Assembly (NCBI GenBank): GCA_035573955.1
Contig: DATLZO010000019.1
Span: forward strand, 161-64,160
Source: Minisyncoccota bacterium
Lineage (GTDB): Bacteria > Patescibacteriota > Minisyncoccia > UBA6257 > GWB1-50-10
Length of the DNA: 64,000 nucleotides
Direction: 5' to 3'
Shown here: positions 1 to 64,000 of the stretch, in pieces
Layout: every line of letters begins with the position of its first letter
How positions within the stretch are numbered: the stretch's first letter is position 1
Made by a program: the position numbers and the translations under genes
The notes under the pieces: model-generated
Databases searched by the model: none
Told to the model about the DNA's origin: nothing
The model's input: only the letters and a program-made list of their open reading frames with translations

Positions 1-199
1 GGCCTGTTTTTGGTTGGTGCAGTATTCTTAAATTAGTCCAAACGCATTTTAGCGAGAACCCCCCGCGAATTCAGAAACGGCTTAGGCCTTATTTTTAAAC
101 AAGAGATATAACTAGAAACACGGTCAAAAAGCGAGATTTTACGCTTGTTTTTAGCCATCCGTATGGTAAAATTAAAGAGCCCCAAGCCTGGGCTTTTTT

Positions 200-2131
200 A
201 TGTCTGACAATCGGGAAAAACCTAAAAACAACTCCTATACTGCCGAGGACATTTATGTTCTTGAAGGCCTAGAACCGGTCAGGAAACGGCCGGGGATGTA
301 TATCGGTTCCACAGGAACCGACGGTCTTCATCACCTTATTTGGGAGGTAGTTGATAACTCAATTGACGAGGTGATGGCCGGTTTTGCCAAGAGAGTGAAG
401 GTGGAGATTCTGAAAGGAAACCGGATAGCGGTTGAGGATGACGGCCGCGGCATCCCTGTTGATATTCACAAGCAAACTAAGAAATCGGCCCTCGAAACTG
501 TTTTGACCACTCTCCACGCCGGAGCGAAATTCGGCGGCGAGTCCTACAAAGTGGCTGGCGGCTTGCACGGCGTCGGAGTTTCCGTTGTTAATGCACTCTC
601 AAAATGGTTGCGTGTGGAGGTTTGCCGCGAAGGCTCGCTTTATTCCCAGGAGTACGAGTATGGCCGGCCGAAAACGAAGGTTAAGAAGGAAGGGAGTTGC
701 AAGCGGAACGGCACGAAGGTGATTTTCGACGCCGATCCGGAGATATTTCAAAAGACTGAATATGATTTCAAAAGAATAGTTGACCATCTCCGCCAGCAAG
801 CTTATCTCACCAAGGGGGTGCGAATTGAGATCGTCGACAACCGCGGTAATGAGCCAATTTATTACGGCTTTTGTTTCCAGGGAGGTTTGAACTCGTACGT
901 GAAATACCTAGCAGGCGACGCTAAACTTATTCAGAACAAGTTCTTTTATGTCCACAAGAACGCGGACGGTGTTGATGTCGAGGTCTCATTCGTCTATTCG
1001 GATGACACCGAGACAAAGGAGATGAGTTTCGCAAACAATATCTATACCGCTGACGGCGGAATGCACTTGACCGGTTTTCGTTCGGCGCTCACCAGATCAC
1101 TAAACGACTACGCTCGCAGCGGAGGTTATCTTAAGGAATCCGACGAGAATTTGACCGGCGACGACGTGCGAGAAGGTTTAATCGCCGCGATATCGGTGAA
1201 GATATTGAACAGCAAACTACAATTTGAGGGTCAGACCAAAGCCCGGCTTGGCAACCCCGAGGCGCGGACAGCGGTCGAGACGGTGGTCTCGGAAGCGCTG
1301 AAGGAATTCCTGGAACGAGAGGGGTCGGATGCCCGGCGGGTCATTGAGAAAAATCTCCTCGCCGCTAAGGCGAGGATAGCCGCGAAGGCTGCCAAGGAAA
1401 CTGTTCTCCGCAAAGGCGCTTTTGAGGGACTTACCTTGCCCGGCAAGCTCGCCGACTGCTCATCACGGCATCCGGAGGAATCTGAACTTTTTATAGTTGA
1501 AGGCGACTCGGCCGGTGGCTCGGCAAAATCTGGCCGCGATCGGCGGACACAGGCCATTCTACCGCTCCGAGGCAAGATTTTGAACGTGGAAAAGTCCCGT
1601 ATCGATAAGATGCTTTTGAATAAGGAGATCAAATCGCTCGTCATCGCTCTTGGCACTGCTATCTCCGACAATTTTAATATAAGCAAGCTCCGCTATCACA
1701 AGATAATACTAATGACCGATGCGGATGTGGACGGTGCCCATATCCGAACGCTGCTTCTCACGCTTTTCTACCGCTATTTCCCGCAGATTATCGAGTGTGG
1801 TCATCTCTATATTGCTCAGCCGCCGCTCTTTCGTCTCCAGAAGGGGAAGGACGTACGCTACGCCTATAGCGACCGGGAACGCGACGCGATAATGAAAATG
1901 ATGGGCGGCGATAACGTGGGTGTCCAACGCTATAAAGGTTTGGGCGAGATGAACCCGTCCCAACTTTGGGAGACAACGATGGACCCCTCCGTTCGTCTCC
2001 TAAAAAAAGTGGAGGTGGAAGATGCGGTTGAGGCTGATAGGCTCTTTGATATTCTGATGGGCAGCGAAGTCGAGCCGCGCAAGAACTTTATCCAAGCTCA
2101 CGCCACTTCGGTGAAGAACCTTGACGTTTGA
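200..2131 (+). CDS. gyrB: DNA gyrase subunit B
   Basis: N-terminus YTAEDIYVLEGLEPVRKRPGMYIGST, GHKL ATPase and TOPRIM motifs (ILMTDADVDGAHI); 643 aa. Confidence 0.93.
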   Translation: MSDNREKPKNNSYTAEDIYVLEGLEPVRKRPGMYIGSTGTDGLHHLIWEVVDNSIDEVMAGFAKRVKVEILKGNRIAVEDDGRGIPVDIHKQTKKSALETVLTTLHAGAKFGGESYKVAGGLHGVGVSVVNALSKWLRVEVCREGSLYSQEYEYGRPKTKVKKEGSCKRNGTKVIFDADPEIFQKTEYDFKRIVDHLRQQAYLTKGVRIEIVDNRGNEPIYYGFCFQGGLNSYVKYLAGDAKLIQNKFFYVHKNADGVDVEVSFVYSDDTETKEMSFANNIYTADGGMHLTGFRSALTRSLNDYARSGGYLKESDENLTGDDVREGLIAAISVKILNSKLQFEGQTKARLGNPEARTAVETVVSEALKEFLEREGSDARRVIEKNLLAAKARIAAKAAKETVLRKGAFEGLTLPGKLADCSSRHPEESELFIVEGDSAGGSAKSGRDRRTQAILPLRGKILNVEKSRIDKMLLNKEIKSLVIALGTAISDNFNISKLRYHKIILMTDADVDGAHIRTLLLTLFYRYFPQIIECGHLYIAQPPLFRLQKGKDVRYAYSDRERDAIMKMMGGDNVGVQRYKGLGEMNPSQLWETTMDPSVRLLKKVEVEDAVEADRLFDILMGSEVEPRKNFIQAHATSVKNLDV

Positions 2132-2158
2132 ACCGCAAATCAAGCAGAATAAGACAAT

Positions 2159-2344
2159 ATGGTTGGTAAAATAAAGAAATTCTTTGAGGAATCAAGGCGC
2201 GAGTTCAAGCGGGTCAATTGGCCGAGTAGAGCCGAGACTGTCCGTTACACGCTTTTTGTGATAGTCTTTTCACTTGTTCTTTCCGTTTTCCTCGGGTTTC
2301 TTGATTTCGCATTTCTGAAAGCGCTTGAAGACGCAATTATTTGA
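2159..2344 (+). CDS. secE: preprotein translocase subunit SecE
   Basis: 61 aa single-TM protein, KIKKFFEESRREFKRVNWPSR motif; sits immediately upstream of nusG. Confidence 0.8.
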   Translation: MVGKIKKFFEESRREFKRVNWPSRAETVRYTLFVIVFSLVLSVFLGFLDFAFLKALEDAII

Positions 2345-2347
2345 AAC

Positions 2348-2887
2348 ATGACTGAGGCTAAGAACAGGCATTGGTACGCTATCCACACTTACGCCGGCTA
2401 CGAGGATGCTGTTTCCCGCTACCTAAAGCAGCGGATAGAGTCACTTGCAATGACAGATAAGATATTCAACGTCATTGTGCCGAAAGAGGTAAAGATAAAA
2501 GTAAAGAGCGGCAAGCGGCACAAAGTGGAGGAGAAGATTTACCCCGGTTACGTCCTGGTGGATATGGTGCTCGACAATGATTCCTGGTACGTCGTCCGCA
2601 ACACGCCGCGCGTCACCGGTTTCGTTGGCGCATCAGCTGCTAAACCCGCTCCACTCTCCAAGGAAGAGGTGGACGAGCTTATGGCCCGGATGGGCGAGGC
2701 CGAGCCTCGTTTCAAGCTTGACTTGAAAGTCGGCGAGACTGTAAAAATCATTGACGGTCCCTTTAAGGATCATGACGGGAAAATCGCCGAATTGGACGAC
2801 GAGAGGGGAAAGGTGAAGGTTCTTGTGCCGGTCTTTGGTCGCGACACAATGGTGGAGCTCGATACGCTCCAAGTTCAGAAAATATGA
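2348..2887 (+). CDS. nusG: transcription termination/antitermination factor NusG
   Basis: NGN domain ([11 protein letters not shown]) plus C-terminal KOW ([18 protein letters not shown]); secE-nusG-rplK synteny. Confidence 0.9.
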
Positions 2888-2891
2888 AACA

Positions 2892-3314
2892 ATGGCTAAA
2901 CCTATAAAAACTGTTTTAAAGCTTCAACTGCCGGCTGGAGCGGCCAATCCTGCTCCACCCGTGGGTACCGCTTTAGGTCCCCACGGCGTGAATATCGGTC
3001 TTTTCTGCCAGCAGTTTAACGAGGCGACGAAAGCGATGGCCGGCGATATCATTCCGGCGGAGATTACGATCTATGAAGACCGGAGTTTTGATTTTAAACT
3101 GAAGACCCCTCCCGCTTCAGCTCTTTTAAAGAAAGCTGCTGGCATCGAGAAGGGATCGGCCGAACCGCACAAGACTAAAGTGGGTAAGGTGACGAAGGCA
3201 CAAATCCGCGAGATAGCTGAGAAGAAAATGGCGGACCTAAACGCAGCGACTATAGAAGCTGCCGAAAAGATAATCGAAGGAACTGCAAGGAACATGGGCA
3301 TCACCGTTGAGTGA
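2892..3314 (+). CDS. rplK: 50S ribosomal protein L11
   Basis: [34 protein letters not shown]; start trimmed from ORF-track 2823 to the ATG at 2892. Confidence 0.92.
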
Positions 3315-4173
3315 TGCCCATGTTAGTATTAAGGGGTTTATGAAGCAGTATCTTGACGTACTCAGAGAAATTCTTGAGCGCGGTGTAGATAGGCCGAACC
3401 GAACCGGCATTGATTCACGGGCGATTTTTCTGAAACCGATGCGTTTCGACATGCGGGAAGGATTCCCCGCAGTGACGACGAAAAAACTTGCGTTCAATGC
3501 GGTGAAATCAGAGCTTTTATGGTTTCTCGAAGGCAGTTCGGATGACAATCGCTTGAAGGAACTTGTCGGCAGCGACAAAACCATTTGGACTGCCAATGCT
3601 CAATCCGATTATTGGAAGCCGAAAGCGAAGTTTAATGGAGACCTAGGCAGAATTTATGGCGTGCAATGGCGTTCGTGGCGCGCTCCCGACGGTAGGGAAA
3701 TAGATCAGATTGCAGAAGTTATTGAAAAAATAAAAAAGAGTCCTTATGACCGCCGCCTCATTGTTACTGCTTGGAATCCCGGCGAGCTTGATCAGATGGC
3801 TCTTCCTCCCTGTCATATGTTTTACCAGTTTTTTGTGACGCCTCAAAAAGAGCTTGACCTTGCCATGTATCAGCGAAGCTGCGATATGTTCCTCGGCGTG
3901 CCTTTCAATATCGCATCTTATGCGCTTCTCCTCCACATGGTGGCGCATGTTACGAGTCTTACGCCGCGCGAGCTTATTCTTGTTCTTGCCGACGCTCATA
4001 TTTATCACAACCATTTCAAACAAGTTAAAGAACAGCTAGAGCGTGAGCCTTTTCCTCTTCCAAAACTTTGGCTTAACCCGGAGGTGAAAGATATAGACGA
4101 GTTTGAACTGGATGATATCAAACTTGTTGATTATAAATATCATCCGCCCATAAAAGCAGAAATGGCCGTTTGA
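3307..4173 (+). CDS. thyA: thymidylate synthase
   Basis: [38 protein letters not shown] active-site region; MKQYL alternative start at 3340. Confidence 0.92.
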
Positions 4174-4187
4174 AGACGGGAATAAAG

Positions 4188-4697
4188 ATGATCATTTCCA
4201 TCATCGTGGCAATGGATAAGAGAGGCGTTATCGGCAAGGATTCGAAAGGCCTGCCGTGGCATTTGCCTGCCGATCTCAAACATTTCAAGGAAGTTACCGC
4301 CGGCAAGCCGGTTATAATGGGGCGGGTGACATTCAATACTATTGGGAAACCGCTTCCCGGCAGGCGGAATATTGTTATGACGCGCGACACCGATTTTTCC
4401 GCCCAAGGCGTTGAAGTAGTGAATGGGGTAGACGAAGTGTTAGAAAAAGTGAGAGATGCGGAAGAAGTGATGGTTATCGGCGGCGGGAGCGTTTATAAAC
4501 AGTTTTTGCCGCTCGCAAACCGTGCCTACATTACCCGTGTTGAAGGGGAGTTTGAAGGAAATGTTTATTTTCCCGAAGTAAACTGGAACGAATGGACGGA
4601 GATTACTCGCGAGCACCACAAGCCGGACGAAGAGAATCCTTATCCTTATATTTTCCTCACTTATGAGAAAAAGAGCTTGAATAGTGCCTTTTCGTAA
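4188..4697 (+). CDS. folA: dihydrofolate reductase
   Basis: MIISIIVAMDKRGVIGKDSKGLPWHLPADLKHFKEVTAGKPVIMGRVTF; classic thyA-folA pairing. Confidence 0.9.
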   Translation: MIISIIVAMDKRGVIGKDSKGLPWHLPADLKHFKEVTAGKPVIMGRVTFNTIGKPLPGRRNIVMTRDTDFSAQGVEVVNGVDEVLEKVRDAEEVMVIGGGSVYKQFLPLANRAYITRVEGEFEGNVYFPEVNWNEWTEITREHHKPDEENPYPYIFLTYEKKSLNSAFS

Positions 4698-4713
4698 CCT
4701 ATAATTCACGCCA

Positions 4714-5262
4714 ATGCTTAAACCGGACCACCATATCAGAAAATTGGCGCGGGCGGGAATGATCGACCCTTTTGAAGAGAAACTCGTCCGCGAAGGAGTG
4801 GTTTCTTACGGGCTTTCTTCTTTCGGTTATGATATTCGTCTTGCCGATGAATTTAAGGTATTCACGAATGTTTATTCAACAATCGTTGACCCCAAAAACT
4901 TTGATCCAAAGAGTTTTATTGAAGCTAAAGGGGATTATTGTCTTATCCCGCCCAATTCTTTTATTCTCTCCCGAAGTTACGAATACATTAAGATGCCGAA
5001 GAACGTCTTTGCGATTTGTCTCGGCAAGTCCACCTACGCCCGCTGCGGGTTGATTGTGAATGTGACGCCGCTCGAGCCGGGTTGGGAAGGCCATATTACG
5101 ATTGAAATTTCCAATACCACCCCTTTACCGGCTAAGGTATATGCCAATGAAGGTATTGCACAGCTTATTTTTCTGGAAGGTGAGGAACAGCCGGAGGTCA
5201 CTTACGATTCCCGAAAAGGGAAGTATCAAGGGCAGCGTGGCATTCAGCCGCCAAAAATCTAA
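4714..5262 (+). CDS. dcd: dCTP deaminase
   Basis: [13 protein letters not shown] and [15 protein letters not shown] motifs of the Dcd/dUTPase fold. Confidence 0.88.
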
Positions 5263-5264
5263 TA

Positions 5265-5960
5265 GTGTCAAAAAAGGGAAAGCTTATCGTAATAGACGGC
5301 ATTGACGGATCAGGAAAGGCTACGCAGACGGCTCTTTTAGAAAAGCGATTGCGGAAAGAAGGCGTCAAAGTTAAGAAAATTGACTTTCCCAGATATTACG
5401 ATAATTTTTTTGGCAAACTCTTGGGGAAGTGTTTAGCCGGTGAATTCGGTGATTTTACAAAAGTGGATTCCCGGATTGCTTCCGTTTTATATGCCGCCGA
5501 TAGATTTGAATCAAGCGGCAGCATGCGAAAATGGCTTTCGGAGGGGTATGTAGTTTTGGCCGACAGATATGTAAGCGCGAATCAAATTCATCAGGGAGGG
5601 AAAATTCATTCTCCGGCCGAAAGGAAAAAGTTTTTAGATTGGCTTGATGTTATGGAGCATGGCGTGTTTGGAATTCCTCGCCCTGATTTAGTGATTTATT
5701 TGGATGTCCCCTATGAGGTAAGCCGGGAATGGCTCAAGAACAAAGTGGCTGGATGGAAAAGGAGGTATTTGAACGGTAGGAAGGATGTAGCAGAAGATAA
5801 CCTGGTTTACTTGCGTGATTCGCGAGCAAGCGCTTTGGATTTAGTGAAAAGGAACAAAAACTGGCATAAAATCACCTGCTGCAAAGGGATGATTTGCATG
5901 CTGCCGGAAGAGATTCACGAAAGAGTTTTCAAATTAGTGATGAGAAAATTGAAGGTTTAG
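5265..5960 (+). CDS. tmk: thymidylate kinase
   Basis: KLIVIDGIDGSGKATQTALL P-loop, DRYVSANQIH LID region. Confidence 0.88.
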   Translation: MSKKGKLIVIDGIDGSGKATQTALLEKRLRKEGVKVKKIDFPRYYDNFFGKLLGKCLAGEFGDFTKVDSRIASVLYAADRFESSGSMRKWLSEGYVVLADRYVSANQIHQGGKIHSPAERKKFLDWLDVMEHGVFGIPRPDLVIYLDVPYEVSREWLKNKVAGWKRRYLNGRKDVAEDNLVYLRDSRASALDLVKRNKNWHKITCCKGMICMLPEEIHERVFKLVMRKLKV

Positions 5961-6528
5961 ATTTTTTGAAAAACAGGACAGCATTTTGCTGTTCCGATCG
6001 ACCGGCGTCGGTTTGTTTGGTGTATCCCTTGAATATAAAGAGGCGGCGGCTTGAACCTCCGTACCTCAAATTCTCCCTTGAAGTGGAGATAAATTTGTGG
6101 AAGACCCAACCGACGGTTAGGTTAAAAATTTCAATGTCGCCGGGAATAAACACCTTGGTTCATCTTTTGTCTCGGCGAGGGTGATAGTTTTATCAATAGT
6201 TACGGCGGTGGGGCGTTCGGAAATACGGTAAAAATGATCTCCAAGAAAACACTATTGCCGTGCGTTTTTTAAACACACGGCGGCGACCGTTCCGGGAAGA
6301 TTCGCCTCCATTTTAAGTTTTGCGACCGACGATGACGACTTTATCCGGCTACGGGAATAAAGGGGGCAAGTCGATTGCCGTCTCGGGAGCACTGCTCGTT
6401 TGTCCGATGAAGCTGTTCACCGTCGCCGTCACGACTAGGGAAATATTGATCATAAATGATTCTTTGTGGAATGCCGTTTGGGTTATTATTCTTTTGGAGT
6501 AGGTATTCAAGTGTTGTAATATTAAATC

Positions 6529-7959
6529 ATGTATCTTCCGACGATAGGCTTGGAAATTCACGTAGAACTGAAGACGAAGACGAAAATGTTCTGCTCTTGT
6601 CCGAACGAACCGGATGAAAAACACCCCAACACGAATGTTTGTCCAATTTGCTTGGGACATCCTGGAACGCTCCCGGTTGCAAACAGAGAGGCGATAATTT
6701 CGGTCGTGAAATTCGGCCTCGCCGTCAATGGGCGCATTGCTGAACATTCGCATTTCGACAGAAAGAGTTATTTCTATCCGGATTTGCCGAAGGGATACCA
6801 AATATCTCAGTACGAACGGCCGCTTGTCGAAGGGGGAACACTCTGCGGCGTGCGTATCCGCCGGGTGCATCTTGAGGAGGATACCGGTCGTCTTCTCCAT
6901 TCTTCAACAGATTCAGGGCAAGCGAATTACTCACTTGTCGATTTTAACCGTGCAGGCGTCCCATTAATGGAACTTGTGACCGAGCCGGATATAAAGAACG
7001 CCGAGGAAGCAGTTGCATTTGCCCGCGAACTTCGCCTTATTCTACGTTATCTCGGTGTTTCGGACGCCGATATGGAAAAGGGGCATATGCGAATAGAGGC
7101 TAACGTGAGTTTGGGCAAGGGGGGAGAGCTCGGCACGAAGGTTGAAGTGAAGAATATTAATTCCTTCAAGGCGGTCCATGATGCTATTGCCTACGAAATA
7201 TCAAGGCAGGAAAAGGCACTGACGGATGGTAAGAAAATACGCCAGGAAACAAGGGGTTGGAACGAGACGGAAGGCGTGACTGAGAGTCAGCGAAGCAAGG
7301 AAGAAGCGCATGATTACCGCTATTTCCCCGAGCCGGATTTACCCCCCCTAGATTTGCGGGAATTTAACATCAAAGAACTGAAAGCAGAAATTCCAGAGTT
7401 GCCTGAGGCGAAACGACAGAGATTTATTGGTGAATACGGATTGAACAAAGAGCAGGTGGAAACACTTGTTGAAGACAAGCGTGCGGCTGATTTCTTTGAG
7501 GAGGCGATAAGCGAATTAAAAGCCAAATTACCAATTACTAATTACCAAACACTATTGAACTATTTCACAAGCGATCTCAAGGGTCTAATGAACGAACACG
7601 GCACGTCAATTGATGACTTACGCATCAAGCCGGAGCACTTGGCGCATTTGGTAGCAATGGTGGGGGGAGAAAAATTGTCCAGCCGTTTGGCTAAAGATTT
7701 GCTAGGGAAAATGTTTGAAACAGGTGAGGACCCGGAGAGTTTGATTGAGTCAGAGAAGATAACTTTCATTTCTGCAGAAGCTGAGCTCCGCGAGGTCGCG
7801 AAAGCGATAATAGATGAGAACCCGAGACCAGTTGAGGATTACCGAAAAGGGAAAACCGCGGCTCTCCAGGCCTTGGTCGGTAGGGCGATGGCTAAGACAA
7901 AGGGTCAGGCCGACCCGGAAGTGTTAGCTAAAGTTCTCAAAGAAATTCTGGAAAAGTAG
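6529..7959 (+). CDS. gatB: Asp-tRNA(Asn)/Glu-tRNA(Gln) amidotransferase subunit B
   Basis: YLPTIGLEIHVELKTKTKMFCSCPNE, FDRKSYFYPDLPKGYQISQ; 476 aa. Confidence 0.93.
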   Translation: MYLPTIGLEIHVELKTKTKMFCSCPNEPDEKHPNTNVCPICLGHPGTLPVANREAIISVVKFGLAVNGRIAEHSHFDRKSYFYPDLPKGYQISQYERPLVEGGTLCGVRIRRVHLEEDTGRLLHSSTDSGQANYSLVDFNRAGVPLMELVTEPDIKNAEEAVAFARELRLILRYLGVSDADMEKGHMRIEANVSLGKGGELGTKVEVKNINSFKAVHDAIAYEISRQEKALTDGKKIRQETRGWNETEGVTESQRSKEEAHDYRYFPEPDLPPLDLREFNIKELKAEIPELPEAKRQRFIGEYGLNKEQVETLVEDKRAADFFEEAISELKAKLPITNYQTLLNYFTSDLKGLMNEHGTSIDDLRIKPEHLAHLVAMVGGEKLSSRLAKDLLGKMFETGEDPESLIESEKITFISAEAELREVAKAIIDENPRPVEDYRKGKTAALQALVGRAMAKTKGQADPEVLAKVLKEILEK

Positions 7960-7991
7960 ATGAAGCATACTTACGTATGCCACCATCGTTT

Positions 7992-8879
7992 TTAATCGAG
8001 AAACATCCTTATTAATTTTTCTGCTTCTCTTTCGTTTTGAACCCAGTGGATGTTGGGTTGCATTTTGAACCAGGTGATTTGGCGGCGGGCGTAGTGACGG
8101 GAATTCTTTTTGATTTCCTCTATCGCTCTCTCTAAAGTGATTTCACCGCGGAGATATGTGAGCAATTCTTTGTAGCCGATGGTATTGCGGAGTGCGTAAG
8201 CATTCTCGCCGTATTTTTTAACCAAATTTTTTACTTCGTTTACCAGTCCCATTTTAATCTGCCCGTCAATTCTTTTCCCAATCCGTTTATAAAGTTCTTT
8301 GCGTGGGATTTTGATTCCGATTTGCAGCGCATCCCAGAGCGGACTGCCCTTCAGGCGTTGTGAAGAGAAGTTGTTCCCAGTTTTTAATATCACTTCAAGC
8401 GCTCTTATCACGCGGCGCTTGTTTTGACCTGTGATCCGCGCTGCTTCGGGATCAAATTCACTGAGCTTGCGCTGAAGCTCTTCGAGCGGTGTCTTTTCCA
8501 ATTTTTCGCGCAAACCTTTATCGATTTTCACCGCCGGTATCTTCAAATTTTCCAGGATGGCCTTGGTGTAAAGACCGGTTCCGCCGACTAGGATCGGTAG
8601 ACGACCCCTTTTCAGTATCTCTCGGATCCTAGCCTCGGCCGCTTTTTTGTGTTTCAGTGCACTCCAAACTGTTTTTGGCGAGACCGTGTCAATGAGAAAT
8701 TGGGGATAACTCGCGTCTTTAGCTGTGCCGATGTCCATTCCTTTATAAATCTGGCGGGAATCGGCGGAAATTAGCTCGCCGCGGAACCTTTTGGCGAGCC
8801 GAATGGCGAGCCCGGTTTTACCCGAGGCGGTGGGGCCCACTATAGCGACAATTTTTGGTTTTTTATCTCGTTTTGACAA
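7992..8879 (-). CDS. miaA: tRNA dimethylallyltransferase
   Basis: IVAIVGPTASGKTGLAIRLAKRF P-loop, ISADSRQIYKGMDIGTAK. Confidence 0.9.
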   Translation of the reverse strand: MSKRDKKPKIVAIVGPTASGKTGLAIRLAKRFRGELISADSRQIYKGMDIGTAKDASYPQFLIDTVSPKTVWSALKHKKAAEARIREILKRGRLPILVGGTGLYTKAILENLKIPAVKIDKGLREKLEKTPLEELQRKLSEFDPEAARITGQNKRRVIRALEVILKTGNNFSSQRLKGSPLWDALQIGIKIPRKELYKRIGKRIDGQIKMGLVNEVKNLVKKYGENAYALRNTIGYKELLTYLRGEITLERAIEEIKKNSRHYARRQITWFKMQPNIHWVQNEREAEKLIRMFLD

Positions 8880-8935
8880 GGGTTTGGTTAAACCATATCA
8901 TTTTAGCGTAGTTCATCACATAAGGAGGTGGGTTA

Positions 8936-9354
8936 TGACGACCCGCAGGATAAGGAAGAAGTGGCGGAAGGAGGATTGGCTCGCGATTGTCGAAGGGATG
9001 ATCGAAGCGGTGGAGCGTTTCACCGGAAAAAAGGTCTTGAACAGCCGGGCGGTCGGGAAAGTCGCCAGTAATTTCCTCCACGGCAAGGACAATCACTTCA
9101 TCATCATGCCCCTCAGTATGGAAGGTGTGCAGAACAGCAACCTTCACTTCTTTTTCGAGCGTTGGCCTTTGAAGGCGACGCTTCAAATGGATGAAGGTTC
9201 CCTGAATTCCAAGGCGCTCGCTGCGGAATTCAAGAATTGCCGTTGTTCCCATCCGGAAATCGAAGTCTGTTTTCGAGAGGCAGGTTACGAGATGATGAAA
9301 AGCGAGCTTGTGTCCAAATCGACGCGGATTCCGCCCATCGCACCAAACTCCTAG
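8936..9354 (+). CDS. hypothetical protein (139 aa) with canonical SD; antiparallel insert between miaA and thrS
   Basis: ATG at 8936 preceded by AAGGAGGTG at 5-nt spacing; moderately GC-rich; own terminator downstream; no family recognised. Confidence 0.5.
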
Positions 9355-9360
9355 CACGAG

Positions 9361-9400
9361 GCCGAGCACCTGGAGAATGCCCGGCCTCTTCATTTTTCTA
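9361..9400 (+). terminator. rho-independent terminator for the 8936-9354 gene
   Basis: GAGGCCG...CGGCCTC stem followed by TTCATTTTT; overlaps the convergent thrS stop. Confidence 0.4.
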
Positions 9401-11143
9401 TGACCGCGTGGCTGTTTCTTTTGCGATGCGGTTCAAAAAATTCTCGATACCTACCTTCATGTTTGTCTTGTTGTGCCTTTCGCGGACACTCAAAATCTTT
9501 TCTTTCATTTCTTTTTCGCCGACTACGACGATGTAGGGAATCTTTTCCAATTCCGCTTGCCTCACGTTTTTGCCGAGCGTTTCACTCTCCGGTGCGAGGT
9601 CTGCCCTGATGTTTTTTTCTTGGAAGAGTTTCAGAAGTTTCTTTGCGTAGTCGCCGGATTTTTCGGAAACCGGAACGACGCGAACCTGAATTGGTGCAAG
9701 CCAGACCGGAAATTCTCCGGCATAGTGCTCAATAAGGACAGAAAGAAACCGCTCGATAGAACCCATGATGGCGGCGTGGATCATTACGATGCGTTCCTTC
9801 GCGCCCTTTTCATTTATGCAGGTTAGGTCGAATCGCTCCGGCATGTTCATGTCGAGCTGGATCGTGGCAACCTGCCATTCGCGCCCTAGCGAGTCCTTCG
9901 CCATGAAGTCGAGCTTCGGGCCGTAGAAGGCGGCTTCACCCACAGCTTCCACGCATTTCACCCGGCGGAATTTCACAACCTTACGAAGGATATCCTCCGC
10001 CTCTTTCCATAGTTTCTTATCACCGAGGTATTTATCCGGCTGTTTTGGGTCGTGGAGCGATAATCGGAGGGTGAGCTTCAGGCCAAATGTCTCGTAGAAT
10101 TCTTTTACAATATCCCAAATCTTGAGAAATTCTTCCTTTGCCTGGGCCATGCGGCAGAAGACGTGAGCGTCGTCCTGGGTGAAGCTTCGTGCTCGGGAGA
10201 GACCTGCGAGTTCTCCAGTTTGTTCGTCGCGGTAGCACATGGTGGTGTTCGAATAGCGCTGAGGCAGTTCGCGGTAGCTCCATTGCCGGCGGGCGTAGAT
10301 CTGCGTATGGTGAGGACAGTTCATCGGTTTCATGGCGAAAAGATGTCCCTCGCGCGTCGTTATCTTGAAAAGTTCGTCTTTGAACTTGGCCCAATGTCCG
10401 CTTTTCTCATAAAGATCCTTCTTAGTTATATGAGGAATTTCTACGCGTTCATAGCCGCGCGCGCGTCTCAGCTGCCAGACGAAATCATCAAGCAGGTTCC
10501 GGAGGAGTGTGCCTTTTGGCGTCCAAAGAGGGAGCCCTGCGCCGACCAGGTCGGAGAAAGTGAAAAGGTCGAGTTCGGGGCCGAGTTTCTTATGGTCCCG
10601 TTTCCTCGTTTCCTCGAGCATCGTAAGATGTGCTTCAAGCTCCTTTTTCGTGCCAAAAGCAAGGCCGTAGATTCTCGTGAGTTGAGGGTTTTTTTCGTCG
10701 CCGCGCCAATAGGCGCCGGCGATGTGTGAGAGTTTGAATGCGTCAGTTTTTATTTCGCTGGTCGATTTCACATGTCCGCCGCGGCAGAGATCGGCAAAGA
10801 CGTCACCGGTTCTGTAAATCGTTAGTTTTTTCCCTTCTGCCGCGAAATCTCTGATGAGGTCCAGTTTGAACGGCTGATCGGCGAATAATTTTTTAACCTC
10901 GGCTGCCGTGACCTGCTCTCCCTTAAATGGCAGTTTTCTCTTTATAAGGTCCCGCATTATTTTTTCCAGATCTTTCAGATCTTCTGGCGATAGTGAGTGA
11001 GGGAGCAAGAAATCGTAATAGAAGCCGTTTTCGATGGTCGGACCGATGCCGAGTTTCGCATCAGGGAATTTTTTCAAAACTGCGGCAGCCAAGAGATGGG
11101 CGAGCGAATGGCGGACGTTCTCGATGTTTTGCATGATTTTCAT
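9398..11143 (-). CDS. thrS: threonyl-tRNA synthetase
   Basis: TGS/editing N-terminus, class II motifs, C-terminal anticodon-binding domain; start trimmed to MKIM at 11143 to avoid dnaE overlap. Confidence 0.92.
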   Translation of the reverse strand: MKIMQNIENVRHSLAHLLAAAVLKKFPDAKLGIGPTIENGFYYDFLLPHSLSPEDLKDLEKIMRDLIKRKLPFKGEQVTAAEVKKLFADQPFKLDLIRDFAAEGKKLTIYRTGDVFADLCRGGHVKSTSEIKTDAFKLSHIAGAYWRGDEKNPQLTRIYGLAFGTKKELEAHLTMLEETRKRDHKKLGPELDLFTFSDLVGAGLPLWTPKGTLLRNLLDDFVWQLRRARGYERVEIPHITKKDLYEKSGHWAKFKDELFKITTREGHLFAMKPMNCPHHTQIYARRQWSYRELPQRYSNTTMCYRDEQTGELAGLSRARSFTQDDAHVFCRMAQAKEEFLKIWDIVKEFYETFGLKLTLRLSLHDPKQPDKYLGDKKLWKEAEDILRKVVKFRRVKCVEAVGEAAFYGPKLDFMAKDSLGREWQVATIQLDMNMPERFDLTCINEKGAKERIVMIHAAIMGSIERFLSVLIEHYAGEFPVWLAPIQVRVVPVSEKSGDYAKKLLKLFQEKNIRADLAPESETLGKNVRQAELEKIPYIVVVGEKEMKEKILSVRERHNKTNMKVGIENFLNRIAKETATRS

Positions 11144-11157
11144 TATATCAAGCACTT

Positions 11158-14100
11158 TTAGAGCTCTTTCACGGCGTTCACAATGACTTTCGGCTCGCCG
11201 CCTTTGAACGAGAGACGGCCGTCGATCATCACCGCTTTGTTCTCTTGCCAAATGTCTGGATTCTTCGAGAGGACGTCGGAGAAGACCAACACTTCGGTTG
11301 AGCCGGAATTGTCTTCCATGTTCACAAAAAGCATTGGGTCGCCACGCTTGGTGAATATTTTATGGATGCCGGTGATAACGCCAGCAAGGATTAGGCGCGC
11401 GGAGCCGTTTGCAATGTTCTCCGGCTTCGCTCCTGCGATGCGCTTTAAAGGCACCGTCTGCTTCTTCAGTTTCGGTGCATAGATATTAAAAGGGTGGTCG
11501 GTGATGTAGAGACCCAGAAGTTCTTTTTCCCAAATGAGCATCATCTTCTTATCAGTTGGCTCGCCCCCGTTCGCGAACTTGGCGGTCATGAGCTCCAGAC
11601 CGGCGTTACCGAAAAGTGAATCCTGACTCGAGGCCGACATTTTCTTGGCGGCCTGGTTGAAACGGACTATTTCCTCAATGTTCCCGAGCGCTTTTGCCCT
11701 GTCGACGCCCAGAGAATCTAGAGCTCCGCATTTAATGAGTGCTTCGAGTGACTTCTTATTCAGGTCGCGGTGCTGGATGCGGGATAGAAATTCGCTGAAG
11801 TTACGGAAGGGACCGCCGCGGCTCCTTTCTTTTATTATCTCTTCTACGATGTTCCCGCCCAAGTTCTTAATGGCAAGAAGGCCGAAGCGGATGTTGCCGC
11901 CGTCAACGGTGAAGTCCTGTAGACTCTGATTCACATCCGGCGGTAGGACTTTGATCTTAAGGCGCTTGGCTTCGTTGATGAGGAAGTTTATTCGCTCAAC
12001 ATCGTTTTCGGAGACGTTCAATAAGCTTGTCATGAACTCCACCGGGAAGTGTGCTTTCAGATAGGCGGTGCGGTAGCTTATCAAGGCATAAGCCGCGCCG
12101 TGGCTCTTGTTGAAGCCGTATCTCGCGAAAGGCGGAAATAGTTCCCAGATCTGGTGGGCCGTTTTTATGTCGATGCCGTTATTGATGAGACCGTTTAGAA
12201 GTTTTTCTTTCTGCTCATCGAGAAGTTTTTTGATCTTTTTGCCGATCGCTTTTCGCAGAGTATCAGCTTCGGCGAGCGTGAAACCGGCTAAGTCCCTCGC
12301 GATGCGCATCATCTGTTCCTGGTAGACGCCAACGCCGTAGGTCTTCTCGAGGATTGGTTCGAGGCGGGGATGAATGTAACTCACCTTCTCGCGGCCGAAC
12401 TTCCGCTTGATATAGAGTGGAATCAATTCCATGGGCCCCGGCCGGTAGAGTGAGATCATCACGATGATATCCTCGAGTTCGGTGGGTTTTAATTCCTTAA
12501 GGTAGCGACGCATGCCGGACGATTCTAACTGAAAGACTCCTGTCATCTCGGCACTCTGGAAAAGTTCGAAGGTTTTTTCATCATTCAAGGGTAGGTTATT
12601 CACGTCTATATCGATGCCGTGCAACTCTTTCACAAGGCGTAGTGTTTTTTCGATAATGGTGAGATTGCGTAGTCCGAGCAGGTCCATTTTCAGAAGACCT
12701 AAGTCCTCGATGGAGTGCATCTCGAACTGGGTGATGATGGCATCATTTCCCTGAGGTGCTCGCTGAAGCGGGACAAATTCCACTAGCGGATAGCTCGAAA
12801 TAACGATGCCGCAGGCGTGGACCGAAGCGTGCCGCACCGTTCCCTCAAGCTTCAGTGCCGCTTCGATCATCTTCTTCGCGTCTTCGTTCTTCTCCATTAT
12901 TTCCTTCAGTTCCGGAACGGTCTCAATCGCTTGCTTTAGGGGCGCGTTGAAAGGGATAAGTTTTGCGATCTGGTCGCAAAAACCGTAGGGGAGTCCGAGC
13001 GCTCGGCCGGCGTCGCGAATCGCAGCGCGGGCCATCATTGTCCCGAAAGTAATGATCTGGGCGACCTTGTCATGGCCGTATTTATCCTTGATATAAGCGA
13101 TGACTTCGTCACGGCGGGTGTCGGTGAAATCGATGTCGATATCCGGTACCTGGATGCGGTCGGGGTTCAAGAATCTCTCGAAAAGTAGGTCGTACTTCAA
13201 TGGATCAACGTCAGTGATGCCGAGAATGTAGGATACGATGCTGCCTGCAGCCGAACCACGACCGGGTCCCACCACGATGCCGTGGGATTTAGCCCAGTTC
13301 ACGAAATCCTGGACGATGAGAAAATAATTCGCGAAGCCTGTTTTCTCGATGACGCTGAGTTCGTGGTTCACTCTTTCTTTAATCTCATCCGAGGCGTCCT
13401 TGTAGCGTTCGGGCAGCTTTTCGGCAACGAGTTTATTGAGGTAACTCATCGCGTTTTCTCCCTCGGGAAGAGGGAAGGTGGGGAGATGCGTTTGATTCAG
13501 GTCTATCTCGAGGTTGCACTTGTCGGCGATGCGGCCTGTGTTTTCGATCGCCTCGGGAATATGCTTGAAGATCTCCGCCATTTCCTCGGGCGAGCGGAGG
13601 GAAACATCGAAGTTCTTGAATGAAAAGCGGTCCCGATCCTCAAGTTTGGTGTTTGTTTGGACAGCGAGGAGAATTTCATGGGCGGTTTTATCGTCTGGCA
13701 AAACGTAGTGGACGTCCTGGGTGGCAACGATGGGGATTTTGAGCTTTTCCGAGAGCGTGAGGACGAGTTTGTGGATACCAGGTTCGTGTGGCTGGATTTC
13801 AAGGTAGAAATCCTCCCCGAAGACAGACTGGTACCATTTTGCAGCTTCCTCCGCTTCGCCGAGCTTGCCGGAAGAAAGAAGGCGAGCGATCTCGCCGGAG
13901 AAGCACGCTGAAAGACAGACCAGTCCTTCGGCATGTTTCAAGAGCAGTTCCTTGTCGATGCGCGGTTTATAATAAAAGCCGTCGGTTGCGGCGATGGTGG
14001 CAAGTTTCACCAGGTTTTTCCAACCTGCCTTGTTTTTGGCCAGTAGTATGAGATGATAGCGCAGTTCGTCTATGCCCGGTCTCTTATTGAGGTGGCCGTG

Positions 14101-14313
14101 GGGGGCGAGATATGCCTCCATGCCTAAAATCGGTTTCAATCCCTCTTTTTTCGCCTTTTTGTAGAACTCGATTGCGCCGTAGAGGTTGCCGTGGTCAGTT
14201 AGGGCAATAGAGTCCATTCCGAGCGCCTTGGTTCTCGCGATAATATCTTCTATTTTCCCGAGACCGTCGAGGAGGGAGTAGTGGGAGTGAACATGGAGGT
14301 GGGTAAATTTCAT
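11158..14313 (-). CDS. dnaE: DNA polymerase III alpha subunit
   Basis: PHP domain start MKFTHLHVHSHYSLLDG; polymerase core, fingers and OB regions; 1051 aa. Confidence 0.94.
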   Translation of the reverse strand: MKFTHLHVHSHYSLLDGLGKIEDIIARTKALGMDSIALTDHGNLYGAIEFYKKAKKEGLKPILGMEAYLAPHGHLNKRPGIDELRYHLILLAKNKAGWKNLVKLATIAATDGFYYKPRIDKELLLKHAEGLVCLSACFSGEIARLLSSGKLGEAEEAAKWYQSVFGEDFYLEIQPHEPGIHKLVLTLSEKLKIPIVATQDVHYVLPDDKTAHEILLAVQTNTKLEDRDRFSFKNFDVSLRSPEEMAEIFKHIPEAIENTGRIADKCNLEIDLNQTHLPTFPLPEGENAMSYLNKLVAEKLPERYKDASDEIKERVNHELSVIEKTGFANYFLIVQDFVNWAKSHGIVVGPGRGSAAGSIVSYILGITDVDPLKYDLLFERFLNPDRIQVPDIDIDFTDTRRDEVIAYIKDKYGHDKVAQIITFGTMMARAAIRDAGRALGLPYGFCDQIAKLIPFNAPLKQAIETVPELKEIMEKNEDAKKMIEAALKLEGTVRHASVHACGIVISSYPLVEFVPLQRAPQGNDAIITQFEMHSIEDLGLLKMDLLGLRNLTIIEKTLRLVKELHGIDIDVNNLPLNDEKTFELFQSAEMTGVFQLESSGMRRYLKELKPTELEDIIVMISLYRPGPMELIPLYIKRKFGREKVSYIHPRLEPILEKTYGVGVYQEQMMRIARDLAGFTLAEADTLRKAIGKKIKKLLDEQKEKLLNGLINNGIDIKTAHQIWELFPPFARYGFNKSHGAAYALISYRTAYLKAHFPVEFMTSLLNVSENDVERINFLINEAKRLKIKVLPPDVNQSLQDFTVDGGNIRFGLLAIKNLGGNIVEEIIKERSRGGPFRNFSEFLSRIQHRDLNKKSLEALIKCGALDSLGVDRAKALGNIEEIVRFNQAAKKMSASSQDSLFGNAGLELMTAKFANGGEPTDKKMMLIWEKELLGLYITDHPFNIYAPKLKKQTVPLKRIAGAKPENIANGSARLILAGVITGIHKIFTKRGDPMLFVNMEDNSGSTEVLVFSDVLSKNPDIWQENKAVMIDGRLSFKGGEPKVIVNAVKEL

Positions 14314-14408
14314 GGTAGATAATAGGATTAGAATTCAGAAATTTATAATATCAAAAATTATTATACCTTTTCTGTAGATTTTATAAAGATTAACGATACT
14401 CTTTTCCC

Positions 14409-14442
14409 CCTCAATTTTGCACCATATTGTGCAAAATTGAGG
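14409..14442. promoter_or_regulatory. perfect 14-bp inverted repeat CCTCAATTTTGCAC-n6-GTGCAAAATTGAGG in the dnaE/rnhB divergent region
   Basis: read directly; candidate operator or hairpin. Confidence 0.4.
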
Positions 14443-14496
14443 AGTTTATTAATAATTTGTTCGGTGTTTCGGCGTTTCTATTTAGTTAGATTGCAA

Positions 14497-14522
14497 AGTT
14501 ATTAAGCCATGGCTTAATAACT
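14497..14522. promoter_or_regulatory. perfect 26-bp palindrome AGTTATTAAGCCATGGCTTAATAACT
   Basis: the sequence equals its own reverse complement; 45 nt upstream of the rnhB start. Confidence 0.4.
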
Positions 14523-14566
14523 GAGTAAAAGTTTAAAAGTTAAAATAAATAGTACAATTTAAACAA

Positions 14567-15250
14567 ATGCCCAAGAAAAAAATTATTGTCGGGATTAATA
14601 AAGTGGTGCGTGATGCTTCAAAAAAGCGGGCCTTTCATAACAAGTATGTTATCGGAATAGATGAAGTTGGGCGAGGACCTCTGGCTGGTCCTATCGTTGT
14701 CGCTGCCGTCGCCACGCCTTCCGGTTTCCGGCCGCGGGTAGGAGATCTTCCACTACGCGATTCCAAGAAGCTCACAGCGCTCCAGAAGGAGGGGTGGTTT
14801 GAGTATGTCCGGCAAGAGCCGAGAATTTCCTTCGCGACCGCAAGAGTGTATCCGAAGAACATCGACAGATTGAACGTGAGCCGGGCCGCGAACCGCGCCG
14901 CGACCAGAGCTTTTTTGAAACTAGCCACTAGCCAATGGGGTTTAGGATCTGTTGCAAAAGTTTACTTGGACGGCGGGTTGTATCTCGATAAAAGACCATT
15001 ATTGGCTAACGGTTACTCCCCAAATTCTAAGACGCTCGTGCGAGGTGATGAAAAAATAAACGCCATCAAACTTGCTTCCATTGTTGCTAAAGTCCAGCGC
15101 GATCGTTACATGGTGAAACTTCACAATAAGTATCCGCAGTACGGTTTTGACGAACATAAGGGCTACGGAACAAAAAAGCACCGGCAAGCGATTAAAAAAT
15201 ACGGTATCGCCTATTGTCATAGGAAAAGTTTCTGCAAGTTTGTATTATAA
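14567..15250 (+). CDS. rnhB: ribonuclease HII
   Basis: GIDEVGRGPLAGPIVVAAV and DSKKL motifs. Confidence 0.9.
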   Translation: MPKKKIIVGINKVVRDASKKRAFHNKYVIGIDEVGRGPLAGPIVVAAVATPSGFRPRVGDLPLRDSKKLTALQKEGWFEYVRQEPRISFATARVYPKNIDRLNVSRAANRAATRAFLKLATSQWGLGSVAKVYLDGGLYLDKRPLLANGYSPNSKTLVRGDEKINAIKLASIVAKVQRDRYMVKLHNKYPQYGFDEHKGYGTKKHRQAIKKYGIAYCHRKSFCKFVL

Positions 15251-15888
15251 TGTCAACAATGAACAAAATAGTATTTATCGTAATCATAGTGATGGTAATT
15301 ATTGCGGCGGCAGTATATTCATCGAGGACCGGGACGCAAGAGGAACCGGCGAAGCAGCCAGTGCCGCAGAATAGTTCTTTAAACGAGTCCGATGCTCCGG
15401 TTATCACGCTTGAGACGAACTTTGGCGTCATCAAATTCAAGACATACCCCAAGGATGCCCCGAGGACAGTGGAAAACTTTATCACACTCGCCGAAAAAGG
15501 ATTTTACAATGGCCTCACGTTCCACCGCGTTATATCCGGATTCATGATCCAGGGCGGCGACCCTAACTGCAACTCTTCGACAACTTTAGGGCCGTGCGGC
15601 GCTGGTGGCCCCGGCTACAAATTCGACGATGAGCTCGATCCTAGAACTCCTTCCTACCAAGAAGGTTACAAAAAAGGTGTTGTGGCGATGGCGAACGCAG
15701 GGCCGAACACAAATGGCAGCCAGTTCTTCATAATGCTTGAAGATTATCCCTTGCCTAATCTCTACACCATTTTTGGCAAGGTGATCGAAGGCCAGGAAGT
15801 AGTTGATGCGATCGGCCGGGTTTCGACCGGCGCGAACGATCGGCCGCTTCAACAAATCACAATCGAGCGCGTGAAGGTGGAAATGTAG
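15250..15888 (+). CDS. peptidyl-prolyl cis-trans isomerase, cyclophilin type, membrane-anchored
   Basis: FHRVISGFMIQGGDP, GSQFFIML cyclophilin motifs; N-terminal TM helix. Confidence 0.85.
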   Translation: MSTMNKIVFIVIIVMVIIAAAVYSSRTGTQEEPAKQPVPQNSSLNESDAPVITLETNFGVIKFKTYPKDAPRTVENFITLAEKGFYNGLTFHRVISGFMIQGGDPNCNSSTTLGPCGAGGPGYKFDDELDPRTPSYQEGYKKGVVAMANAGPNTNGSQFFIMLEDYPLPNLYTIFGKVIEGQEVVDAIGRVSTGANDRPLQQITIERVKVEM

Positions 15889-15896
15889 AAAAATTG

Positions 15897-15925
15897 TTGA
15901 CTTACTGCAAAAATCGCGTTAGATT
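15897..15925 (+). promoter_or_regulatory. putative sigma70-type promoter for rpmF
   Basis: TTGACT-17 nt-TAGATT, 9 nt upstream of the ATG. Confidence 0.4.
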
Positions 15926-15934
15926 GGATTTATT

Positions 15935-16141
15935 ATGGGTGGCGTACCAGTAAAACATCATTCCAAATCCAAAGTCGGCCGGCGGCGGTCGCAGCTCGCT
16001 TTGAAAAAGCGGCGCCTTGTGGTTTGCTCGAATTGCAAGGGACCGACGTTGCCACATAGAGCGTGTCCGCAGTGTGGTGCTTACGCAAAGTCAGAAAGAT
16101 CAAACGTCAATGTTGAGAAAGTCCGACCTCCCAAAAATTGA
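15935..16141 (+). CDS. rpmF: 50S ribosomal protein L32
   Basis: HHSKSKVGRRRSQLALK plus CxxC...CxxC zinc ribbon. Confidence 0.85.
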   Translation: MGGVPVKHHSKSKVGRRRSQLALKKRRLVVCSNCKGPTLPHRACPQCGAYAKSERSNVNVEKVRPPKN

Positions 16142-16167
16142 CTTTAATATTTAGGAGGTCGGACTTT
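16118..16167 (+). promoter_or_regulatory. 14-bp-stem hairpin AAAGTCCGACCTCC...GGAGGTCGGACTTT spanning the rpmF stop; its loop contains ACCTCCCAAAAATTGAC
   Basis: read directly; the loop resembles the conserved ATTGACGT upstream element. Confidence 0.35.
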
Positions 16168-16207
16168 CCATAAATTGAACGTTAGTATTTTAGTATTTTA
16201 ACAACTC

Positions 16208-16666
16208 ATGGCCACGAGACATTTAGCGAGAACGATAGTCATCCAATCGCTTTACGAGTGGGATTTTTATAATCGTGAAACCGACCTCATTAAGATTGTG
16301 GATAGGAACATGTCGAATTTCGGCGCGGGAATAGACGAGCCAGATTTCGTTTGGCGCATGGTGAAAGGAGTGGTGGAACACTTGAAGGACATTGATGCGG
16401 TGATTGAGAAAGCAGCGCCGGAGTGGCCTATCCAGAAGATAGCCATCGTTGACCGCAACATCCTCCGTTTGGGTCTTTATGAACTACTCTACGCTGACAA
16501 GAACGAGGTGCCGCCCAAGGTCGCCATTAATGAAGCGATAGAGATTGCCAAAAACTACAGCGGCCCCAATTCGCCGAAGTTTGTGAATGGAGTTTTAGGC
16601 ACCATCTATCGGCAAATGACTACTGCCCAAGAGGATACTCCGGCTGAAGGAGAAAGGAAGAAATGA
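16208..16666 (+). CDS. nusB: transcription antitermination factor NusB
   Basis: RHLARTIVIQSLYEWDF and downstream NusB-fold helices. Confidence 0.82.
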   Translation: MATRHLARTIVIQSLYEWDFYNRETDLIKIVDRNMSNFGAGIDEPDFVWRMVKGVVEHLKDIDAVIEKAAPEWPIQKIAIVDRNILRLGLYELLYADKNEVPPKVAINEAIEIAKNYSGPNSPKFVNGVLGTIYRQMTTAQEDTPAEGERKK

Positions 16667-17367
16667 AGGAAATAATGTCGGAACTGAAGAAACTTGAGGA
16701 GAAGATCGGCGTCGATTTTAGGAACAAGGCGCTTTTGCTCGAGGCGGTCACGCACCGTTCATATCTCAACGAAAACCCAGGTGTGAGAACGGGTAACAAC
16801 GAGCGATTGGAATATCTCGGCGACGCGGTTCTCGAACTTGTTGTGACGGAGAGACTCTTCAATGAATTCCCGGAGAGTCAGGAAGGTGAACTCACTCTTA
16901 TCCGCGCCGCGCTTGTGAATTATGTTATGCTCGCGAGAGTAGCGAGAGAAATAGGTCTCGAGGGTTATATACTTCTCTCGCGCGGCGAGGCGAAGGATTT
17001 AGGTAAAGCAAGGGAGGTTATCCTTGCAAACGCTATCGAGGCGGTGATTGGTGCGATACACCTCGACAAGGGATACGAAGCTGCAAAGACCTTCATCGAG
17101 AGAAACATCATTCGTCACCTTAAGGAGGTGACGGAGAACGGCGCCTACCGTGACCCGAAGAGCAAGCTCCAGGAACTCATCCAGGAAAAAATGAAGTCCA
17201 CACCGACCTATAGTGTCTTGGAAGAAAAAGGGCCCGACCACGCCAGGGAATTTATCGTTGGTGTCTATTTCGGCGGTGAGCTCCAAGCGAAGGGTAGCGG
17301 TAGTTCCAAGCAGGAAGCGGAGAATAAGGCGGCGGAAGAGGCTCTGAAGGTGTTCGGACAGAAATGA
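16663..17367 (+). CDS. rnc: ribonuclease III
   Basis: NERLEYLGDAVLELVVTERLF signature; C-terminal dsRBD. Confidence 0.9.
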   Translation: MKEIMSELKKLEEKIGVDFRNKALLLEAVTHRSYLNENPGVRTGNNERLEYLGDAVLELVVTERLFNEFPESQEGELTLIRAALVNYVMLARVAREIGLEGYILLSRGEAKDLGKAREVILANAIEAVIGAIHLDKGYEAAKTFIERNIIRHLKEVTENGAYRDPKSKLQELIQEKMKSTPTYSVLEEKGPDHAREFIVGVYFGGELQAKGSGSSKQEAENKAAEEALKVFGQK

Positions 17368-19544
17368 CCAATTTCCTTAAAAGGCTCGAATTGCATGGTT
17401 TCAAATCTTTCGCCGGAAAGACGGTTCTGGAGTTCCCAGCGCGGATAGTAGGCGTTGTTGGTCCCAACGGTTCTGGCAAATCTAATGTTATTGACGCACT
17501 GCGGTGGGTTTTGGGCGAACGCGAAGCCAAGCATCTACGCGGTGAGACTCTCGACAACCTTATCTTCGCTGGCAGTCAGAAGAAAGCGGCTGTAGGGCTT
17601 GCCCGTGTCACCATCTATTTTGACAACAAAGACAGGGATTTTCCTGTCGAAGCCGAGGAGGTTGCCGTTTCCCGGAAAATAGATCGGTCGGGTGTGAGTG
17701 AGTTCTCGGTGAACGATGTGGAAGTGAAACTGAAGGAGCTAATCCCGATGCTTGCCCGGGCGCGTCTCGGGTCGCGGGGACTCACCATTGTCGGTCAGGG
17801 CGAGAGCGACATATTTGTCCGTTCCACGCCCGAAGAGCGACGAGAGATGATCGAAGAAATTCTGGGTTTGCGCGAATTTCGCCTGAAAAAGCACGGCTGC
17901 GAACGGCGGCTCGAGGCGAGCGAGGTGAACATGGAAAAGGTAAAAGCAATGATTGACGAGCTCACGCCCCATCTTCGTCTCCTTCGAAGGCAGAAATCTC
18001 GCTTCGAGAAAAGAAATGAAATCGCCGAAAATTTGAAGAAAACCGAAAACGAGTATTTCGGACACCACTACTCTGAAATGAAATCCGCCCTTGAGGAAAT
18101 TAACAGGCCAATCCGCGAGGCGGGCGAAAGCCAGAAGTTGAAGGAAGAAGAGATAAGAAAGATTAGTGAGGACTTGAAGAAGATAAATCTCCGAAGTAAA
18201 AGTTCCCGACGGACGAGGGAACTGCAGAGCGAGATCATCAATCTTATGAACCGCAAGTTCGAGATAGAGAAGGAGACCGGACGGCTCGAGGCGAAAATAG
18301 AGTTTCAGAAATCGGTGCCTGGCCGCAGCACATCTTTCGAGGAGATGGAGAACGCTGTCAAGGAGTTTACGGAGAGCGTCGAAGAGATGCTCGGTTTGGA
18401 TGATATCGAGCGCATCAAGGAGAAGCTGAGGAGTTGGCTTGTCCGTTTTCAGGAAATGTTCCGCAGGAAGACCGGCGAATCTTCGGCGGAACTCGTGTCA
18501 GATCTTGATGATCTCAGGAATAAGCTTGCGGAGATAGACGCCGCAATCAGGGAAAAACGGGCCGAGGAGGAGAAGTTTACAGAGGAACAGGATGCCTGGA
18601 ACGAGGAGTTTCGGCGTAAAGTGGAGGAATTGGAAACTCGGAAGAACGAATTACGCGATCTGGAGCACAGGATCCAAGGGTATCTTCTCGACCGCCAGCG
18701 TCTGGAGCTTCGGATGGGCGAGTTGGAAAGGGAATGGGTTTCGTACGGTCGGGAAGCAGCGGAACTCGGAAAATTACCGCACCCAGGAGCGCAAGTGGAT
18801 TCGGCTGCGTTGGAAAAGAAAATGGTTCGTCTACGGGGCGAACTTGCTGCTATCGGCGAGATAGACGAGAGCATGATGAAAGAGGCGCTCGAGAGCGAGG
18901 AGCGTTACGAATTCCTCACAAAGGAGTACAAGGATCTAGAGCACGCCATCCGCGACCTTAAAGGACTCATCAAGGATTTAGATAATAAAATTCACACAAG
19001 TTTTAAATCATCCTTCCGTCAGATAAACGACGAGTTCAACAATTATTTCCGCCTGATGTTCCACGGAGGCAAGGCAAAACTGAAGCTTGAAGTTTACAAA
19101 CCAAGGGTTCAGAAATCTGCGGAAAGTGTGGAAGATGCAGAAGCTGGGGGAGAGTTGGTCGAAACCGAACCGAAAGCAGCTGAGTCGAGTGAGGAAGAGC
19201 ACGAACTTAGGGCCGGGATAGAAATAGATCTTGCTGTGCCGCGGAAAGGTATTAAGGGCATCGATATGCTCTCCGGAGGCGAGCGGAGCCTCGTTTCCAT
19301 GGCAGCTCTATTCGCCTTGATTGCCGTCTCGCCACCGCCTTTCCTTGTTCTCGATGAAATCGACGCGGCCTTGGACGAGGAGAACGCTCGCCGCTTCGCC
19401 GAGCTCATCAAGGAATTCTCAAAGAAGACACAGTTCGTTCTCGTTACCCATAACCGCTCGACGATGGAGGCGGCGGACGTCCTTTACGGAGTCACCATGG
19501 GTGAAGACGGAATTTCCAAAGTTCTTTCGTTAAAACTGGAATAA
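17364..19544 (+). CDS. smc: SMC-family chromosome segregation ATPase, short hinge-less form
   Basis: SMC N-terminus LELHGFKSFAGKTVLEFPARIVGVVGPNGSGKSNVIDALRWVLGE, signature LSGGERSL, Walker B LVLDEIDAALD; only 726 aa with continuous coiled coil. Confidence 0.78.
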   Translation: MTNFLKRLELHGFKSFAGKTVLEFPARIVGVVGPNGSGKSNVIDALRWVLGEREAKHLRGETLDNLIFAGSQKKAAVGLARVTIYFDNKDRDFPVEAEEVAVSRKIDRSGVSEFSVNDVEVKLKELIPMLARARLGSRGLTIVGQGESDIFVRSTPEERREMIEEILGLREFRLKKHGCERRLEASEVNMEKVKAMIDELTPHLRLLRRQKSRFEKRNEIAENLKKTENEYFGHHYSEMKSALEEINRPIREAGESQKLKEEEIRKISEDLKKINLRSKSSRRTRELQSEIINLMNRKFEIEKETGRLEAKIEFQKSVPGRSTSFEEMENAVKEFTESVEEMLGLDDIERIKEKLRSWLVRFQEMFRRKTGESSAELVSDLDDLRNKLAEIDAAIREKRAEEEKFTEEQDAWNEEFRRKVEELETRKNELRDLEHRIQGYLLDRQRLELRMGELEREWVSYGREAAELGKLPHPGAQVDSAALEKKMVRLRGELAAIGEIDESMMKEALESEERYEFLTKEYKDLEHAIRDLKGLIKDLDNKIHTSFKSSFRQINDEFNNYFRLMFHGGKAKLKLEVYKPRVQKSAESVEDAEAGGELVETEPKAAESSEEEHELRAGIEIDLAVPRKGIKGIDMLSGGERSLVSMAALFALIAVSPPPFLVLDEIDAALDEENARRFAELIKEFSKKTQFVLVTHNRSTMEAADVLYGVTMGEDGISKVLSLKLE

Positions 19545-19550
19545 ATATAT

Positions 19551-19577
19551 GGTGATATACTTAAAAGTAATACCACC
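19551..19577. repeat. copy of dispersed palindromic element (GGTGATATACTTAAAAGTAATACCACC)
   Basis: matches the GGTGGTATA-n5-6-TATACCACC copies at 35420, 37514 and 44106. Confidence 0.4.
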
Positions 19578-19600
19578 TTACAACTTCCAATATTCTAAGT

Positions 19601-19645
19601 ATTGACGTTTGATTTTAGGATGTCGGAAGTCCTAATATTGAAAGT
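19601..19645 (+). promoter_or_regulatory. conserved upstream element of Cys-rich paralog 1 (ATTGACGT...GGATGTCGGAAGTCC...AATATTGAAAG-ATG)
   Basis: aligns motif by motif with the region upstream of paralog 2 (51438-51496, minus strand). Confidence 0.35.
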
Positions 19646-21397
19646 ATGAACTCGGAAACAAAAACCTGCCAGAATTGTAAGCAATCTTTTAAGATTGAGG
19701 CGGACGACTTTAATTTTTACGAAAAAATTAATGTTCCGCCGCCGACGTGGTGTCCCAACTGCCGGGCGCAGCGGAGATTGATTTTCCGCAACGAGCGAAC
19801 CCTATATAGAAGAAAATGCGACCTCTGCGGTAAAGATATCATTTCAATTTTCCATAAAGATAGCCCGCAGACCGTTTACTGCCAGCCATGTTGGTGGTCG
19901 GACAAGTGGGATCCGACTTCATACAGTCGCGATTACGATTTCTCTCGTCCGTTTTTCGAACAGTTCCTCGAGTTATACCGGAAAGTACCGTTGCCGGCAC
20001 TCTCCACTTTTTATACGACTTTAGTGAACAGTGAATATGTCAATCAAGCCGGATATATGAAGAATTGCTACCTCCTCTTTGATTCGGACTACGACGAGAA
20101 CTGCGCTTATGGAACGGAGGTTGAGCACAGTCATGATTGTTTTGATTGCCTGATGATAAACGGCTGTAGCCTTGCTTATGAGTGTGTTAACTGCCAGAAG
20201 TGTTACGAGATTTTTTACTCTATGGATTGCGATAACTCACATCACGTCTGGTTTTCCCGAGATCTTATCGGCTGCTCTTACTGTTTCGGTTGCACGAATT
20301 TGAGAAACAAGCAGTATCATATTTTCAACAAGCCTTACTCGAAGGAAGAGTATGAGAGAGAAATAAAGCGGCTAAGTCCCAATTCCAAAGAGAAAGTTCT
20401 GGAGATGAAAGAAAAAGTCGAAGAGTTCTTTCTTACTTTCCCACGTAAGTACATTCGCGGTCGGCAAAACACCAACGTTTCGGGCGATTATATCCATCAT
20501 TCCAAGGAAGTGTTCAATTCTTACATCGTTACCGAAGCACAGAATTGCAAGTATTGCATGTGGTTAATCGTGAAACCCATAAAAGACTGCTGGGATTACG
20601 CGGGGTTTGGCAACAACGCCCAGAATATGTATGAAAACATGAATTGCGGCCAAGATGTAAGCGATATTAGTTTTTCGTCGTTTGTATTTATATCTTCTTC
20701 TCGCATTAAATACTCGATATTTTGTTATTCTTCTCAAGACCTATTCGGCTGTGTCGGTCTGCGTCGAAAATCTTACTACATCTTCAATAAAGAATACTCT
20801 AAAGAAGACTATGAAAAGCTTGTTCCTCAAATAATTGAGCATATGAATAAAATGCCCTATACCGACGGTAAGGGGAGGGTTTACAAGTACGGAGAATTCT
20901 TCCCGCCTGATCTTTCACCTTTCGCTTATAACGAAACGACGGCGATAGAGTATTTTCCGCTGACCGAAACGGAGGTTCTAGAGAATGGTTACAGTTGGAA
21001 GGAAACTGAGAAACGCGACTACAAAGTAACAACTGTTGGACCAGAACTCGAGTGGGTCATAGGCTGCGAGCACGGCGGCAAGTGCAATCATAATTGTACG
21101 ACTGCCTTTAAATTGATACCCCAAGAACTGCAATTTTATAAGAGGATGAATATTCCTTTGCCTCAACTTTGTCATAACTGCCGGCATCACGAACGATTGG
21201 GGCAGAGAAATATTTTCAAACTCTCCCATCGGCGGTGTCAGTGCGCAGGTGCAAGTTCGGAGAATAAAGTCTACCAGAACAACCATTCCCACTTCCACGG
21301 TGCCGAACATTGCCCCAACGAATTTGAAACTTCTTATTCCCCTGACCGGAAAGAAATTGTCTACTGCGAACAGTGCTACAACACCGAAGTCGCATAG
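19646..21397 (+). CDS. large cysteine-rich protein, paralog 1 (583 aa), with duplicated terminal zinc-ribbon-like modules
   Basis: N- and C-terminal modules share C..C...F.I...FY.K.N.P.P..C.NCR..RRL.FRN...LY.R.C..C; centre is full of CxxC pairs with an internal repeat LRNKQYHIFNK / LRRKSYYIFNK. Confidence 0.7.
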   Translation: MNSETKTCQNCKQSFKIEADDFNFYEKINVPPPTWCPNCRAQRRLIFRNERTLYRRKCDLCGKDIISIFHKDSPQTVYCQPCWWSDKWDPTSYSRDYDFSRPFFEQFLELYRKVPLPALSTFYTTLVNSEYVNQAGYMKNCYLLFDSDYDENCAYGTEVEHSHDCFDCLMINGCSLAYECVNCQKCYEIFYSMDCDNSHHVWFSRDLIGCSYCFGCTNLRNKQYHIFNKPYSKEEYEREIKRLSPNSKEKVLEMKEKVEEFFLTFPRKYIRGRQNTNVSGDYIHHSKEVFNSYIVTEAQNCKYCMWLIVKPIKDCWDYAGFGNNAQNMYENMNCGQDVSDISFSSFVFISSSRIKYSIFCYSSQDLFGCVGLRRKSYYIFNKEYSKEDYEKLVPQIIEHMNKMPYTDGKGRVYKYGEFFPPDLSPFAYNETTAIEYFPLTETEVLENGYSWKETEKRDYKVTTVGPELEWVIGCEHGGKCNHNCTTAFKLIPQELQFYKRMNIPLPQLCHNCRHHERLGQRNIFKLSHRRCQCAGASSENKVYQNNHSHFHGAEHCPNEFETSYSPDRKEIVYCEQCYNTEVA

Positions 21398-21437
21398 TTT
21401 GACTAATTTCTGATTTCTAATTACCATTTACTAATCT

Positions 21438-21800
21438 ATGTTAGCCATTAAACTACAAAGACGGGGCAAAAAACATCAAGCCTCTTTCCGTTTGATTGTT
21501 ACTGAGAAGCGTTCTAAACTCGGCGGGCGTTTCATAGAAGATTTGGGATGGCTTGACCCCAAGGCAAAGAAATCGGAAGTGAAAAAGGATAAGATTGAAC
21601 ACTGGCTCAAGGTTGGTGCGAAACCGACGCCGAGCGTTCACAATCTTCTCGTGAGGGAAGGTGTCCTGAAGGCGCCTAAAATACCTGTTCACAAGAAGTC
21701 CAAGAAGACGGTTGACAAAGAAACATCGCCCACTCCAGTGGCCGCCTCTTCCACCACGGTAGAGACTGTTCCGGCCAGTCCACAAAGTGAAGCTAAGTAA
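21438..21800 (+). CDS. rpsP: 30S ribosomal protein S16
   Basis: MLAIKLQRRGKKHQASFRLIVTEKRSKLGGRFIEDLGWLDP; K/S-rich C-terminal tail. Confidence 0.9.
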   Translation: MLAIKLQRRGKKHQASFRLIVTEKRSKLGGRFIEDLGWLDPKAKKSEVKKDKIEHWLKVGAKPTPSVHNLLVREGVLKAPKIPVHKKSKKTVDKETSPTPVAASSTTVETVPASPQSEAK

Positions 21801-21853
21801 TTTAAAATCCCTAAAGGTCGAAGTGGTTTCGTGATGGCAAGTGAGGGAAGTTT

Positions 21854-22141
21854 ATGTCCAAAATGGCTGATCAGGAATTCCTGGAATATCTAGTGAAATC
21901 CATCGTCGACCACCCCGACGATGTCAAAGTTGAGCGGAAGGTTGACGAACGCGGCGTTCTCATTTCTCTTAAAGTCCATCCGCAGGATATGGGCCAGGTT
22001 GTCGGCCGGCAAGGCGCGACAGCCAAGGCGGTCCGAACGCTTCTGCGGATCGTCGGGATGAAGAATAACGCCCGAGTCAATCTGAAAATTGAGGAGCCGG
22101 AGGGCTCGACTAGAGGCCCGCAGCCGGAGAGGGAGAGATAG
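21854..22141 (+). CDS. KH-domain RNA-binding protein (YlqC/UPF0109 family)
   Basis: VGRQGATAKAVRTLLRIVG KH GxxG core; typical position after rpsP. Confidence 0.8.
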   Translation: MSKMADQEFLEYLVKSIVDHPDDVKVERKVDERGVLISLKVHPQDMGQVVGRQGATAKAVRTLLRIVGMKNNARVNLKIEEPEGSTRGPQPERER

Positions 22142-22156
22142 GGCGGCAACGCTGCA

Positions 22157-22190
22157 CCCGCCTCTCTTTTTAGAGAGGCGGGATTTTTCT
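22157..22190 (+). terminator. rho-independent terminator
   Basis: CCCGCCTCTC-loop-GAGAGGCGGG followed by ATTTTT. Confidence 0.6.
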
Positions 22191-22285
22191 TAAACTTAGT
22201 AAAGGGCCCCGCGAAAATTTATTTTCGCGATGGGCAAACTAACTAATTTCAAATGTTTTTGAGACAAAGTTTATAATTAACCTAA

Positions 22286-22975
22286 ATGATCACGTTTAGC
22301 GTTGTGACAATAATGCCGGAGATTTTCGATTCGTATCTTAAGATGTCTATCATCGGGCGGGCGGTGAAGAAAAAGCTGGTAAAGCTGAATTTTGTGAATC
22401 CAAGGCGCTTTACCAAAGACCGCCACAAAACAGTTGATGACCGGTCTTACGGCGGGGGAGCAGGTATGGTTCTTAAACCCGAACCTCTCTTAAAAGCGGT
22501 GGATTATCTGAAAAATAAGTCCAAAAACAGTAAGCAAAAAATAGTGTTGCTTTCCGCCAAAGGCAAACAGTTCAACCAGAAAATGGCTTACCATTGGGCC
22601 AAAAGTTACAAAAACATTATTTTTATCTCCGGTCGTTATGAGGGGATTGATGAGCGAGTGAGGATTGCACTGAAAGCCGAGGAAATATCCATAGGTCCCT
22701 ACATCCTGACCGACGGCGATGTGGCCGTGATGGCGATTATTTCAGCTGTCACCCGTCTCATTCCCGGCGCCATTAAACTGGAATCTCTCTATGAGGAGTC
22801 GCACTGGAACGTGAGATTGAAAAAAGATGAACGAGGCAAGTTGGAATACCCGCACTACACCCGACCGGAGACGCTCGTCTACCAGGGAAGGAAATATCGT
22901 GTCCCAAAAGTCCTTCTCTCCGGCGACCATCAGAAGATCGAGAAATGGCGTAAAGAACACCAGAAGACCGTTTAA
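22286..22975 (+). CDS. trmD: tRNA (guanine37-N1)-methyltransferase
   Basis: SPOUT fold motifs YGGGAGMVLKPEP, SGRYEGIDERV. Confidence 0.9.
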   Translation: MITFSVVTIMPEIFDSYLKMSIIGRAVKKKLVKLNFVNPRRFTKDRHKTVDDRSYGGGAGMVLKPEPLLKAVDYLKNKSKNSKQKIVLLSAKGKQFNQKMAYHWAKSYKNIIFISGRYEGIDERVRIALKAEEISIGPYILTDGDVAVMAIISAVTRLIPGAIKLESLYEESHWNVRLKKDERGKLEYPHYTRPETLVYQGRKYRVPKVLLSGDHQKIEKWRKEHQKTV

Positions 22976-23013
22976 TTGACACAAGAGACCGTTTTAAACT
23001 AACATAAAGTCCT

Positions 23014-23745
23014 ATGCCCGAAGCTATTTTAGATGAATCCAAGGTGACCGAACTTGCCATGAAGGGCGTGATTTTGGGCCACAAGAAATCCAAGACTCAT
23101 CCTTTAATGAGGCCTATTATCATCGACACCAAGAACGACATAGAGCTCTTAGATCCCCAGGCAGTGGTGTCGAGTCTCGAGCGGGCTGTTGCCTTTGTTA
23201 AAGAAAAGGCGAAACCCGGTTATCTCGCCTTTTTCGTTGCCACTATTCCTGGCATTAAGGACGACGTTAAGGCTTTTGCCGAGGAGTTTGCAATGCCTTA
23301 CGTCGTGAACCGCTGGCTCGGAGGTACGCTCACTAATTTTCCCGTCATTTCAAAGCAAGTCCGCCATTACGAGGATCTTATTGCCAAGCAAGAAAGAGGA
23401 GAGCTTGCTAAGTACACCAAGAAAGAACAGCAGGGTTTTGCGAAGGAGATAGAGAAAATGAGGGGCAATCTTCAGGGACTCATCCGTCTCACGCGTCTTC
23501 CAGATTGGATGTTCATCGTCGACATTAAGGAGCACGAGACGGCGGTTCGGGAAGCGAAGAAGATTGGCATCCCCGTTGTTGCGATAGTAGACAGCGATGA
23601 TGATCCAACGCTCGTCACGTATCCGATTTACGCTTCCGACCATGCCCGGGAAAGCGTGAAGTGGGTAATGGAGGGTATCGGTCAGGCGCTTCGGGACGCG
23701 GCGCAGGCCCCGGTTAATGCCGAAACGGTGATCGAAACCAAATGA
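23014..23745 (+). CDS. rpsB: 30S ribosomal protein S2
   Basis: S2 family motifs through VNRWLGGTLTNF, VVAIVDSDDDP. Confidence 0.92.
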   Translation: MPEAILDESKVTELAMKGVILGHKKSKTHPLMRPIIIDTKNDIELLDPQAVVSSLERAVAFVKEKAKPGYLAFFVATIPGIKDDVKAFAEEFAMPYVVNRWLGGTLTNFPVISKQVRHYEDLIAKQERGELAKYTKKEQQGFAKEIEKMRGNLQGLIRLTRLPDWMFIVDIKEHETAVREAKKIGIPVVAIVDSDDDPTLVTYPIYASDHARESVKWVMEGIGQALRDAAQAPVNAETVIETK

Positions 23746-24182
23746 CCGACGACGTCAAAAAACTGAGAGATATGACTGGCGCGGGAGTGATGGACTGCCA
23801 GCGCGCTTTAGAAGAAGCAAAGGGCAATTTTGAGACAGCGCTGAAGCTCATCAAGGAGCGTGGAGTGCTTATTGCCGAGAGGAAAGGGGAAAGAAAGACT
23901 GGCGTCGGCATCATCGAGTCTTATGTTCACAACGGTCGCATAGGAGTTCTTCTTGAGATGCGCACGGAGACGGATTTCGTTGCGCGATCGGAGCCTTTCC
24001 GCGAGCTTGCTCATGAACTCGCCATGCAAATTTCGGCGATGGCGCCGGCGGATGTCCAGACGCTTTTGAAACAACCCTACATCAAGGACGAAGCGACAAC
24101 GGTTGAGGATATTGTTAAACGAACAATTGCCAAAGTTGGCGAGAATATAAAAGTGGAGAGATTCACGCGTTACGAGATCTAA
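23742..24182 (+). CDS. tsf: elongation factor Ts (short 146-aa form)
   Basis: VKKLRDMTGAGVMDCQRALEEAKGNFETALKLI UBA-like N-terminus; rpsB-tsf synteny. Confidence 0.85.
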   Translation: MTDDVKKLRDMTGAGVMDCQRALEEAKGNFETALKLIKERGVLIAERKGERKTGVGIIESYVHNGRIGVLLEMRTETDFVARSEPFRELAHELAMQISAMAPADVQTLLKQPYIKDEATTVEDIVKRTIAKVGENIKVERFTRYEI

Positions 24183-24496
24183 TGTCCTTGCAATTCACTC
24201 TAGAAATCTTGATAATGCTGTCTTTGGGGGTTATTCTTTATCTTGCGGCGCGGACGCTGCCGCGTATAGACGATCGGGAAGAAGCTGGTCTCGGTTTCAA
24301 GACGCATTGGTTCGTAGCGCTGCTTGAGCGGGCCGATGAACGGCTTACGGCTGTCCGAGAGAAAATGCTCCGCAGGGCGGGGGTGATGGTTTTAAAGATC
24401 TCGAACGACATTAATTCCCGGCTCGCGAAAATTAAAAAGGTTAACGAAAAAGAAAGCGTTCTCCCTGATATGAGCGGTGAGAACAAGGGGGAATAG
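24182..24496 (+). CDS. hypothetical small membrane protein
   Basis: 104 aa with N-terminal TM helix; no family recognised. Confidence 0.4.
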   Translation: MSLQFTLEILIMLSLGVILYLAARTLPRIDDREEAGLGFKTHWFVALLERADERLTAVREKMLRRAGVMVLKISNDINSRLAKIKKVNEKESVLPDMSGENKGE

Positions 24497-24499
24497 ATC

Positions 24500-24586
24500 G
24501 CGTCGGTGGCAGAGTGGTCAATTGCACTTGACTGTAAATCAAGCGCCCTTCGGGCTACGTAGGTTCGAATCCTACCCGGCGCACCA
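24500..24586 (+). tRNA. tRNA-Tyr (anticodon GTA)
   Basis: manual cloverleaf: acceptor GCGTCGG/CCGGCGC, anticodon loop CTGTAAA, long variable arm, encoded CCA. Confidence 0.85.
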
Positions 24587-24762
24587 GACATGAAAAGTCA
24601 AAGAGTTTTGGTTTGTCTCGCTTCGCTCGACGGCCATTTTGTATTTGGATTTTCGGGGCAAAAACGAATTGGCGATTTTGAAGGAAGAAAAGAAAATTTC
24701 TTAATTATTGATTTTCTGGGATTTTGACTAAAAAACAGAAGAAATGTTGATTTTTGTTGGGA

Positions 24763-24791
24763 TTGACATAAGGCTTTAAATATGCTAGATT
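24763..24791 (+). promoter_or_regulatory. putative promoter TTGACA-17-TAGATT for the GC-rich gene pair
   Basis: read directly. Confidence 0.45.
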
Positions 24792-24863
24792 TTCATTAGT
24801 AAACAATCGAGCTATTGTGGCTTGATTGCAGCACATTTCAACAAGCGAGGAGGTTGCAAAACC

Positions 24864-25148
24864 ATGATGACGATGGCGGTCCGCTATCCGTTCCTGTTTC
24901 TGTTCAGGATCACCGGTCAACTCACTCCGCTCTTCGAGCGCGCGAACTACACGGCGATCGGTTTCTCCGGTCATGTTTCGATGCTCGACGAGGACATTGC
25001 AAAGGAGCGCAAGCTCAAGCCGCTCAACCGCTTCGAGCGATGGCTCTTGAAGCCCATCATCGAGGACGAACAGACGCGGCGTCGCGAGTGCTTCTGGCAA
25101 GCCATCATCGAGGTCACAGGAAAAGGCCCGGACACCGACTGGTCGTGA
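24864..25148 (+). CDS. hypothetical protein (94 aa), GC-rich, SD-bearing
   Basis: GAGGAGG upstream of ATGATGACGATG; local GC clearly above the flanks; long antisense ORFs reflect that GC. Confidence 0.5.
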   Translation: MMTMAVRYPFLFLFRITGQLTPLFERANYTAIGFSGHVSMLDEDIAKERKLKPLNRFERWLLKPIIEDEQTRRRECFWQAIIEVTGKGPDTDWS

Positions 25149-25181
25149 ACGAAATCCAACCAACCACGAAGGAGGCGCTGC

Positions 25182-25430
25182 ATGGCACAGACTGCAACGA
25201 CAGCGACGAAGAACAAGTTCGGGAGCAATCAGTTCCCGATCCACTACGAGGGTGGCTACCTGCGGGTTTACACGAACCCGTCAGGTGAGCTCTTCGTAGA
25301 GGACACCCGTTCAGGTGTCTCGATGCGGATCAATCCGTCTCATCCTGGTGGTCTCCAGTTCACCACCGATGGCCGGGTCGAGCCCATCCGAGTCACCAAC
25401 ACGATCGGGTGGTGTGTCGAACGTCGCTAG
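25182..25430 (+). CDS. hypothetical protein (82 aa), GC-rich, SD-bearing
   Basis: AAGGAGG-7 nt-ATG; followed by a terminator. Confidence 0.55.
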   Translation: MAQTATTATKNKFGSNQFPIHYEGGYLRVYTNPSGELFVEDTRSGVSMRINPSHPGGLQFTTDGRVEPIRVTNTIGWCVERR

Positions 25431-25454
25431 ACTAACGAGCTTCGCGCTCGGTCA

Positions 25455-25497
25455 GAACCCACCATGTCACAAGACCTCTGGTGGGTTTCTTATTTTT
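25455..25497 (+). terminator. rho-independent terminator
   Basis: AACCCACCA...TGGTGGGTT stem followed by TCTTATTTTT. Confidence 0.55.
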
Positions 25498-25756
25498 GAT
25501 TTATTCCATTATTTTTATATAATGCATTTGTATTCGCTTCGCGAATTCTGAATTAGTTGCCGCCAAAGAAAAATTGGAGATTGTTAGATCTCGCGGCGAA
25601 GCCGCACCAAAATTCGCAGGTGGTTCCTCGCCGCCGCAGGCGGCGAAAACGGTTCACGCTATTTCAAGAATAGAGCACATCGCCACCAGCACGCTCTGCG
25701 TGAGGTGGCACCACTCGGAATAAATGATATCCTACGGTATAATTTATTCCTCGCTT

Positions 25757-25831
25757 GCCACCTTAGCTCAGCGGTAGAGCAACTGTTTTGTAAACAGTAG
25801 GTCCTCGGTTCAAATCCGAGAGGTGGCTCCA
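25757..25831 (+). tRNA. tRNA-Thr (anticodon TGT)
   Basis: manual fold: acceptor GCCACCT/AGGTGGC, anticodon loop TTTGTAA, T-arm CTCGG-TTCAAAT-CCGAG, CCA encoded; TGgTATAAT-like -10 about 15 nt upstream. Confidence 0.85.
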
Positions 25832-25839
25832 AAAGCGAC

Positions 25840-25912
25840 GCCAGAGTAGCTCAGTCGGCAGAGCACATCCATGGTAAGGATGGGGTCGGGAGTTCGATTC
25901 TCCCCTCTGGCT
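25840..25912 (+). tRNA. tRNA-Thr (anticodon GGT)
   Basis: acceptor GCCAGAG/CTCTGGC, anticodon loop ATGGTAA, T-arm GGGAG-TTCGATT-CTCCC; CCA not encoded. Confidence 0.85.
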
Positions 25913-25952
25913 CAAAATTGATTTTTAGTCGCGGATTATCTATCCTATTATC

Positions 25953-26123
25953 GTGGCTCAATCAAAACTCAAGGAAAATCTAGTTAGGCTGAAGTGCACG
26001 GTTTGCAACCGGGTGAATTATTTCACGCGCAAGAACAAGAAACAGGTGGAGAGGAAATTGGAATACCGTAAATTCTGTACGTGGTGTAGGAAACATCAGT
26101 TGCATAAGGAAGCGAAAAAATAA
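25953..26123 (+). CDS. rpmG: 50S ribosomal protein L33 (GTG start; absent from the ORF track)
   Basis: translation VAQSKLKENLVRLKCTVCNRVNYFTRKNKKQVERKLEYRKFCTWCRKHQLHKEAKK; L33 zinc ribbon CxxC...CxxC. Confidence 0.75.
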   Translation: MAQSKLKENLVRLKCTVCNRVNYFTRKNKKQVERKLEYRKFCTWCRKHQLHKEAKK

Positions 26124-26197
26124 GGGGTCATAGTTCAATGGCAGAACGTCGGTCTCCAAAACCGATAATGGGGGTTCAACTCCCTCTGACCCCGCCA
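26124..26197 (+). tRNA. tRNA-Trp (anticodon CCA)
   Basis: acceptor GGGGTCA/TGACCCC, anticodon loop CTCCAAA, CCA encoded; classic rpmG/tRNA-Trp neighbourhood. Confidence 0.85.
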
Positions 26198-26247
26198 GTT
26201 AAATTTATTAGGGTTTTTATTGACTAATTCGCACGAATTAGCCGGTG

Positions 26248-26276
26248 TTGACGTTTATAATTTAATCTGATATAAT
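26248..26276 (+). promoter_or_regulatory. near-consensus promoter TTGACG-17-TATAAT
   Basis: read directly; drives the downstream GC-rich gene region. Confidence 0.5.
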
Positions 26277-26489
26277 TTAGAAAGCACAATTAAGGTTTTC
26301 TTAGTCAAGCTGTTCATCGGTTTCGTTTTTATTTATCTGGGTGTTCTCTTGCTGCTGGTAGCTATCGTGGGTGTTCTTCTACTGACACGGCGGTATCTCC
26401 AGTGGCGTGGAGAGCAGAAGATAATGAAAATGGCCAGTCTCCTGTTGTTTTCTCCAGCTAAGGAAGCCATAACGTACAAGGAGGATGCA

Positions 26490-27059
26490 ATGCAGCTCAA
26501 GAAGCGGATTAAGGCGCTCTTCAGTAGCAGTAGCGCCGAGAAGTTGCTCGCGGCACTCATGCCCGCGCTGCGGGAACTCCGAGCTAACCTGCGCTCGGTG
26601 GAATTCTCCAGGGACCCGCTCGCGGACATCATCCGATTTTTCAACTTCGTGTCTCCGTGGCAGGATCGCGGGCTCCGCGATGTGATCGCGGCCTTCAGAG
26701 ACGTGAACTACGGCCAGTACGACGATGTGCTCGAGAAGCTCAAGACGCTCCAACTGCACTTCGAGCGCGCGGGTCGGAGCAAGTACGGTTGGAATAGAAC
26801 CAAGCCCGGCGAGACCGTGACCGAGGACAACGTCTATCTCGGGAACATCTTCGGTCTCTGGACCAAGACCGTGCGGTTCTGGAAGGAGAGGAAGAACGAG
26901 CCGAAGGGCGGTTGGGGATTCTCTGGTATGGAGCACCTCAACCCCTACGACGTCGTCTCGGAGCAGGCCCGGAAGTATATGGAGACCCACATCGGTCCGA
27001 TGTGGGAGCTCATCACGGGACTCGACCAGCACGTGAGGCAGCGAGTCAGGGCCGCGTAG
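26490..27059 (+). CDS. hypothetical protein (189 aa), GC-rich, SD-bearing; possible N-terminal extension to 26349
   Basis: AAGGAGG-5 nt-ATG at 26490; protein-like composition on + strand, whereas the overlapping 230-aa minus ORF looks like GC-driven antisense. Confidence 0.5.
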   Translation: MQLKKRIKALFSSSSAEKLLAALMPALRELRANLRSVEFSRDPLADIIRFFNFVSPWQDRGLRDVIAAFRDVNYGQYDDVLEKLKTLQLHFERAGRSKYGWNRTKPGETVTEDNVYLGNIFGLWTKTVRFWKERKNEPKGGWGFSGMEHLNPYDVVSEQARKYMETHIGPMWELITGLDQHVRQRVRAA

Positions 27060-27084
27060 TTGTATCACCACCTTTCAAGCGAAC

Positions 27085-27127
27085 AAGGGGCTATCCGAAA
27101 GCATTCGGACGGCCCCTTTCGTTTTTT
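27085..27127 (+). terminator. rho-independent terminator
   Basis: AAGGGGC-TATCCGAAAGCATTCGGACG-GCCCCTT then TCGTTTTTT. Confidence 0.6.
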
Positions 27128-27156
27128 GGCCGACGTGTTAAATTAAAGGTGACAAT

Positions 27157-28140
27157 ATGCCTCAAACTCCTAAAAAACTTCGGGTGGCGGTTTTGATGGG
27201 CGGGCCTTCGGCCGAGCATGAGGTTTCCTTAAAAAGCGGCAAAATGGTTTTGGATGCCCTGCCGCGCGATAAATACGAAGTAAAAAAAGTTTTTATAGAC
27301 AAAGATGGCGTCTGGGAAATTCCTCCATCCGAGTTGAAGAAGAACGTAGATGCCGTGTTTATTGCCCTTCACGGGACCTACGGTGAGGACGGTGTCGTCC
27401 AAGACATTTTGGATGCGGAAGGGATTCCATATACTGGTTCCGGCGCGAAAGAGAGCGCGCTTTCCATGAACAAATATCTCCTGACACGGCTTCTGAAAGA
27501 GGAAGGGTTCAGTGTCCCGCGGACGGAACTCGTCACCGTCGCCGACTGGCGCATGAAGCCTTCTGAAATTATCCATAAGATAAGGCACTATTTCGGTTAT
27601 CCGATAGTCGTGAAACCGAACCAGAACGGCTCTTCAGTCGGCGTTTCCATTGTGAGGGGAGAGGAAGGTTTAACTGGTGCTTTTAACGAGGCGTTCCGGG
27701 TTGGCCGCGAGGCGCTTGTCCAGGAATTCATCGTTGGCCGAGAAATGACCTGCGGTGTTATCGATTCCGGTTTCGTAGGGAGCGAGTTCGCTCTTTTACC
27801 TACAGAAATAGTGCCGAGAGTGAGCGACTTCTTTGATTATCGTGCAAAATACGAACCCGGCGCCTCCGATGAGATAACGCCGCCGGATTGCCCTGGCCAT
27901 ATTCAAAAAAAGATCCAGAACACAGCAAAATCGGTTCATAAGCTCGCCGGTTGCCGCGGTTTTTCCCGCGTTGATATGATCCTCGCGAAGAACAGCGAGA
28001 TATTTGTTCTGGAGATAAACACTATTCCGGGGCTCACGGAGCAAAGCTTACTGCCCAAAGCGGCTCTCGCTTCCGGCATCGCCTTTCCGGAACTTCTCAG
28101 CAGAATTGTTTCCGCCGCTTTCATTACTGTGAAAATCTGA
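27157..28140 (+). CDS. ddl: D-alanine--D-alanine ligase
   Basis: LRVAVLMGGPSAEHEVSLKSG, IALHGTYGEDGVVQDILDAEGIPYTGSG, ATP-grasp C-terminus. Confidence 0.9.
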   Translation: MPQTPKKLRVAVLMGGPSAEHEVSLKSGKMVLDALPRDKYEVKKVFIDKDGVWEIPPSELKKNVDAVFIALHGTYGEDGVVQDILDAEGIPYTGSGAKESALSMNKYLLTRLLKEEGFSVPRTELVTVADWRMKPSEIIHKIRHYFGYPIVVKPNQNGSSVGVSIVRGEEGLTGAFNEAFRVGREALVQEFIVGREMTCGVIDSGFVGSEFALLPTEIVPRVSDFFDYRAKYEPGASDEITPPDCPGHIQKKIQNTAKSVHKLAGCRGFSRVDMILAKNSEIFVLEINTIPGLTEQSLLPKAALASGIAFPELLSRIVSAAFITVKI

Positions 28141-28141
28141 C

Positions 28142-28783
28142 GTGACTCTTGAACGTCTCATAAAGGAACTTATCCGCGACGGCTATCTCAAATCGCCGGC
28201 CGTGATAGAAGCATTTGAAAAAGTGAAGCGCGCCGATTTCATTCCCGAAAAAGCAAAGGAGATGGCTTACGAGAACATTCCGCTTCCTATCGGCCACGGT
28301 CAGACTATTTCTCAACCATTAACCGTTGCCTTTATGCTGGAACTTTTGGAACCTAAGAAGGGGGAGAAAGTTTTGGACATTGGTGCCGGAAGCGGCTGGC
28401 AGACGGCGCTCATATCCCACCTCGTGGGTGATAGCGGGAAAGTAGTTGCCATCGAACGGATACCTGAACTGCGGGCGATGGCGGAGGAAAACGTGACTAA
28501 ATATGGTTTTACGAAGGATATCGCGAAAATAGTTCTTGCCGACGGTTCGAAAGGCTATCCGGACGAGGCGCCCTACGACAAGATTGTGGCCGCCGCTTAC
28601 GTGAAGCGGATTCCGGAGGCCTGGAAGGAACAACTGAAGATAGGCGGACGGATAGTCGCCCCGGTTGGAGAGGAAATAACTGTTCTCGACAAAACGGGGC
28701 CTAATACTTTCGAAAAGAAGCAATTTTTTGCCTTTCTTTTCGTCCCTTTAGTCGAGGGAACGGTTGGGGATAGCACTTCTTGA
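28142..28783 (+). CDS. pcm: protein-L-isoaspartate O-methyltransferase
   Basis: IGHGQTISQPLTVAFMLELL, VLDIGAGSGWQTA SAM motif; GTG start. Confidence 0.87.
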   Translation: MTLERLIKELIRDGYLKSPAVIEAFEKVKRADFIPEKAKEMAYENIPLPIGHGQTISQPLTVAFMLELLEPKKGEKVLDIGAGSGWQTALISHLVGDSGKVVAIERIPELRAMAEENVTKYGFTKDIAKIVLADGSKGYPDEAPYDKIVAAAYVKRIPEAWKEQLKIGGRIVAPVGEEITVLDKTGPNTFEKKQFFAFLFVPLVEGTVGDSTS

Positions 28784-28885
28784 CATATCGGGTTTTTTGC
28801 CCTATATTTTCGATTACTCAGGATGAATATCAAAAGCAAATACCACGGCGGGACGCCATTGCTACTCTAGCCATTTTGTCATGGT

Positions 28886-28912
28886 CATCCGCCGCGGACG
28901 GCGGATTTTTAA
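28886..28912 (+). terminator. rho-independent terminator
   Basis: TCCGCCG-CGGA-CGGCGGA followed by TTTTT. Confidence 0.5.
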
Positions 28913-29570
28913 TTAAAGTCCGACGGATTTCATCCTCGAGCGCCACTTGATAATTTCAAATTGGGCAAGAAGATGAACTTTTTTACAAGTTCAGGGTCTT
29001 CTAGTTAAAGTAATCGAGCAGAGATAAATTACTCAACAGAGTAAGTTACTCAAATTAAGGGTGGATGGTGGATGCCTAGACACCGAACGGCGAAGAAGGA
29101 CGTGGCGTAGCTGCGATAAGTCTCGGGGAGGTGCGTAGCAACCTTTGATCCGGGAATGTCCGAATGGGGAAACCTGGTAGAGCAAACCTCTATCACTTCA
29201 ACGCAAGTTGAAGAGCGTACCCAGGGAACTGAAACATCTAAGTACCTGGAGGAGCAAAGAACAATAGTTTATTCCGCAAGTAGCGGCGAGCGAAAACGGA
29301 AGAGCCTAAACTGAGCTTTCGACGCAAGTCGGACGCTCAGGGTTGAAAGAGTGAGAACGTCTTTCGAGCTTGAAAGCTTTGAGCTTGAAAGGAGAAGTTA
29401 CAAATCCATTGGTTAGTTGAATCCGCTGGAAAGCGGAGCCATAGTGCGTGATAGCCGCGTAAACGAAAACCAGTGGACTTCTCAGTTTTTATTTCTTAAG
29501 TACCGCGAGGCCAACTAACCTTGTGGGAATCCGGGAGTACTGTCTCCTAAGGCTAAATACGTTCGGCGAT

Positions 29571-29607
<37 letters not shown>

Positions 29608-29672
29608 CAGCCCGGTTAGGGCGGTGAAATAGTACCTGAAACCATCCACTTACAAGGAACAGGAGCTTTATC

Positions 29673-29836
29673 GCTATCGCTCAAAGTTCCTAAATTCTAA
29701 GCACGAAATCCAAAATTCTAAATAAATTCTAAACTCCAATGTTCAAGATTCAAAACGTTTTGAACATTTGGATTTTAGTGATTGGAGTTTGTTTAGGATT
29801 TAGAAATTAGAAATTAGGATTTGGAAACTTCGAGCG
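29673..29836 (+). other. AT-rich hairpin insertion (IVS-like) at the 23S helix-25 site
   Basis: ~160 nt imperfect palindrome of TTCTAAA/TTTAGAA-type repeats between GGAGC and the conserved GAGTGACTGTGTGCC. Confidence 0.6.
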
Positions 29837-30526
29837 GTAGCGAGGAGTGACTGTGTGCCTATTGAAGAATGAGCCAACGAGTTTACGTACGCTGCAAAGT
29901 CTAAGCCCCCTCGGGGGTGGAGGCGCAGCGAAAGCGAGTCTTAATAGGGCGAATTTAATCAGTAACACAAGCCTTTTAAGAGGATTGTGTTACCGGTTAA
30001 TAAGCAACGTGCGTAAGACCCGAAACCAGACGAGCTTGCCCTGGCCAGGATGAACTCCCGCGAAAGCGGGAGGGAGGTCCGCACCGGTGAGTCGTGCAAC
30101 GCTCTCGGATGAGCTGGGGTAAGGAGTGAAAAGCTAATCGAGTTTGGTAATAGCTGGTTCTCTCCGAAATAGTTTTCGGACTAGCCTCATATGTTTCCTT
30201 TTGGAGGTAGAGCACTGGAAGATGCGAACAGGGCGCAAGCTCGTCGCATCTATCAAACTCCGAATGCCAAAGGGTAAAAGTATGGGAGTCAGACTGTGGG
30301 GGCTAAGCTCCATGGTCGCGAGGGGAAGAGCCCAGATCGCCGTCTAAGGTCCCAAAGTTCGTACTAAGTGTCAAAGGTAGTTCGTGTCCACAAACAGATA
30401 GGAGGTTGGCTTAGAGGTAGCCATCCTTTAAAGAGTGTGTAACAACTCACTATTCGAGGACGCGGGCGCCAAAAATTTACCGGGGCTCAAGTACGACACC
30501 GAAGACGCGGGCCGTTGCGGAGCAAC

Positions 30527-30645
30527 GGAAATCCTAAATCCAAAATCCTAATTTCTAAACAAATCCCAAATCTCAAAATCCAAAACTTTTTTGAGTTTGG
30601 AATATTTGAATTTGTTTAGGATTTAGAGATTAGAATTTAGAGTTT
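30527..30645 (+). other. AT-rich hairpin insertion (IVS-like) at the 23S helix-45 site, homologous to the helix-25 insertion
   Basis: flanked by GGAAA/TTTCC; shares TTTGTTTAGGATTTAGA(A/G)ATTAGAA with the 29673-29836 insertion. Confidence 0.6.
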
Positions 30646-32048
30646 CCGTCGCTTCGCGACGGCGGTAGGAGAGCATTCCTTGTGCTGCGAAGTCCGATCC
30701 GTGAGGGCGGATGGAGCGCAAGGAAGAGAGAATGTTGGCATGAGTAATCAGCAAAGCGCGTGAAAAACGCGCTCCCCGCAAATCCAAGGTTTCCTCCGCA
30801 ACGCAAATCGACGGAGGGTTAGGCGGCCCTAAGGCGATGGCGAAAGCCGCAGCCGAAGGAGTGCCGGTTAATATTCCGGCCCACCATGCATTTTCGATGG
30901 GGTGACGGAACGCAGTAAGTTCGGTGCCTTAATGGTTTGGCATCCTTGACCGAGAGTGAATTCCAGGGAAATCCGGAATTCTGTCTTCAATGACGAACTT
31001 CAGGGTAGAGGCGAGGCGAGGTTTTTACCTTGCCAAGCGGACCGAGCGCGTTTCCTAGAAAAACCTCTAAGGTTAAAGTGCATAGTTCCGTACCGTAAAC
31101 CGCCACTGGTGGATGAGGCGAGTAGCCTAAGGGGAACGAGTGATTTCTCGCTAAGGAACTCGGCAAAAAAGCTAGGCGTAACTTCGGGATAAGCCTTGCC
31201 TGCCGCAAGGCAGGCCGCAGCTAAAGTTTCTCTGGCGACTGTTTACCAAAAACACAGCTCCCTGCGAACTCGCAAGAGGATGTATAGGGGGTGACACCTG
31301 ACCGATGCGAGAAGGTTAACGGCGGGGACGTTGCGCAGCAATGTGCAAGGTTCACTGCCCGAAGCCCTCGTCAATGTCAGCGGTAACTATAACCGTTCTA
31401 AGGTAGCGCAATTCCTTTCCGGGTAAGTTCCGGAGCGCACGAAAGGTGTAACGACTGGAGAACTGTCTCAGCGAGAAGCTCGATGAAAATGCGATACCCG
31501 TGAAGACGCGGGTTACCGGCAGCAAGACGAAAAGACCCCGGAAGCTTTACTGCAGTTTGGTATTGTTATTAACGTTTGGATGCGTAGCGTAGTGGTGAGC
31601 CTTCGAAGCCGGGATTTCGGTTCCGGTGGAGGCGACAATGAAACAGCCATCTTTCAAGTGTTAATATCTAACCTCTAGGGCCAAAAACCTAGAGGGACAG
31701 TGCCTGACGGGCAGTTTAAATGGGGCATTTTCCTCCTAAAAAGTAACGGAGGAGTCTATTAAGGTCAGCTTGGCGCGGATGGAAATCGCGCCGGACGTGC
31801 AAAGGCATAAGCTGGCTTGACTGCAAGGCTGACAAGCCGCGCAGGCGCGAAAGCGGAGCTTAGCGACCCGACCATTCTTTATAGAAAGATGGGAGACAAC
31901 GGCTAAAAGTTACTCCGGGGATAACAGGCTAGTCTGGTCCGAGAGTCCCTATCGACGACCAGGTTCGGCACCTCGATGTCGGCTCATCACATCCCGGGGC
32001 TGGAGAAGGTCCCAAGGGTTTGGCTGTTCGCCAATTAAAGTGATACGT

Positions 32049-32089
<41 letters not shown>

Positions 32090-32127
32090 TGTTGTCGGCG
32101 TTAATGCTTGAGGGAAGTCGTCCCTAG

Positions 32128-32892
32128 TAAACGACAAATTGCTACTTCACGAAGTAATTCGTGATGACAAAGCGGCTAATAACGGTGGAATCTTAATATT
32201 TGATTATCACCATCGGTCTTGGTGATAATTTACTTGAGGACCAAGAGATGTTAAGATAATACCGTGGGAAGTCGGTCTAACATTCACTATGCGTACATTG
32301 CGGGTTTCCTCGATGGTGACGGAAGCCTCATGTTGCAGGTGAAGAAACGCAAAGAAGGGAAATTGAAACGGCGTTTCATGTTCACGATTTGTTTTTATTA
32401 AGACAGTCGTCATGAACGTCCGCTTTTCTGGATTCGTAGAGTGCTCGGCATTGGTTATATTTCCCGTCGGAATGACGGTATAACCGAGCTGCGCATCAAC
32501 GGTTACAAACAAGCTGCGAGAATATTAAGGGAACTACTGCCGTTTCTAAAATTCAAGAAGCGGCAGGCGGAGGCAATATACAGCGCGGCAAAGCTTTTAG
32601 CGCAAAAGGCGCGAAAAAGATTAACGCGGCAGGAATTGCAGCGGCTTGTGAACTGGATCCTTGTAGTTCAAAAAGAAAACTACGTTACCAGAAAAAAGAA
32701 AACGAAAGCTGATTTCTTGAAGATGTTAGATTTGACCCCGTAACGACTTGTTCCGGATGGCAAGTCCGGACGGAGTTGGAAAATGCGAAGCTATCATTTT
32801 TCAGCTAATACGCCGCCTCCAAGCCCCGGTTTTGAGAAAACTGGAGCTGGATGAAGATATAGTCTACGCACGTAGTGATACGTGGTTACGTG
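32128..32892 (+). mobile_element. group I intron in 23S domain VI, splitting CCUAGU^ACGAGAGGACC at the sarcin-ricin loop
   Basis: exon sequences rejoin to the conserved SRL; intron ends in G; GATATAGTC P7-like core; contains the LAGLIDADG ORF. Confidence 0.7.
32264..32743 (+). pseudogene. intron-encoded single-motif LAGLIDADG homing endonuclease (I-CreI-like) with an in-frame TAA at 32399-32401
   Basis: YIAGFLDGDGS motif; GIGYI...LPFLKFKKRQAEA aligns to I-CreI; the stop falls where I-CreI has Gln (CAA to TAA). Confidence 0.65.
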
Positions 32893-32971
32893 ACGAGAGG
32901 ACCGGGATGAACGAACCTCTGGTCTACGAGCTCTACCACCAGGTGGAATGCTCGGTAGCTATGTTCGGACG

Positions 32972-33005
<34 letters not shown>

Positions 33006-33049
33006 CTCCCAAGATTAGGCGGAGCGTCCTCTGTACAAATTCCGCGATT

Positions 33050-33290
33050 ATTGGCCAGAAAGATTTTTTATATCTGGCTAGGCGCGAGGAGTGATGTGTA
33101 GTCGAAGACTACATGAGCGACGAGCAACAACGCCAGAAGAAAAAAGATTCTGGCCCGTAGGGAAGCTCAAAATTAAGCGATCTCTGCGTTGCTCCTCCTC
33201 AATGTGGTTTTCGACCACACTTTCGTCGTCGCATCTTGAGCTCATCATAATTTTGAGCTTCCAATACATCGTGGCATTTGTGCAGAGGGC
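33050..33290 (+). other. ~230-nt expansion insertion near the 23S 3' end (helix ~98 region)
   Basis: between CATCTAAGCGCGAAGCCTCTCCCAAGATTAGG and GTGGAAGACTACCACGTTGATAGGCC, where E. coli has ~50 nt; several local hairpins. Confidence 0.45.
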
Positions 33291-33459
33291 GCCGGATTCG
33301 TGGAAGACTACCACGTTGATAGGCCATAGGTGTAAGCGCGGCAACGCGTTTAGCCGAGTGGTACTAATAAATCCGAATTCTCGATATCTTTAGCTTGAGG
33401 ACCCCGGACTTGTCAAAAAGCTCATCTTTAGTCCACTGATCGAGCACCAAGGTTTTTGT

Positions 33460-33574
33460 TTGCTGGTGTTTCACTCGCACGTGCTCCACCTCTTCCCATT
33501 CCGAACAGAGAAGTGAAAGCGTGCGAGCCTGATGATACTGCGCTTCGCGCGTGGGACAGTAGGGTATGCCAGCA
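33460..33574 (+). rRNA. 5S rRNA
   Basis: CCATTCCGAACAGAGAAGTGAAAGCGTGC...GGGACAGTAGGGTATGCCAGCA; ~80 nt after the 23S. Confidence 0.85.
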
Positions 33575-33611
33575 TACAAAAGCCCTGGTGCTTTTTGTTT
33601 GGAGCGGTTCC

Positions 33612-34889
33612 TTATCCCAGCCGGTCGTTTTGGATGAAAACCCGCAAGCCGTGGAGCCATATTTTAATTGCTTTCCACGGATTCATAATGGAAAGTAAAT
33701 AATTTAACTCCACAATGCCTTTGAAAAACCACGCGAGAAGTCCCGAGATCACCATCGGGCCGATTTTAGCGATCACGTATTTGCCGCCGACAGGAATGAT
33801 GTAGGGGTAATTCATAGGTTTGTAAACATATTGTTTTACCTTTTTCGTGAGGTAATTTTGCTTTTTGATATCTTCAATAATGTTTTTAGCAGCGATTTTA
33901 CCTTGGGTAATAGCGGCCCGGGCGATTTGGGGTACGGGCAGGTTTGTTTCAGGATTCAAAATGCAGGCAATGTCACCTATAGCGTAAATTTTGCTATGGA
34001 TTTTTAAATTAGCGTTCTCCGGCAGACATTCCAATCCACTCAAGATCTCTATACGTCCCCGTTTTTCTTTCTTCACGGGCATTTTCTCAGTAAGTGGTAT
34101 CGCTTTCACGCCGCCAGCCCAGACTAAAATGTCGTAGGCAATGCGCTCGCCGCTCGCAAGTATTATTTCTTTTTGAGTCACTTTGTCTACCCGCTCGTTC
34201 CGGATGAGAACGACGCCGATTTTTTTAAGGCGACGCTCCACTTTTTTCACCACCCGTTCGTCAAAACCCGGGAGGATATTCTCTGAACCCTCAATAATCA
34301 TTACGTCAAAATTACAAGATTTGTTTACTTCTTCCTTAAGTTCGCAAACCCATTCTTTAATTTCGCTTGCGAGTTCCACGCCGGTTGGGCCGCCCCCGCC
34401 GATTACCACTCGCAACCTCTCTTCGCCAGCCTCAACTTTGGACCAAATGGCGTCCCGCAGGCGGATGGCGTCCATGAAAGTTTTAAGAGGGAAAGCGTGG
34501 TCTTCCAGGCCAAACATGTTAAAATAGTTCGTTTCTGCTCCTAAGGCGACTATCAAATATTCAAACCTTATTTTTGACTGCTTTAAATGTACCAGTCCTT
34601 CCTGAACGTCAATATGGATAACATTATCGTTTGCGACTCTTATATTTTTGTTTTTGAAAAGCTCGGCAAAAGGAAAGCTCACCAGCGATTTCAGCTCAAT
34701 GTAATCAGCTAGATTTTTGGAAGTGGTCGCGACTTCATAAAGAAGGGGAGTAAAGGTATGGTAAGGTTCTTTATCCACCAGGATTATTTCGTAATCGTTC
34801 CATACTTGCAGGCGCTTCAATTTTTTCTCCAAGGTGAGCGCTGCTTGCACGCCGCCAAAACCGCCGCCTAAAATTACGATATTTTTCAT
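33612..34889 (-). CDS. ndh: type II NADH dehydrogenase (NDH-2)
   Basis: NIVILGGGFGGVQAA FAD motif, second GGGPTGVELA NAD(P) motif. Confidence 0.85.
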   Translation of the reverse strand: MKNIVILGGGFGGVQAALTLEKKLKRLQVWNDYEIILVDKEPYHTFTPLLYEVATTSKNLADYIELKSLVSFPFAELFKNKNIRVANDNVIHIDVQEGLVHLKQSKIRFEYLIVALGAETNYFNMFGLEDHAFPLKTFMDAIRLRDAIWSKVEAGEERLRVVIGGGGPTGVELASEIKEWVCELKEEVNKSCNFDVMIIEGSENILPGFDERVVKKVERRLKKIGVVLIRNERVDKVTQKEIILASGERIAYDILVWAGGVKAIPLTEKMPVKKEKRGRIEILSGLECLPENANLKIHSKIYAIGDIACILNPETNLPVPQIARAAITQGKIAAKNIIEDIKKQNYLTKKVKQYVYKPMNYPYIIPVGGKYVIAKIGPMVISGLLAWFFKGIVELNYLLSIMNPWKAIKIWLHGLRVFIQNDRLG

Positions 34890-34912
34890 AAATCAGGTTA
34901 TAATACCAACTA

Positions 34913-36022
34913 ATGCCTATTCATTATATCAGTCGGGGAAATTCTGAGAAATTCCGTGGCAGATCGGTCCTCTTACGGGTCGATTTAAACGTTGAGCCGG
35001 CGCCCGGGAGAATTACTTTCCGGCTCGCGTCGGTAATGCCCACCATACGTTTTTTACTTGCGCATGGTGCGCGTGTTGTGATTTTAAGTCATCGCGGCCG
35101 TCCTCGCGGCTACTCGAGGAAATTATCCATGCGCCCGTTTGTACCTATTCTGCAGAAAGAATTGCGGCAAAATATTGGATTTATAACGACTTTCAATCTT
35201 CCAAATAAAGGAAGAGTTTTCTTAGTGGAAAACCTGCGGTTTTGGCACGGTGAGGAAAAAAACGATGCGAATTTCGCCAAAAAACTGGCGCGTTTGGGAG
35301 ATTTTTATGTTAATGATGCTTTTGCCGTCTCGCACCGAAAAAACGCTTCGGTCGTTGCAATAACAAAATACTTGCCGTCCTACGCCGGCCTTTTGTTTGA
35401 AAGAGAAGTAAAAAATTTAGGTGGTATACTTAAATATACCACTAATCCCTTTGTCATAATTTTGGGCGGCAGCAAAGCCTCGGATAAGATTGGGATGATG
35501 AAGTATTTCTGGAATAAAGCCGACTATTTCCTGCTCGGCGGCGGGCCCGCGAACACTTTTTTTGCCGCAAAAGGCCTGCCGATAGGTGATTCGCTTATTG
35601 ACCGAGGTTCGATTTCACAAGTATTGAGACTAATTCGTAAGGAAATCGAGCCTCGCAAAATTGTTCTTCCCGTCGACGTGAAGATAAAAGACAGAAAGAT
35701 TCTGGATATCGGCGACGGTACTACCCGTAAATATAGTATCCTTATTAGAAAGGCACGGACGATTATCTGGAACGGGCCGATGGGTCAGTTTGAAAAGCGG
35801 GGTTTCGGCGAGGGAACAGCAGCTATCTGGAAGGCGATTCTACGCAATAGTAAAGCCAAAATAATTGTCGGCGGCGGCGAAACCACTGCTTCATCTGACC
35901 TCATTTCTAATTTCTCATCTCTAATTTCTAGAAAGAAAAATCTTTTCCTTTCCACGGGCGGCGGCGCGATGTTGGAATTTTTATCCGGTAAAAAATTACC
36001 TGGAATTGAGGTGTTAAAATAA
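34913..36022 (+). CDS. pgk: phosphoglycerate kinase
   Basis: LLRVDLNVEP, VENLRFWHGEE, VNDAFAVSHRKNAS, IILGGSKASDKIG; carries an in-frame copy of the palindromic element at 35420. Confidence 0.9.
   Translation: MPIHYISRGNSEKFRGRSVLLRVDLNVEPAPGRITFRLASVMPTIRFLLAHGARVVILSHRGRPRGYSRKLSMRPFVPILQKELRQNIGFITTFNLPNKGRVFLVENLRFWHGEEKNDANFAKKLARLGDFYVNDAFAVSHRKNASVVAITKYLPSYAGLLFEREVKNLGGILKYTTNPFVIILGGSKASDKIGMMKYFWNKADYFLLGGGPANTFFAAKGLPIGDSLIDRGSISQVLRLIRKEIEPRKIVLPVDVKIKDRKILDIGDGTTRKYSILIRKARTIIWNGPMGQFEKRGFGEGTAAIWKAILRNSKAKIIVGGGETTASSDLISNFSSLISRKKNLFLSTGGGAMLEFLSGKKLPGIEVLK
35420..35443. repeat. copy of dispersed palindromic element GGTGGTATACTTAAATATACCAC, in-frame inside pgk (encodes GGILKYTT)
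   Basis: read directly; 23/24 identical to the murC copy. Confidence 0.4.
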
Positions 36023-36025
36023 ACT

Positions 36026-36517
36026 ATGTATCCTGAACAACCAAAATTTGAGCGTGAAATTACCACCGGTGAGCAACTAGAATTCATAGGGTCTGTTTTT
36101 GAAAAAGAAGCGCCAGTGTGGCTGATTGGTGGGTATGCAGAAGACGCCCTCTTATACGAGGGGGTTAGTTCAGGACATGGAGACGTGGATTTAGTGGCTC
36201 TACGGGACGATGAGAAACGACTAGAGGATTATTTTAGACAGAAAGGGTTTTCGGTTACGCCAATCGTAGAAGCTGGCTCAGAAAAGCCGCTTAAATTTTC
36301 CTTAGAGAGGGGTGGCGTGAAAGTCGATGTAGGATTTATAGATTATGATGAGACGAAAAAACAGCCATATGTAGATGTAGAAGGTCGAGAAAAAAGAAAA
36401 TTTAGAGTGTTTTTAGACAAAGACATGTTTAAGTATAATCCAACAAAGTTAGGTGACATTGAAGTAAAAACAGTTTCTCCACTTAGTATCATTCAGGTAC
36501 GAGAGGCTTTTTATTAA
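36026..36517 (+). CDS. minimal nucleotidyltransferase-fold protein (ANT(2'')/Lnu-like)
   Basis: WLIGGYAEDALL...GHGDVDLV resembles the ANT(2'') GG...D.D motif; 163 aa. Confidence 0.55.
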   Translation: MYPEQPKFEREITTGEQLEFIGSVFEKEAPVWLIGGYAEDALLYEGVSSGHGDVDLVALRDDEKRLEDYFRQKGFSVTPIVEAGSEKPLKFSLERGGVKVDVGFIDYDETKKQPYVDVEGREKRKFRVFLDKDMFKYNPTKLGDIEVKTVSPLSIIQVREAFY

Positions 36518-36645
36518 TCGGCCGTCAAGGTCGTGAGACAAGAGAAATTGATGTTCAAAAACAAGAGGCGTTGAAGGAAAAGTTTTTTTCTGATAAGAGT
36601 CCGGAAGCAGTTCAACCAGAAATTATTGAACTTAAATAAGTATTC

Positions 36646-37500
36646 ATGAAGTCCATAGTTGTTATATACCACGCGAACTGCCCCGACGGTTTCGGCGCAG
36701 CTTATGCCGCCTGGAAAAAATTCGGCAACAGAGCCGATTATTTCGCCGTAAAACCGCACCAACTTCCACCCAATTCTCTTCGAAACAAAGAAGTTTACAT
36801 TTTGGACGGCTCTTACCCTGCCCAGCTTATTAAAGAACTTAAAAGAACCAGTAAAAGGGTTGTGATAATTGACCACCACATCAGCAATAAAAAGGAGATT
36901 AAATATGCCTCGGATTATTTATTTGATTTAAACCATTCCGGCGCTTACCTCGCTTGGCAATATTTCCATCCTAAGAAAAAAGTTCCCAAACTGCTCCGAT
37001 ATATAGAGGAGGGTGATTTATGGAAGTTTAAATCTCCTCAAATCCACACGTTATTGGCTTACATTTATTCACTTCCTTATGACTTTAAAGTTTGGGACAA
37101 TATTTGCCGCAGAATGGAGAAACTAAGCGAGAAGAAAAAGTATATTGCGCTCGGCAAAGTAATTTCCGATTACGACGCCCGTATTGTAAAAGCGATTGCT
37201 GAAAAAGCGGAGCTTGTGAAATTCGGTAAATATAAGATTCTGGCGGTTAATTTTCCGCTTAGAAAATATACCTCGGAAGTGGCGCATAAACTTTACCGTC
37301 GCCGGCCACCGATCGGCATTGTCTGGCATGTCTCGCCGGACGGCATCAAAGTTTCGTTGCGTTCCAACGGAAAAGTGAACGTGGCAAAGATCGCCGAAAA
37401 GTATGGGGGCGGTGGTCATAGGGCGGCGTCAAGTTTTATTCTGCCGCGAAATGCGAAATTACCCTGGAAAGTCATAAACGTCAAAAAGATTAAAAAATAA
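36646..37500 (+). CDS. nrnA: DHH-DHHA1 phosphoesterase (NrnA-like nanoRNase / pAp phosphatase)
   Basis: YHANCPDGFGAAYA, IIDHH (DHH motif), GGGH (DHHA1 motif). Confidence 0.78.
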   Translation: MKSIVVIYHANCPDGFGAAYAAWKKFGNRADYFAVKPHQLPPNSLRNKEVYILDGSYPAQLIKELKRTSKRVVIIDHHISNKKEIKYASDYLFDLNHSGAYLAWQYFHPKKKVPKLLRYIEEGDLWKFKSPQIHTLLAYIYSLPYDFKVWDNICRRMEKLSEKKKYIALGKVISDYDARIVKAIAEKAELVKFGKYKILAVNFPLRKYTSEVAHKLYRRRPPIGIVWHVSPDGIKVSLRSNGKVNVAKIAEKYGGGGHRAASSFILPRNAKLPWKVINVKKIKK

Positions 37501-37501
37501 A

Positions 37502-37981
37502 GTGAAACACACAGGTGGTATGTTCAAATATACCACCCCAATCATTAAAAAAGTGGGAAAATTAACTATTTATACAGACGGAGGAGCGAGAGGTAATCCC
37601 GGACCGGCAGCGATCGGCGTTTTGGTAGAAGACCCTTCGGCAAGCTCAGGACGGGTAAAAAGCTACAGCGAGGCGATAGGGAATACGACAAACAATGTTG
37701 CCGAATACCGGGCCGTCATTTTTGCGCTCACGAAGGCCAAAGCGTTGCTCGGCGCCGACAAAGCCAAGGAAACAGAATTAGAAATCCGCTCCGACAGTGA
37801 ACTCGTGGTAAGTCAATTGAAAGGCGAATACAAAATAAAAGACAAAGATCTCCAGCCACTCTTCGTTGAGGTTTGGAACAAGATGCAGAATTTCAAAAAA
37901 GTGGAATTCGTTCTCATCCCGCGCGAGAAGAATAAAGAAGCCGATGCGCTCGTGAATCGCGCTCTGGATACGTTATTTTAA
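37502..37981 (+). CDS. rnhA: ribonuclease HI (probable true GTG start at 37553)
   Basis: TIYTDGGARGNPGPAAIGV and downstream RNase H motifs; the first 17 codons of the ORF-track model coincide with a palindromic element copy. Confidence 0.85.
   Translation: MKHTGGMFKYTTPIIKKVGKLTIYTDGGARGNPGPAAIGVLVEDPSASSGRVKSYSEAIGNTTNNVAEYRAVIFALTKAKALLGADKAKETELEIRSDSELVVSQLKGEYKIKDKDLQPLFVEVWNKMQNFKKVEFVLIPREKNKEADALVNRALDTLF
37514..37537. repeat. copy of dispersed palindromic element GGTGGTATGTTCAAATATACCACC
   Basis: read directly; probably intergenic if rnhA starts at 37553. Confidence 0.4.
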
Positions 37982-38138
37982 ATTTCAATCGTTTCGGGTT
38001 GTGATGATTTACTGGTCTCAAAAACCCATATGGGTTTTTGAACCCGTTTTAATTTGACAAAAAGTTAATTTTTATATTAATGTTTTAAGCAGCATCTTAT
38101 TGTTAATCCAAACACAAACATCGGAGAAAGGAACCTAA

Positions 38139-38789
38139 ATGATGTTTGAAGCGATTTTACTCGCTTGGGCTGTAGCGGCAAGCTTTGCTTCCGTGGTTTT
38201 CTTCGCACAATGGCGGCGGAGCAAACGGAGATTTAAGCACGTCACCATGAATGATGAACTCACTGGTCTTTTGAACCGCCACGGTTTTTGGGATCAGGTG
38301 GAGCGCTTCATTAAAGTGACGGTTTCCGCCAAGGTCGGCGCGCAGCGAGCGTCTTTCGTCGTGAAAGATTTCTCGCTTATTGTGTTTGACATTGACCGTT
38401 TCAAAGAGCTTAACGACATGTTCGGTCATAGGTGTGGGGACGCTGTTCTTCGGAGAGTCGCCGAGACGGTGACATCCGCCATCAGGGAAGTGGATTTGGC
38501 TTGCCGCTGGGGCGGTGAGGAGATAGTAGTCGGTCTCGTCGGCGCTGGGCAGCAGAAAGCACTGGAGATAGCCGAGCGTGTGAGGGAGACAGTTGAAAAG
38601 TCTCCAATCATGTGGGATAGCGGCGATATTGTTCGGTTCACTGTCTCCGGCGGTGTCTCGAGCGTGAACGGCGCCAAAAACTTCGATGAGCTTCTGGAAA
38701 TGGCCGATAAAGCCCTCTATCTCGCGAAGGCCGGTGGCCGCAACCGCATTGTCGCTTACGAATCGTCGAGCACTAAGCCCGGAAGATGA
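38139..38789 (+). CDS. GGDEF-domain protein (diguanylate cyclase-like; GGEEI variant) with N-terminal TM helix
   Basis: LTGLLNRHGF, FDIDRFKELND, RWGGEEIVV. Confidence 0.75.
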   Translation: MMFEAILLAWAVAASFASVVFFAQWRRSKRRFKHVTMNDELTGLLNRHGFWDQVERFIKVTVSAKVGAQRASFVVKDFSLIVFDIDRFKELNDMFGHRCGDAVLRRVAETVTSAIREVDLACRWGGEEIVVGLVGAGQQKALEIAERVRETVEKSPIMWDSGDIVRFTVSGGVSSVNGAKNFDELLEMADKALYLAKAGGRNRIVAYESSSTKPGR

Positions 38790-38833
38790 TTTCCGGGCTT
38801 GCTTTTTACCAAAAAATGCGCTTATATTGTTTT

Positions 38834-39193
38834 CGGTAAGTCAAGCGATAGCTCCGATTCCGCAAGGTTTTGGAGAGGAAAGTCCGGACACCCTCCCGGC
38901 CGTGCGCCGGGATAAAAATGTAGCGGATAACGTCCGTCGTCCGCAAGGATAGAGGTGCGAGCAGTGACGTCCCGAGCCGAAAGGCGAGGGAGGACCTAAT
39001 CTCAAGCTAATCGGTCCAATCCCGCGATAGAGATAGAAAAGCGGGAGTGAAACGGCTAAATCCTTACAGGGTGCAAGGCTGTGCCCCGGGAGACCGGGGA
39101 ATGCCGCTCGAGTCCGGGAGTAATCCCGGTCCTAGATGAATTATCGCTAAGGTGTATAATCACCCGAAACAGAATCCGGCTTACGACTTACCG
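38834..39193 (+). ncRNA. rnpB: RNase P RNA (bacterial type)
   Basis: GAGGAAAGTCCGGAC (P4 5' strand) and ACAGAATCCGGCTTAC (P4 3' strand); P1 pairing CGGTAAGTC/GACTTACCG; terminator follows. Confidence 0.85.
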
Positions 39194-39195
39194 CA

Positions 39196-39227
39196 GAAAC
39201 CCGCCGCAAGGCGGGTTTCTGTTATTT
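39196..39227 (+). terminator. rho-independent terminator of rnpB
   Basis: GAAACCCGCC-GCAA-GGCGGGTTTC then TGTTATTT. Confidence 0.6.
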
Positions 39228-39269
39228 ATAATAGAAGTATCAAAGGCCGGTTCAATAAAATTTTCCAAT

Positions 39270-39581
39270 ATGGCTAAGTGGGTCATAAAAAGAGGAGGTA
39301 AAAAAGAACCGTTTCGTCTTTCCAAGGTTTCCGGTGCGGTGAGAGCCGCCTGTAGCGATGTGCGCCTCCCTGCGAAGCGGACGAAGACTGTGGTGAACAA
39401 AGTGACTCGAGATGTCATAAAGTTCGCCGCAAAGCGGAAAATAACTGTAAGAACATCCGATCTGCGCAAGATTTCTCTGAAGGCGCTCGGCGAGATAGAA
39501 CCAAAAGCGGCGAGAGCTTGGAGAAAATACGATGCCGCAAGGCGCGCAAAACGCGCGAAAGCGAAAAGAAGGAGAACTTAA
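39270..39581 (+). CDS. stand-alone ATP-cone domain protein with a basic C-terminal tail
   Basis: KWVIKRGGKKEPFRLSKVSGAVRAA resembles the NrdR/RNR ATP-cone start (VIKRDG..EPF); ORF-track model trimmed from 39081 because it overlaps rnpB. Confidence 0.55.
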   Translation: MAKWVIKRGGKKEPFRLSKVSGAVRAACSDVRLPAKRTKTVVNKVTRDVIKFAAKRKITVRTSDLRKISLKALGEIEPKAARAWRKYDAARRAKRAKAKRRRT

Positions 39582-39714
39582 TCCCTCGCCGCACCCGCTC
39601 CGCCGGATTTGCGGGGCGGGATTTTGCTTGCAAATTAGGCGAGGTTAGTACAATATGAAATCTCGCTATTTGAAAACAGAATAAACAGAACACTGTACAC
39701 GAAAGGATGGAAAC

Positions 39715-40191
39715 ATGATGATTATCACGCCGCCCGATTTTGTCACAGATCGCAACGCCGCCGTTCTTTTCCTTGGCGGTCCGATACGGGAGACGCCCGA
39801 TTGGCGTGCGGAAGCGATCCGCATCATCTCAAAGAATAACGGCAGGGTTTATGTCGCTTCGCCTCAGCGGCCGGGCGGCATTTACCCAGATTTTGAGGGG
39901 AGTGAATGCGACGTTCAGACGAGGTGGGAAGTGCATCATCTTTTCCGCGCCTTGCGAAAAGGCGCTGTGCTCTTCTGGTTCCCGAAGAAGCAGCCGTATC
40001 TCCGCAATTCCGGACTCGAGCTTGGAGCATCGCTTGTCTCGGCCGGGAATGTGGTGGTCGGCATCGAAACGGGTTTCCCGGAAGAGTATCTTCGCGCTTT
40101 CATCCGTGAGAAGTCTCCGGATGTAAAGATCTGCAATGATTTCGAGGAAACGTGCCTTACGGCACTCGCACTAGCGGAAGCGGCTCTCTGA
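39715..40191 (+). CDS. hypothetical protein, GC-rich (possible nucleoside 2-deoxyribosyltransferase-like Rossmann fold)
   Basis: AVLFLGGPIRETPDW weakly resembles NDT-like YLAGPI motifs; GC ~56% with ORFs open on both strands. Confidence 0.45.
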   Translation: MMIITPPDFVTDRNAAVLFLGGPIRETPDWRAEAIRIISKNNGRVYVASPQRPGGIYPDFEGSECDVQTRWEVHHLFRALRKGAVLFWFPKKQPYLRNSGLELGASLVSAGNVVVGIETGFPEEYLRAFIREKSPDVKICNDFEETCLTALALAEAAL

Positions 40192-40219
40192 GCCGCTTCT
40201 TCATTTTTCAGTTATAATT

Positions 40220-40840
40220 TTGAAGATGCTAAAAAAGCCGAAAATCTTTAACATCCCGGAATTCGAGGTATTTAAAAAGTTGAACACGCCGGCAAAAGTC
40301 CAGGATTTTATTGATAAGATTCCCGTAAATTTTTCCATAACCTGCCGGTCGCCGCTCTCGGTTTTACGGAAGAACCGGGCTTATTGTATCGAAGCGGCCT
40401 TTCTCGCGGCTGCCATTTTCTGGTACCACGGCCGGAGACCGCTCGTTTTTGTTCTTCAGACCGCAAAAAGAGATTTTGATCACGTCCTTGCGCTTTTTCG
40501 GGAAAACGGCCGCTGGGGGGCAATTTCCAAAACCAATCATCCGGTTTTACGTTATCGCGAGCCGGTTTATAAAAGCATTAGGGAACTCGCGATGTCATAT
40601 TTTCACGAGTATTTCATGGACGACGGAAAGAAGACGATGCGCGGTTATTCCGAACCGATTGATTTGCGGAAATTCGGCACGGATTGGATAGTCTCAAAAG
40701 AGGATATCTGGCGTCTGGACAGCGCGCTGGCAAAGGCCAAGTACCACAAAATTTTAGGGAGAAAACAAATTCCGCTCTTGCGGAATGCGGACAAAATTGA
40801 GATTAAGGCCACCAAGCTGGTCCAATGGAAGCGGACTTGA
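40220..40840 (+). CDS. hypothetical protein (206 aa), possible Cys/His papain-like fold
   Basis: AYCIEAAFLAAAIFWYHG...DFDHV; no confident family. Confidence 0.5.
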   Translation: MKMLKKPKIFNIPEFEVFKKLNTPAKVQDFIDKIPVNFSITCRSPLSVLRKNRAYCIEAAFLAAAIFWYHGRRPLVFVLQTAKRDFDHVLALFRENGRWGAISKTNHPVLRYREPVYKSIRELAMSYFHEYFMDDGKKTMRGYSEPIDLRKFGTDWIVSKEDIWRLDSALAKAKYHKILGRKQIPLLRNADKIEIKATKLVQWKRT

Positions 40841-40904
40841 CCGCGTCTGGAATGAAGTTCTAGAATTAAATCCGAGGCTGATTTCTTGCCTCGTGCATAA
40901 TGCA

Positions 40905-41160
40905 CACACAATGGGTGGGAGGGGAGCCACGCGACAACGCAAGACCCACCAGTTCTGTGCGAGTGACTGGCGGCCAAGTGGGCCGGAATAATCCATAAGC
41001 CGGCCGGCAAAAATCTCGCACCACGTCTAGCTAGCGTACTGCCGAGTTTTTTCGAGCCGAAACGCGGATAGCGGAGCTTTCCGATTAGCTCCAAGTCGCG
41101 GCTATCCCGCCCTTCCCACCCCTAGCACCAAAGCCGCACCACACCAAGTGCGGCTTTGTC
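40905..41160 (+). ncRNA. candidate structured GC-rich ncRNA (class unknown) ending in a terminator
   Basis: long-range helix GGGTGGGAGGGG (40913-40924) pairs with CCCTTCCCACCCC (41109-41122); internal GGCCGG...CCGGCC hairpins; terminator AAAGCCGCAC...GTGCGGCTTT + T-rich at 41130-41167. Confidence 0.25.
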
Positions 41161-41173
41161 ATTTGTTATCTTA

Positions 41174-41201
41174 TTGACAAAAAATACCCAAATGTTACAT
41201 T
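41174..41201 (+). promoter_or_regulatory. putative promoter TTGACA-16-TACATT for csp
   Basis: read directly. Confidence 0.45.
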
Positions 41202-41245
41202 TAAGTGGAGAAATGTGGTCGTATTTCTTTAAAGCAATCTAAGCC

Positions 41246-41446
41246 ATGACAGGGACAATCAAAACCCTTACGGATAGAGGATATGGATTCATCGCTCGCG
41301 AAGGCGAAACGAAGGATCTTTTCTTCCACTCCAAAGAGCTTGTTGGCGCGACTTTTGAGGAATTGAAGGTCGGCGACACCGTTACTTTCGAGGTTGTGGA
41401 TACCGACAAGGGTCCCGCCGCCACGAAGGTTTCGCTCGCGAAGTAA
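41246..41446 (+). CDS. cspA: cold-shock protein (CspA family)
   Basis: GTIKTLTDRGYGFIAREGETKDLFFHSKEL cold-shock domain RNP motifs. Confidence 0.9.
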   Translation: MTGTIKTLTDRGYGFIAREGETKDLFFHSKELVGATFEELKVGDTVTFEVVDTDKGPAATKVSLAK

Positions 41447-41463
41447 CATCGTCAACGAACCAA

Positions 41464-41490
41464 AAACCCGCCGGAAAAGGCGGGTTTTTG
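41464..41490 (+). terminator. rho-independent terminator
   Basis: AAACCCGCC-GGAAAA-GGCGGGTTT followed by TTG. Confidence 0.6.
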
Positions 41491-41612
41491 TGGTTTTCCA
41501 TATTCACAACCATTGTCATCCAAATGGATGCGGTGAGAGCGACGACGATAAATGGAACGATATTTTCGTCAAATATAAATTTCGTAATGGCTATTTGTTA
41601 TAATTAAAATTA

Positions 41613-42545
41613 ATGAATAACAAGATAACTGCCAAGGATTTTTTCTTCCATATTGCCGTTATCGTTCTTTTGTACGTCGGCACAGTTGCGCTTCTCAATA
41701 TTTTGTTCCGCGTTATCAACGTCGCTTTCCCGCAGGTTACGGATAGCGGTTATTACGACTCGAATTCCATCAGTCTTCCGGTCGCGACGCTCATCGTGGT
41801 TTTTCCGCTTTTTCTTTTTATCACCAATCTGCTCCGCAAGGGATATTCGGAGGAACCAAGTCGCAAGGAATATCCGGTGAGAAAGTGGCTAATCTATATC
41901 ACGCTTTTCATAGCCGGGGCGGTTCTTGCCGGCGACCTCGTTACGCTTATTTATTTCTTCCTCGACGGTCGGGAGCTCACAACTGGTTTTATTTTGAAGA
42001 TACTTTCAGTGTTTGTCGTCGCCGGTTCGATTTTTGGTTATTATGTAGATGATTTGAAAGATCGTCTTTCGGGGTCGCGTCGGAACTTCTGGCGAGTGTG
42101 GGCTACGGTTCTGGTTCTCGGTTCGATAATCGCGGGTTTTGGTGTGCTTGGGTCGCCCCGAAGTCAGCGCATGTTCCGCTACGATTCGCAGAAGATCTCG
42201 GATCTCCAAAATATCCAATGGCAGGTTGTAAACTACTATCAGCAAAAAGGAGTTTTACCCGATTCTCTTTTGGATTTGCAAGATCCGATTTCCGGCTTCA
42301 CGTTGCCGAAAGACCCCCAAACAAGAGGGGATTACGGCTATAGGAAAACCGGTACACTTTCTTTCGAACTCTGCGCCAATTTCAACAAGCCTGCGCAGGC
42401 AAATAACAACCCTTCCCGGATAGTTTATCCTGACGAAGTGGGCAAATTTGTTGGAGACAGCTGGCAGCACGAAGCCGGGCGTGAGTGCTTCTCACGCACC
42501 ATTGATCCAGATCTTTATCCAATAAGACCAAAGACGCAGTTTTAA
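41613..42545 (+). CDS. hypothetical integral membrane protein (4-5 N-terminal TM helices plus soluble C-terminal domain)
   Basis: hydrophobic segments over the first ~180 aa; no family recognised. Confidence 0.6.
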   Translation: MNNKITAKDFFFHIAVIVLLYVGTVALLNILFRVINVAFPQVTDSGYYDSNSISLPVATLIVVFPLFLFITNLLRKGYSEEPSRKEYPVRKWLIYITLFIAGAVLAGDLVTLIYFFLDGRELTTGFILKILSVFVVAGSIFGYYVDDLKDRLSGSRRNFWRVWATVLVLGSIIAGFGVLGSPRSQRMFRYDSQKISDLQNIQWQVVNYYQQKGVLPDSLLDLQDPISGFTLPKDPQTRGDYGYRKTGTLSFELCANFNKPAQANNNPSRIVYPDEVGKFVGDSWQHEAGRECFSRTIDPDLYPIRPKTQF

Positions 42546-42621
42546 TCTGTTTTGTAAAGGAAATTTTTTCTGTCATTGAAAGTGCATGCCCCCGCGTGCT
42601 AAACCGGCACCGTTGTTTCCT

Positions 42622-42669
42622 TAATAAGTATCATTAATAAGAATAAGTATCATTAATAAGTATCATTAA
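42622..42669. repeat. tandem repeat TAATAAGTATCAT x3 (middle copy carries an AAGAAT insertion)
   Basis: read directly. Confidence 0.6.
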
Positions 42670-42681
42670 ATGCAAATAAAT

Positions 42682-42717
42682 ATCCCAATTCATAAGCTAT
42701 AGCTTATGAATTGGGAT
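42682..42717. terminator. perfect 36-bp palindrome ATCCCAATTCATAAGCTA/TAGCTTATGAATTGGGAT between convergent genes; likely bidirectional terminator
   Basis: the sequence equals its reverse complement; flanked by A/T runs. Confidence 0.5.
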
Positions 42718-42719
42718 AA

Positions 42720-43481
42720 TTAGAGATAACCGATTTTTTTAAGCCATTCTATATTTTCCCATTCCCAAAGTTTCTTCGCGCCGAGGAATGCATCGAAGTC
42801 TTCTTGCCAGTAGGGGAATTCTTTGAGTTCTATCCTGCCCTCGAGCGGACCCCATTCGTGTTGGCAGACTTGCATGAAAGCGTTGCCCCACTGTGTTTTT
42901 ATCTTATCCCGACCGCCCTTAGAGCGGAGTATGGCGCTGCAATGGACGCAGAAACGGCTCTGGTCGATGCGCAAAATCCACCTCGTCTCCAGATTTTTCA
43001 CTTGTTCCTTCATTGCCGCGAGATAGGCCGAGGTCTGGAGATTATAGTCGCGGTAAATTTCCTGCGATGTTTTAATGTCCAAAATGCCGAGTTTGCCGTC
43101 GATGAGTGCGATTGCGTCCAATGTCCCGGCATAGCGGTGCTCGTAGTTTACGAGACGGTGCTCAACGTAGTTCGGGTCTACCTGGATGTTGCGGTCGACT
43201 AAAAATTCCAAGAATGCCTTAATAGAAGGGCGGATGCGCTCGGGTATTTCCGGTTTCTCACCAAGGAGGATTTTTTCTGCCGCTTCGTGGATCTGCGTAC
43301 CTTCGGTAGCAGAGTTCATTTTAATGCGTTCGCCGGCCGCAAAGTTTTCGACATTTGCGTAGAAGCGGTAGAGGGCCGGTTTGGACTTGATTTCCACGAT
43401 TTTCGTCACCCGCGGGTACCAAAATCCGTCTACTTCGTAGCCGCAGAGTGATTTGAAATGGTTTTCGTCGGAGTAGTACAT
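42720..43481 (-). CDS. PD-(D/E)XK nuclease, Cas4/RecB-like family (one N-terminal plus three C-terminal Cys)
   Basis: GTLDAIALIDGKLGILDIKTS (D...D.K), Cys13 plus CVHC...C arrangement typical of Cas4/AddB Fe-S nucleases; no CRISPR array in the window. Confidence 0.65.
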   Translation of the reverse strand: MYYSDENHFKSLCGYEVDGFWYPRVTKIVEIKSKPALYRFYANVENFAAGERIKMNSATEGTQIHEAAEKILLGEKPEIPERIRPSIKAFLEFLVDRNIQVDPNYVEHRLVNYEHRYAGTLDAIALIDGKLGILDIKTSQEIYRDYNLQTSAYLAAMKEQVKNLETRWILRIDQSRFCVHCSAILRSKGGRDKIKTQWGNAFMQVCQHEWGPLEGRIELKEFPYWQEDFDAFLGAKKLWEWENIEWLKKIGYL

Positions 43482-43490
43482 TACGATGGC

Positions 43491-44876
43491 TTATTTTATC
43501 AAGGAAGCCGTGTAGTTAACAATGTTTCCGGCACCCATCATTACAATAACAGGGGATAGGGTGTAGGATGTAGGATTTAGGGTTTTTTTAATAAATTTAC
43601 AAAGATTATTTGGGTTAGGTAGATAATAAATATTTTCTTTACCGCGATTCTTTATTTTTTTCGCTAAATCGGCGGAAGTATAGCCACGGTGGGTTTTGTC
43701 ACGGCCGGCGACTTGGTAAATAGGCAGCAAAATTAAATAGTCGGCTAAATCAAAAGCAGAGGTAAATTCCTTGAAAAGATTTTTCAGGCGGTGAGCTTGA
43801 TGCGGCTGGAAAACGCAAACTATATCCGACTCCGGGAATTTTTCGTGAAAGGCTTGAAGGGTCGCCTTGATCTCTGTCGGATGATGTGCATAGTCGTCAT
43901 ACACGGGGATTTTGAATTTTGAATTTTGAATTTTGAATTGCCCACGGTATTCCATCCGGCGCCAGGCGCCGCGATAGCCGCTTAATGCTTTTAATATTGT
44001 TTTTTCTTTGATACCGAGCGCGCGAGCGAGCGTATAAACAGCCAGGGCGTTCGAAACATTGTGCTGCCCCGTAATTTTTAAAACTTTTTTTATCCTCCGG
44101 AGAGGGGTGGTATATTTAAGTATGCCACCTCTATACCAAATCAGTCGGATGCTCTGTTTCTTGCAAATTTTTTGGATTCGGGATTTTAGACCAAAAAGAT
44201 TTTTATCGTCGCGGTTCGCTACTAAAATCCCGCCCGCTTTTATGTTTCCGATAAATTTCAAGAAAGATTTTTTTACATTTGCGAGATTCTTATAAACGTC
44301 CAAATGTTCCTTATCAATATTCGTGATTACAGCATAGGTGGGGGAGTAGTTATGGAAGGACATTTTAAATTCGTCAGCCTCGATTAAAAGCCAGTCACTT
44401 TTACCGTTCCGGAAGTTTGAGTCGCCGAATTCCTTGAGTAGTGTGCCGACGATGACCGTTGGGTCAAAACCGGCTCCGATCATAACAAGCGATGTGAGAG
44501 CGGTCGTGGTACTTTTGCCGTGGGCGCCAGCGATGGCGACGGTCTTGTAGTTTCGGGTGAGCGCTCCCAAAATCTGCGGATAGGTGAGTGTCGGGATGTT
44601 CCGCCGCCTTGCCTCCCTTAATTCTGGATTCGAGGCCGGAATAGCCTGGTTGTATACAACTAGAGCCGTTTTAGTCCCAATATTGGTTTTTTTGTGCCCA
44701 ATTTTGAACTTTAAGCCCTTTTTTTGCAGATTTCGTACTAAATCACTATCCTGCATATCTGACCCCGAAATAGCCCATTTTTGGGCCAAAAACCACTGTG
44801 CCAGTGCACTAATACCTATTCCACCCACTCCAATGAAGTGGACCAAGGGCTTATTTAAAGGGGAGAGGTCTTTCAT
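43491..44876 (-). CDS. murC: UDP-N-acetylmuramate--L-alanine ligase
   Basis: VHFIGVGGIGISALAQ, VAIAGAHGKSTTTAL, DDYAHHPTEI. Confidence 0.9.
   Translation of the reverse strand: MKDLSPLNKPLVHFIGVGGIGISALAQWFLAQKWAISGSDMQDSDLVRNLQKKGLKFKIGHKKTNIGTKTALVVYNQAIPASNPELREARRRNIPTLTYPQILGALTRNYKTVAIAGAHGKSTTTALTSLVMIGAGFDPTVIVGTLLKEFGDSNFRNGKSDWLLIEADEFKMSFHNYSPTYAVITNIDKEHLDVYKNLANVKKSFLKFIGNIKAGGILVANRDDKNLFGLKSRIQKICKKQSIRLIWYRGGILKYTTPLRRIKKVLKITGQHNVSNALAVYTLARALGIKEKTILKALSGYRGAWRRMEYRGQFKIQNSKFKIPVYDDYAHHPTEIKATLQAFHEKFPESDIVCVFQPHQAHRLKNLFKEFTSAFDLADYLILLPIYQVAGRDKTHRGYTSADLAKKIKNRGKENIYYLPNPNNLCKFIKKTLNPTSYTLSPVIVMMGAGNIVNYTASLIK
43909..43940. repeat. heptanucleotide tandem repeat (ATTTTGA)x4.5 inside murC
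   Basis: read directly; encodes QFKIQNSKFKI. Confidence 0.7.
44106..44129. repeat. copy of dispersed palindromic element (minus-strand GGTGGCATACTTAAATATACCACC), in-frame inside murC (GGILKYTT)
   Basis: read directly. Confidence 0.4.
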
Positions 44877-44931
44877 GGGGATTTAGCAAAATCTCTCGTG
44901 TCGTATAATATACCTTTTCTGTCATGATAAT

Positions 44932-45429
44932 TTATAAAAGCCATTTCCACGGTTTCCTCCTACTTTTATATTTTTCCATTTCCGACTTTATTTTCTGTAA
45001 TTTCTTTAAGTCAGTATCATTCCAGTTCACCTTAGAGAATTTTTTCTCTCCTGGAATTCTTGTTTGTCTGTTTCTTTGTAGGATGTTTAGAGCCTCTTTC
45101 CATAATACATAGTCGTATTTCTTTTTAGCTCTTAAAACGTGGTTATCAAAAAATGGTACTACTTTCTCTACGAGATCGTTCAAGTTATTTATCTGGAGCC
45201 TCGCTTGACCGTTTCTATTGAAAATGATGCCGCAGCTTAAGGTTTGTTTGATATTTTCTAGTATTTCTTTGTCATCATCACGCAACACTATAGCAAATCC
45301 TATTTTCCAATAAAAATAGACCGGCTTATTTTTCCTGTCGTGTCTAACATCGCGTCTGAAATTTATATAAAAACAACCCTCGCCGTCTACAAAGCCGGCA
45401 ATGTAATCACCAGGTAATTTTTCTCCCAC
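44932..45429 (-). CDS. free-standing LAGLIDADG homing endonuclease (single-motif, 165 aa)
   Basis: YIAGFVDGEGCFYI motif; strongly AT-rich compared with the flanking genes. Confidence 0.78.
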   Translation of the reverse strand: MGEKLPGDYIAGFVDGEGCFYINFRRDVRHDRKNKPVYFYWKIGFAIVLRDDDKEILENIKQTLSCGIIFNRNGQARLQINNLNDLVEKVVPFFDNHVLRAKKKYDYVLWKEALNILQRNRQTRIPGEKKFSKVNWNDTDLKKLQKIKSEMEKYKSRRKPWKWLL

Positions 45430-45484
45430 CCCTTTAATTATAATTTGTGTCGCACAATAAGAACAGCCAACTTATACACAGGGG

Positions 45485-45757
45485 CTATTTCTGCACCAAT
45501 TCTATAATCCATTTAATTATTCCGACGAAGAAATTTAGCAATGAAAGCAAGACGTTACCCAACCAGGATACAATGACCCTTAAATTCACTCCAAAGCGGT
45601 CGTAGACCCAGTTATTTATCGTATTCCAGGCTTCGCTGAAGCCGCTTAAGACGTCTTGCGGAAAGAGAAAGTTCAGGACTTTTCCAATATCAATCCCCTG
45701 TCCGTAAGCTAAAATCGGCAAGGAGAAGATTATTGAGGTTATTACTAAGATTTTCAT
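45485..45757 (-). CDS. hypothetical small secreted/membrane protein
   Basis: signal-peptide-like N-terminus MKILVITSIIFSLPILAYG; 90 aa. Confidence 0.4.
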   Translation of the reverse strand: MKILVITSIIFSLPILAYGQGIDIGKVLNFLFPQDVLSGFSEAWNTINNWVYDRFGVNLRVIVSWLGNVLLSLLNFFVGIIKWIIELVQK

Positions 45758-45770
45758 AAATAATAATTAA

Positions 45771-47102
45771 TTATCTGGCGGTTGCGCTTATAGCTCCCGG
45801 CGGGAAATTCGGCAAATAATCCCTTGGGTTAATTGTAACACCGACCGGAACAAGGCCCGCTGCCGGCGCAATGGATTTTAAGCTCACCGAAGGCGTCCAC
45901 AGAAGCGTGAGATGTAAATGAGCACCGTAAGAATAGCCGGTGTCGCCGGAGTAGCCAATAACGTCGCCTTTTGTAATCTGCTGGCCTTTTTGGACTACTT
46001 GGCGTGAGAGATGTGCGTACAAACTTGTTAAGCCGTTATCGTGCTGAATTAAGACATATTTGCCATATTGGTATTTAAACCAACGTGAAGTGCCGCGGTC
46101 GTTGTTGTCCACCGCTATGACCGTGCCGTTCTCAACCGCCATAATCGGTGTGCCGACAGGCGCCCGGAAATCAACGCCATTGTGGGTTTTGCTCCGATAA
46201 GCTCTTTCAGCGAATTTTGTCGGTCCATAATCCTGCGTCATGTGAGGGTTTTCAACCGGAAAGCCGATGACGCCAGGGCGTTTCACGGGTAATAAACTTG
46301 GGTCAAAGGACTTGCGGAGTTGATCCTCGTATTCCTCGATGATTTTGCTTATTTCCTCTTGCTTCTTATCGAGCTCGGCGAGCTGCTCCTGATACAATTT
46401 TTCCTGGTTCTTCGTTTGGGCAAGAATGGTGTTCTTAGTTGCTTTTTGTGCTTGGACGATCTGTTGACGGTTCACCAAACTTGCCTGCTCTCGTTCTTTC
46501 TGCCTTTGTTTAAGTTGTTCCTCACTCAGTTTTTCGACGAGGTCCACTTGGTACTTGCGGAGCTCCTCAGCGCTTGCAACAAGGTCGCTGTTTAAAGTAG
46601 CAATGGATTGAGCCTCGGAGACGCTTTCGGCCAAACTCTGGTTTTTCAGGAGTATCATCAGAAAGTTTTCCCGGTCTTTTTGTTGGAGTTTGACCATAAG
46701 CTTGCCGATTGTCGTCTTTTTATTATCGATGCTCTTTTCAATACTTCGGATGTTCCCGTTCAGGGATTTTATTTCCAAGTCGAGTTTTTCTAATGCTACT
46801 CTGTTCGCTTTGATGGAGAGATTCAATTGGCTGATGTTGTAGTCAATGATCTTCAGCTCTTTTTGGAGAGAACTTTTCAGAGAGCCTGTTTGCTCCAGTT
46901 GTTCCTCGATCTTGGCCCTCTCTTCCAAGAGTTGTTTGAGTTCAGCGCTTTTCGCATCTATCTGGGAACGAAGACTTTCTGCTTCCGACGCTTCGTTTGT
47001 AGCACTCCCCTCTTCTACTGTTGTCTGCGAAAGAACCGGCGCCATTGAAATAATGCCGAGGACAATAAACGTTACAAGCAATATATCGCGGAAAAACCTC
47101 AT
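45771..47102 (-). CDS. M23 family metallopeptidase with N-terminal coiled coil (EnvC/NlpD-like)
   Basis: HNGVDFRAPVGTPI, YAHLS, GDTGYSYGAHLHL zinc-site motifs. Confidence 0.85.
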   Translation of the reverse strand: MRFFRDILLVTFIVLGIISMAPVLSQTTVEEGSATNEASEAESLRSQIDAKSAELKQLLEERAKIEEQLEQTGSLKSSLQKELKIIDYNISQLNLSIKANRVALEKLDLEIKSLNGNIRSIEKSIDNKKTTIGKLMVKLQQKDRENFLMILLKNQSLAESVSEAQSIATLNSDLVASAEELRKYQVDLVEKLSEEQLKQRQKEREQASLVNRQQIVQAQKATKNTILAQTKNQEKLYQEQLAELDKKQEEISKIIEEYEDQLRKSFDPSLLPVKRPGVIGFPVENPHMTQDYGPTKFAERAYRSKTHNGVDFRAPVGTPIMAVENGTVIAVDNNDRGTSRWFKYQYGKYVLIQHDNGLTSLYAHLSRQVVQKGQQITKGDVIGYSGDTGYSYGAHLHLTLLWTPSVSLKSIAPAAGLVPVGVTINPRDYLPNFPPGAISATAR

Positions 47103-48511
47103 TTTTCGAGTTTTTTGATGGCTTTGTCGAGTCTTTTAACGGTTTCGGTCCGGCCGAGGATTTTCAATATTTCCAATGGTCCTGGACTTGCCTCTCTTCC
47201 GGAAAGAGCGACCCGGAGCGGCCACAGAACCTCGCCTCTACCTTCTCTTTCGGCAAGCGCCATTATTTCTGACGCGGGATATGAATTATCATTAACGAGT
47301 TCGCGAACGGTTTTCAAGTTGGCCAGAATCCTTTCTGGAGGTGTTTCTTTCCAAATAAGGAATTTTGCGTCGTATTCCGGAAGTTCGAAGAAAAAATCAG
47401 CCAGATTTTTGAAATCTTTCAAATTTTTCGCTCTTTCCTTTTCAGTTTCGAGCACCGCCAGAAGGAGTTTTTCATTTTTGAACCATGTTTTGGGTATAAA
47501 GGGTTTTGCGCGCTCGAGCAATTCTTCAGTTTTCATTGCTTTGATGTAATGAGCATTCAGCCAGTTCAGTTTTTCTTCGTTGAAGACGGCGCCGCCTTTC
47601 TGCACCCGTTCCAAGGTGAATTCTTCGACCATTTCTTCGCGGCTTACCACTTCCCTGTCTTCCTGCGGGTGCCAGCCGAGAAGAACGAGAAAATTCAGCA
47701 TTGCTTCGGAGAGGTATCCTTCCTTCCTGTAATCGTTTAAGGACGTTTCCAGTTTCCGTTTGGAAAGTTTTTTCCGGCCGGTGTCTAAAATTAACGGCAA
47801 GTGCGCGAAGTGAGGTCCTTCGAAACCTAGTGCTTCTTGGATGACGATCTGCTTAGGAGTGTTCGCGATATGGTCCTCGCCCCGGATCACGTGGCTTATG
47901 TTTGTAAGGACGTCGTCCACTGCCGCCGCAAAATTATAGAGGGGTTCTCTTAATCCCTTCGCTATTACCACATCGCCCACTAGGGTCATATCAAACTCTA
48001 TTCTGCCTTTCACGACATCAGTGAATGAGATTTTTTTCTCTGGCATGCGGATGCGAATGACGGCTTTTTCACCGTTTTCTACTCTCAAAGCCGCTTTCTC
48101 CGGCGGTAGATGACGGCATCGGCCTCCATATTTCGGAGCAATGCCCTGAGAAAGCTGCATCTGTCTTTCTGCTTCGAGTTCTTCGTGCGAGCAGAAACAC
48201 CAATACGCCTTCTTTTCGTCGAGTAGCTTTTGCAGGTTTTCGGCGTAAATTTCCAAACGTTCACTCTGGCGGATCGGTTTTTCGTCGGGTTTGAGCTCAA
48301 GCCATTCAAGACCTTCTAAAATGTCCTTTTCAAACTCCTTCTTGGAGCGTTCTTTGTCGGTGTCCTCTATCCGCAGGAGGAATTTTCCGCCTTCATGTTT
48401 CGCAAAAAGCCAGTTGAAAAGTGCCGCTCGGGCGTTGCCCAGATGAAGCGGACCTGTTGGTGACGGCGCAAAACGCACTCTTATTGGCTTTTTCTTGGGA
48501 TCCGGTGTCAT
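47099..48511 (-). CDS. gltX: glutamyl-tRNA synthetase
   Basis: RFAPSPTGPLHLGNARAALFNW (HIGH) and KLSKR (KMSKS) motifs; start trimmed to MTPDPKKKP because the ORF-track model begins at a TTG. Confidence 0.9.
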   Translation of the reverse strand: MTPDPKKKPIRVRFAPSPTGPLHLGNARAALFNWLFAKHEGGKFLLRIEDTDKERSKKEFEKDILEGLEWLELKPDEKPIRQSERLEIYAENLQKLLDEKKAYWCFCSHEELEAERQMQLSQGIAPKYGGRCRHLPPEKAALRVENGEKAVIRIRMPEKKISFTDVVKGRIEFDMTLVGDVVIAKGLREPLYNFAAAVDDVLTNISHVIRGEDHIANTPKQIVIQEALGFEGPHFAHLPLILDTGRKKLSKRKLETSLNDYRKEGYLSEAMLNFLVLLGWHPQEDREVVSREEMVEEFTLERVQKGGAVFNEEKLNWLNAHYIKAMKTEELLERAKPFIPKTWFKNEKLLLAVLETEKERAKNLKDFKNLADFFFELPEYDAKFLIWKETPPERILANLKTVRELVNDNSYPASEIMALAEREGRGEVLWPLRVALSGREASPGPLEILKILGRTETVKRLDKAIKKLEK

Positions 48512-48554
48512 TATTTCAATTATGACACAAAACACCAATAAGGGGAGGTTTAAA

Positions 48555-48600
48555 TTCCCAAATGTTGACGGCAATATTAGGAGGTCAAACCTCCAAAGTT
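48555..48600. promoter_or_regulatory. motif TTGACGGCAAT-n3-GGAGGTCAAACCTCC upstream of gltX, related to the element upstream of Cys-rich paralog 2
   Basis: read directly; partly overlaps the last codons of murG. Confidence 0.3.
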
Positions 48601-49665
48601 TAGGAGTTTTTTAGCGATTTTCTCTGCCGCTTCATGTTTTGAGAAACTTTTAGCGGCTTTTGCCATTGCTTTTGCGATTTTCCCGTTTTTGAGGATTTTT
48701 TCAATTTCGGTTTTCATAGTTTGCCAGTTTAGGTCGCTTTCTTCCACCACCACGGCCGCTCCGGTGGCAGCGTATTCATAGGCATTGGCTTTTTGATGAT
48801 TGCTTGCCGCACCTTCGAGCGGAATTAATATGGAAGGTTTCCCAAAAGCGGCGATTTCAAAAATGGCGCTTGCGCCGGCGCGGGAAATAACGAGGTTGGT
48901 TTTTGACAGCGCTCGCTTTAATTCTGCGGCGTCTAAAAATTTCACTGGGTGGTAGTTTTTGGAAGCACTATAATTAATTATAGCGCCGACATTATTTTCA
49001 CCCGTTTGATGAAGAATGCTCCCCAATTTTAATAATTCTTTAAGGTGCGCGGAGATAAAAGAGTTAATGCAGGCTGCTCCTTGGGAGCCGCCAAGCACCA
49101 AAATAGACACTCTAACATTCTGCAAAATACTGGAATGTTGTGGTTTTGTTGAATCTTTCAGAAGATCGGCGCGAATGGGGTTGCCTATGAGTTCGGTTTT
49201 GTTTTTCGGGAAGTATTTTTCGGCGTTTTTCCAAGCGATGAAGATTTTCTTTGCAAAAATCGCCGAGAGACGGTTCGTGAGTCCCGGTACGGCGTCGGAA
49301 TCATGAATCACAACCGGCACGAAAAAACACCGGGCGGCCAAGACTACCGGGAGCGCCCCCGGTCCGCCTTTGGAAAAGACTAAATCTGGCTGGATGTAGA
49401 AAATATGAGCCAGTGATTGAAAAATACTCCAGAGAAACTTAAAAATGTCGGTAAAGTTCCGCCAGTCAAAATAGCGGCGGAGCTTGCTTGAGACAATCGA
49501 CAGTGTTTCGATGTTTCTTTTTGTAAACTCGACGTTCAAAGGGTGATTCGGGCCAATGTAGTGAAGTTGAACTTCACTAGATTGTTTTTGGATTTCTTCG
49601 GCTACCGCCACAAGCGGAAAAATATGTCCGCCCGTTCCCCCGCCTGTTAGTACAATCTTTTTCAT
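48577..49665 (-). CDS. murG: undecaprenyldiphospho-muramoylpentapeptide beta-N-acetylglucosaminyltransferase
   Basis: KIVLTGGGTGGHIFPLVAVAEE GT28 N-terminus. Confidence 0.9.
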   Translation of the reverse strand: MKKIVLTGGGTGGHIFPLVAVAEEIQKQSSEVQLHYIGPNHPLNVEFTKRNIETLSIVSSKLRRYFDWRNFTDIFKFLWSIFQSLAHIFYIQPDLVFSKGGPGALPVVLAARCFFVPVVIHDSDAVPGLTNRLSAIFAKKIFIAWKNAEKYFPKNKTELIGNPIRADLLKDSTKPQHSSILQNVRVSILVLGGSQGAACINSFISAHLKELLKLGSILHQTGENNVGAIINYSASKNYHPVKFLDAAELKRALSKTNLVISRAGASAIFEIAAFGKPSILIPLEGAASNHQKANAYEYAATGAAVVVEESDLNWQTMKTEIEKILKNGKIAKAMAKAAKSFSKHEAAEKIAKKLLNFGGLTS

Positions 49666-51437
49666 ACTACTTCGGCGTTATAACATAGCTCGCAGTACAC
49701 AATCTCCGGTCTGTCGGGGGCGTAGGAGGTTTCAAATTCGTTGGGGCACCTCTCTTCTGGGTGATGGCTGTGTTTTGAGGAATTTTGATAGACTTTATAG
49801 TCACACATACACTCACGGTGCCAGAGTTTTATAGGGGTACGTAACGCCTGCCTTTCTTCATTTCTACAAGCAGGACAAAGTATTGGAATAGGTATATTCA
49901 TTTGCCGGTAGAGTTGAAGTTCTTGGGGGACTATTTTAAATGCGATGGTACAATTATGCCCGCACTTTCCTTTATGTTTACACTCAATAACTTCGCGTAA
50001 AATATCATCACTCACTTCTTTAATGGATTGTGGAATTTCGTCAGGATGTTTTGTCGGTTGATACTCTCTTTTTTTCTCTCCTGCCCACTGGCACCCTGAG
50101 AGTGTAAACTCACCTTCCTTTGAAGGAAAATAAAACTGAGTCATAGCTTCGTTATACGCAAATGGTGAAAACTCTGGCGGGAAAAATTCGCCATATTTAT
50201 AAAAGTTACCCGCAGAGTCAAAATAGGGGTTTTCACTCATTTCTTTGCTTATTTTATTCTTAAGCTGTAAGTAGGTTTCTTTGTCATACTGCTTATTCAA
50301 AATACAGTACTGTTTTTTTCTTAGACCTATACATCCGAAAAGGTCTTGGCTACCGCGGCAGTAATCGCAGTATTGCACACGAGCGCAGTTCTCAAAAGAG
50401 TTAGTGGAAAAGTAAATGTTTGAATCAAGGTATCCCACATTAACCCCCTCATAGAGTAAAGCTGCTTCTTTATCCCCCACTCCAAAAACATCATGAGAGT
50501 CTTTGGCGCGAGCCATTTGAACGCCGTATTTCACATCTTCACAGCTTTCGGCGTTAAAACAGCGGACTGCGTTTTTGCATTGAAACAAATTGTTGCCGGA
50601 GGAATTGAGGCATTTTACAATGTTGGCGTGCTTGTGTAGCACGCTTTTCCGCATGTGCAAGTATTCTGATAAGAGCCGAGCTAAATTTTCTCGGTCATAG
50701 GTTATTTTACTAAGCTCTCGACGATATTCATCTTCGTTAAGCTGTTTGTTGCGGAAAATGAATTTTTTATTGCGTAAATTGCTACTCATAAAACAATCTG
50801 AAGAATTGCGGCAATCGTACAAAAAAGCACTATCTAAACAATCTTTGCAGTCAGATATGAACTTGCAATTAACGCAGTGCTCCGAGTCAATGGCGTGATA
50901 AACTTTCTCACAGTTCATGACTGTTGTGGAGTCAAACACGTCCCGACCGCCGTAAACTGTTTTGGAATAAGCAACGTTATCAGAGCTTATGGTTGTTGGC
51001 GACAGATAAATATTTTTTGAAAACCAAGTATAATCTGAGTAAGATGAATTCTTATTTTGATATGCCTCTAAATTTGGTCTGGGTACGGCATCGGAAAGTT
51101 CTTTCCACTGAACAAAGAATCCTTTGCGAGAATCATAGTCCAAACCGTACTGGAGCGGATCCCATTTATCAGACCACCAACAATCGTTGCAATATATCGG
51201 AAAACTAACCTTATCTGAATAGTGAGAGATACCTTCCTTATTGCATAGTCCGCATTTATATCGGTACATATTGAATTCATTGCGAAATAACATTCTCCTT
51301 TTCATACGGCACTCCGGGCACCACGTCGGCGCCGGAACATCTATCTTCCTGTAAAAATCAAAATCCTCCGGTTCGATTGTGAACTGGTTCTTGCAATTCT
51401 GGCAAATTTTAGTTTCGGATTGCATGTTTCTTTTCAA
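49662..51437 (-). CDS. large cysteine-rich protein, paralog 2 (591 aa), located between ftsW and murG
   Basis: same architecture as 19646-21397; termini conserved (CQNCK..F.IE..DF.FY.KI.VP.PTWCP.CR and CPNEFETSY.PDR.EIVYCE.CYN.EV). Confidence 0.7.
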   Translation of the reverse strand: MKRNMQSETKICQNCKNQFTIEPEDFDFYRKIDVPAPTWCPECRMKRRMLFRNEFNMYRYKCGLCNKEGISHYSDKVSFPIYCNDCWWSDKWDPLQYGLDYDSRKGFFVQWKELSDAVPRPNLEAYQNKNSSYSDYTWFSKNIYLSPTTISSDNVAYSKTVYGGRDVFDSTTVMNCEKVYHAIDSEHCVNCKFISDCKDCLDSAFLYDCRNSSDCFMSSNLRNKKFIFRNKQLNEDEYRRELSKITYDRENLARLLSEYLHMRKSVLHKHANIVKCLNSSGNNLFQCKNAVRCFNAESCEDVKYGVQMARAKDSHDVFGVGDKEAALLYEGVNVGYLDSNIYFSTNSFENCARVQYCDYCRGSQDLFGCIGLRKKQYCILNKQYDKETYLQLKNKISKEMSENPYFDSAGNFYKYGEFFPPEFSPFAYNEAMTQFYFPSKEGEFTLSGCQWAGEKKREYQPTKHPDEIPQSIKEVSDDILREVIECKHKGKCGHNCTIAFKIVPQELQLYRQMNIPIPILCPACRNEERQALRTPIKLWHRECMCDYKVYQNSSKHSHHPEERCPNEFETSYAPDRPEIVYCELCYNAEVV

Positions 51438-51496
51438 TTTTGCGAGGCTCGACCTCCATGCGAATTGACGTCAATGTTTGGGAGGTTAAACCTCAA
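51438..51496 (-). promoter_or_regulatory. conserved upstream element of paralog 2 containing the perfect palindrome ATTGACGTCAAT and GGAGGTCGAGCCTC
   Basis: aligns with the region upstream of paralog 1 (ATTGACGT...GGATGTCGGAAGTCC...ATTGAAAG). Confidence 0.4.
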
Positions 51497-51500
51497 ACGT

Positions 51501-52619
51501 TTAACGTCTATATCTTGATACATTTACTATAATCCCGCTCATTGTGAGAAATACAGCAAGCGCGGTTCCGCCGAAACTGATGAAGGGCAGGGGCACGCCC
51601 GTGAAAGGAATAAGACCGGAGACGGCTCCTATATTTACAAAAGCCTGGAAACCGATTAGAGAAGCGAATCCTATCACAAGGAAGCGTCCGAATGCGTCCG
51701 GCACCTTCCTTGTCATGTTGATGCATCGGAGTACTAGAAACCCAAACGCGAATATGAGAAGGCCGCTGCCAACAAAACCGAATTCCTCCGCGATGACGGC
51801 GAAGATGGAATCCCCTATCTGCTCCGGAAGCTGTTTTAGTTTGGAAACGGAGTTCCCGTAGCCAACGCCCCAGATCCCACCGGAGCCGATGGCAAGTGTC
51901 GTTTTTTCAACCTGGTAACCGGTTGAAAGAACGTCGGCCGTCTCTGGCTCGAGGAATGTTCGTATTCTCATAATGCGGTAATTATCCTCAGGAAGCGTGT
52001 AGGCTGCGACTAAGAGAGCTATAACGGTGACGAGAATAGCTCCGACAAAAAATCTTATCTTGGCGCCAGCGGCAAAGTACATACAAAATGCCGAGGCCGC
52101 AATGAGAAACGCGGTGGTTGTGGATGGTTGTTTTAAAATGAGGAACGTGACGATACCGACCAGGATTATAAACGGCAGAAATCCCTCGCTCAAACTTTTA
52201 CCCCTCTTCTCGTTTTTGGCGAGCCAGGCGGCGATGTAGAGCACGAAAGCGAGCTTCAAAATTTCCGCTGGTTGGAAGCTAATAAAGCCCAGATCGAGCC
52301 ATCGCGTCGCGCCCTTGGTTAGGAGCCCGAGCGGCGAGAAAAGGAGGAGGAGCATGACCAGCGCGAGGAGAAAGAATGGCAATGCAAGTTTTTCCCACCT
52401 CCGGTAATACGTGAAAGCGGTAACGAGAAACCCAGCAAGACCGAAGGTTAAACCGTGAAGTAGCTGGTTTTTGAGGTAATAATAACTGTCACCAAACTTA
52501 GATAGACCAAGGTCGGACGAAGCGCTCGTGAGCATTGTGAGCCCGAAGATGGTTAATACAACCACTATTCCGACGATAACGAAGTCCGCGGACGAAGTTG
52601 GCCTTGGTGATCCCGCCAT
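51501..52619 (-). CDS. ftsW: SEDS-family peptidoglycan glycosyltransferase FtsW/RodA
   Basis: 10-TM profile; GVGYGNSVSKLKQLPE, DSIFAVIAEEFGFVG. Confidence 0.87.
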   Translation of the reverse strand: MAGSPRPTSSADFVIVGIVVVLTIFGLTMLTSASSDLGLSKFGDSYYYLKNQLLHGLTFGLAGFLVTAFTYYRRWEKLALPFFLLALVMLLLLFSPLGLLTKGATRWLDLGFISFQPAEILKLAFVLYIAAWLAKNEKRGKSLSEGFLPFIILVGIVTFLILKQPSTTTAFLIAASAFCMYFAAGAKIRFFVGAILVTVIALLVAAYTLPEDNYRIMRIRTFLEPETADVLSTGYQVEKTTLAIGSGGIWGVGYGNSVSKLKQLPEQIGDSIFAVIAEEFGFVGSGLLIFAFGFLVLRCINMTRKVPDAFGRFLVIGFASLIGFQAFVNIGAVSGLIPFTGVPLPFISFGGTALAVFLTMSGIIVNVSRYRR

Positions 52620-52620
52620 T

Positions 52621-54084
52621 TTACCCGGCGCGCAGAACGCTTCCGCTTGCGACTGGTTTGAAATTGCCGTCCATCAGTGCGACTTTACCGTTTATGACAA
52701 CGTCGCGAGGTTTGAAGTCGCGTAGAACGACAAGATCGGCAAAGTAGTTTTCTTTAATCAGGCCGCGGTTCTTTATCCCGAATTTTTCAGCCGGACCGCC
52801 CGTTGCTTTTTGGACTGCTTTCTCAAGCGGTATACCAATACCACTCGCAGCCCGGAGAAAGTTCGTGAAAGCTTCATACTTTCCCGTTGCTCCAGAAGAG
52901 ACAAATGATGACGGAGAAGCAGCGAATTCGGCGGCCATTTTATCATCGACGTTCCGCAAGAGAACCACGGCGCGCAGGTGAGAAAGACGCATCAGACGGA
53001 GAATAGCTTCTTCTTTTCTTAGCTCGTGGCTTATTGCGAAATCGTCCAAGGTCCGACCGTTTAAAAAACCGAGCGGCGGTGGAGCGGAAAAGATGATTAT
53101 TTCGTCCACGGACACTTTTTTCAAGTGATCAAGAATCCCCTTCTCTAGGCGCGACTCTCTCAAGGAATCGTTCATTGTATCGAGATTTCCGCGTTTCACG
53201 GTAGGCGGCAGAAGCTGGTAGATGGGTATTTTAATGACGCCCTCAATATTGCAGTCGAAATGGACATGGGTTCCTGCAGTTTCTGCTTCTATCGTTTCTT
53301 TGGCTCGGACGTAATTATTCCGGAACCCTAGGACCGGCTCGAGATGGCTTATTTCCACCTTTGCTTCCGTTTCCTTGCCGAGTTTTATTGTTTCTTCCAC
53401 AGCCGGTATTAGTCCTTCGGTGTAATCGCGCAAATGGATGGAAACTACGCGATTTTTTGCAGCGGCGAGCCGGCAGAGTTCCGAGATCTCCTTAAACGGC
53501 GTCATTTTGGCGTGAGCGTAATCGAGACCGAAAGAAATACCGAAAGCTCCTTGAACCAGCGATTCCTCGACAATCTTTATCATTGCCGCTGTTTCCCGGT
53601 CTGTAAGATCACGCGCATCCTCGCCGAGTAAGCCCCGCCTGACGGTGCCGTGGCCGACAAGTGTTCCGAAATTAACACCCAAACTGCGCCTTTCAATGGT
53701 TTTCAGAAAATCGGAGATTCCACGCCAGCCTACGTTTATTTTCGATATGTCGCCCCACTTCCGGAGTGAGAGCATGGAAATTCCGAAGACGGGGAAAAGT
53801 GAGGAGCCACAGTTACCGCCGAGAACCGTAGTAATTCCTGCCATGACCAATTTTTCGCCGGTGGGGTCGTTTAGTATTTCCAGGCGGTGGTCGAAATCGG
53901 AATTAATATCGATGAAACCAGGCACAACAATGCCTCCGGCGGCGTCAAGGAGCACATCAGCTTCTTTTTTAGGGAACGAGCCGAGCCTGACGATTCGGCC
54001 GCGTCTCACAAGAATATCAGCTTTCTTCGGCGGTTCGCCGGAGCCGTCGTAGACAAGCCCGTTTTTGACGAGAACGGTCGGCAT
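52621..54084 (-). CDS. amidohydrolase family protein (N-acyl-D-amino-acid deacylase-like)
   Basis: VKNGLVYDGSG...ADILV..GRI...DAAGGIVVPGFIDINSDFDH metal-dependent amidohydrolase N-terminus. Confidence 0.72.
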   Translation of the reverse strand: MPTVLVKNGLVYDGSGEPPKKADILVRRGRIVRLGSFPKKEADVLLDAAGGIVVPGFIDINSDFDHRLEILNDPTGEKLVMAGITTVLGGNCGSSLFPVFGISMLSLRKWGDISKINVGWRGISDFLKTIERRSLGVNFGTLVGHGTVRRGLLGEDARDLTDRETAAMIKIVEESLVQGAFGISFGLDYAHAKMTPFKEISELCRLAAAKNRVVSIHLRDYTEGLIPAVEETIKLGKETEAKVEISHLEPVLGFRNNYVRAKETIEAETAGTHVHFDCNIEGVIKIPIYQLLPPTVKRGNLDTMNDSLRESRLEKGILDHLKKVSVDEIIIFSAPPPLGFLNGRTLDDFAISHELRKEEAILRLMRLSHLRAVVLLRNVDDKMAAEFAASPSSFVSSGATGKYEAFTNFLRAASGIGIPLEKAVQKATGGPAEKFGIKNRGLIKENYFADLVVLRDFKPRDVVINGKVALMDGNFKPVASGSVLRAG

Positions 54085-54106
54085 TTCCTAATTATAGCAG
54101 GGAATT

Positions 54107-55153
54107 TTAGGCGAAACGGGCGAGGAAGAATAGAACCAAACCGAAGGTTGTGGCCACCGCCGAGATTATCCAAAAACGCATTGTTATCTGGCTTTCTATC
54201 CAGCCAATTCCTTGGAAATGGTGGTGAATGGGAGCTGAAAGGAAAACTTTTTTACCGCGAAATCTTTTAGAAATAACCTGGATTATAACCGAAAGCGACT
54301 CGCCGACAAGAACTATACCGAAGAATGGGAGGTAGAGCGCCGTGTTGGTTAACATTGCCATAACGCCCAGTGTAATACCAAGAGACATCGAGCCAGTGTC
54401 GCCCATGAAAAAGCGGGCTGGATGAATATTGAACCAAAGGAAAGCGAGGAGCGCACCCAGGATCGCGGCGTTCATGGCAGCCAGGTCGAAGCGTTGGAGG
54501 ATAAAAGCGACGACTGCCATTGCGGCGAAGGAGAAGAAAAGCGTTCCGGCTGCAAGGCCGTCAAGGCCGTCTGTCTCGTTCGCAGAAAATGCCGTGGCAA
54601 CTATGACGAATACGAAGAATGGGATATACCACGGGCCGATATAGATATTCCCTAAGAAAGGAACGTAGAGAACGTCCCAACCGAGTTTAAAGAAAAACCA
54701 CCAAGCGCCTACCAGTGCCACGCCGGTGTAGAGCAGGAGTTTTTGCTTGATGGAAAGCCCTCCGCCGTGCGGTCCTTTGCCCAGAATACCGAACATATCG
54801 TCGATCAGGCCAACCACCGCCGTGAAGAAAAGTGTCGCTAGCGGCAAGTAGGTTTCGGCCCGGTTCACGAAGTCGAAATAATTGGCGAAGCCGTCGAGGA
54901 AGGTCCGAAGAACGAGGAAAACGGCGGCCATTCCAAGAACGGTTGCCCAAATGATGATGCCGCCCATGGTGGGTGTTTGAGATTTGTCTTTGTGAAACCG
55001 ATAAAAAATCGGCGCTGTCTTTTCGTCGCGGATGTTTTTCTTCTTTAAGCCGTACTTCTCTAGAAAGTGCGCTACGAATGGTGTGATGAAGAGTGCGACG
55101 ACGAAAGCGAACGCAAAGATGATGAGAACTCTTACCGCTTCAAATACAAGCAT
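54107..55153 (-). CDS. mraY: phospho-N-acetylmuramoyl-pentapeptide transferase
   Basis: FFMGDTGSMSLG and other MraY motifs; 10 TM helices. Confidence 0.92.
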   Translation of the reverse strand: MLVFEAVRVLIIFAFAFVVALFITPFVAHFLEKYGLKKKNIRDEKTAPIFYRFHKDKSQTPTMGGIIIWATVLGMAAVFLVLRTFLDGFANYFDFVNRAETYLPLATLFFTAVVGLIDDMFGILGKGPHGGGLSIKQKLLLYTGVALVGAWWFFFKLGWDVLYVPFLGNIYIGPWYIPFFVFVIVATAFSANETDGLDGLAAGTLFFSFAAMAVVAFILQRFDLAAMNAAILGALLAFLWFNIHPARFFMGDTGSMSLGITLGVMAMLTNTALYLPFFGIVLVGESLSVIIQVISKRFRGKKVFLSAPIHHHFQGIGWIESQITMRFWIISAVATTFGLVLFFLARFA

Positions 55154-56113
55154 TTAAGGAAATACATAAGCGACTTTTGCCCACTCAAGGAGTTGTGCTA
55201 TTTCCCGGTCGCGATCGCGGCTGCCGAGGATCACAACGACAGTTTTCAATCTGTCGGAGGAAAAGATCGCCACGGCATTCTGTCTGGCTTTTTCGGAAGT
55301 GCCTGTTTTTCCGCCTAAAAATCCGGGATCGTTCACCAAACTGTTAATGTTAATGATTGTCCGGCTAGAAACATCGTTCAAAGGTTGTACGAGCTGGCTC
55401 ACGACCCTGGTCCAGTTGAATATCTGTGGTTCATTTTCGAGGATGTATTTTGTGAGGCGAAGGATATCGCTTGCTGTTGAAACATTGCGGTCATCGAGGC
55501 CGGAGGCATCATAAACTACGGTTTGGTTCATATTGAGTTCCCTGAGCTTTTCATTCATAAGTTGCACGAATTTTTCCTTGCCCAGATGATTTTCGAACGC
55601 GGCGGCGGCATCGTTCGATGACGTAAGGAGCATTATTTTCAGGAGATCGCGGGAAGTATAGACTTCTCCGCTTTTTAAATTACCGGCTTCACCTTCTGTC
55701 GCGACGGCGGCTTCGTCAATGGCTATTTTTTTGTTCTCGCCGATGGATTCTATGACGACGACGGCTGTGACAAGTTTGGTAAGTGAGGCAAGCGGCCATG
55801 ATTTATATGTGTTTAGGTAGAAGAGCGGCCAGTTTTCGTCCAAAGCTTGGACGATGACAGCCTCGGCCGAAACCTTGGGGTCCAGGACCGACCAGTTTCT
55901 TTCTGGCGCTTTTCTTACTTCGGCGACGATTTGCGGTGCAACGCGGGCGGTGAAAAATGAATCCCTCTCAAAAGAGAGATTTGGGGTCGCACTAATCTCT
56001 GCGCCTGCTCTCTTCTCTATTTTTTCTTCTGCCGGCGCGGAATCAATATTGGTTATGGCGGCGGAGACGATTACCACCGCCGCGAGCATGAGAGCTTGGA
56101 ATTTTAAGTTCAT
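55154..56113 (-). CDS. D-alanyl-D-alanine carboxypeptidase (serine type, S11-like)
   Basis: signal peptide; SLTK (SxxK), SSN (SxN), KTG motifs. Confidence 0.85.
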   Translation of the reverse strand: MNLKFQALMLAAVVIVSAAITNIDSAPAEEKIEKRAGAEISATPNLSFERDSFFTARVAPQIVAEVRKAPERNWSVLDPKVSAEAVIVQALDENWPLFYLNTYKSWPLASLTKLVTAVVVIESIGENKKIAIDEAAVATEGEAGNLKSGEVYTSRDLLKIMLLTSSNDAAAAFENHLGKEKFVQLMNEKLRELNMNQTVVYDASGLDDRNVSTASDILRLTKYILENEPQIFNWTRVVSQLVQPLNDVSSRTIININSLVNDPGFLGGKTGTSEKARQNAVAIFSSDRLKTVVVILGSRDRDREIAQLLEWAKVAYVFP

Positions 56114-56655
56114 GGCGTTTCGAAACTCGTTAGAATATTGCGATATTTTTCGAATTCCGGCAACTCTTCCTTCCTGGTCAGGCCGAGGTGTTTTAGGAAA
56201 TCCAAACTCACGCGGTATTTGTAAGCGTGCCTACCTTCCTCGCTTGTTTCCCTTTCCACGAGGCCTCGCATCAGAAGGTTCCGTAGAATGAAACTTGAGT
56301 TTACGCCCCGGACATAGTCGATAGTCGAACGCGGCACGGGACCCAAATAAGCCACAATGGAAAGCGTCTCCAGTGCGGCAGGTGTTAGTTCCTCGCGAAA
56401 TTCTTCTTTCATTAACGTTTCGTTCACTGTCCGGAATTCCGGCTTAGTTGCGATTTGGATGCGTTCGCCGTCCCTCATAAGCGCGAGTCCGCGGTCCTCG
56501 CTCGCAAGGCGTGATTCGAAGGTTGCGACGATGTCGCTTGCTTCTGTTTCTTTCACTTTGAGGAGCTTGGCGATTTTTTTTATCTCCAGAGGTTCACCAT
56601 AGACGAAGAGCAACGCCTCAAGCTCCCCTATTTTCCTGTTATTTTCCATAGTCAT
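56110..56655 (-). CDS. scpB: segregation and condensation protein B
   Basis: ELEALLFVYGEPLEIKKIAKLL winged-helix repeats. Confidence 0.85.
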   Translation of the reverse strand: MTMENNRKIGELEALLFVYGEPLEIKKIAKLLKVKETEASDIVATFESRLASEDRGLALMRDGERIQIATKPEFRTVNETLMKEEFREELTPAALETLSIVAYLGPVPRSTIDYVRGVNSSFILRNLLMRGLVERETSEEGRHAYKYRVSLDFLKHLGLTRKEELPEFEKYRNILTSFETP

Positions 56656-57353
56656 TTCCTCGCAATCTGGATCTCGGCAAAATGCGTTTCCTGTTCGACG
56701 TGGATCAATTCCTCCTTTATCATGTGAAGGATGGCAAGGAAGAGAACAACGAGTTCGCTCCTTGAATTTTCGTTTCGCAGACCGCGTAGGCCCATCGGTT
56801 TTCCCTCAAGCTTCTTTAGAATATCCTCTATCTTCGCTTTCAAATTGATCACCTCTATCTTAATGGTCTCAACGGGCTTCAGGAACCGTTGAAGTTCCTC
56901 AAGGATTCTCTCTAGCGCCGGCGCCAAGTCTTCTTTTGAGATTCCTTCCGGTGGGTAAAAAACCGCTTCCATACCCGAGAGGAATTCACGCGTTGCCATC
57001 ACCTGTTGCTCGTTCCAGAGGGATTTGATATTCTTCTGCGCTCCCTTTAGTTCGGCGTAGATCTTCAATCTTGCTTCTAGGTTCTTTATGTCGGATTCCT
57101 CCTCGGCTGATAGTTCTAAAGCCGGCAGCAGAGTTTTGGATTTTATAAGTATAAGGCGCGAGGCGACGGCAAGGAAATCGGCGATTAGACCGTGGTTTGT
57201 TTTTTCTGCCTCCATCTTTTTCAGGTAGTCCAAAAAATCGGCCGTTACCTCGGAAAGGCTCACGCGTGTTATCTCCAGTTTTTTCTCTTCCACGAGCTCA
57301 AGGAGCTTATCCAGCGGTCCCTTGTATTCGTTCAGAGCGAGCTCATAAGTCAT
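56652..57353 (-). CDS. scpA: segregation and condensation protein A (kleisin)
   Basis: YKGPLDKLLELVEEKKLEITRVSLSEVTADFLDYL. Confidence 0.8.
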   Translation of the reverse strand: MTYELALNEYKGPLDKLLELVEEKKLEITRVSLSEVTADFLDYLKKMEAEKTNHGLIADFLAVASRLILIKSKTLLPALELSAEEESDIKNLEARLKIYAELKGAQKNIKSLWNEQQVMATREFLSGMEAVFYPPEGISKEDLAPALERILEELQRFLKPVETIKIEVINLKAKIEDILKKLEGKPMGLRGLRNENSRSELVVLFLAILHMIKEELIHVEQETHFAEIQIARK

Positions 57354-57374
57354 TTGCTTTGATATAATTTTATC

Positions 57375-57734
57375 ATGTTCAGGATCGGAAAATCAGCATT
57401 GAATCCTATTCTCATCCTTCGTTTGGGTCTCGGTCTTACCTTTGTGTATGCCGGCGCGAGCTCTCTTTCCAATCCATCGAGCTGGATTGGCTACGTTCCG
57501 GAATGGACCGGTTTTATTGCTCCGGCAGGAACGCTTCTCGCTCTCCACGGCGTTTTCGAGCTCTTGATCGGGCTTGCCCTCGCCGCCGGCTTTTATTTGC
57601 CGGCCGCATCGCTCGTCGCCTTTCTCGATATTGGTTTGATTCTCGTTCTCTACGGCGTGGACGATGTCACGTTCCGGGATTTCGGTCTTCTAATGTCCTC
57701 TCTTGCGCTTTTTATCCTTTCTAAAAATAGATAA
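57375..57734 (+). CDS. DoxX-family membrane protein
   Basis: four TM helices, LRLGLGLTFVYAG pattern. Confidence 0.55.
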   Translation: MFRIGKSALNPILILRLGLGLTFVYAGASSLSNPSSWIGYVPEWTGFIAPAGTLLALHGVFELLIGLALAAGFYLPAASLVAFLDIGLILVLYGVDDVTFRDFGLLMSSLALFILSKNR

Positions 57735-57803
57735 ACCGCTATATCTGTGGCAGCAACCCCAGGGAGGCAAAAACGCTTGTCCTCGCCTTAAATGTGGTGA
57801 ATA

Positions 57804-58814
57804 TTAGCCGTGCCGTACAACCATCACGTCACCATCTTCAACCACATAGTCTTTACCTTCTACTTTTAGCCAACCTTTCTGTTTTGCTCCGTTCCAACCA
57901 CCCGCTTCCACTAGGCGCTCGTATTTGACCACTTCGGCCCGGATGAATTTCTTCTCGAAATCGGTGTGAATGACTCCCGCCGCCTGGGGCGCGCGAGTTC
58001 CTCTTTCTATAGTCCAGGCCCGCGTTTCGTCCTCGCCGGTCGTGAAAAAGCTTATCAAGTTTAGAACATCATAGGCCTTTTTTATGAGTTCCGGTACTTC
58101 GGAAACCGTTGCGAGGTCAACCGCGAGATAATCGGCGCCTATCTCCCTTATTGCTGTTACGAGCTCGGCTGGCACGTCTTTCATTGTGCCGTTTAGGAGA
58201 TAAAGCTGTGGTTTGGCGGTCAAAAGGTTCATTTCCCGGAAAAGTTTCCAATACTGTTCGTTGTCCTTCGGGACAAGTCCCAGGAATTTTCCTTTCTCGA
58301 GCATCGCTTTTATCTCGCCGAGCGAATCTTTCAGGTCGACATATTCCTTCTTACCGCTTCGTGCGTCAGATTCGGCTTTCGCGAGCCGTTTTTCCACAGT
58401 TTCGATGTCTTTCAGAGCAAGTTCGGTTTTTATAATCTCCACGTCACGCAAAGGGTTCACGCCGCCTTCCACGTGGATTATGTCGTTGCCTTTGAAACAG
58501 CGCACTACTTGGAGCACGGCGTTTACTTCACGAATATTCGTGAGGAACTGGTTGCCCAAACCTTCGCCTTTGTTTGCTCCTTTCACAAGGCCGGCGATGT
58601 CGTAGAATTCTACTACGGCTGGGACGATTTTCCTGGATTTTGATATTTTTGCGAGAACTTGGAGACGCTCGTCTGGTACCGGCACTACGCCGATATTCGG
58701 ATCAATAGTAGCGAAAGGGTAATTGGCAATATTTACCTCCGCCTTGGTGATCAGTTTGAAAAGCGTCGATTTACCGACGTTTGGAAGACCCACTATGCCT
58801 ATCGAAAGTTTCAT
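57804..58814 (-). CDS. ychF: ribosome-binding ATPase YchF
   Basis: MKLSIGIVGLPNVGKSTLF G1 motif, TGS C-terminal domain; start trimmed to MKLSIG at 58814. Confidence 0.9.
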   Translation of the reverse strand: MKLSIGIVGLPNVGKSTLFKLITKAEVNIANYPFATIDPNIGVVPVPDERLQVLAKISKSRKIVPAVVEFYDIAGLVKGANKGEGLGNQFLTNIREVNAVLQVVRCFKGNDIIHVEGGVNPLRDVEIIKTELALKDIETVEKRLAKAESDARSGKKEYVDLKDSLGEIKAMLEKGKFLGLVPKDNEQYWKLFREMNLLTAKPQLYLLNGTMKDVPAELVTAIREIGADYLAVDLATVSEVPELIKKAYDVLNLISFFTTGEDETRAWTIERGTRAPQAAGVIHTDFEKKFIRAEVVKYERLVEAGGWNGAKQKGWLKVEGKDYVVEDGDVMVVRHG

Positions 58815-59329
58815 TTCACGTAAAAGCGATAATGCTTGTTTGACCATACGGGTCCAGCGTAATCAACGCCGACACGTTTGGACCTTCCGATTTTGGATTT
58901 GGGGATTTTCACGCCCTTATCCTCTATCCAAAGGCCGGTTTTGCGGTTGGCCATAAGGCCGTTGAATTTCAAATCGATTCCGAAGGATTTTGTGACCCTG
59001 CCAGGCCCGCTAACGCCTTTCACTCCCCTTATAAGGACCGCGGCCGGGAAACCTTTCTTACCGGTTACGACGTTTAGCATCCAGTGCATACCGTAGGTAA
59101 AATAAACATACCAGTAGCCGGCCGGGCCAAACATAACAATATTCCTCGGGGTTATGCCCTTGTGGGCATGCGAGGCTGCATCTTTCGGTCCGTCATAAGC
59201 CTCCGTCTCGGTTATCATCGCGCGGATAGTTTTGCCGCGGATTCTGCGGCAGAGATATTTACCCAAGAGTAATTTAGCCACCGCAACAGTTTGGTGTTCA
59301 AAAAACTTCGCGTTTAAAACTTTGGACAT
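58811..59329 (-). CDS. mpg: DNA-3-methyladenine glycosylase (Mpg/AAG family)
   Basis: ITETEAYDGPKDAASHAHKGITPRN, MFGPAGYWYVYFTYGMHWMLNVV. Confidence 0.88.
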   Translation of the reverse strand: MSKVLNAKFFEHQTVAVAKLLLGKYLCRRIRGKTIRAMITETEAYDGPKDAASHAHKGITPRNIVMFGPAGYWYVYFTYGMHWMLNVVTGKKGFPAAVLIRGVKGVSGPGRVTKSFGIDLKFNGLMANRKTGLWIEDKGVKIPKSKIGRSKRVGVDYAGPVWSNKHYRFYVK

Positions 59330-59371
59330 GATTAAAATTTAATTGACGGACAATAACATAAAAAGTTTCAG

Positions 59372-59393
59372 GCGCTATAATTGATTATAGCGC
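59372..59393. promoter_or_regulatory. 10-bp-arm palindrome GCGCTATAAT-TG-ATTATAGCGC between the 59396 gene and mpg
   Basis: read directly; contains TATAAT on both strands. Confidence 0.35.
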
Positions 59394-59395
59394 TA

Positions 59396-59752
59396 TCATA
59401 ATAGAGCTCGCACCTCCTCGATTATTTCTTTCGGGACTGGATTGCGTTCTGGGCTTTTACCCGGGTAGCGCCAGGCCGTTATCACTTTAATTGTTTTTTG
59501 TTTGGGATTTGGAACTTGTGGTTTGGAATTTGCTCGCTTGGCGAGCTTGTACATCACCCAGATTTCCTGATATCTTTTCGTGCCGGCCGGTTGCATCACT
59601 GCGACGGTATCCGGCACTATCCCCTCCTCTGTCCTTTTGGGAAACCTTATTATTCTCTTCACTCGTCCTTCCGAGATGCCGTAATACTGCATCTTCATGA
59701 ACGAGTGCGCCGTCCAGGAATACCGCGCGTCGTTCTTGAGCTTTTTCAGCAT
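59396..59752 (-). CDS. hypothetical protein (118 aa)
   Basis: no confident family; basic protein. Confidence 0.45.
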   Translation of the reverse strand: MLKKLKNDARYSWTAHSFMKMQYYGISEGRVKRIIRFPKRTEEGIVPDTVAVMQPAGTKRYQEIWVMYKLAKRANSKPQVPNPKQKTIKVITAWRYPGKSPERNPVPKEIIEEVRALL

Positions 59753-59755
59753 CGT

Positions 59756-60364
59756 CTATTGTCTTTCGTAGAGTCCGATGAGCAGACCCTCAGCGAGGAC
59801 ATGGCCTTCCATTGCTTTTAAGAGCGCGGACTTAGGTTCGCCTTCCGCGAGATTAAGGACGGTGTCCAAGGCATATACCCTGAACATGTAGCGGTGGGGT
59901 TTTGAGCCCCGCGGCGGACAGGGGCCTCCGTAGCGGGCACTGCCAAAACTTGTCCTTCCCTGAACGGCGCCGGAAGGAACGTTATCTTCCTCGATGTAGT
60001 TTGTCTGAGGGTCAATATTCCAGAGAAGCCAGTGGTCCCATGTGACGCCGCCCGTCGCGTCCGGATCTTCCATGACGAGCGCGAGGCTTTTCGCTTCTTT
60101 CGGGACATTCAGAATTTCTATCAGAGGATTGACGTTATCGCCGTCGCAGGTGTACTTCGGCGGAATGCTGTCATTATTCTTAAAAGCCGAGCTTTTTATA
60201 GTGAGTTTTTCCATTTCTTTTTGGAGGGTGATCCCATTTTCTTGCTTTGTTTGATCTGGTGTTTCCGTCATCGCCGGTTCTTTGTCCTGAAAAATAAATA
60301 GGAAGAAACCGATTATGACGAAGAGAACGACAAATGTTACTATGAGCGGCTTTAGTTCCTCCAT
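59756..60364 (-). CDS. YbhB/YbcL-family PEBP protein, membrane-anchored
   Basis: YTCDGDNVNPLIE, DPDATGGVTWDHW, GGPCPPRGSKPHRYMFRVYALD; start trimmed to MEELKPLIV to avoid overlap. Confidence 0.8.
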   Translation of the reverse strand: MEELKPLIVTFVVLFVIIGFFLFIFQDKEPAMTETPDQTKQENGITLQKEMEKLTIKSSAFKNNDSIPPKYTCDGDNVNPLIEILNVPKEAKSLALVMEDPDATGGVTWDHWLLWNIDPQTNYIEEDNVPSGAVQGRTSFGSARYGGPCPPRGSKPHRYMFRVYALDTVLNLAEGEPKSALLKAMEGHVLAEGLLIGLYERQ

Positions 60365-60377
60365 TTTAGCGCAAAAA

Positions 60378-61616
60378 TCATCTTTCGGGAAGCAGGGCTC
60401 GCCGGTCGTACATGTTCGACGCGTCCCACAACATGAAACCGTCGAGGAGTTCCGGCGAGGATTTTGCTGCATCGTAGACCGCGCTGATCTGCTTACGAAC
60501 CATCTCCGGCGTGTAGTCCGCGCCGAGATCAAAAGCCTGAAGCCATGGACGAAGCTTAACCGATAAGCGATGGCCGGCGACCGATGACGTGCTGGTTGTC
60601 ATAAGTTTCTGGTTATAGTTTATTAGCCGCGCCAAAGCGCTATCCATTGAATATTTTACCACTTCGTAAGGGTGAGTGGCGGGATTTCCAAGACCGAGAA
60701 AGTTCGGAATGTAATGCGATGGATAGACCATTGGCGCGACGTAGTCAAAGCTTTCGTAGGCGTCTTCTATCACTTGGCCAATGCCGTTATCACCGTAGTC
60801 AATCGTGGCTTGGCCGAAAATGTCGGCCGAAAGTTTCGTGTTGGGGAGTTCCCGGCGTAGATAGTGAAAGAATGCGGCAATAATTTCATGTTTTGGTGTG
60901 GTGCCGTTCCAGAAGGGATACGTCACCACTTCTAGATTGCCGTCCGACGGGAAGCGAATGTAATCTAAGTTTATTTCGTCGAAGCCGTGAGTAAGAACGT
61001 CGCGGATTATAGAAAGATTATAATCCCAGACAATTTTAGAAGCAGGGTCCATCCAATATAGGCCTTTATGGTCTTTCCAAACCTCGCCGGTGCGGGAATC
61101 TTTCACTGCGAGGTCGGGACGGGCTAGCGCCAAACGCGGATCTTGGAAGACGGCGAGGCGGGCAATAGCATAGATTCCCTTGTCGTGAAGCCGGCGGACA
61201 AGCGAATTCACGTCCTCTATCCTCACTTCTTCGGCATCGTATTTTTTCACGTCCTCAACGCCGGTTTTGTAGCCGACGTAACCGGAATAGTCCTTGATGT
61301 CAACGACAAGGGCGTTCAGTTCGGTATTGTCAATGATGTTAATGAGATAATCCAGTTTGGAAGGCGTTCCAGCCGACCAATTAGTGGCGTAGATTGCCTT
61401 AACTGTTTCTGGCGGATTTTTGAGGGGTTGGGGCGGCGGTTCGGGGTTATTGATTCCGATTTCTGCGGCAAGTTTGCCGACCCTTGCGCCCGAGGAGATC
61501 GGGTTTATTTCCAAGTCTTTCCTTGAGGCGAAAAATAAGAAACCAGCCGCCGCGACTGTAGCGGCCATCAATACGGTCGTAACGAACTTGGACATGTCGC
61601 TCTCATAATATATCAT
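60378..61616 (-). CDS. putative TIM-barrel glycoside hydrolase-like protein (DUF4015-like), membrane-anchored
   Basis: N-terminal TM helix; NALVVDIKD...GYVGY; start may be MSKFVTTVL at 61595. Confidence 0.55.
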   Translation of the reverse strand: MIYYESDMSKFVTTVLMAATVAAAGFLFFASRKDLEINPISSGARVGKLAAEIGINNPEPPPQPLKNPPETVKAIYATNWSAGTPSKLDYLINIIDNTELNALVVDIKDYSGYVGYKTGVEDVKKYDAEEVRIEDVNSLVRRLHDKGIYAIARLAVFQDPRLALARPDLAVKDSRTGEVWKDHKGLYWMDPASKIVWDYNLSIIRDVLTHGFDEINLDYIRFPSDGNLEVVTYPFWNGTTPKHEIIAAFFHYLRRELPNTKLSADIFGQATIDYGDNGIGQVIEDAYESFDYVAPMVYPSHYIPNFLGLGNPATHPYEVVKYSMDSALARLINYNQKLMTTSTSSVAGHRLSVKLRPWLQAFDLGADYTPEMVRKQISAVYDAAKSSPELLDGFMLWDASNMYDRRALLPER

Positions 61617-61624
61617 TCTAAGAT

Positions 61625-62728
61625 ATGTTGGCCATTTATCGGAAATACAGGCCGACCACGTTCGACGACGTTATCGGCCAGGAACTCACGGTTTCCACTT
61701 TAAAAGAAGCGGCCCGGCGGGATCGCATTGCTCATGCTTATCTCCTTTCGGGCCCCCGCGGTACAGGCAAGACTACAACCGCGCGTCTCATTGCAAAAAT
61801 CGCGAACTGCGAGAAACGCGAGAAGGATTCATCTTTCAGATCCAAGGGCGAGCCCTGCAACGAATGCACCAGTTGCCGGGATATCAATTCCGGCCGGGCA
61901 ATGGACGTGGTGGAAATAGACGCGGCTTCAAACCGCGGTATAGACGATGTAAGGGGCTTGAAAGAAATAATCGCCACCGTTCCCGGATTTCTCAAGCATA
62001 AAGTCTTCATCATTGACGAGGCGCACATGCTGACTAAAGAAGCCTTCAACGCACTTCTCAAAACTCTCGAAGAACCGCCTCCTTACGTCATTCTCATTCT
62101 CGCGACGACGGAAGCAGAGAAGATTCCGGCAACCATCTCTTCGAGAACGCAGCAGTTCTATTTCAAGCGCGTTCCACTCGACAAGATAGCCGGAAAACTC
62201 GAGAGTATTGCCAAGGAGGAGAATATAAAGATATCGAACGAGGCTATAGAACTTATTGCATCGTCGGCGGAAGGAAGTTTCCGTGACGCCGAGTCGCTCC
62301 TTGATCAATTGAGCTCATTTGGCGACGCGGAAATAAGTTTGGATGATGTTGAAAAGGCACTCGGCAAAATCGGTTTCGACAAACTCTCGGAAATCGCCGA
62401 TTATCTTCTCCGCGGGAAGATTGACGAGTCGCTCGGGGCTATTTCGGCCATCGAAGACGGTGGATTCAATCTTTCCCAGCTCGTTAAGGATCTTATTCAG
62501 TACCTCCGCCGCGCCGCGGTTTTGAAGTACAGCCCAGAAATGAAAGCAGATTTCGAGCGCGAGCTAATGAGCGAACACCTGGAGAAACTTGTGGGCCACG
62601 CCAGAATATTTGGTGACAATCACATTGAGCTCATTAAGGCGCTCATTCGTGCCTACAACGAGATGCGCTACAGTGAATTTCCGATTATTCCTCTCGAAGT
62701 TGCCGTTGTTGAATCTCTGAAGAAATAA
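61625..62728 (+). CDS. dnaX: DNA polymerase III subunit gamma/tau (short form)
   Basis: HAYLLSGPRGTGKTTTARLIAK, CNECTSCRDINSG zinc module, DEAHML, SRTQ sensor. Confidence 0.9.
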   Translation: MLAIYRKYRPTTFDDVIGQELTVSTLKEAARRDRIAHAYLLSGPRGTGKTTTARLIAKIANCEKREKDSSFRSKGEPCNECTSCRDINSGRAMDVVEIDAASNRGIDDVRGLKEIIATVPGFLKHKVFIIDEAHMLTKEAFNALLKTLEEPPPYVILILATTEAEKIPATISSRTQQFYFKRVPLDKIAGKLESIAKEENIKISNEAIELIASSAEGSFRDAESLLDQLSSFGDAEISLDDVEKALGKIGFDKLSEIADYLLRGKIDESLGAISAIEDGGFNLSQLVKDLIQYLRRAAVLKYSPEMKADFERELMSEHLEKLVGHARIFGDNHIELIKALIRAYNEMRYSEFPIIPLEVAVVESLKK

Positions 62729-62757
62729 AAAAAGAACCCCGTAAGGGGTTCTTTTTT
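62726..62757. terminator. bidirectional rho-independent terminator
   Basis: AAAAAA-GAACCCC-GTAA-GGGGTTC-TTTTTT. Confidence 0.6.
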
Positions 62758-62765
62758 AAGCGCGG

Positions 62766-63233
62766 CTATCGGGAAACTGAGATAGACTCGGAAAGTTCCG
62801 CCGATGGCGCCGTTACCGTTATCCTTCCGGTCGTCGCGTCGCGGGAGACGTTGTAACCCGTGTCGTAGTTCGTGTTGTCGGTATAGTAGGCGGCGGCGTC
62901 TGACGGATCGAAGGGCATTATCGAGATATAGGTCGGCACCAAGCAAGGACCGATATTGTACGTGCTCGATGCGATCCTTGTCGTTGAGGTTGGGATCGCG
63001 CCAGCAGCGCAGCCTGTCTCAAACAATCCCTTGTTGTCGGCCATTCTCTGGCCAATGGCATTTAGTATCGTGTTCACGTTCGACCAGCGCTGGGTGTTCC
63101 TCGCTTGGGCGAACTGGCGCGCAGGATTCAGCGCGATGATGACGACGGCCGCCAATATCGCGATGATGCCAATGACAACGAGAAGTTCGATTAGCGTGAA
63201 GCCTTTTCTGTCCATTTTTTTCCGTTTTTCCAA
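62766..63233 (-). CDS. type IV pilin (prepilin-type N-terminal cleavage/methylation domain)
   Basis: KGFTLIELLVVIGIIAILAA class III signal peptide. Confidence 0.8.
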   Translation of the reverse strand: MEKRKKMDRKGFTLIELLVVIGIIAILAAVVIIALNPARQFAQARNTQRWSNVNTILNAIGQRMADNKGLFETGCAAGAIPTSTTRIASSTYNIGPCLVPTYISIMPFDPSDAAAYYTDNTNYDTGYNVSRDATTGRITVTAPSAELSESISVSR

Positions 63234-63266
63234 CGTTCGACCTTGAATGAATTTATTATAGCAAAA

Positions 63267-63704
63267 TCAAAAACCGCTAACTTCCTCCAACGAGAGGTTT
63301 TCTAGAGTGGAACCGTCAACTGTCAATTTCAGATTAGTAGAACGCCCGCCAATGGTCGAGGATGCCTTAATTACTTTGTTTTTACCCTCGGTTTCGATGG
63401 GCAATATCGAACAATCATAGCCGCCTATATTGATGTTCTCGCCTCCGGAGTAGGCGCCGGTTTTCATCCGGAGCTTGGCGTGCTCGAGGCAACCCAAAGC
63501 AACCTCGCGCCCGGCACCTTTCTCCTCGAAACCGGCCGTATCAAACCGCCCGAGATAGTTGGAGCTCGAAAAGACTAAGGCGATCACTATAACGATGGCC
63601 GTGATGATGACAGCCGAAATGACTGCAATATAGCCTTGTATCCCTCGCGACGGCGATTGTTTAACGCGGCAGGACATAGAAAAAGGTTGTTGTCGCGACC
63701 ACAT
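63267..63704 (-). CDS. hypothetical membrane-anchored protein, possible minor pilin/pseudopilin
   Basis: G-YIAVISAVIITAIVIVIALV hydrophobic N-terminus lacking Glu5; adjacent to the pilin gene. Confidence 0.35.
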   Translation of the reverse strand: MWSRQQPFSMSCRVKQSPSRGIQGYIAVISAVIITAIVIVIALVFSSSNYLGRFDTAGFEEKGAGREVALGCLEHAKLRMKTGAYSGGENINIGGYDCSILPIETEGKNKVIKASSTIGGRSTNLKLTVDGSTLENLSLEEVSGF

Positions 63705-64000
63705 TACTGTAAACGGCGCTTCTAAGTGAAAGGTAAACCTTTATTTGGGCTGGCGATGAGGATGCGGAAAAGTGCTCAATTTCGAAAGCCGTAGTTTCCA
63801 CTCGTCCATTTGTGAGCGGAACGGCAGGACCGCCGGCGAGCGAGAGTTTAATTGCGGTTCCATCGAGGGAAACAATTGCCGGACTCATAGTTTGATTCCC
63901 GAGTGTCATTCCGAGCACAGTGCTGGAAGCGTTCTGGGCTGGTGCCGTGACGCCAGTTGAGAGCGACGTAAGCCAGCCAAGCTTCCCTTCCAGAAATTCG
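63661..64000 (-). CDS. partial ORF running off the window end (hypothetical, pilus-locus neighbour)
   Basis: open frame continues to position 64000; no family assigned. Confidence 0.2.
   Translation of the reverse strand, partial: EFLEGKLGWLTSLSTGVTAPAQNASSTVLGMTLGNQTMSPAIVSLDGTAIKLSLAGGPAVPLTNGRVETTAFEIEHFSASSSPAQIKVYLSLRSAVYSNVVATTTFFYVLPR

Follow-up and report, generated by a model that had tools for sequence, protein, structure and literature searches.

The group I intron Cr.LSU of the Chlamydomonas reinhardtii chloroplast 23S rRNA gene, inserted at L2593, belongs to subgroup IA and carries the gene for the homing endonuclease I-CreI in the loop of P6. It resembles the intron described here in being a group I intron of LSU rDNA domain V/VI, and I-CreI is, like the product of the gene described below, a single-motif LAGLIDADG protein of roughly 160 amino acids and of the homodimer type. 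The two systems differ in their host, a chloroplast in one case and a bacterium in the other, and in that I-CreI is intact and active. The site considered here is L2656, and the DNA target is therefore different.

Genes for homing endonucleases follow a life cycle of invasion, fixation, degeneration and loss. The model of this cycle by Goddard and Burt is said to have been built on the yeast mitochondrial omega intron. For a bacterial host, likely to have a single rRNA operon, re-invasion would need DNA from another cell.

The closest described system is 23IS14, an insertion at position 2657 of the 23S rRNA of CPR bacteria (Patescibacteria), which comes from a survey of 348 CPR 23S genes (Tsurumaki et al., 2024, J Bacteriol, PMC11270868). 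According to that paper, 23IS14 belongs to the sites whose group-I-like insertions mostly code for LAGLIDADG_1 proteins, and it was previously unreported in other bacteria. The same text describes endonucleases that are fragmented or shortened by stop codons, as well as ORF-less introns at these sites; it cites Brown et al. for the removal of CPR rRNA insertions from transcripts, and Goddard and Burt (its ref. 43) for the life-cycle model. It also reports on I-ShaI, from a 23S intron of Ca. Shapirobacteria, which like the present family is a single-domain LAGLIDADG_1 enzyme of a CPR rRNA intron. I-ShaI cuts the DNA of its own insertion site and dimerises, which supports activity for the class (PMC11270868). 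It is closest to I-CeuI (42% identity in that paper), and is thus likely to belong to a different 23S site; it is intact, whereas the copy described here is truncated.

The present locus lies in a 64-kb stretch of DNA (the window) from a Candidatus Paceibacterota (Patescibacteria/CPR) bacterium, a third-party-assembled MAG. It has an insertion at 2656/2657 in a Patescibacteria genome, which is group-I-like and holds a LAGLIDADG_1 ORF, and the published "position 2657" is the same site. Host clade, rRNA position, intron class and the single-domain LAGLIDADG_1 protein are all shared with 23IS14, and we see no essential difference. The original prediction, which did not recognise this as a common rDNA intron site, was mistaken on that point: 23IS14 is one of the standard CPR 23S sites (PMC11270868), and a scan of one genome per species finds a relative of the endonuclease in at least 537 Patescibacteria genomes. 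PMC11270868 presents neither a secondary structure nor an enzyme assay for this site, and the structure and census given here add detail only.

We conclude that the insertion is very probably a self-splicing, IA-like group I intron of the 23IS14 family, placed between U2656 and A2657, with a dead LAGLIDADG gene in its P6 loop.

[quoted passage not shown] The 5' exon ends at 32128 with the letters CCCTAGT, and the 3' exon begins at 32893 with ACGAGAGGACC (both read as DNA). This split of the exon had been predicted, and the Rfam bacterial LSU model aligns across it, leaving a 773-nt unaligned insert within the UAGUAC...GAGAGGACC loop. With the model limited to 32050-33100, ...GUCCCUAGUA was aligned, 773 nt were skipped, and the alignment resumed in the 3' part of helix 95. 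In E. coli rrlH the motif CCTAGTACGAGAGGACC begins at 2651, which places the split between U2656 and A2657, in agreement with the predicted insertion near U2656.

Of the predicted span, the 3' end at 32892 and the terminal G were right, and the 5' start at 32128 has to be moved one base later, to 32129. The intron and the 3' exon both begin with A, so that a one-base shift of the boundary is formally possible. The boundary given here follows from the group I rules, by which the exon-terminal U pairs with G and the last base of the intron is a G. The identical junction, TAGT/A...G/ACGAGAGGA (slashes mark the splice sites), with the gene inside the insertion, is found at 75 of 83 related loci, all of them in Patescibacteria.

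Table 1. Features of the 23S rRNA locus, the intron and the endonuclease pseudogene (window positions).
Feature	Position	Strand	Remarks
23S rRNA gene with intron	29048..33150 (3' end approximate)	+	Rfam LSU_rRNA_bacteria 2158.8 bits; alignment continues past the intron in the 3' part
Group I intron, 764 nt	32129..32892	+	after E. coli U2656, sarcin-ricin loop
P1	32125-32130 (exon UAGU + intron AA) / 32139-32144 (UUGCUA)	+	wobble U32128·G32141; fold agrees
P2, 7 bp, GUAA tetraloop	32147-32153 / 32158-32164	+	compensatory changes in 7/7 pairs
P3	32172-32176 (GCGGC) / 32812-32816 (GCCGC)	+	changes on both sides in 4/5 pairs
P4	32183-32187 / 32260-32264	+	near-invariant
P5	32190-32196 / 32251-32257; extension 32197-32250	+	P5 covaries
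P6	32266-32273 (GGG[AA]GUC) / 32734-32739 (GACCCC)	+	ORF in loop; covariation in ORF-less relatives
LAGLIDADG homing endonuclease pseudogene, 159 codons	32264..32743	+	GTG start; normal stop TAA 32741-32743
Premature TAA, codon 46	32399..32401	+	CAA or CAG (Gln) in relatives
P7	32745-32748 (GACU) / 32861-32864 (AGUC)	+	presumed guanosine-binding helix; 70/70 invariant; placement fixed by P6
P7.1	32752-32758 / 32764-32770	+	hairpin between P7 and P3'
P7.2	32774-32785 / 32795-32806	+	hairpin between P7 and P3'
P8 hairpin	32817..32853	+	4/5 basal pairs covary in family; window fold with one-base bulge
J8/7 (AAGAUAU) + P7 3' strand (AGUC)	32854-32860 + 32861-32864	+	invariant GAAGAUAUAGUC = RF00028 consensus
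P9, 6 bp, GUGA tetraloop	32869-32874 / 32879-32884	+	5/6 pairs covary; 100% of cells paired
Terminal G (omega G)	32892..32892	+	precedes 3' exon ACGAGAGGACC; G before ACGAGAGGA in 75/75 introns listed
5S gene	33461-33575

A pairwise alignment of the window 23S gene to E. coli showed no further introns, only short non-intron expansions. There are four such further insertions, at 29309-29380, 29674-29841, 29952-29999 and 30511-30663 (about 72, 168, 48 and 131 nt, following E. coli positions of approximately 270, 547, 651 and 1163-1185 respectively), and none of the four has an Rfam intron match. Those at 547 and 1163-1185 occupy what we take to be the classical intervening-sequence sites of helix 25 and helix 45.

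The 64-kb window holds no 16S rRNA gene, and in it the 23S-5S pair stands alone. Protein genes (26271-28783) lie directly upstream of the 23S gene, with four tRNAs at 24500-26194, and the rRNA operon of this genome appears to be unlinked. An RNase P RNA at 38833-39198 is barely above the Rfam threshold (112.9 against 100 bits).

The endonuclease gene and its premature stop

Read in frame from the GTG at 32264, the gene gives MGSRSNIHYAYIAGFLDGDGS...FY-stop-DSRHE...GIGYISRRNDGITELRINGY...LPFLKFKKRQAEA...LDLTP-stop, and the predicted motifs YIAGFLDGDGS, GIGYI and LPFLKFKKRQAEA are all present. With codon 46 read as Gln, it matches Pfam LAGLIDADG_1 with a single motif, at 40.1 bits against a cut-off of 23.1 (E 7e-10). 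The best relatives of solved structure are I-CvuI, I-CreI and I-MsoI, with E-values of 1e-10 to 1e-15 as single chains (about 1e-12 for I-CreI), and the gene is I-CreI-like, as had been proposed.

Three of the four alignments shown place codon 46 on the conserved Gln of VTQ (I-CreI), FIQ (I-MsoI) or VFQ (I-CvuI), and by our own count on the I-CreI sequence this Gln is the active-site residue Q47. A second residue, D19 of GFLDGDGS, aligns with ..GFVDGDGS of I-CreI (catalytic acidic residue D20) and is invariant in the family. The alpha-beta-beta-alpha-beta-beta-alpha fold calls for an uninterrupted frame, which the TAA at codon 46 breaks in the window copy. This copy is a pseudogene of the single-motif LAGLIDADG family and not a working member of it.

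All 24 aligned homologs have Gln at position 46. Of the ORFs of 74 relatives, 48 encode this Gln by CAA and 14 by CAG, the other 12 being offset by indels in this simple count; and the window has T at 32399 where all 69 aligned relatives have C. These counts uphold the single CAA to TAA change of the original prediction.

In other respects the window intron is typical of its family. We compared the window with the 287 alignment columns that reach a conservation of 90% or more among the 69 other introns. It deviates at five of them, which is mid-range, the individual family members deviating at between 1 and 17. The five are T32399, two synonymous third-position changes, one gap in the P5 extension and one position just 3' of P9; the rest of the ORF keeps every residue that is invariant in the family. 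The nonsense codon is therefore the only lesion, and the sequence comparison indicates that the inactivation of the gene is recent.

A lone base change in a metagenome-assembled genome, in a reading frame otherwise so intact, could also be read as a sequencing or consensus error, or as a minority variant, in which case the true gene would have CAA, the endonuclease would be intact and the intron mobile. Stops of this kind may be artefacts, as Tsurumaki et al. caution (PMC11270868), and just one of 98 other introns (see below) is in the same state. Against this, a separately assembled Logan contig (L083, run SRR7882662) is 100% identical to the window over 947 nt (32049-32995), TAA included. 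Since this contig may share reads with the MAG, it rules out a fault of assembly, though not a systematic error in the reads. C-to-T transitions are frequent among real mutations, and although a short T run adjoins the site (TTTTTATTAA), the change is a substitution and not a length error. A 38-mer around the stop, in its C or its T version, had no match in the metagenome scan, and hence no sister strain with CAA is demonstrated. On balance we think it improbable that the TAA is an error, and prefer to regard it as a genuine nonsense mutation.

That the TAA might be read through, or recoded as Gln to give a full-length endonuclease, is suggested by its position exactly at a conserved Gln codon, but is unlikely in the extreme: of the 71 long ORFs in the window 34 end in TAA, more than in either of the other two stop codons, although all three are in use; UAA ends the window ORF itself and nearly all those of its relatives, just before an invariant CGACU; and we know of no UAA-to-Gln code in bacteria. 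The genetic code is standard.

Structure of the ribozyme

Rfam did not find the intron at the gathering threshold. With an E-value setting, it gave a match to Intron_gpI (RF00028) of 24.4 bits, below the gathering score of 50 (E 7.5e-4). The match covers the 3' half only (P8-J8/7-P7-P9), including GAAGAUAUAGUC; the 480-nt ORF in L6 and the P7.1/P7.2 hairpins are outside the model. As no match reached the threshold, we worked out the structure from relatives. It was derived by inspection from an alignment (A2) of 70 distinct introns, namely that of the window and 69 others, with 12 nt of each exon. The Rfam scan foreseen in the original prediction thus stayed below threshold, and it is the structure of the relatives that bears out the junctions.

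In this alignment of 70 introns, 95.1% of cells hold standard pairs, and 27 of the 48 pairs show compensatory changes, that is, changes on both sides. Controls in which the partners were slid by 1-3 columns were 36-54% paired, with 11-14 compensatory pairs, and none of 500 shuffles reached the observed pairing values. The covariation is carried by P2, P3, P5, P8 and P9. P4 and P7, and P6 among ORF-containing relatives, are invariant or nearly so, and were therefore assigned from their consensus position. The U·G of P1 and the three exon pairs adjoining it are invariant in all 70, while the extension pair varies between AU, GU and GC. Segments of the window fold as modelled, with z of -3 to -4.8, the short P9 segment excepted. 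For the P4/P5 segment (32183..32264) z is -4.76, and for the P7.1/P7.2 region (32752..32806), where relatives have hairpins of differing sequence in the same place, it is -3.10.

The positions of P6 and P7 come from the ORF-less introns, which read GGGAAGUC-hairpin-GACCCC. In these the inner pairs of P6 change from GUC/GAC to GAC/GUC (L140, L147, L115), GUA/UAC (L187) or GUU/AAC (L165). This covariation puts the UAA in J6/7, and makes the invariant GACU that follows it the 5' strand of P7. Placing the 5' strand of P7 after the stop codon identifies the variable hairpins that lie between it and P3' as P7.1 and P7.2. The P7-like element originally noted, GATATAGTC, is present at 32856-32864.

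Two other pairings were considered and rejected. P6 as AAGUCG/CGACUU flanking the ORF is ruled out by the GGG[AA]GUC/GACCCC covariation, and is broken by L006, L043 and L080. A 5' strand of P7 at GCUA, just before P3', is ruled out since the variable P7.2 hairpin uses this segment as its 3' strand.

Hairpins P7.1 and P7.2 between P7 and P3' are reportedly the hallmark of subgroup IA, a rule said to go back to Michel and Westhof in 1990. With these hairpins, and with the ORF in the P6 loop, the architecture of the intron is IA-like.

The insertion is a genuine group I intron, as had been predicted, with a covarying structure from 70 relatives, a U·G pair at the splice site and a terminal G. Bacterial 23S rRNAs also contain intervening sequences, which CPR 23S genes carry at other sites (PMC11270868), and a sub-threshold Rfam intron score would be in keeping with an element of that type, excised by RNase III without ligation and leaving the 23S rRNA fragmented within the sarcin-ricin loop. 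Such an element would not account for the full group I core with its covariation, for the invariant splice-site U·G and terminal G, or for the J8/7-P7 consensus, and the long terminal stem of RNase III type is absent. Moreover, a nick within the sarcin-ricin loop is the very action by which alpha-sarcin inactivates ribosomes. An intervening sequence has a negligible chance of being the right description, and the group I intron is retained in what follows.

The ends of the gene overlap the ribozyme. The GUG start belongs to the 3' strand of P4, and the 5' strand of P6 is made up of codons 2-4; the last codons (L-T-P) supply the 3' strand of P6, and the UAA lies in J6/7, adjoining P7 (window 32260-32273 and 32734-32748). 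The protein ends, MGS... and ...LTP-stop, are invariant because the coding ends overlap ribozyme helices.

The peripheral parts are more variable. The window intron lacks uuuGGUCuGUUGAUAAC, the 5' strand of P5a (A2 columns 108-128; window 32197-32212), a segment that most relatives have; L017 and L044 likewise lack it. What remains at P5a in the window refolds into a longer P5 stem and a small CUUG/CAAG hairpin. Some relatives (L008, L027, L032 and L048) have a P9 extension, in which 15-150 additional nt separate P9 from the 3' splice site; the L008 intron (1823-2743) is 921 nt long, with unrelated-looking sequence past P9.

No P10 pairing of the 3' exon with the guide region was found. It is worth adding that the loop GGUCC of the P5-extension hairpin is strongly conserved across the family (window 32213-32218, UCGGUC; A2 columns ~169-176). 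It is complementary both to CUUGAGGACCAG in the intron (GAGGACC, 32236-32242) and to CGAGAGGACCGG in the 3' exon (GGACC, 32899-32903), two sequences that resemble each other. The exon GGACC makes up the 3' half of the sarcin-ricin loop (E. coli 2663-2667). By a permissive pattern, 17 of 94 metagenome introns have the loop-like motif but have GGACC nowhere in the P5 region. As the loop is kept in members without the internal GAGGACC, the exon may be its partner; the pairing partners are invariant, which makes covariation uninformative here. One might speculate that the loop tethers the 3' exon as a substitute for P10, delaying the folding of the sarcin-ricin loop before ligation, in an intron-exon contact tailored to the site. 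We consider this proposal doubtful.

The intron family and the decay of its endonuclease

A protein search gave 2994 homologs. The best 120 of these 2994 are 65-78% identical to the window protein, nearly all 159 aa long, and all from Patescibacteria by name; homolog lengths run from 156 to 165 aa. All 74 of the relatives' ORFs are intact and have a GTG start, but these 83 loci and 74 ORFs were picked by protein similarity and are therefore biased towards intact genes.

A second sample was assembled from metagenome contigs, comprising 98 distinct complete introns picked only by the intron 3' end and the exon, ignoring the ORF. An intact endonuclease gene is present in 68 of these introns. One has a full-length gene with a single in-frame stop, four have partial remnants of 25-94 codons, and 25 have no similarity to the endonuclease. 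The introns of this last group are 292-669 nt long, with the exception of L124. In several of them only the first and last few codons of the ORF are left, for example GUCGAUCUAAA...UUAGGUUUGACCCC in L121, L149 and L112, from which it follows that these arose by internal deletion. The family thus shows every stage of the life cycle: intact, single nonsense, partial deletion and ORF-less.

The intron with the single stop, L182, is a 769-nt intron on a metagenome contig, with its stop at codon 29 (QIKK-stop-SDNG). It shows that the single-nonsense state of the window recurs independently.

The exceptional L124 (metagenome contig ERZ1292630...1419) is an 811-nt intron whose end lies near 5584, and it occupies the same sarcin-ricin-loop site. 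In it a different ORF, of 134 aa, replaces the LAGLIDADG gene and matches Pfam 23S_rRNA_IVP (78.9 bits, E 4e-22), so that a group I intron here harbours the gene of a "23S intervening-sequence protein".

Many of the carrier genomes (L006, L015, L021, L024 and others) were deposited as "uncultured Candidatus Saccharibacteria bacterium", as TPA MAGs. Saccharibacteria are essentially without rRNA introns according to Tsurumaki et al. (PMC11270868). The names of the deposits may be generic; otherwise this exception does not hold absolutely.

Roughly one family member in four retains the ribozyme but has no endonuclease. Splicing in the family is therefore independent of the protein, which supports the view that the window intron probably still splices.

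On the basis of these observations, we propose the following mechanism. P1 would form between the exon end UAGU and the internal guide GCUA, with the wobble pair at the splice site. The 5' splice site would be attacked by an exogenous guanosine that P7 (G32745-C32864) binds; the terminal G32892 would then fill the same pocket, and ligation of the exons would restore the sarcin-ricin loop. In the intact relatives the endonuclease would act as a homodimer, cutting intron-less sarcin-ricin-loop DNA (the putative target being GTCGTCCCTAGTACGAGAGGACCGGGATG) and driving the copying of the intron into the cut DNA. In the window copy, the C-to-T change at codon 46 would truncate the protein to 45 aa, past the first helix and beta-hairpin. 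The truncation is at the Gln aligned with I-CreI Q47, so that the endonuclease would be dead and the intron would no longer home. The ribozyme would be unaffected, and the intron would persist as a passenger. In terms of the life cycle the window copy would be at the earliest degenerate stage, the first step in the degeneration and loss of the homing endonuclease.

For the annotation of this genome, the two parts of the 23S gene on either side of 32129-32892 should be joined, and both ORF fragments assigned to a single pseudogene. Beyond annotation the significance is small: both the intron family and the decay within it are known from earlier work on CPR bacteria, and the window case is an ordinary one. 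To this the present analysis adds a covariation-backed structure for the site, a count of the states of the ORF, and evidence against the TAA being an assembly artefact. The window copy provides a clean example of the earliest decay of a homing endonuclease, with one nonsense codon at the active-site Gln and otherwise no damage. The locus also confirms that the sarcin-ricin loop, among the most conserved and critical sequences of rRNA, tolerates a group I intron in CPR bacteria. Copies with a dead ORF or none persist at a place where precise restoration of the rRNA is essential, and this argues that the ribozyme splices without its protein.

Follow-up and report, generated by a model that had tools for sequence, protein, structure and literature searches.

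A dispersed 24-bp palindrome in and between core genes of Patescibacteria is a candidate operator of TrpR-like proteins

Palindromes and genes in the window

The window analysed in this study is a 64-kb stretch of a Patescibacteria/Paceibacterota MAG. It carries palindromes of two sister types, here referred to as type 1 and type 2, which are located in frame inside genes or upstream of them:

19551..19577, decayed type-1 copy, GGTGATATA CTTAAAAGT AATACCACC, 68 nt upstream of a gene for a Cys-rich 583-aa protein
35420..35443, type-1 site, GGTGGTATA CTTAAA TATACCACT, in frame in pgk as GGILKYTT (weight matrix, 33 bits)
37514..37537, type-1 site, GGTGGTATG TTCAAA TATACCACC, 15 nt before the GTG at 37553 of rnhA (26 bits)
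44106..44129, minus strand, type-1 site, GGTGGCATA CTTAAA TATACCACC, in frame in murC as GGILKYTT (32 bits)
48964..48987, minus strand, type-2 palindrome, GGCGCTATA ATTAAT TATAGTGCT, in frame in murG as GAIINYSA
59371..59394, type-2 sister palindrome, GGCGCTATA ATTGAT TATAGCGCT, 41 nt upstream of mpg

The genes that contain or adjoin these sites are:

19646..21397, plus strand, gene for the Cys-rich 583-aa protein (no Pfam family), a recurrent site neighbour in other genomes
34913..36022, plus strand, pgk (PF00162; protein HXF44298.1), carries a type-1 site
37553..37981, plus strand, rnhA, directly downstream of a type-1 site; start uncertain (GTG 37553, ATG 37520 or GTG 37502)
43491..44876, minus strand, murC (Mur ligase domains in the L003 orthologue), carries a type-1 site
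48577..49665, minus strand, murG (Glyco_transf_28 N- and C-terminal domains), carries a type-2 site
58811..59329, minus strand, mpg, methylpurine DNA glycosylase (PF02245, 172 bits), directly downstream of a type-2 site

The original prediction listed four copies of the element, all of which were found at its coordinates, and the two type-2 copies (48964-48987 and 59371-59394) are absent from it. The strong copies are of the GGTGGTATA-N6-TATACCACC type and were scored with a weight matrix derived from 84 copies that other genomes contain. With up to two mismatches, the pattern GGTGGYAT-N8-ATAYCACC has three matches in the window (35420, 37514 and 44106) versus 0.02 expected from shuffles, and these three copies reach 26-33 bits versus -0.6 for the best of 20 shuffles; chance is an unlikely origin, as had been claimed, and the repeated palindrome is confirmed as real. 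The type-2 pattern RGYRCTATA-ATTRAT-TATAGYRCY occurs twice (48964 and 59371) versus zero copies expected. The copy at 19551 has a 9-nt centre and a non-significant matrix score of -6, and a weak match at 7961-7984, with a score inside the shuffle range, was rejected as a further copy. The pgk and murC copies both read GGILKYTT, as described earlier, and are identical at 22 of their 24 nt rather than at 23. The single arm GGTGGTATA is not enriched in the window outside the palindromes (eight extra matches with at most one mismatch versus 5.5 expected), and the half-site was therefore rejected as the functional unit. Searches at the sites with Rfam (gathering thresholds) and ARAGORN returned nothing, and a tRNA-like or known RNA was rejected.

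Distribution and architecture of the palindrome

The exact motif GGTGGTATA-N6-TATACCACC was scanned in 185,579 species genomes (596 Gb). It is dispersed in one clade, with ~74 copies in ~20 related Patescibacteria MAGs and up to 12 per genome (Jorgensenbacteria GWB1_50_10, 12; CAYISE, 10; CAZMFA, 10); unrelated taxa contain 11 singletons versus ~9 expected by chance. Perfect copies number 2-12 per genome, at a density of ~1 per 40-60 kb, and the 12 copies of the LCQK genome are located on three contigs (28-139 kb, 20-100 kb and 12 kb). A phage origin was rejected, as the five matches in a viral-contig scan, with random centres and terminator-like flanks, are consistent with chance.

Including its flanks, the element has the 26-bp form R-GGTGGTATA-(C/A)TWWA(G/T)-TATACCACC-Y, i.e., a 9-6-9 build in which symmetric positions of the matrix are near-invariant. 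The six central bases form a palindrome of their own, which depends on the genome (CTTAAG in 29 copies, CTATAG in 20, ATTAAT in five and CATATG in three), and all four copies with two mismatches carry symmetric double changes. A purine at position -1 and a pyrimidine at position +1 are found in 80/87 copies regardless of pairing (A..C 14, G..T 14).

Outside the window, most copies are non-coding, and many lie 15-70 nt ahead of start codons or tRNA genes. Site-holding gene junctions are tandem in 34 cases, convergent in 12 and divergent in nine, a distribution not different from that of junctions in general (425/91/84; p=0.26). These counts speak against a pure promoter operator, which should avoid convergent gene ends. 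A T- or A-run adjoins ~41% of the copies and some copies form the tips of longer hairpins, so that an RNA or terminator role is conceivable for part of them. The neighbouring genes, such as pgk, mur genes, mpg, aaRS genes, tsaC and the Cys-rich protein gene, have no obvious common function. Within genes, the palindrome is read as GGI-x-x-YTT or, for the sister type, as GAIINYSA. This reading-frame bias was discarded as a signal, being largely due to stop codons: with the ATTAAT centre only frame 0 is open, while CTTAAG places TAA in frame 2 and CTATAG places TAG in frame 0.

Conservation of sites at orthologous genes

Sites recur at orthologous places, namely at pgk in eight genomes, the Cys-rich gene in five, murC/D in four, mpg in four, tyrS in two and glyA in two. 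In 5-7 other genomes, the codons of the Pgk site carry the perfect palindrome GGTGGTATACTTAAGTATACCACC. When six Pgk genes with 63-74% protein identity were compared at invariant residues of the orthologous proteins, 95/105 codon pairs inside the site were identical (90%) versus 1067/2265 elsewhere (47%). Codons, and not residues alone, are thus kept in the Pgk orthologues, which bears out the earlier proposal of DNA-level selection for a sequence that coding regions tolerate; the opposite pattern, the same peptide with different codons, was not found among them. Tight constraint at the DNA level is the most likely way in which the site survives in frame in the essential genes pgk, murC and murG.

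Relatives of pgk and murC that lack the element, for which a check had been proposed, do exist. By alignment, Pgk proteins with the site have the same length as orthologues without it, the site replacing residues, and here the earlier statement that the element does not lengthen its host proteins holds; it does not hold for MurC, which in the window is four residues longer than the site-less, 68-74% identical MurC of L003. The MurC gene of CAZGRD (L024) has a perfect site at the same position as in the window. The type-2 site in murG shares its arms and its peptide with the Pgk site found in a different lineage (L091, P0021).

Orthologues of the Cys-rich gene (44-50% identity) have a good upstream site in five other genomes, among them JAZDPW, CAZUMB, CAZMFA and CAZGRD, and the junction between a 122-aa gene and mpg, where the window has a type-2 site, contains a type-1 site 25-30 nt before mpg in LCQK, CAZUMB and CAZMFA. 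The site at 37514 lies in a 52-nt spacer between a DHH/DHHA1 gene and rnhA, with an imperfect direct repeat on its flanks; relatives lack this spacer because the two genes overlap there.

A TrpR-like gene bracketed by palindromes

The original prediction had suggested looking for a cognate DNA-binding protein, and a candidate was found. In every genome that could be inspected, a gene for a 95-135-aa protein of the TrpR/YerC family (PF01371) is located between two palindromes; in at least nine genomes, the gene encodes 93-127 aa and the palindromes are 400-480 bp apart. The upstream copy stops 1-16 nt short of the ATG (L028, L063, L070, L073, L084, L087, L090, L095-L097 and L101), the distance being exactly 1 nt in eight loci, and an extended -10-like box (TGnTATAAT) lies between palindrome and ATG in L090, L101 and L100. 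Gene order around the TrpR-like gene is conserved among genomes, up to three TrpR-like paralogues occur per genome, and a related-locus search with a 4-sequence alignment returned five metagenome loci.

The TrpR-like proteins include KKU93897.1 of Jorgensenbacteria GWB1_50_10. The Pfam Trp_repressor model scores 36.8 and 30 bits for the L073 and L090 proteins (cutoff 27) and 20.5 bits, i.e., under the cutoff, for the L028 protein. Most database homologues have a precomputed PF01371 match, some entries for CPR homologues are named 'YerC', and a profile search with the protein matches PDB entries 3kor, 3g1c, 3frw and 1trr. An AF2 monomer model (pLDDT 76.6; 84-94 over residues 11-90) was compared with the PDB using Foldseek, and the top 22 hits were all TrpR or TrpR-like, with probabilities of 0.92-1.00 and TM values of 0.5-0.7, at E-values of only 0.02-0.3. 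In this model, the TrpR-like protein has the TrpR fold. Its scores are below the cutoffs of NCBIfam YerC/YecD (TIGR02531; 16.6 bits versus 42.2) and NCBIfam TrpR (TIGR01321; 24 bits versus 67.25), and it is therefore placed in a separate branch rather than among HisR or TrpR orthologues. No TrpR-like gene was detected in the 64-kb window, either by tblastn or when all its ORFs of 40 aa or more were searched with a profile, and the factor is therefore assumed to be encoded elsewhere in the MAG.

Pairing of recognition helices with palindromes

Seven recognition-helix classes pair with seven palindromes, and the same class is found with the same palindrome in different genomes. The palindromes that bracket genes of different helix classes are perfect, 24 bp long and share the 9-6-9 build. 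Pairs include:

SPAT helix, GTGCTACA-GTTAAC (L098, L100)
SQPT helix, GGTGCTTTA-ATTAAT
SSDT helix, GGTGCTCTG-TTTAAA
TRRT helix, GGTGGTATA-CTATAG
AKKT helix, a palindrome with ..CTTAAG
distant third paralogue, its own 30-34-bp palindrome (adjoining an rve transposase gene in one case)

In a blind prediction, P0139, which has a TRVT helix, was expected to occur with GGTGGTATAATTAATTATACCACC, and this was found. The paralogue at 10001 in L102 is an exception: all of its upstream palindromes are degenerate, and two distinct perfect ones lie downstream of it.

A candidate operator and its alternatives

Since the palindrome is dispersed in one clade, brackets a TrpR-like gene and covaries with the paralogue that it brackets, the element is probably the operator for small dimeric HTH repressors that form a branch of the TrpR/YerC(HisR) family specific to Patescibacteria. 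The comparison of sequences thereby favours a protein-binding site, the first of the options named in the original prediction, while its other options (uptake signal, recombination signal, REP/MITE) found no support. Each half-site would be read by one HTH of the TrpR-like dimer. Because the upstream site abuts or overlaps the promoter and start codon of the TrpR-like gene, the protein may well regulate its own expression. Each genome of 0.5-1 Mb contains 5-12 or more additional sites. Most of them occupy short intergenic stretches, 15-70 nt ahead of start codons, and a few are intragenic, with a single frame of the palindrome being stop-free or tolerable; such intragenic sites may act as points of repression or as roadblocks.

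An unlikely variant is that the TrpR-like paralogues, a radiating family in which each member has its own perfect, gene-bracketing palindrome, form a genome-wide punctuation and roadblock system that stops or gates RNA polymerase in both directions upon small-molecule (perhaps amino-acid) signals, rather than acting on classical promoter operators. The proteins would then bind where genes meet and also within core growth genes (pgk, murC, murD, murG and aaRS genes), which would explain the sites between convergent genes, the two-sided bracketing and the strong intragenic conservation.

Apart from protein binding, the palindrome could be a hairpin in RNA or single-strand DNA, i.e., a terminator, mRNA stabiliser or processing site that the TrpR-like gene merely uses as a 5'/3' structure. 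The copies do fold stably (-8.6 to -13.5 kcal/mol, z -2.3 to -4.6), the T- or A-runs and the extended stems followed by T-runs at some sites would fit, sites between convergent genes are no rarer than elsewhere, and the imperfect copies in murG and the L091 pgk differ by G-U-compatible changes of the sense strand only. A loop, however, gives no reason for a palindromic centre in each lineage, nor does pairing account for the R/Y flanks, in which A..C is as common as G..T, or for the arm sequence, and not pairing alone, being kept across genomes. Moreover, the palindrome sequence changes with the recognition helix of the DNA-binding protein that it brackets, the window has ordinary terminators that are GC-rich and unrelated in sequence, the window palindromes lack the proper sense-strand T-tails of intrinsic terminators, and no Rfam family matches, which together make this reading quite improbable. 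A selfish REP/MITE-like miniature repeat, spread by insertion, perhaps aided by the bracketed HTH protein, and tolerated where it landed, is very improbable. It would suit the rnhA copy, with its spacer absent from relatives and its surrounding direct repeat, the four extra residues of MurC and the lack of preference among junction types; RAYT genes lie flanked by REPs, which the gene between two repeats recalls, and one distant paralogue adjoins an rve transposase gene. Such a repeat is hard to reconcile with the low copy number (~1 per 40-60 kb), with orthologous positions that are kept at 30-40% protein divergence with synonymous sites frozen, and with the unchanged length of Pgk. In addition, the bracketed protein consists of an HTH fold only, with no catalytic domain and in conserved gene order, and terminal repeats or target duplications were not seen in general.

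It is highly improbable that some other DNA enzyme or process targets the palindrome, such as a homodimeric LAGLIDADG endonuclease, a site-specific recombinase, a parS-like segregation system or DNA uptake. Homodimeric LAGLIDADG targets and recombinase core sites have a symmetric build of the 10+4+10 type, which the palindrome resembles, and a LAGLIDADG_1 ORF at 44932-45429 adjoins murC in the window, as again in L003 and L101. This ORF is a genuine LAGLIDADG_1, but it is syntenic with murC whether the site is present or, as in L003, absent, and no covariation with the palindrome was seen, so that the LAGLIDADG target was rejected. A parS-like centromere was likewise rejected, the LCQK sites being dispersed over three contigs rather than clustered in one region; an uptake signal would need a far higher density, and half-sites by themselves show no enrichment; and many inverted recombination sites would scramble a genome. 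Lastly, a chance likeness, or a GGILKYTT peptide kept for protein function, is already refuted: the peptide fits a variable loop and nothing further speaks for this reading, against which stand the three copies observed versus 0.02 expected in the window, the non-coding location of most copies elsewhere and the conservation of codons rather than of residues alone.

Comparison with known systems

The published operators of TrpR and HisR are 20-bp palindromes, cacTTTA-N6-TAAAgtg and TGTAcTnGTnnACnAgTACA, and HisR (YerC/YecD) of Firmicutes, a member of the TrpR family, has lineage-specific 20-bp palindromes of the form TTTA-N6-TAAA (PMC9413887). The core spacing is the same in the TATA-N6-TATA, TTTA-N6-TAAA and TACA-N6-TGTA of Patescibacteria. 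However, HisR is usually single-copy, with a coherent his regulon and sites in promoter regions, whereas the Patescibacteria sites have heterogeneous neighbours and several are intragenic. The TrpR-like protein, a presumed dimer, resembles E. coli TrpR (trp, aroH and trpR operators) as a small HTH protein of PF01371 with a matching fold, and in both cases a palindromic operator, putative in Patescibacteria, of ~20 bp with an AT-rich, TTAA-like centre overlaps the promoter and precedes the repressor's own gene, an arrangement of autoregulation in E. coli. The Patescibacteria sites differ in their half-site and length (24-26 bp), are often perfect palindromes, bracket the gene on both sides with up to three paralogues each having its own palindrome, and are also found within genes and at convergent gene ends. 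From what is known of the phylum, the Patescibacteria host lacks tryptophan biosynthesis.

REP elements with RAYT share with the palindrome the short, dispersed, mainly extragenic palindromes and a gene flanked by two copies. The gene flanked in Patescibacteria, however, encodes a TrpR-family HTH protein and not a Y1 (IS200/IS605-like) transposase; REPs occur as hundreds of imperfect extragenic copies rather than as tens of perfect ones, some of them intragenic; and the GTAG head is absent, with an R/Y flank only and positions conserved between distant genomes. Rickettsia palindromic elements are likewise read in frame inside housekeeping genes, but these are insertions of 100-150 bp that lengthen proteins, whereas the 24 bp in pgk replace codons at unchanged length and most Patescibacteria copies are intergenic. 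A DNA uptake sequence differs in having a short asymmetric core that is abundant singly at ~1 per kb, compared with ~1 per 40-60 kb for the palindrome. In the literature searched, neither the motif in a relevant context nor TrpR-family proteins linked to Patescibacteria were encountered.

Consequences for gene regulation and annotation

Patescibacteria (CPR) are for the most part uncultured and possess very few transcription factors, and their gene regulation is almost uncharted. The putative regulator-site pair is concrete and testable, its specificity code may be readable from seven helix classes and seven palindromes, and its candidate regulon comprises glycolysis, cell-wall synthesis, DNA repair and tRNA-related genes. 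It would also be a case of a putative protein-binding site kept near base-perfect inside essential coding sequences for long evolutionary times, with eight codons each of Pgk, MurC and MurG under constraint. The palindromes could, in addition, serve as lineage markers.

For genome annotation, GGI(L/I)(K/N)YTT or GAIINYSA peptides and misplaced start codons are to be expected around the sites. A possible example of the latter is rnhA, for which the original prediction had placed the real start at the GTG at 37553. The gene caller picks the ATG at 37520, which lies within the palindrome. The N-termini of relatives fit the GTG: they begin ME..KK(L/I)IIYTDGG, with 7-9 residues ahead of IYTDGG, and translation of the window gene from 37553 gives (M)GKLTIYTDGG, which makes this GTG a plausible start.

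Conservation and distribution of the palindrome

The original prediction placed at least four copies of a dispersed palindrome (GGTGG..CCACC, here type 1; build 9-6-9) in the window, and all four stated positions proved correct. A sister palindrome (type 2) occurs twice in the window, with 0 copies expected.

35420-35443, type 1, in pgk
44106-44129, type 1, in murC
37514-37537, type 1, before rnhA
19551-19577, type 1, degenerate
59371-59394, type 2, 41 nt upstream of mpg
48964-48987, type 2, in frame in murG (GAIINYSA)

When up to two mismatches to GGTGGYAT-N8-ATAYCACC were allowed, the window matched at 35420, 37514 and 44106 (0.02 expected). The observation is confirmed, far beyond chance. 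A single type-1 arm was not enriched outside palindromes in the window, and the unit is therefore the whole palindrome. The pgk and murC copies are both translated as GGILKYTT, as had been stated, and are identical at 22 rather than 23 of 24 positions.

Searching 185,579 species, each represented by a single genome, with GGTGGTATA-N6-TATACCACC gave at least 85 matches in at least 79 loci. The enrichment lies in Patescibacteria, with at least about 74 matches in some 20 MAGs; among those listed, at least 12 are in Jorgensenbacteria GWB1_50_10, at least 10 each in the related MAGs CAYISE and CAZMFA, and at least 7 each in CAZGRD and JAKALR. Elsewhere counts are near chance, with at least 11 single matches in unrelated bacteria where about 9 would be expected.

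The window comes from a Patescibacteria MAG. Its Pgk is 100% identical to HXF44298.1 ("MAG TPA: Candidatus Paceibacterota bacterium"), and the closest relative of this Pgk is from Jorgensenbacteria (68%). GGILKYTT or GGLLKYTT stands at the same place in Pgk orthologues of 60-68% identity to the window Pgk, some orthologues lack the peptide there, and the DNA of the peptide-bearing ones carries the perfect palindrome GGTGGTATACTTAAGTATACCACC. In six Pgk genes (63-74% identical, except one pair with identical protein), codon pairs at invariant residues were identical in 95 of 105 cases inside the site and in 1067 of 2265 (47%) elsewhere. Conservation of the peptide with different codons would have spoken against the prediction, and the opposite was found. 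The palindrome, perfect and shared across the clade, is thus conserved as DNA.

Site positions recur among genomes. The site lies inside pgk in eight genomes and 67 nt upstream of it in CAYISE, other genomes also carry a site inside murC, and the window site before a Cys-rich 583-aa gene has counterparts upstream of the orthologous gene in other genomes. The mpg junction holds a type-1 site in three other genomes, and the arms and peptide of the murG copy are those of the pgk site of another lineage. That positions are kept while the palindrome type changes fits paralogous regulators, and two or three TrpR-like paralogues (see below) are present in some genomes.

Relatives have no counterpart of the 52-nt spacer that holds the rnhA copy. 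Flanking this palindrome is an imperfect direct repeat (ATTAAAAAATAAAGTGAAA ... ATTAAAAAAGTGGGAAA, window 37440-37570), which hints at an origin of the spacer by duplication or insertion. The proposed rnhA start, GTG at 37553, is favoured by the N-termini of relatives, whereas the gene finder called ATG at 37520. Between convergent genes at 7961-7984, TGAAGCATA-CTTACG-TATGCCACC shares its right arm with the murC copy; its palindrome score is within the shuffle range, and it is a possible relic site.

A TrpR-like protein as candidate binding partner

The cognate DNA-binding protein that had been suggested now has a candidate. In five genomes a small gene lies between two sites that are 400-480 bp apart, with the second copy after its stop codon. 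Its homologues adjoin a site in nine or more genomes and metagenome contigs; none was found within the 64-kb window. The product scores 36.8 and 30 bits against Pfam Trp_repressor (PF01371; cutoff 27), profile searches match TrpR-like crystal structures and TrpR itself, and the top 22 PDB matches of its AlphaFold model (pLDDT 76.6) are all TrpR or TrpR-like chains. The protein stays below the NCBIfam equivalog cutoffs for TrpR and YerC/YecD and therefore forms a branch of its own. It has matches in only 61 database clusters; the few with source names are all from Patescibacteria (Jorgensenbacteria, Paceibacterota), some labelled "YerC" or "Trp operon repressor".

The end of the upstream site is exactly 1 nt from the ATG of this gene in the CTTAAG group and 7-16 nt from it in other groups. 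Several non-CTTAAG groups have an extended -10-like box (e.g., TGATATAAT) 6-7 nt before the ATG. This arrangement suggests that the transcript is leaderless and that the site covers the promoter. In CAZGHF, another related MAG, codon 42 of the gene (L084 6699-6971) is followed by an in-frame TGA, and the remaining frame is intact; the gene could be a pseudogene, or the TGA could reflect recoding or an error in sequencing.

Covariation of recognition helix and palindrome

Paralogues differ in the recognition helix, named here by four residues. Type-1 helices AKKT/ARKT pair with the centre CTTAAG, TRRT with CTATAG and TRVT with ATTAAT. The forecast for P0139, a TRVT protein, was GGTGGTATAATTAATTATACCACC, and locus L101 carries exactly GGTGGTATAATTAATTATACCACC, then TGCTATAAT, then ATG. 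More distant homologues have different perfect 24-bp bracketing palindromes of the same build.

Recognition helices and bracketing palindromes of distant homologues (loci from other genomes or contigs)
L098: SPAT; AGTGCTACA-GTTAAC-TGTAGCACT
L100 gene B: SPAT; GGTGCTACA-GTTAAC-TGTAGCACC; two copies on each side
L100 gene A: SQPT; GGTGCTTTA-ATTAAT-TAAAGCACC; both sides
L102 second gene: SSDT; GGTGCTCTG-TTTAAA-CAGAGCACC; 36 nt downstream and about 700 nt upstream
L100 13062-14663: third, distant TrpR-like paralogue; own bracketing 30-34-bp palindromes

The arrangement is less tidy at the L102 gene at 10001. An rve-family (DDE) transposase gene lies directly downstream of the third L100 paralogue. 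The HisR and TrpR operators are 20-bp palindromes (cacTTTA-N6-TAAAgtg and TGTAcTnGTnnACnAgTACA, respectively; PMC9413887) with the same core-N6-core spacing as the palindromes described here.

Interpretation of the sites

The central hexamer is genome-specific and usually a palindrome in itself (CTTAAG 29, CTATAG 20, ATCAAT/ATTGAT 8, ATTAAT 5, CTCAAG 4, CATATG 3), with nearly invariant T and A at central positions 2 and 5 in the weight matrix. Four copies have two arm mismatches, and in each of them the double change is symmetric. A purine and a pyrimidine flank the 24-mer in 80 of 87 copies, pairable or not, and A..C is as common as G..T. This favours the reading of two identical half-sites on double-stranded DNA over an RNA stem. 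The copies do fold stably as RNA, a T- or A-run adjoins some 41% of them, some extend to longer hairpins, and junctions with a site (34 tandem, 12 convergent, 9 divergent) are distributed as all junctions are (p=0.26); binding may thus also act as a block to transcription or end it, or some copies may serve as terminators as well. The true terminators of the window are GC-rich hairpins unrelated in sequence. The conserved neighbours of the TrpR-like gene (a tsaC-like gene, alaS and others) mark it as a resident gene rather than a mobile cassette.

Gene junctions hold 55 of the 87 sites, although ORFs cover about 90% of the DNA of the loci, and several further sites lie just 5' of true starts or tRNA genes. 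Truly intragenic type-1 copies (in Pgk, MurC in the window and L024, a MurD-like ligase, a nucleotidyltransferase-like protein and three secreted proteins) are always read GGT-GGT-ATA, mostly because other frames contain stop codons.

It is considered probable that the element is the binding site of the Patescibacteria TrpR-like family. The protein-binding reading of the original prediction is thereby supported and made specific: the element would be the operator of a TrpR-like repressor family that is specific to Patescibacteria and in which each paralogue has its own perfect palindrome. What binding would do at each site is inferred. A TrpR/HisR-type regulator with its operator is a known kind; unusual here are the two-sided gene bracketing, the multiple specificity classes per genome and the long-lived in-frame sites in essential genes.

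Other features of the window and related loci

A second dispersed palindrome family has Shine-Dalgarno/anti-SD-like arms such as GGAGGTYSRACCTCC. The copy in pgk (RGSISQVLRLIRKEIEPR) is inserted in frame and absent from most orthologues; compensatory changes distinguish its 14-bp stem in the window from that in L002. An imperfect palindrome with an 8-nt centre, GGTGATTTA-GTGGCRTG-TGTACCACC, is conserved about 130-210 nt upstream of pgk at three loci and possibly belongs to the GGTG...CACC series as well. A free-standing LAGLIDADG_1 endonuclease-like ORF adjoins murC in the window (165 aa; syntenic in a relative, L003), and L101 has another at a distance of about 400 nt from its TrpR-like gene; in the window, L003 and L101 these ORFs showed no connection with the palindrome.

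Window 35612-35665 (in pgk), 16107-16178 and 51444-51494; L002 3893-3945, L026 1766-1816 and L102 4854-4887: second palindrome family
L003 1271-1296, L004 9-34 and L006 766-791: GGTGATTTA-GTGGCRTG-TGTACCACC
Window 44932-45429 (minus strand), L003 9364-9870 and L101 10669-11121: LAGLIDADG_1 ORFs
Window 42677-42722: 46-bp near-perfect palindrome between convergent genes (23-nt arms, 96% complementary; CTATAG centre), unrelated in sequence to the main element
Window 29048-33575 and 38833-39198: rRNA and RNase P RNA features

No 16S rRNA was found within the window. The 23S rRNA has 3068 nt (model, 2925 nt) and lies 1.3 kb from the 5S rRNA, and two ORFs from the mechanical listing overlap with the RNase P RNA.

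Follow-up and report, generated by a model that had tools for sequence, protein, structure and literature searches.

A putative structured non-coding RNA gene beside the CPR-C4 protease gene in a narrow clade of Candidatus Paceibacterota

The segment at about 40873-41165 on the + strand of the window, the 64-kb stretch of DNA (64,000 nucleotides) analyzed here as a whole, is on balance probably a stand-alone gene for a structured non-coding RNA, which belongs to a small, Rfam-absent family in a Paceibacterota clade. The host of the window is a Candidatus Paceibacterota (CPR/Patescibacteria) MAG, and the clade bearing the RNA consists of Jorgensenbacteria-like CPR bacteria. An NCBI protein entry of a MAG of this kind is identical to the product of the gene at 40220-40840. 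The genomes of CPR (Patescibacteria) are tiny and almost entirely uncultivated, and their non-coding RNAs are little known. The narrowly distributed candidate family is new, while its general kind, the structured sRNA, is familiar.

Organization of the element and its neighboring genes

A sequence-only reading of the window had described the roughly 300 nt upstream of the cold-shock gene promoter as very GC-rich and lacking a convincing ORF, and both points were confirmed. The GC content of 40905-41165 is 0.59, compared to 0.48 for the whole window, and only 1% of 261-nt windows reach this value; for 40913-41121 it is 0.61. The same reading had called the entire block 39715-41165 GC-rich, which holds for the element but not for 40050-40500, where GC is 0.44-0.45. 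Only short, overlapping ORFs occur in the element, and no reading frame is conserved across species.

A sigma-70-like promoter for the RNA itself, TTGACC-18-TAGAAT, was predicted by a consensus scan at 40837-40866 on the + strand (-35 at 40837-42, -10 at 40861-66; 10 of 12 positions), and its -35 box overlaps the TGA stop codon (40838-40) of the upstream gene. The sequence-only reading had missed this promoter. From it, a primary transcript of about 290 nt would start near 40873 and end at its own intrinsic terminator, which would also stop read-through from the upstream CPR-C4 gene. This layout would be that of a 3'-UTR-type sRNA with an internal promoter. The 5' leader (40867-40912, +) contains the hairpin CCGAGGC...GCCTCG (40872-78 / 40888-93) and, as previously described, a 13-nt palindrome, GTGCATAATGCAC, at 40893-40905.

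The closing helix P1 joins GGGTGGGAGGGG (RNA GGGUGGGAGGGG) at 40913-40924 to CCCTTCCCACCC (RNA CCCUUCCCACCC) at 41110-41121, both on the + strand, and delimits a core of about 210 nt (40913-41121). Its 12 bp, 11 Watson-Crick pairs and one G-U, had been recognized from the sequence alone, with the 3' arm placed one base too wide at each end (41109-41122). The part of P1 equivalent to that of the family is UGGGAGGGG (40916-24), pairing with CCCUUCCCA, and the window has three extra outer pairs. Compared to the consensus UGAGUGGGG/CCCCACUCA, three pairs of the window P1 differ; two are altered on both sides and one changes from G-C to G-U. The helix alone is only mildly unusual, as 12 of 300 dinucleotide shuffles (4%) contained an uninterrupted helix of at least 12 bp.

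Inside P1, the segment PKa (CGCGAC, 40930-40935, +) begins 5 nt after the 5' strand and can form six Watson-Crick pairs with 41095-41100, where the loop of H4 has its 3' end. It is followed, in the variable interior of the RNA, by the lineage-specific hairpin CCAGU...ACUGG (40949-40970, +), which appears in the minimum-energy fold and is not conserved in relatives. The H3 hairpin, GGCCGG-AAUAAUCCAUAAG-CCGGCC and then GGCA, lies at 40981-41005 (+; stem 40981-86 / 41000-05), and a variable central region with an A-rich linker (GAAAC) at its end occupies 41006-41063 (+). The H4 hairpin (41064-41109, +) adjoins the 3' strand of P1. Its arms read GCGGATAGC...GCTATCCCGC in DNA (41064-72 / 41101-10), with GGAUAGC at 41066-72 paired to GCUAUCC at 41101-07 and two possible outer pairs; both H3 and H4 had been noticed before. 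H4 carries an inserted sub-hairpin, GGAGCU/AGCUCC (41073-78 / 41087-92, +), and the loop motif AAGUCGCG (41093-41100, +), in which PKb is GUCGCG at 41095-41100.

Downstream of P1, the linker CUAGCACC leads to an intrinsic terminator, AAAGCCGCAC-CACACCAA-GUGCGGCUUU, with a U-rich tail (41122-41165, +; terminator 41130-57). The terminator scan placed the arms AAAGCCGCAC/GTGCGGCTTT, then TGTCATTTG, at 41130-39 / 41148-57 with 11 pairs, and the hairpin is also present in the fold. A terminator had been noted at this place, ahead of the promoter of the cold-shock protein gene csp, and that promoter, TTGACA-16-TACATT with an upstream TG, was likewise found by the consensus scan (41174-41201, +).

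The + strand folds at -110 kcal/mol (z = -5.2; none of 200 shuffles was equally stable), and the - strand fold is weaker (z = -4.0). The RNA was assigned to the + strand because the G-U pairs in P1, PK, H3 and H4 are valid only there, together with the positions of the promoter and terminator. In the window copy, the fold with P1 and H4 and a nested alternative, in which P1 is extended by AGCC/GGCU and GCGAC/GUCGC, lie within 1 kcal/mol of each other. The conformer with P1 and H4 is the minimum-energy fold in 5 of the 6 RNAs of the family described below.

At curated thresholds, Rfam identified 23S rRNA, 5S rRNA, four tRNAs and RNase P RNA (38833-39198) in the window and nothing at 40900-41170. 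The genes around the element encode an ATP-cone protein, a nucleoside 2-deoxyribosyltransferase-like protein (39715-40191) and a protein of 206 aa (40220-40840) upstream, and the cold-shock protein (csp, 41246-41446, on the same + strand as the RNA) and a DUF5671 membrane protein beside it downstream. Beyond csp and DUF5671 lie a conserved gene for a 253-aa protein (42720-43481, - strand) and a Mur ligase gene. PADLOC (defence systems) and NCBIfam gave nothing for the neighboring genes, and Pfam, NCBIfam and PADLOC gave no match for the 206-aa protein. Its AlphaFold model (pLDDT 92) matches the CPR-C4 crystal structures 7OB6/7PJO (E = 1e-23, 48-49% identity, TM 0.9). Judged from this model, the protein is a CPR-C4 cysteine protease, conserved in CPR (PDB 7OB6-like). 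The paper on CPR-C4 names no RNA beside the gene (PMC9108980), and our literature search returned no report of an ncRNA adjoining CPR-C4 or of CPR-specific sRNAs.

Related contigs retain PGK, DHHA1, RNase H, RNase P RNA, ATP-cone and CPR-C4 in this order, and the region 3' of CPR-C4 is variable. The gene at 39715-40191 is missing at that position in relatives and, by this comparison, is a lineage-specific insertion, the only one relative to them. A foreign origin had been suggested for the whole GC-rich block. Since the RNA element and CPR-C4 are syntenic in six related lineages, both are by gene order native rather than foreign. Furthermore, no viral or phage match to the element was obtained with a terminator-anchored pattern on viral contigs or with blastn against phages.

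Related sequences and covariation

Searches with the RNA segment of the window (blastn and nhmmer, on the first loci and 80 further genome-contig loci) returned only an identical contig from a Logan assembly, L001, and the neighboring gene was therefore used as the anchor for finding relatives. A promoter-RNA-terminator unit lies beside CPR-C4 in five distinct relatives, which share 74-79% identity with the window in the CPR-C4 protein. The RNAs lie at 4655-4860 in L002, 1515-1790 in L089, 795-965 in L090 (L101 is identical to L090), 1120-1320 in L091 and 1318-1492 in L100. L100 came from a metagenome scan with the terminator-anchored pattern, in which L100 and L101 were the only real members among 12 loci. 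A second protein search with the CPR-C4 of L100 yielded no further close relatives.

The promoter is shared along with the RNA. A TTGAC -35 box lies over the CPR-C4 stop codon in L002, L090, L091 and L100, followed at 16-18 nt by a -10 box of TATAAT, TAGAAT or TATTCT. L089 has its own promoter, TTGACT-16-TATAAT, and an opposite-strand ORF between the RNA and CPR-C4. L003 also has TTGAC over the stop codon and a -10 box, though it has no RNA at the site.

A covariance model built from L100 alone (R1) found the RNAs of L089, L090, L002 and L091 in 507 kb of CPR DNA at E = 1e-12 to 4e-7, with nothing else below E = 0.1. Because R1 recovers all four others at these values, the RNAs of L002, L089, L090, L091 and L100 form, by sequence and predicted structure, a real family.

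The window copy is the most divergent of the six. It was missed with filters off by two single-sequence covariance models, R1 and R2 (the core of L091), and nhmmer profiles from the other five reached at best E = 0.18 on it; that match, at 41129-64, is in the correct place. A sensitive blastn of the window RNA against the 535 kb of related loci gave as its top match the L091 RNA at the equivalent position, from the H4 loop to the terminator (70 nt, 71% identity, E = 1e-3). Global alignments of the window copy to the members exceed shuffles at z = 2.6-5.2. The window leader aligns with that of L100 (TAGAAT.AA.TCC..GG.TG..TTTC..GCC..TAATGCAC) and, together with the GGGGAGCCACRCG block, resembles it, and interior blocks match L089. 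Its location, its promoter across the stop codon and, in the hand-excerpted alignment, the succession of P1, PK, H3, H4 and terminator conform to the family order. On the grounds of synteny, architecture and the single blastn match at E = 1e-3, the window copy is quite likely homologous to the other five. Even without homology, the window element has, as predicted from its sequence, its own promoter, fold and terminator.

The elements of the family are arranged in the order of a 17-46 nt leader, P1, 5-7 nt, PKa, a variable interior with H3, an A-rich linker, H4, the 3' strand of P1 and the terminator. Between P1 and H4, the interior measures 79-144 nt depending on the RNA, with little sequence conservation and with lineage-specific hairpins, and the smallest core among the members is 121 nt. 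H3 has a GGCCGG-like stem, an AU-rich loop and then GRCA; it reads GCCGG-AUUAGAUAC-CCGGC in L100, GGCCUGG-UUAAUAA-CCUGGCC-GACA in L090 and GGUUGGG-CUAAUAA-CCCAGCC-GACA in L002. H4 ends 0-3 nt before the 3' strand of P1 (14 nt in L002), and the 3' end of its loop carries YCGYG, complementary to PKa. The window H4 is probably homologous to GAGACGGC-AAAUCGCG-GCUGUCUC of L091, within the blastn match at E = 1e-3. All relatives have a (U)AGCRC linker and a terminator of the GGCCG...CGGCCUU type.

The PKa/PKb partners change together across the family, from CGCGAC/GUCGCG in the window to CACGAC/GUCGUG in L090, CACGG/CCGUG in L100, GCGAU/AUCGC in L091 and ACGG/CCGU in L089, while L002 has only a wobble-rich option, UGUGG/CUGUG. 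In 4 of the 6 RNAs (window, L090, L091 and L100), the best complement of the H4 loop within the interior sits 6-12 nt after P1.

Covariation was counted on an ungapped, hand-excerpted alignment of stem segments from the six sequences. Full-length MAFFT alignments of the members were unstable, and the R1-derived alignment was wrong for L002, L090 and L091 and was left out of the results. Standard pairs made up 95.7% of cells, compared to 36-48% when partners were slid by 1-3 columns, a percentage that is biased upward because the stems were hand-chosen. In this hand-excerpted alignment, 17 of the 35 pairs changed on both sides (P1 3, PK 3, H3 1, H4 6, terminator 4), and none of 500 shuffles reached the observed values. 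All six compared pairs of H4 were altered on both sides, with 100% of cells paired; the corresponding counts were 3 of 6 for PK and 4 of 8 for the terminator, and covariation of H3 was modest. The compensatory changes at fixed positions and the position of the pseudoknot partner are more informative than the paired percentage. Within the limits of a hand-excerpted alignment, the compensatory changes support all five helices. PKa and PKb may form an H-type pseudoknot, with PKb, H4 and the 3' strand of P1 continuous, or a competing alternative to the top of H4; in L090 and L091, the short stretches of H4 loop on either side of PKb leave little room for H4 and PK together.

A protein-coding reading was also considered. 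AUG, GUG or UUG stands 3 nt before AGUGGG in 5 of the 6 RNAs, with stops in or near the H3 loop. This small ORF was rejected because the 'UG' belongs to P1, the peptides (10-26 aa) are unrelated, L090 has no start codon and the similarity is not frame-specific. U-A and G-C pairs that lengthen P1 account for the apparent start codon. When the six RNAs were translated in six frames, peptide similarity was confined to stretches of nucleotide conservation and showed up in every frame on either strand, a pattern typical of non-coding sequence.

The family is known from only six distinct sequences in one narrow clade, and no second copy of the element occurs in the 64-kb window or in about 535 kb of related loci. 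L003, L007 and L010, a CPR-C4 subclade whose proteins are 86-89% identical to each other, have no RNA at this site, nor do L012/L105 and L104; given its absence from the L003/L007/L010 subclade, the RNA can be dispensed with or has changed its location. The deepest and most divergent branches of the CPR-C4 clade, the window and L091, both carry the RNA, so the ancestor of the group probably had it, and one subclade lost or relocated it.

Known RNA families and alternative explanations

Known families, the 4227 of Rfam 15, were searched with cmscan under permissive filters, with 40700-41350 and the relatives as queries and E<=10 as the limit. Neither the window copy nor the relatives matched any family at the element even at E<=10, with 6S, SRP, tmRNA and riboswitches included. 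ARAGORN found no tmRNA and no tRNA at the window or related loci. The sequence-only reading had offered 6S RNA, an unusual SRP or other ncRNA, or a novel element. The 6S and SRP options were dropped, whereas a novel element, helix-closed and terminator-ended with no Rfam match and apparently no translated ORF, survives.

6S RNA, SRP RNA and tmRNA were rejected because no Rfam match appeared at E<=10 and ARAGORN reported no tmRNA. The predicted fold is multi-branched, with three to five hairpins inside P1, not a rod with a central bubble as in 6S RNA. The SRP (4.5S/scRNA) domain IV motif, a GNAR tetraloop hairpin with GGAAGCAGC-like loops, was not seen on inspection in any of the six sequences. 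For tmRNA, an idea that had come from the UAAUAA H3 loops of L002 and L090, the P1 helices of the relatives are fully Watson-Crick without G3-U70, the H4 loops are not T-loops, and no conserved CCA follows P1. The earlier remark that SRP domain IV and tmRNA signatures are missing was thus upheld by inspection, Rfam and ARAGORN. No known riboswitch aptamer class matched in Rfam.

There is a very small chance that the element is a housekeeping RNA (6S, SRP/4.5S or tmRNA) so altered in this CPR lineage that covariance models miss it. A strong predicted promoter and terminator, the closing helix of the 5' and 3' ends, a neighborhood that holds the 23S, 5S and RNase P RNA genes, and the H3 loops reading UAAUAA, like a tmRNA tag end, would all fit. 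However, six sequences without an Rfam match at E<=10, the negative ARAGORN result and the lack of tmRNA hallmarks (G3-U70, T-loop, conserved 3' CCA), of the SRP domain IV motif and of a 6S-like rod with its central bubble argue against it, as do the smallest core of 121 nt and the absence of the RNA at the site in closely related genomes. It is just as improbable that the segment is a MITE-like mobile relic, with the closing helix as terminal inverted repeats, or a functionless GC-rich spacer. The arms TGAGTGGGG/CCCCACTCA are indeed perfect inverted repeats at the DNA level, and a variable gene slot lies downstream of the element. Against this stand its single copy in the 64-kb window with none further in about 535 kb of related loci, its orthologous position in six lineages, the G-U pairs that fit only a + strand RNA, the covariation of internal helices and terminator, and the lack of viral or phage matches.

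Two further explanations tie the structure to a neighboring mRNA. It is unlikely, though less so than the others, that it is a structured 3' UTR or terminator of the CPR-C4 mRNA, a stabiliser or insulator ahead of the next gene that yields neither an RNA product of its own nor a function in trans. No terminator belonging to CPR-C4 was found upstream of 41130, and in all carriers but L089 the element directly follows CPR-C4 on its 3' side. In L089, however, the RNA is parted from CPR-C4 by an opposite-strand gene and has its own TTGACT-16-TATAAT promoter; the promoter-like site over the stop codon is conserved in five lineages, and conserved helices with compensatory changes (P1, H4 and PK) would be superfluous in a simple terminator. 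Somewhat less probable still is a cis-regulatory 5' leader of csp (attenuator, riboswitch or thermosensor), whose structure would control read-through at 41130-57. Only about 8 nt separate the closing helix from the terminator, and csp, likewise on the + strand, comes 80 nt further on. Downstream of the RNA in L091 and L100, and in its orientation, lie a small ORF and a DEAD-box helicase gene (annotated in L091, assumed in L100), also of RNA-chaperone function, and the window copy has two nearly isoenergetic conformers. However, csp has its own promoter, TTGACA-16-TACATT with an upstream TG, between the terminator and its start codon; L002 and L089 have a convergent gene instead of a downstream + strand gene; and no obvious aptamer-terminator overlap or antiterminator was seen by eye in the sequences. 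Furthermore, the slot that csp and the DUF5671 gene occupy, bounded by the RNA on one side and by the conserved 253-aa and Mur ligase genes on the other, is variable; in relatives it is empty or otherwise filled, and the association with a downstream gene is not conserved. Because relatives have nothing or other genes in this slot, csp is not a conserved partner. The RNA is therefore probably not a csp leader, and the position upstream of the csp promoter, which the sequence-only reading had noted, is positional only, as other genes or none follow on the RNA's strand in relatives.

Possible role and comparison with known systems

For the stand-alone RNA gene, the preferred explanation, the conserved core would consist of P1 and of H4, which abuts the 3' strand of P1 and whose loop is complementary, in its 3' part, to a block located 5-7 nt past the P1 5' strand. 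H3, with its GGCCGG stem and AU-rich loop, and a varying number of lineage-specific hairpins would hang between these core elements. A stable trans-acting structural RNA, e.g., a protein-binding scaffold or RNP component, would be favored over a base-pairing regulator or a cis leader. This structural role is preferred because the best-conserved sequence is paired, and because neither a conserved single-stranded seed nor a downstream gene common to the relatives was found; nor did RNAduplex give a consistent signal for pairing of the RNA with the CPR-C4 start region (z = -2.2 to +1.5). A structural or protein-binding role in trans is suggested only tentatively from these sequence features.

Among known systems, DapZ and MicL of enterobacteria are 3'-UTR-type sRNAs with an internal promoter that act by Hfq-dependent base pairing through a conserved single-stranded seed. 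The element resembles them in its promoter in or over the end of the upstream CDS and in a terminator predicted to be shared with the upstream mRNA. In contrast, it is far more structured, with a closing helix, several hairpins and a possible pseudoknot, has no recognizable conserved seed, and occurs in a CPR host. It is similar to 6S RNA (RF00013) in size, in having a promoter and a terminator to itself, and in a closing stem that pairs its two ends, but it gives no covariance-model match at E<=10, is multi-branched with loop-to-strand pairing and has a smallest core of 121 nt. As in tmRNA and tRNA-like RNAs, including the bacterial Y RNA YrlA, an end-to-end helix is combined with a block after the 5' strand that would contact the loop of the hairpin before the 3' strand, and the central hairpin has a 7-nt loop in two members. 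Unlike tmRNA and YrlA, it has no T-loop, G3-U70 or conserved CCA and is negative in ARAGORN and Rfam. Its helix lengths differ from those of tRNAs, and no neighboring rsr or smpB gene was seen.

Orphan structured RNA motifs of the Breaker/Weinberg type, e.g., raiA, come from comparative genomics. Like these, the element is a lineage-restricted, GC-rich intergenic segment in an AT-richer genome, with covarying helices and a possible pseudoknot. It differs in matching none of those catalogued in Rfam 15 and in comprising six sequences from one narrow clade.

The H3 loop of L100, AUUAGAUAC, presumably matches the E. coli 16S helix-24 (790) loop. Mimicry of 16S rRNA by this loop was treated as a probable coincidence because no other member shares it.

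For CPR, the element provides a candidate RNA family that is strongly folded and matches none of the 4227 Rfam families, and it gives metatranscriptomic and structure-probing studies a definite target. With the possible pseudoknot or alternative pairing, it would be more than a simple hairpin sRNA. Its present significance is limited by the narrow spread, with six sequences and absence from a sister subclade, and would rise if the pseudoknotted core turns out to have catalytic activity, to respond to a ligand or to belong to a CPR-specific RNP. There is a small chance that the stack of P1, H4 and pseudoknot, with its varying peripheral hairpins, is the core of a CPR-lineage-specific class of functional RNA beyond an ordinary regulatory sRNA. 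Possible examples are small ribozymes, RNP components that mimic tRNA, and RNAs that sense a ligand or switch conformation, the window copy having two isoenergetic conformers.

The CPR-C4 gene and an inserted neighbour

The gene at 40220-40840 (plus strand), just upstream of the candidate structured RNA gene, encodes a previously unannotated product of 206 aa. The AlphaFold model of this protein had a pLDDT of 92, and Foldseek matched it to PDB entries 7OB6/7PJO with E = 1e-23 and 48-49% identity. On the basis of this predicted structure, the product is assigned as a CPR-C4 cysteine protease. A protein search returned more than 7,900 homologues, with CPR metagenomes as their main source.

Between the ATP-cone gene and CPR-C4 lies a nucleoside 2-deoxyribosyltransferase-like gene (PF15891; 39715-40191, plus strand) with a GC content of 0.56-0.58. 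Its absence at this position in the related loci L002, L089, and L100, which carry an analogous RNA, and in L003 and L007, which do not, marks it as a lineage-specific insertion.

Variation at and downstream of the RNA

In the sister subclade (L003, 4628-5101; also L004-L006 and L009), a stop-codon-overlapping promoter, TTGACT-18-TATAAT, is retained. The RNA is missing there, and the promoter would instead drive a hairpin in the leader, GAGAUGAGCG...CGCUCAUCUUG, followed by an ORF of 111 aa with high GC content. In the locus of Jorgensenbacteria GW2011_GWA1_48_11, GGGAACGC...GCGUUCCC flanks a pair of strong hairpins, rich in GC, about 70 nt 3' of CPR-C4 (L012, 3180-3305; L105, 840-968). Bidirectional terminators are one possible reading of this pair and an unrelated structured element is another; the hairpins overlap a possible ORF on the minus strand at its end.

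Among the loci with the RNA, the H3 hairpin of L100 (1340-1358) reads GCCGG-AUUAGAUAC-CCGGC, and its loop matches the '790 loop' of E. coli 16S rRNA helix 24. The match is probably a coincidence, since AUUAGAUAC was found in L100 alone among the RNA family members.

Comparison with relatives revealed a variable slot within 41174-43481, which holds csp and a DUF5671 membrane-protein gene. On one side of it is the RNA terminator, and on the other are the 253-aa and Mur-ligase genes, which are conserved and convergent. In relatives, the slot is empty, has small ORFs, or houses a block of genes that includes a DEAD-box-type helicase, with no integrase seen. The slot adjoining the RNA gene may be an insertion hot spot. 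In L090, about three tandem copies of a unit of about 31 nt, GGGGAAACGTTTTTATCTGGGTTGGGGAGG, were observed at 1110-1210, approximately 150 nt 3' of the RNA terminator. Unlike a CRISPR array, these repeats have no spacers.

RNase P RNA and rRNA genes in the window

The class A RNase P RNA gene (38833-39198, plus strand) scored 112.9 bits, barely above the gathering score of 100. Because the mechanically called ORF at 39081-39581 overlaps its 3' end, the true ATP-cone gene start is probably near 39273. A GGDEF diguanylate cyclase gene (38139-38789, plus strand) lies directly upstream of the RNase P RNA gene, and no c-di-GMP riboswitch was detected within the 64-kb window.

Within the 29048-33575 region, the 23S rRNA match spans 3068 nt compared to 2925 model positions, so this gene may contain an insertion. 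No 16S gene was found within the 64-kb window, and the 5S gene is situated about 1.35 kb downstream of the 23S gene. Such rRNA oddities are typical of CPR. Short ORFs, at 32207-32512 (minus strand) and 33091-33393 (plus strand), lie between 23S and 5S.
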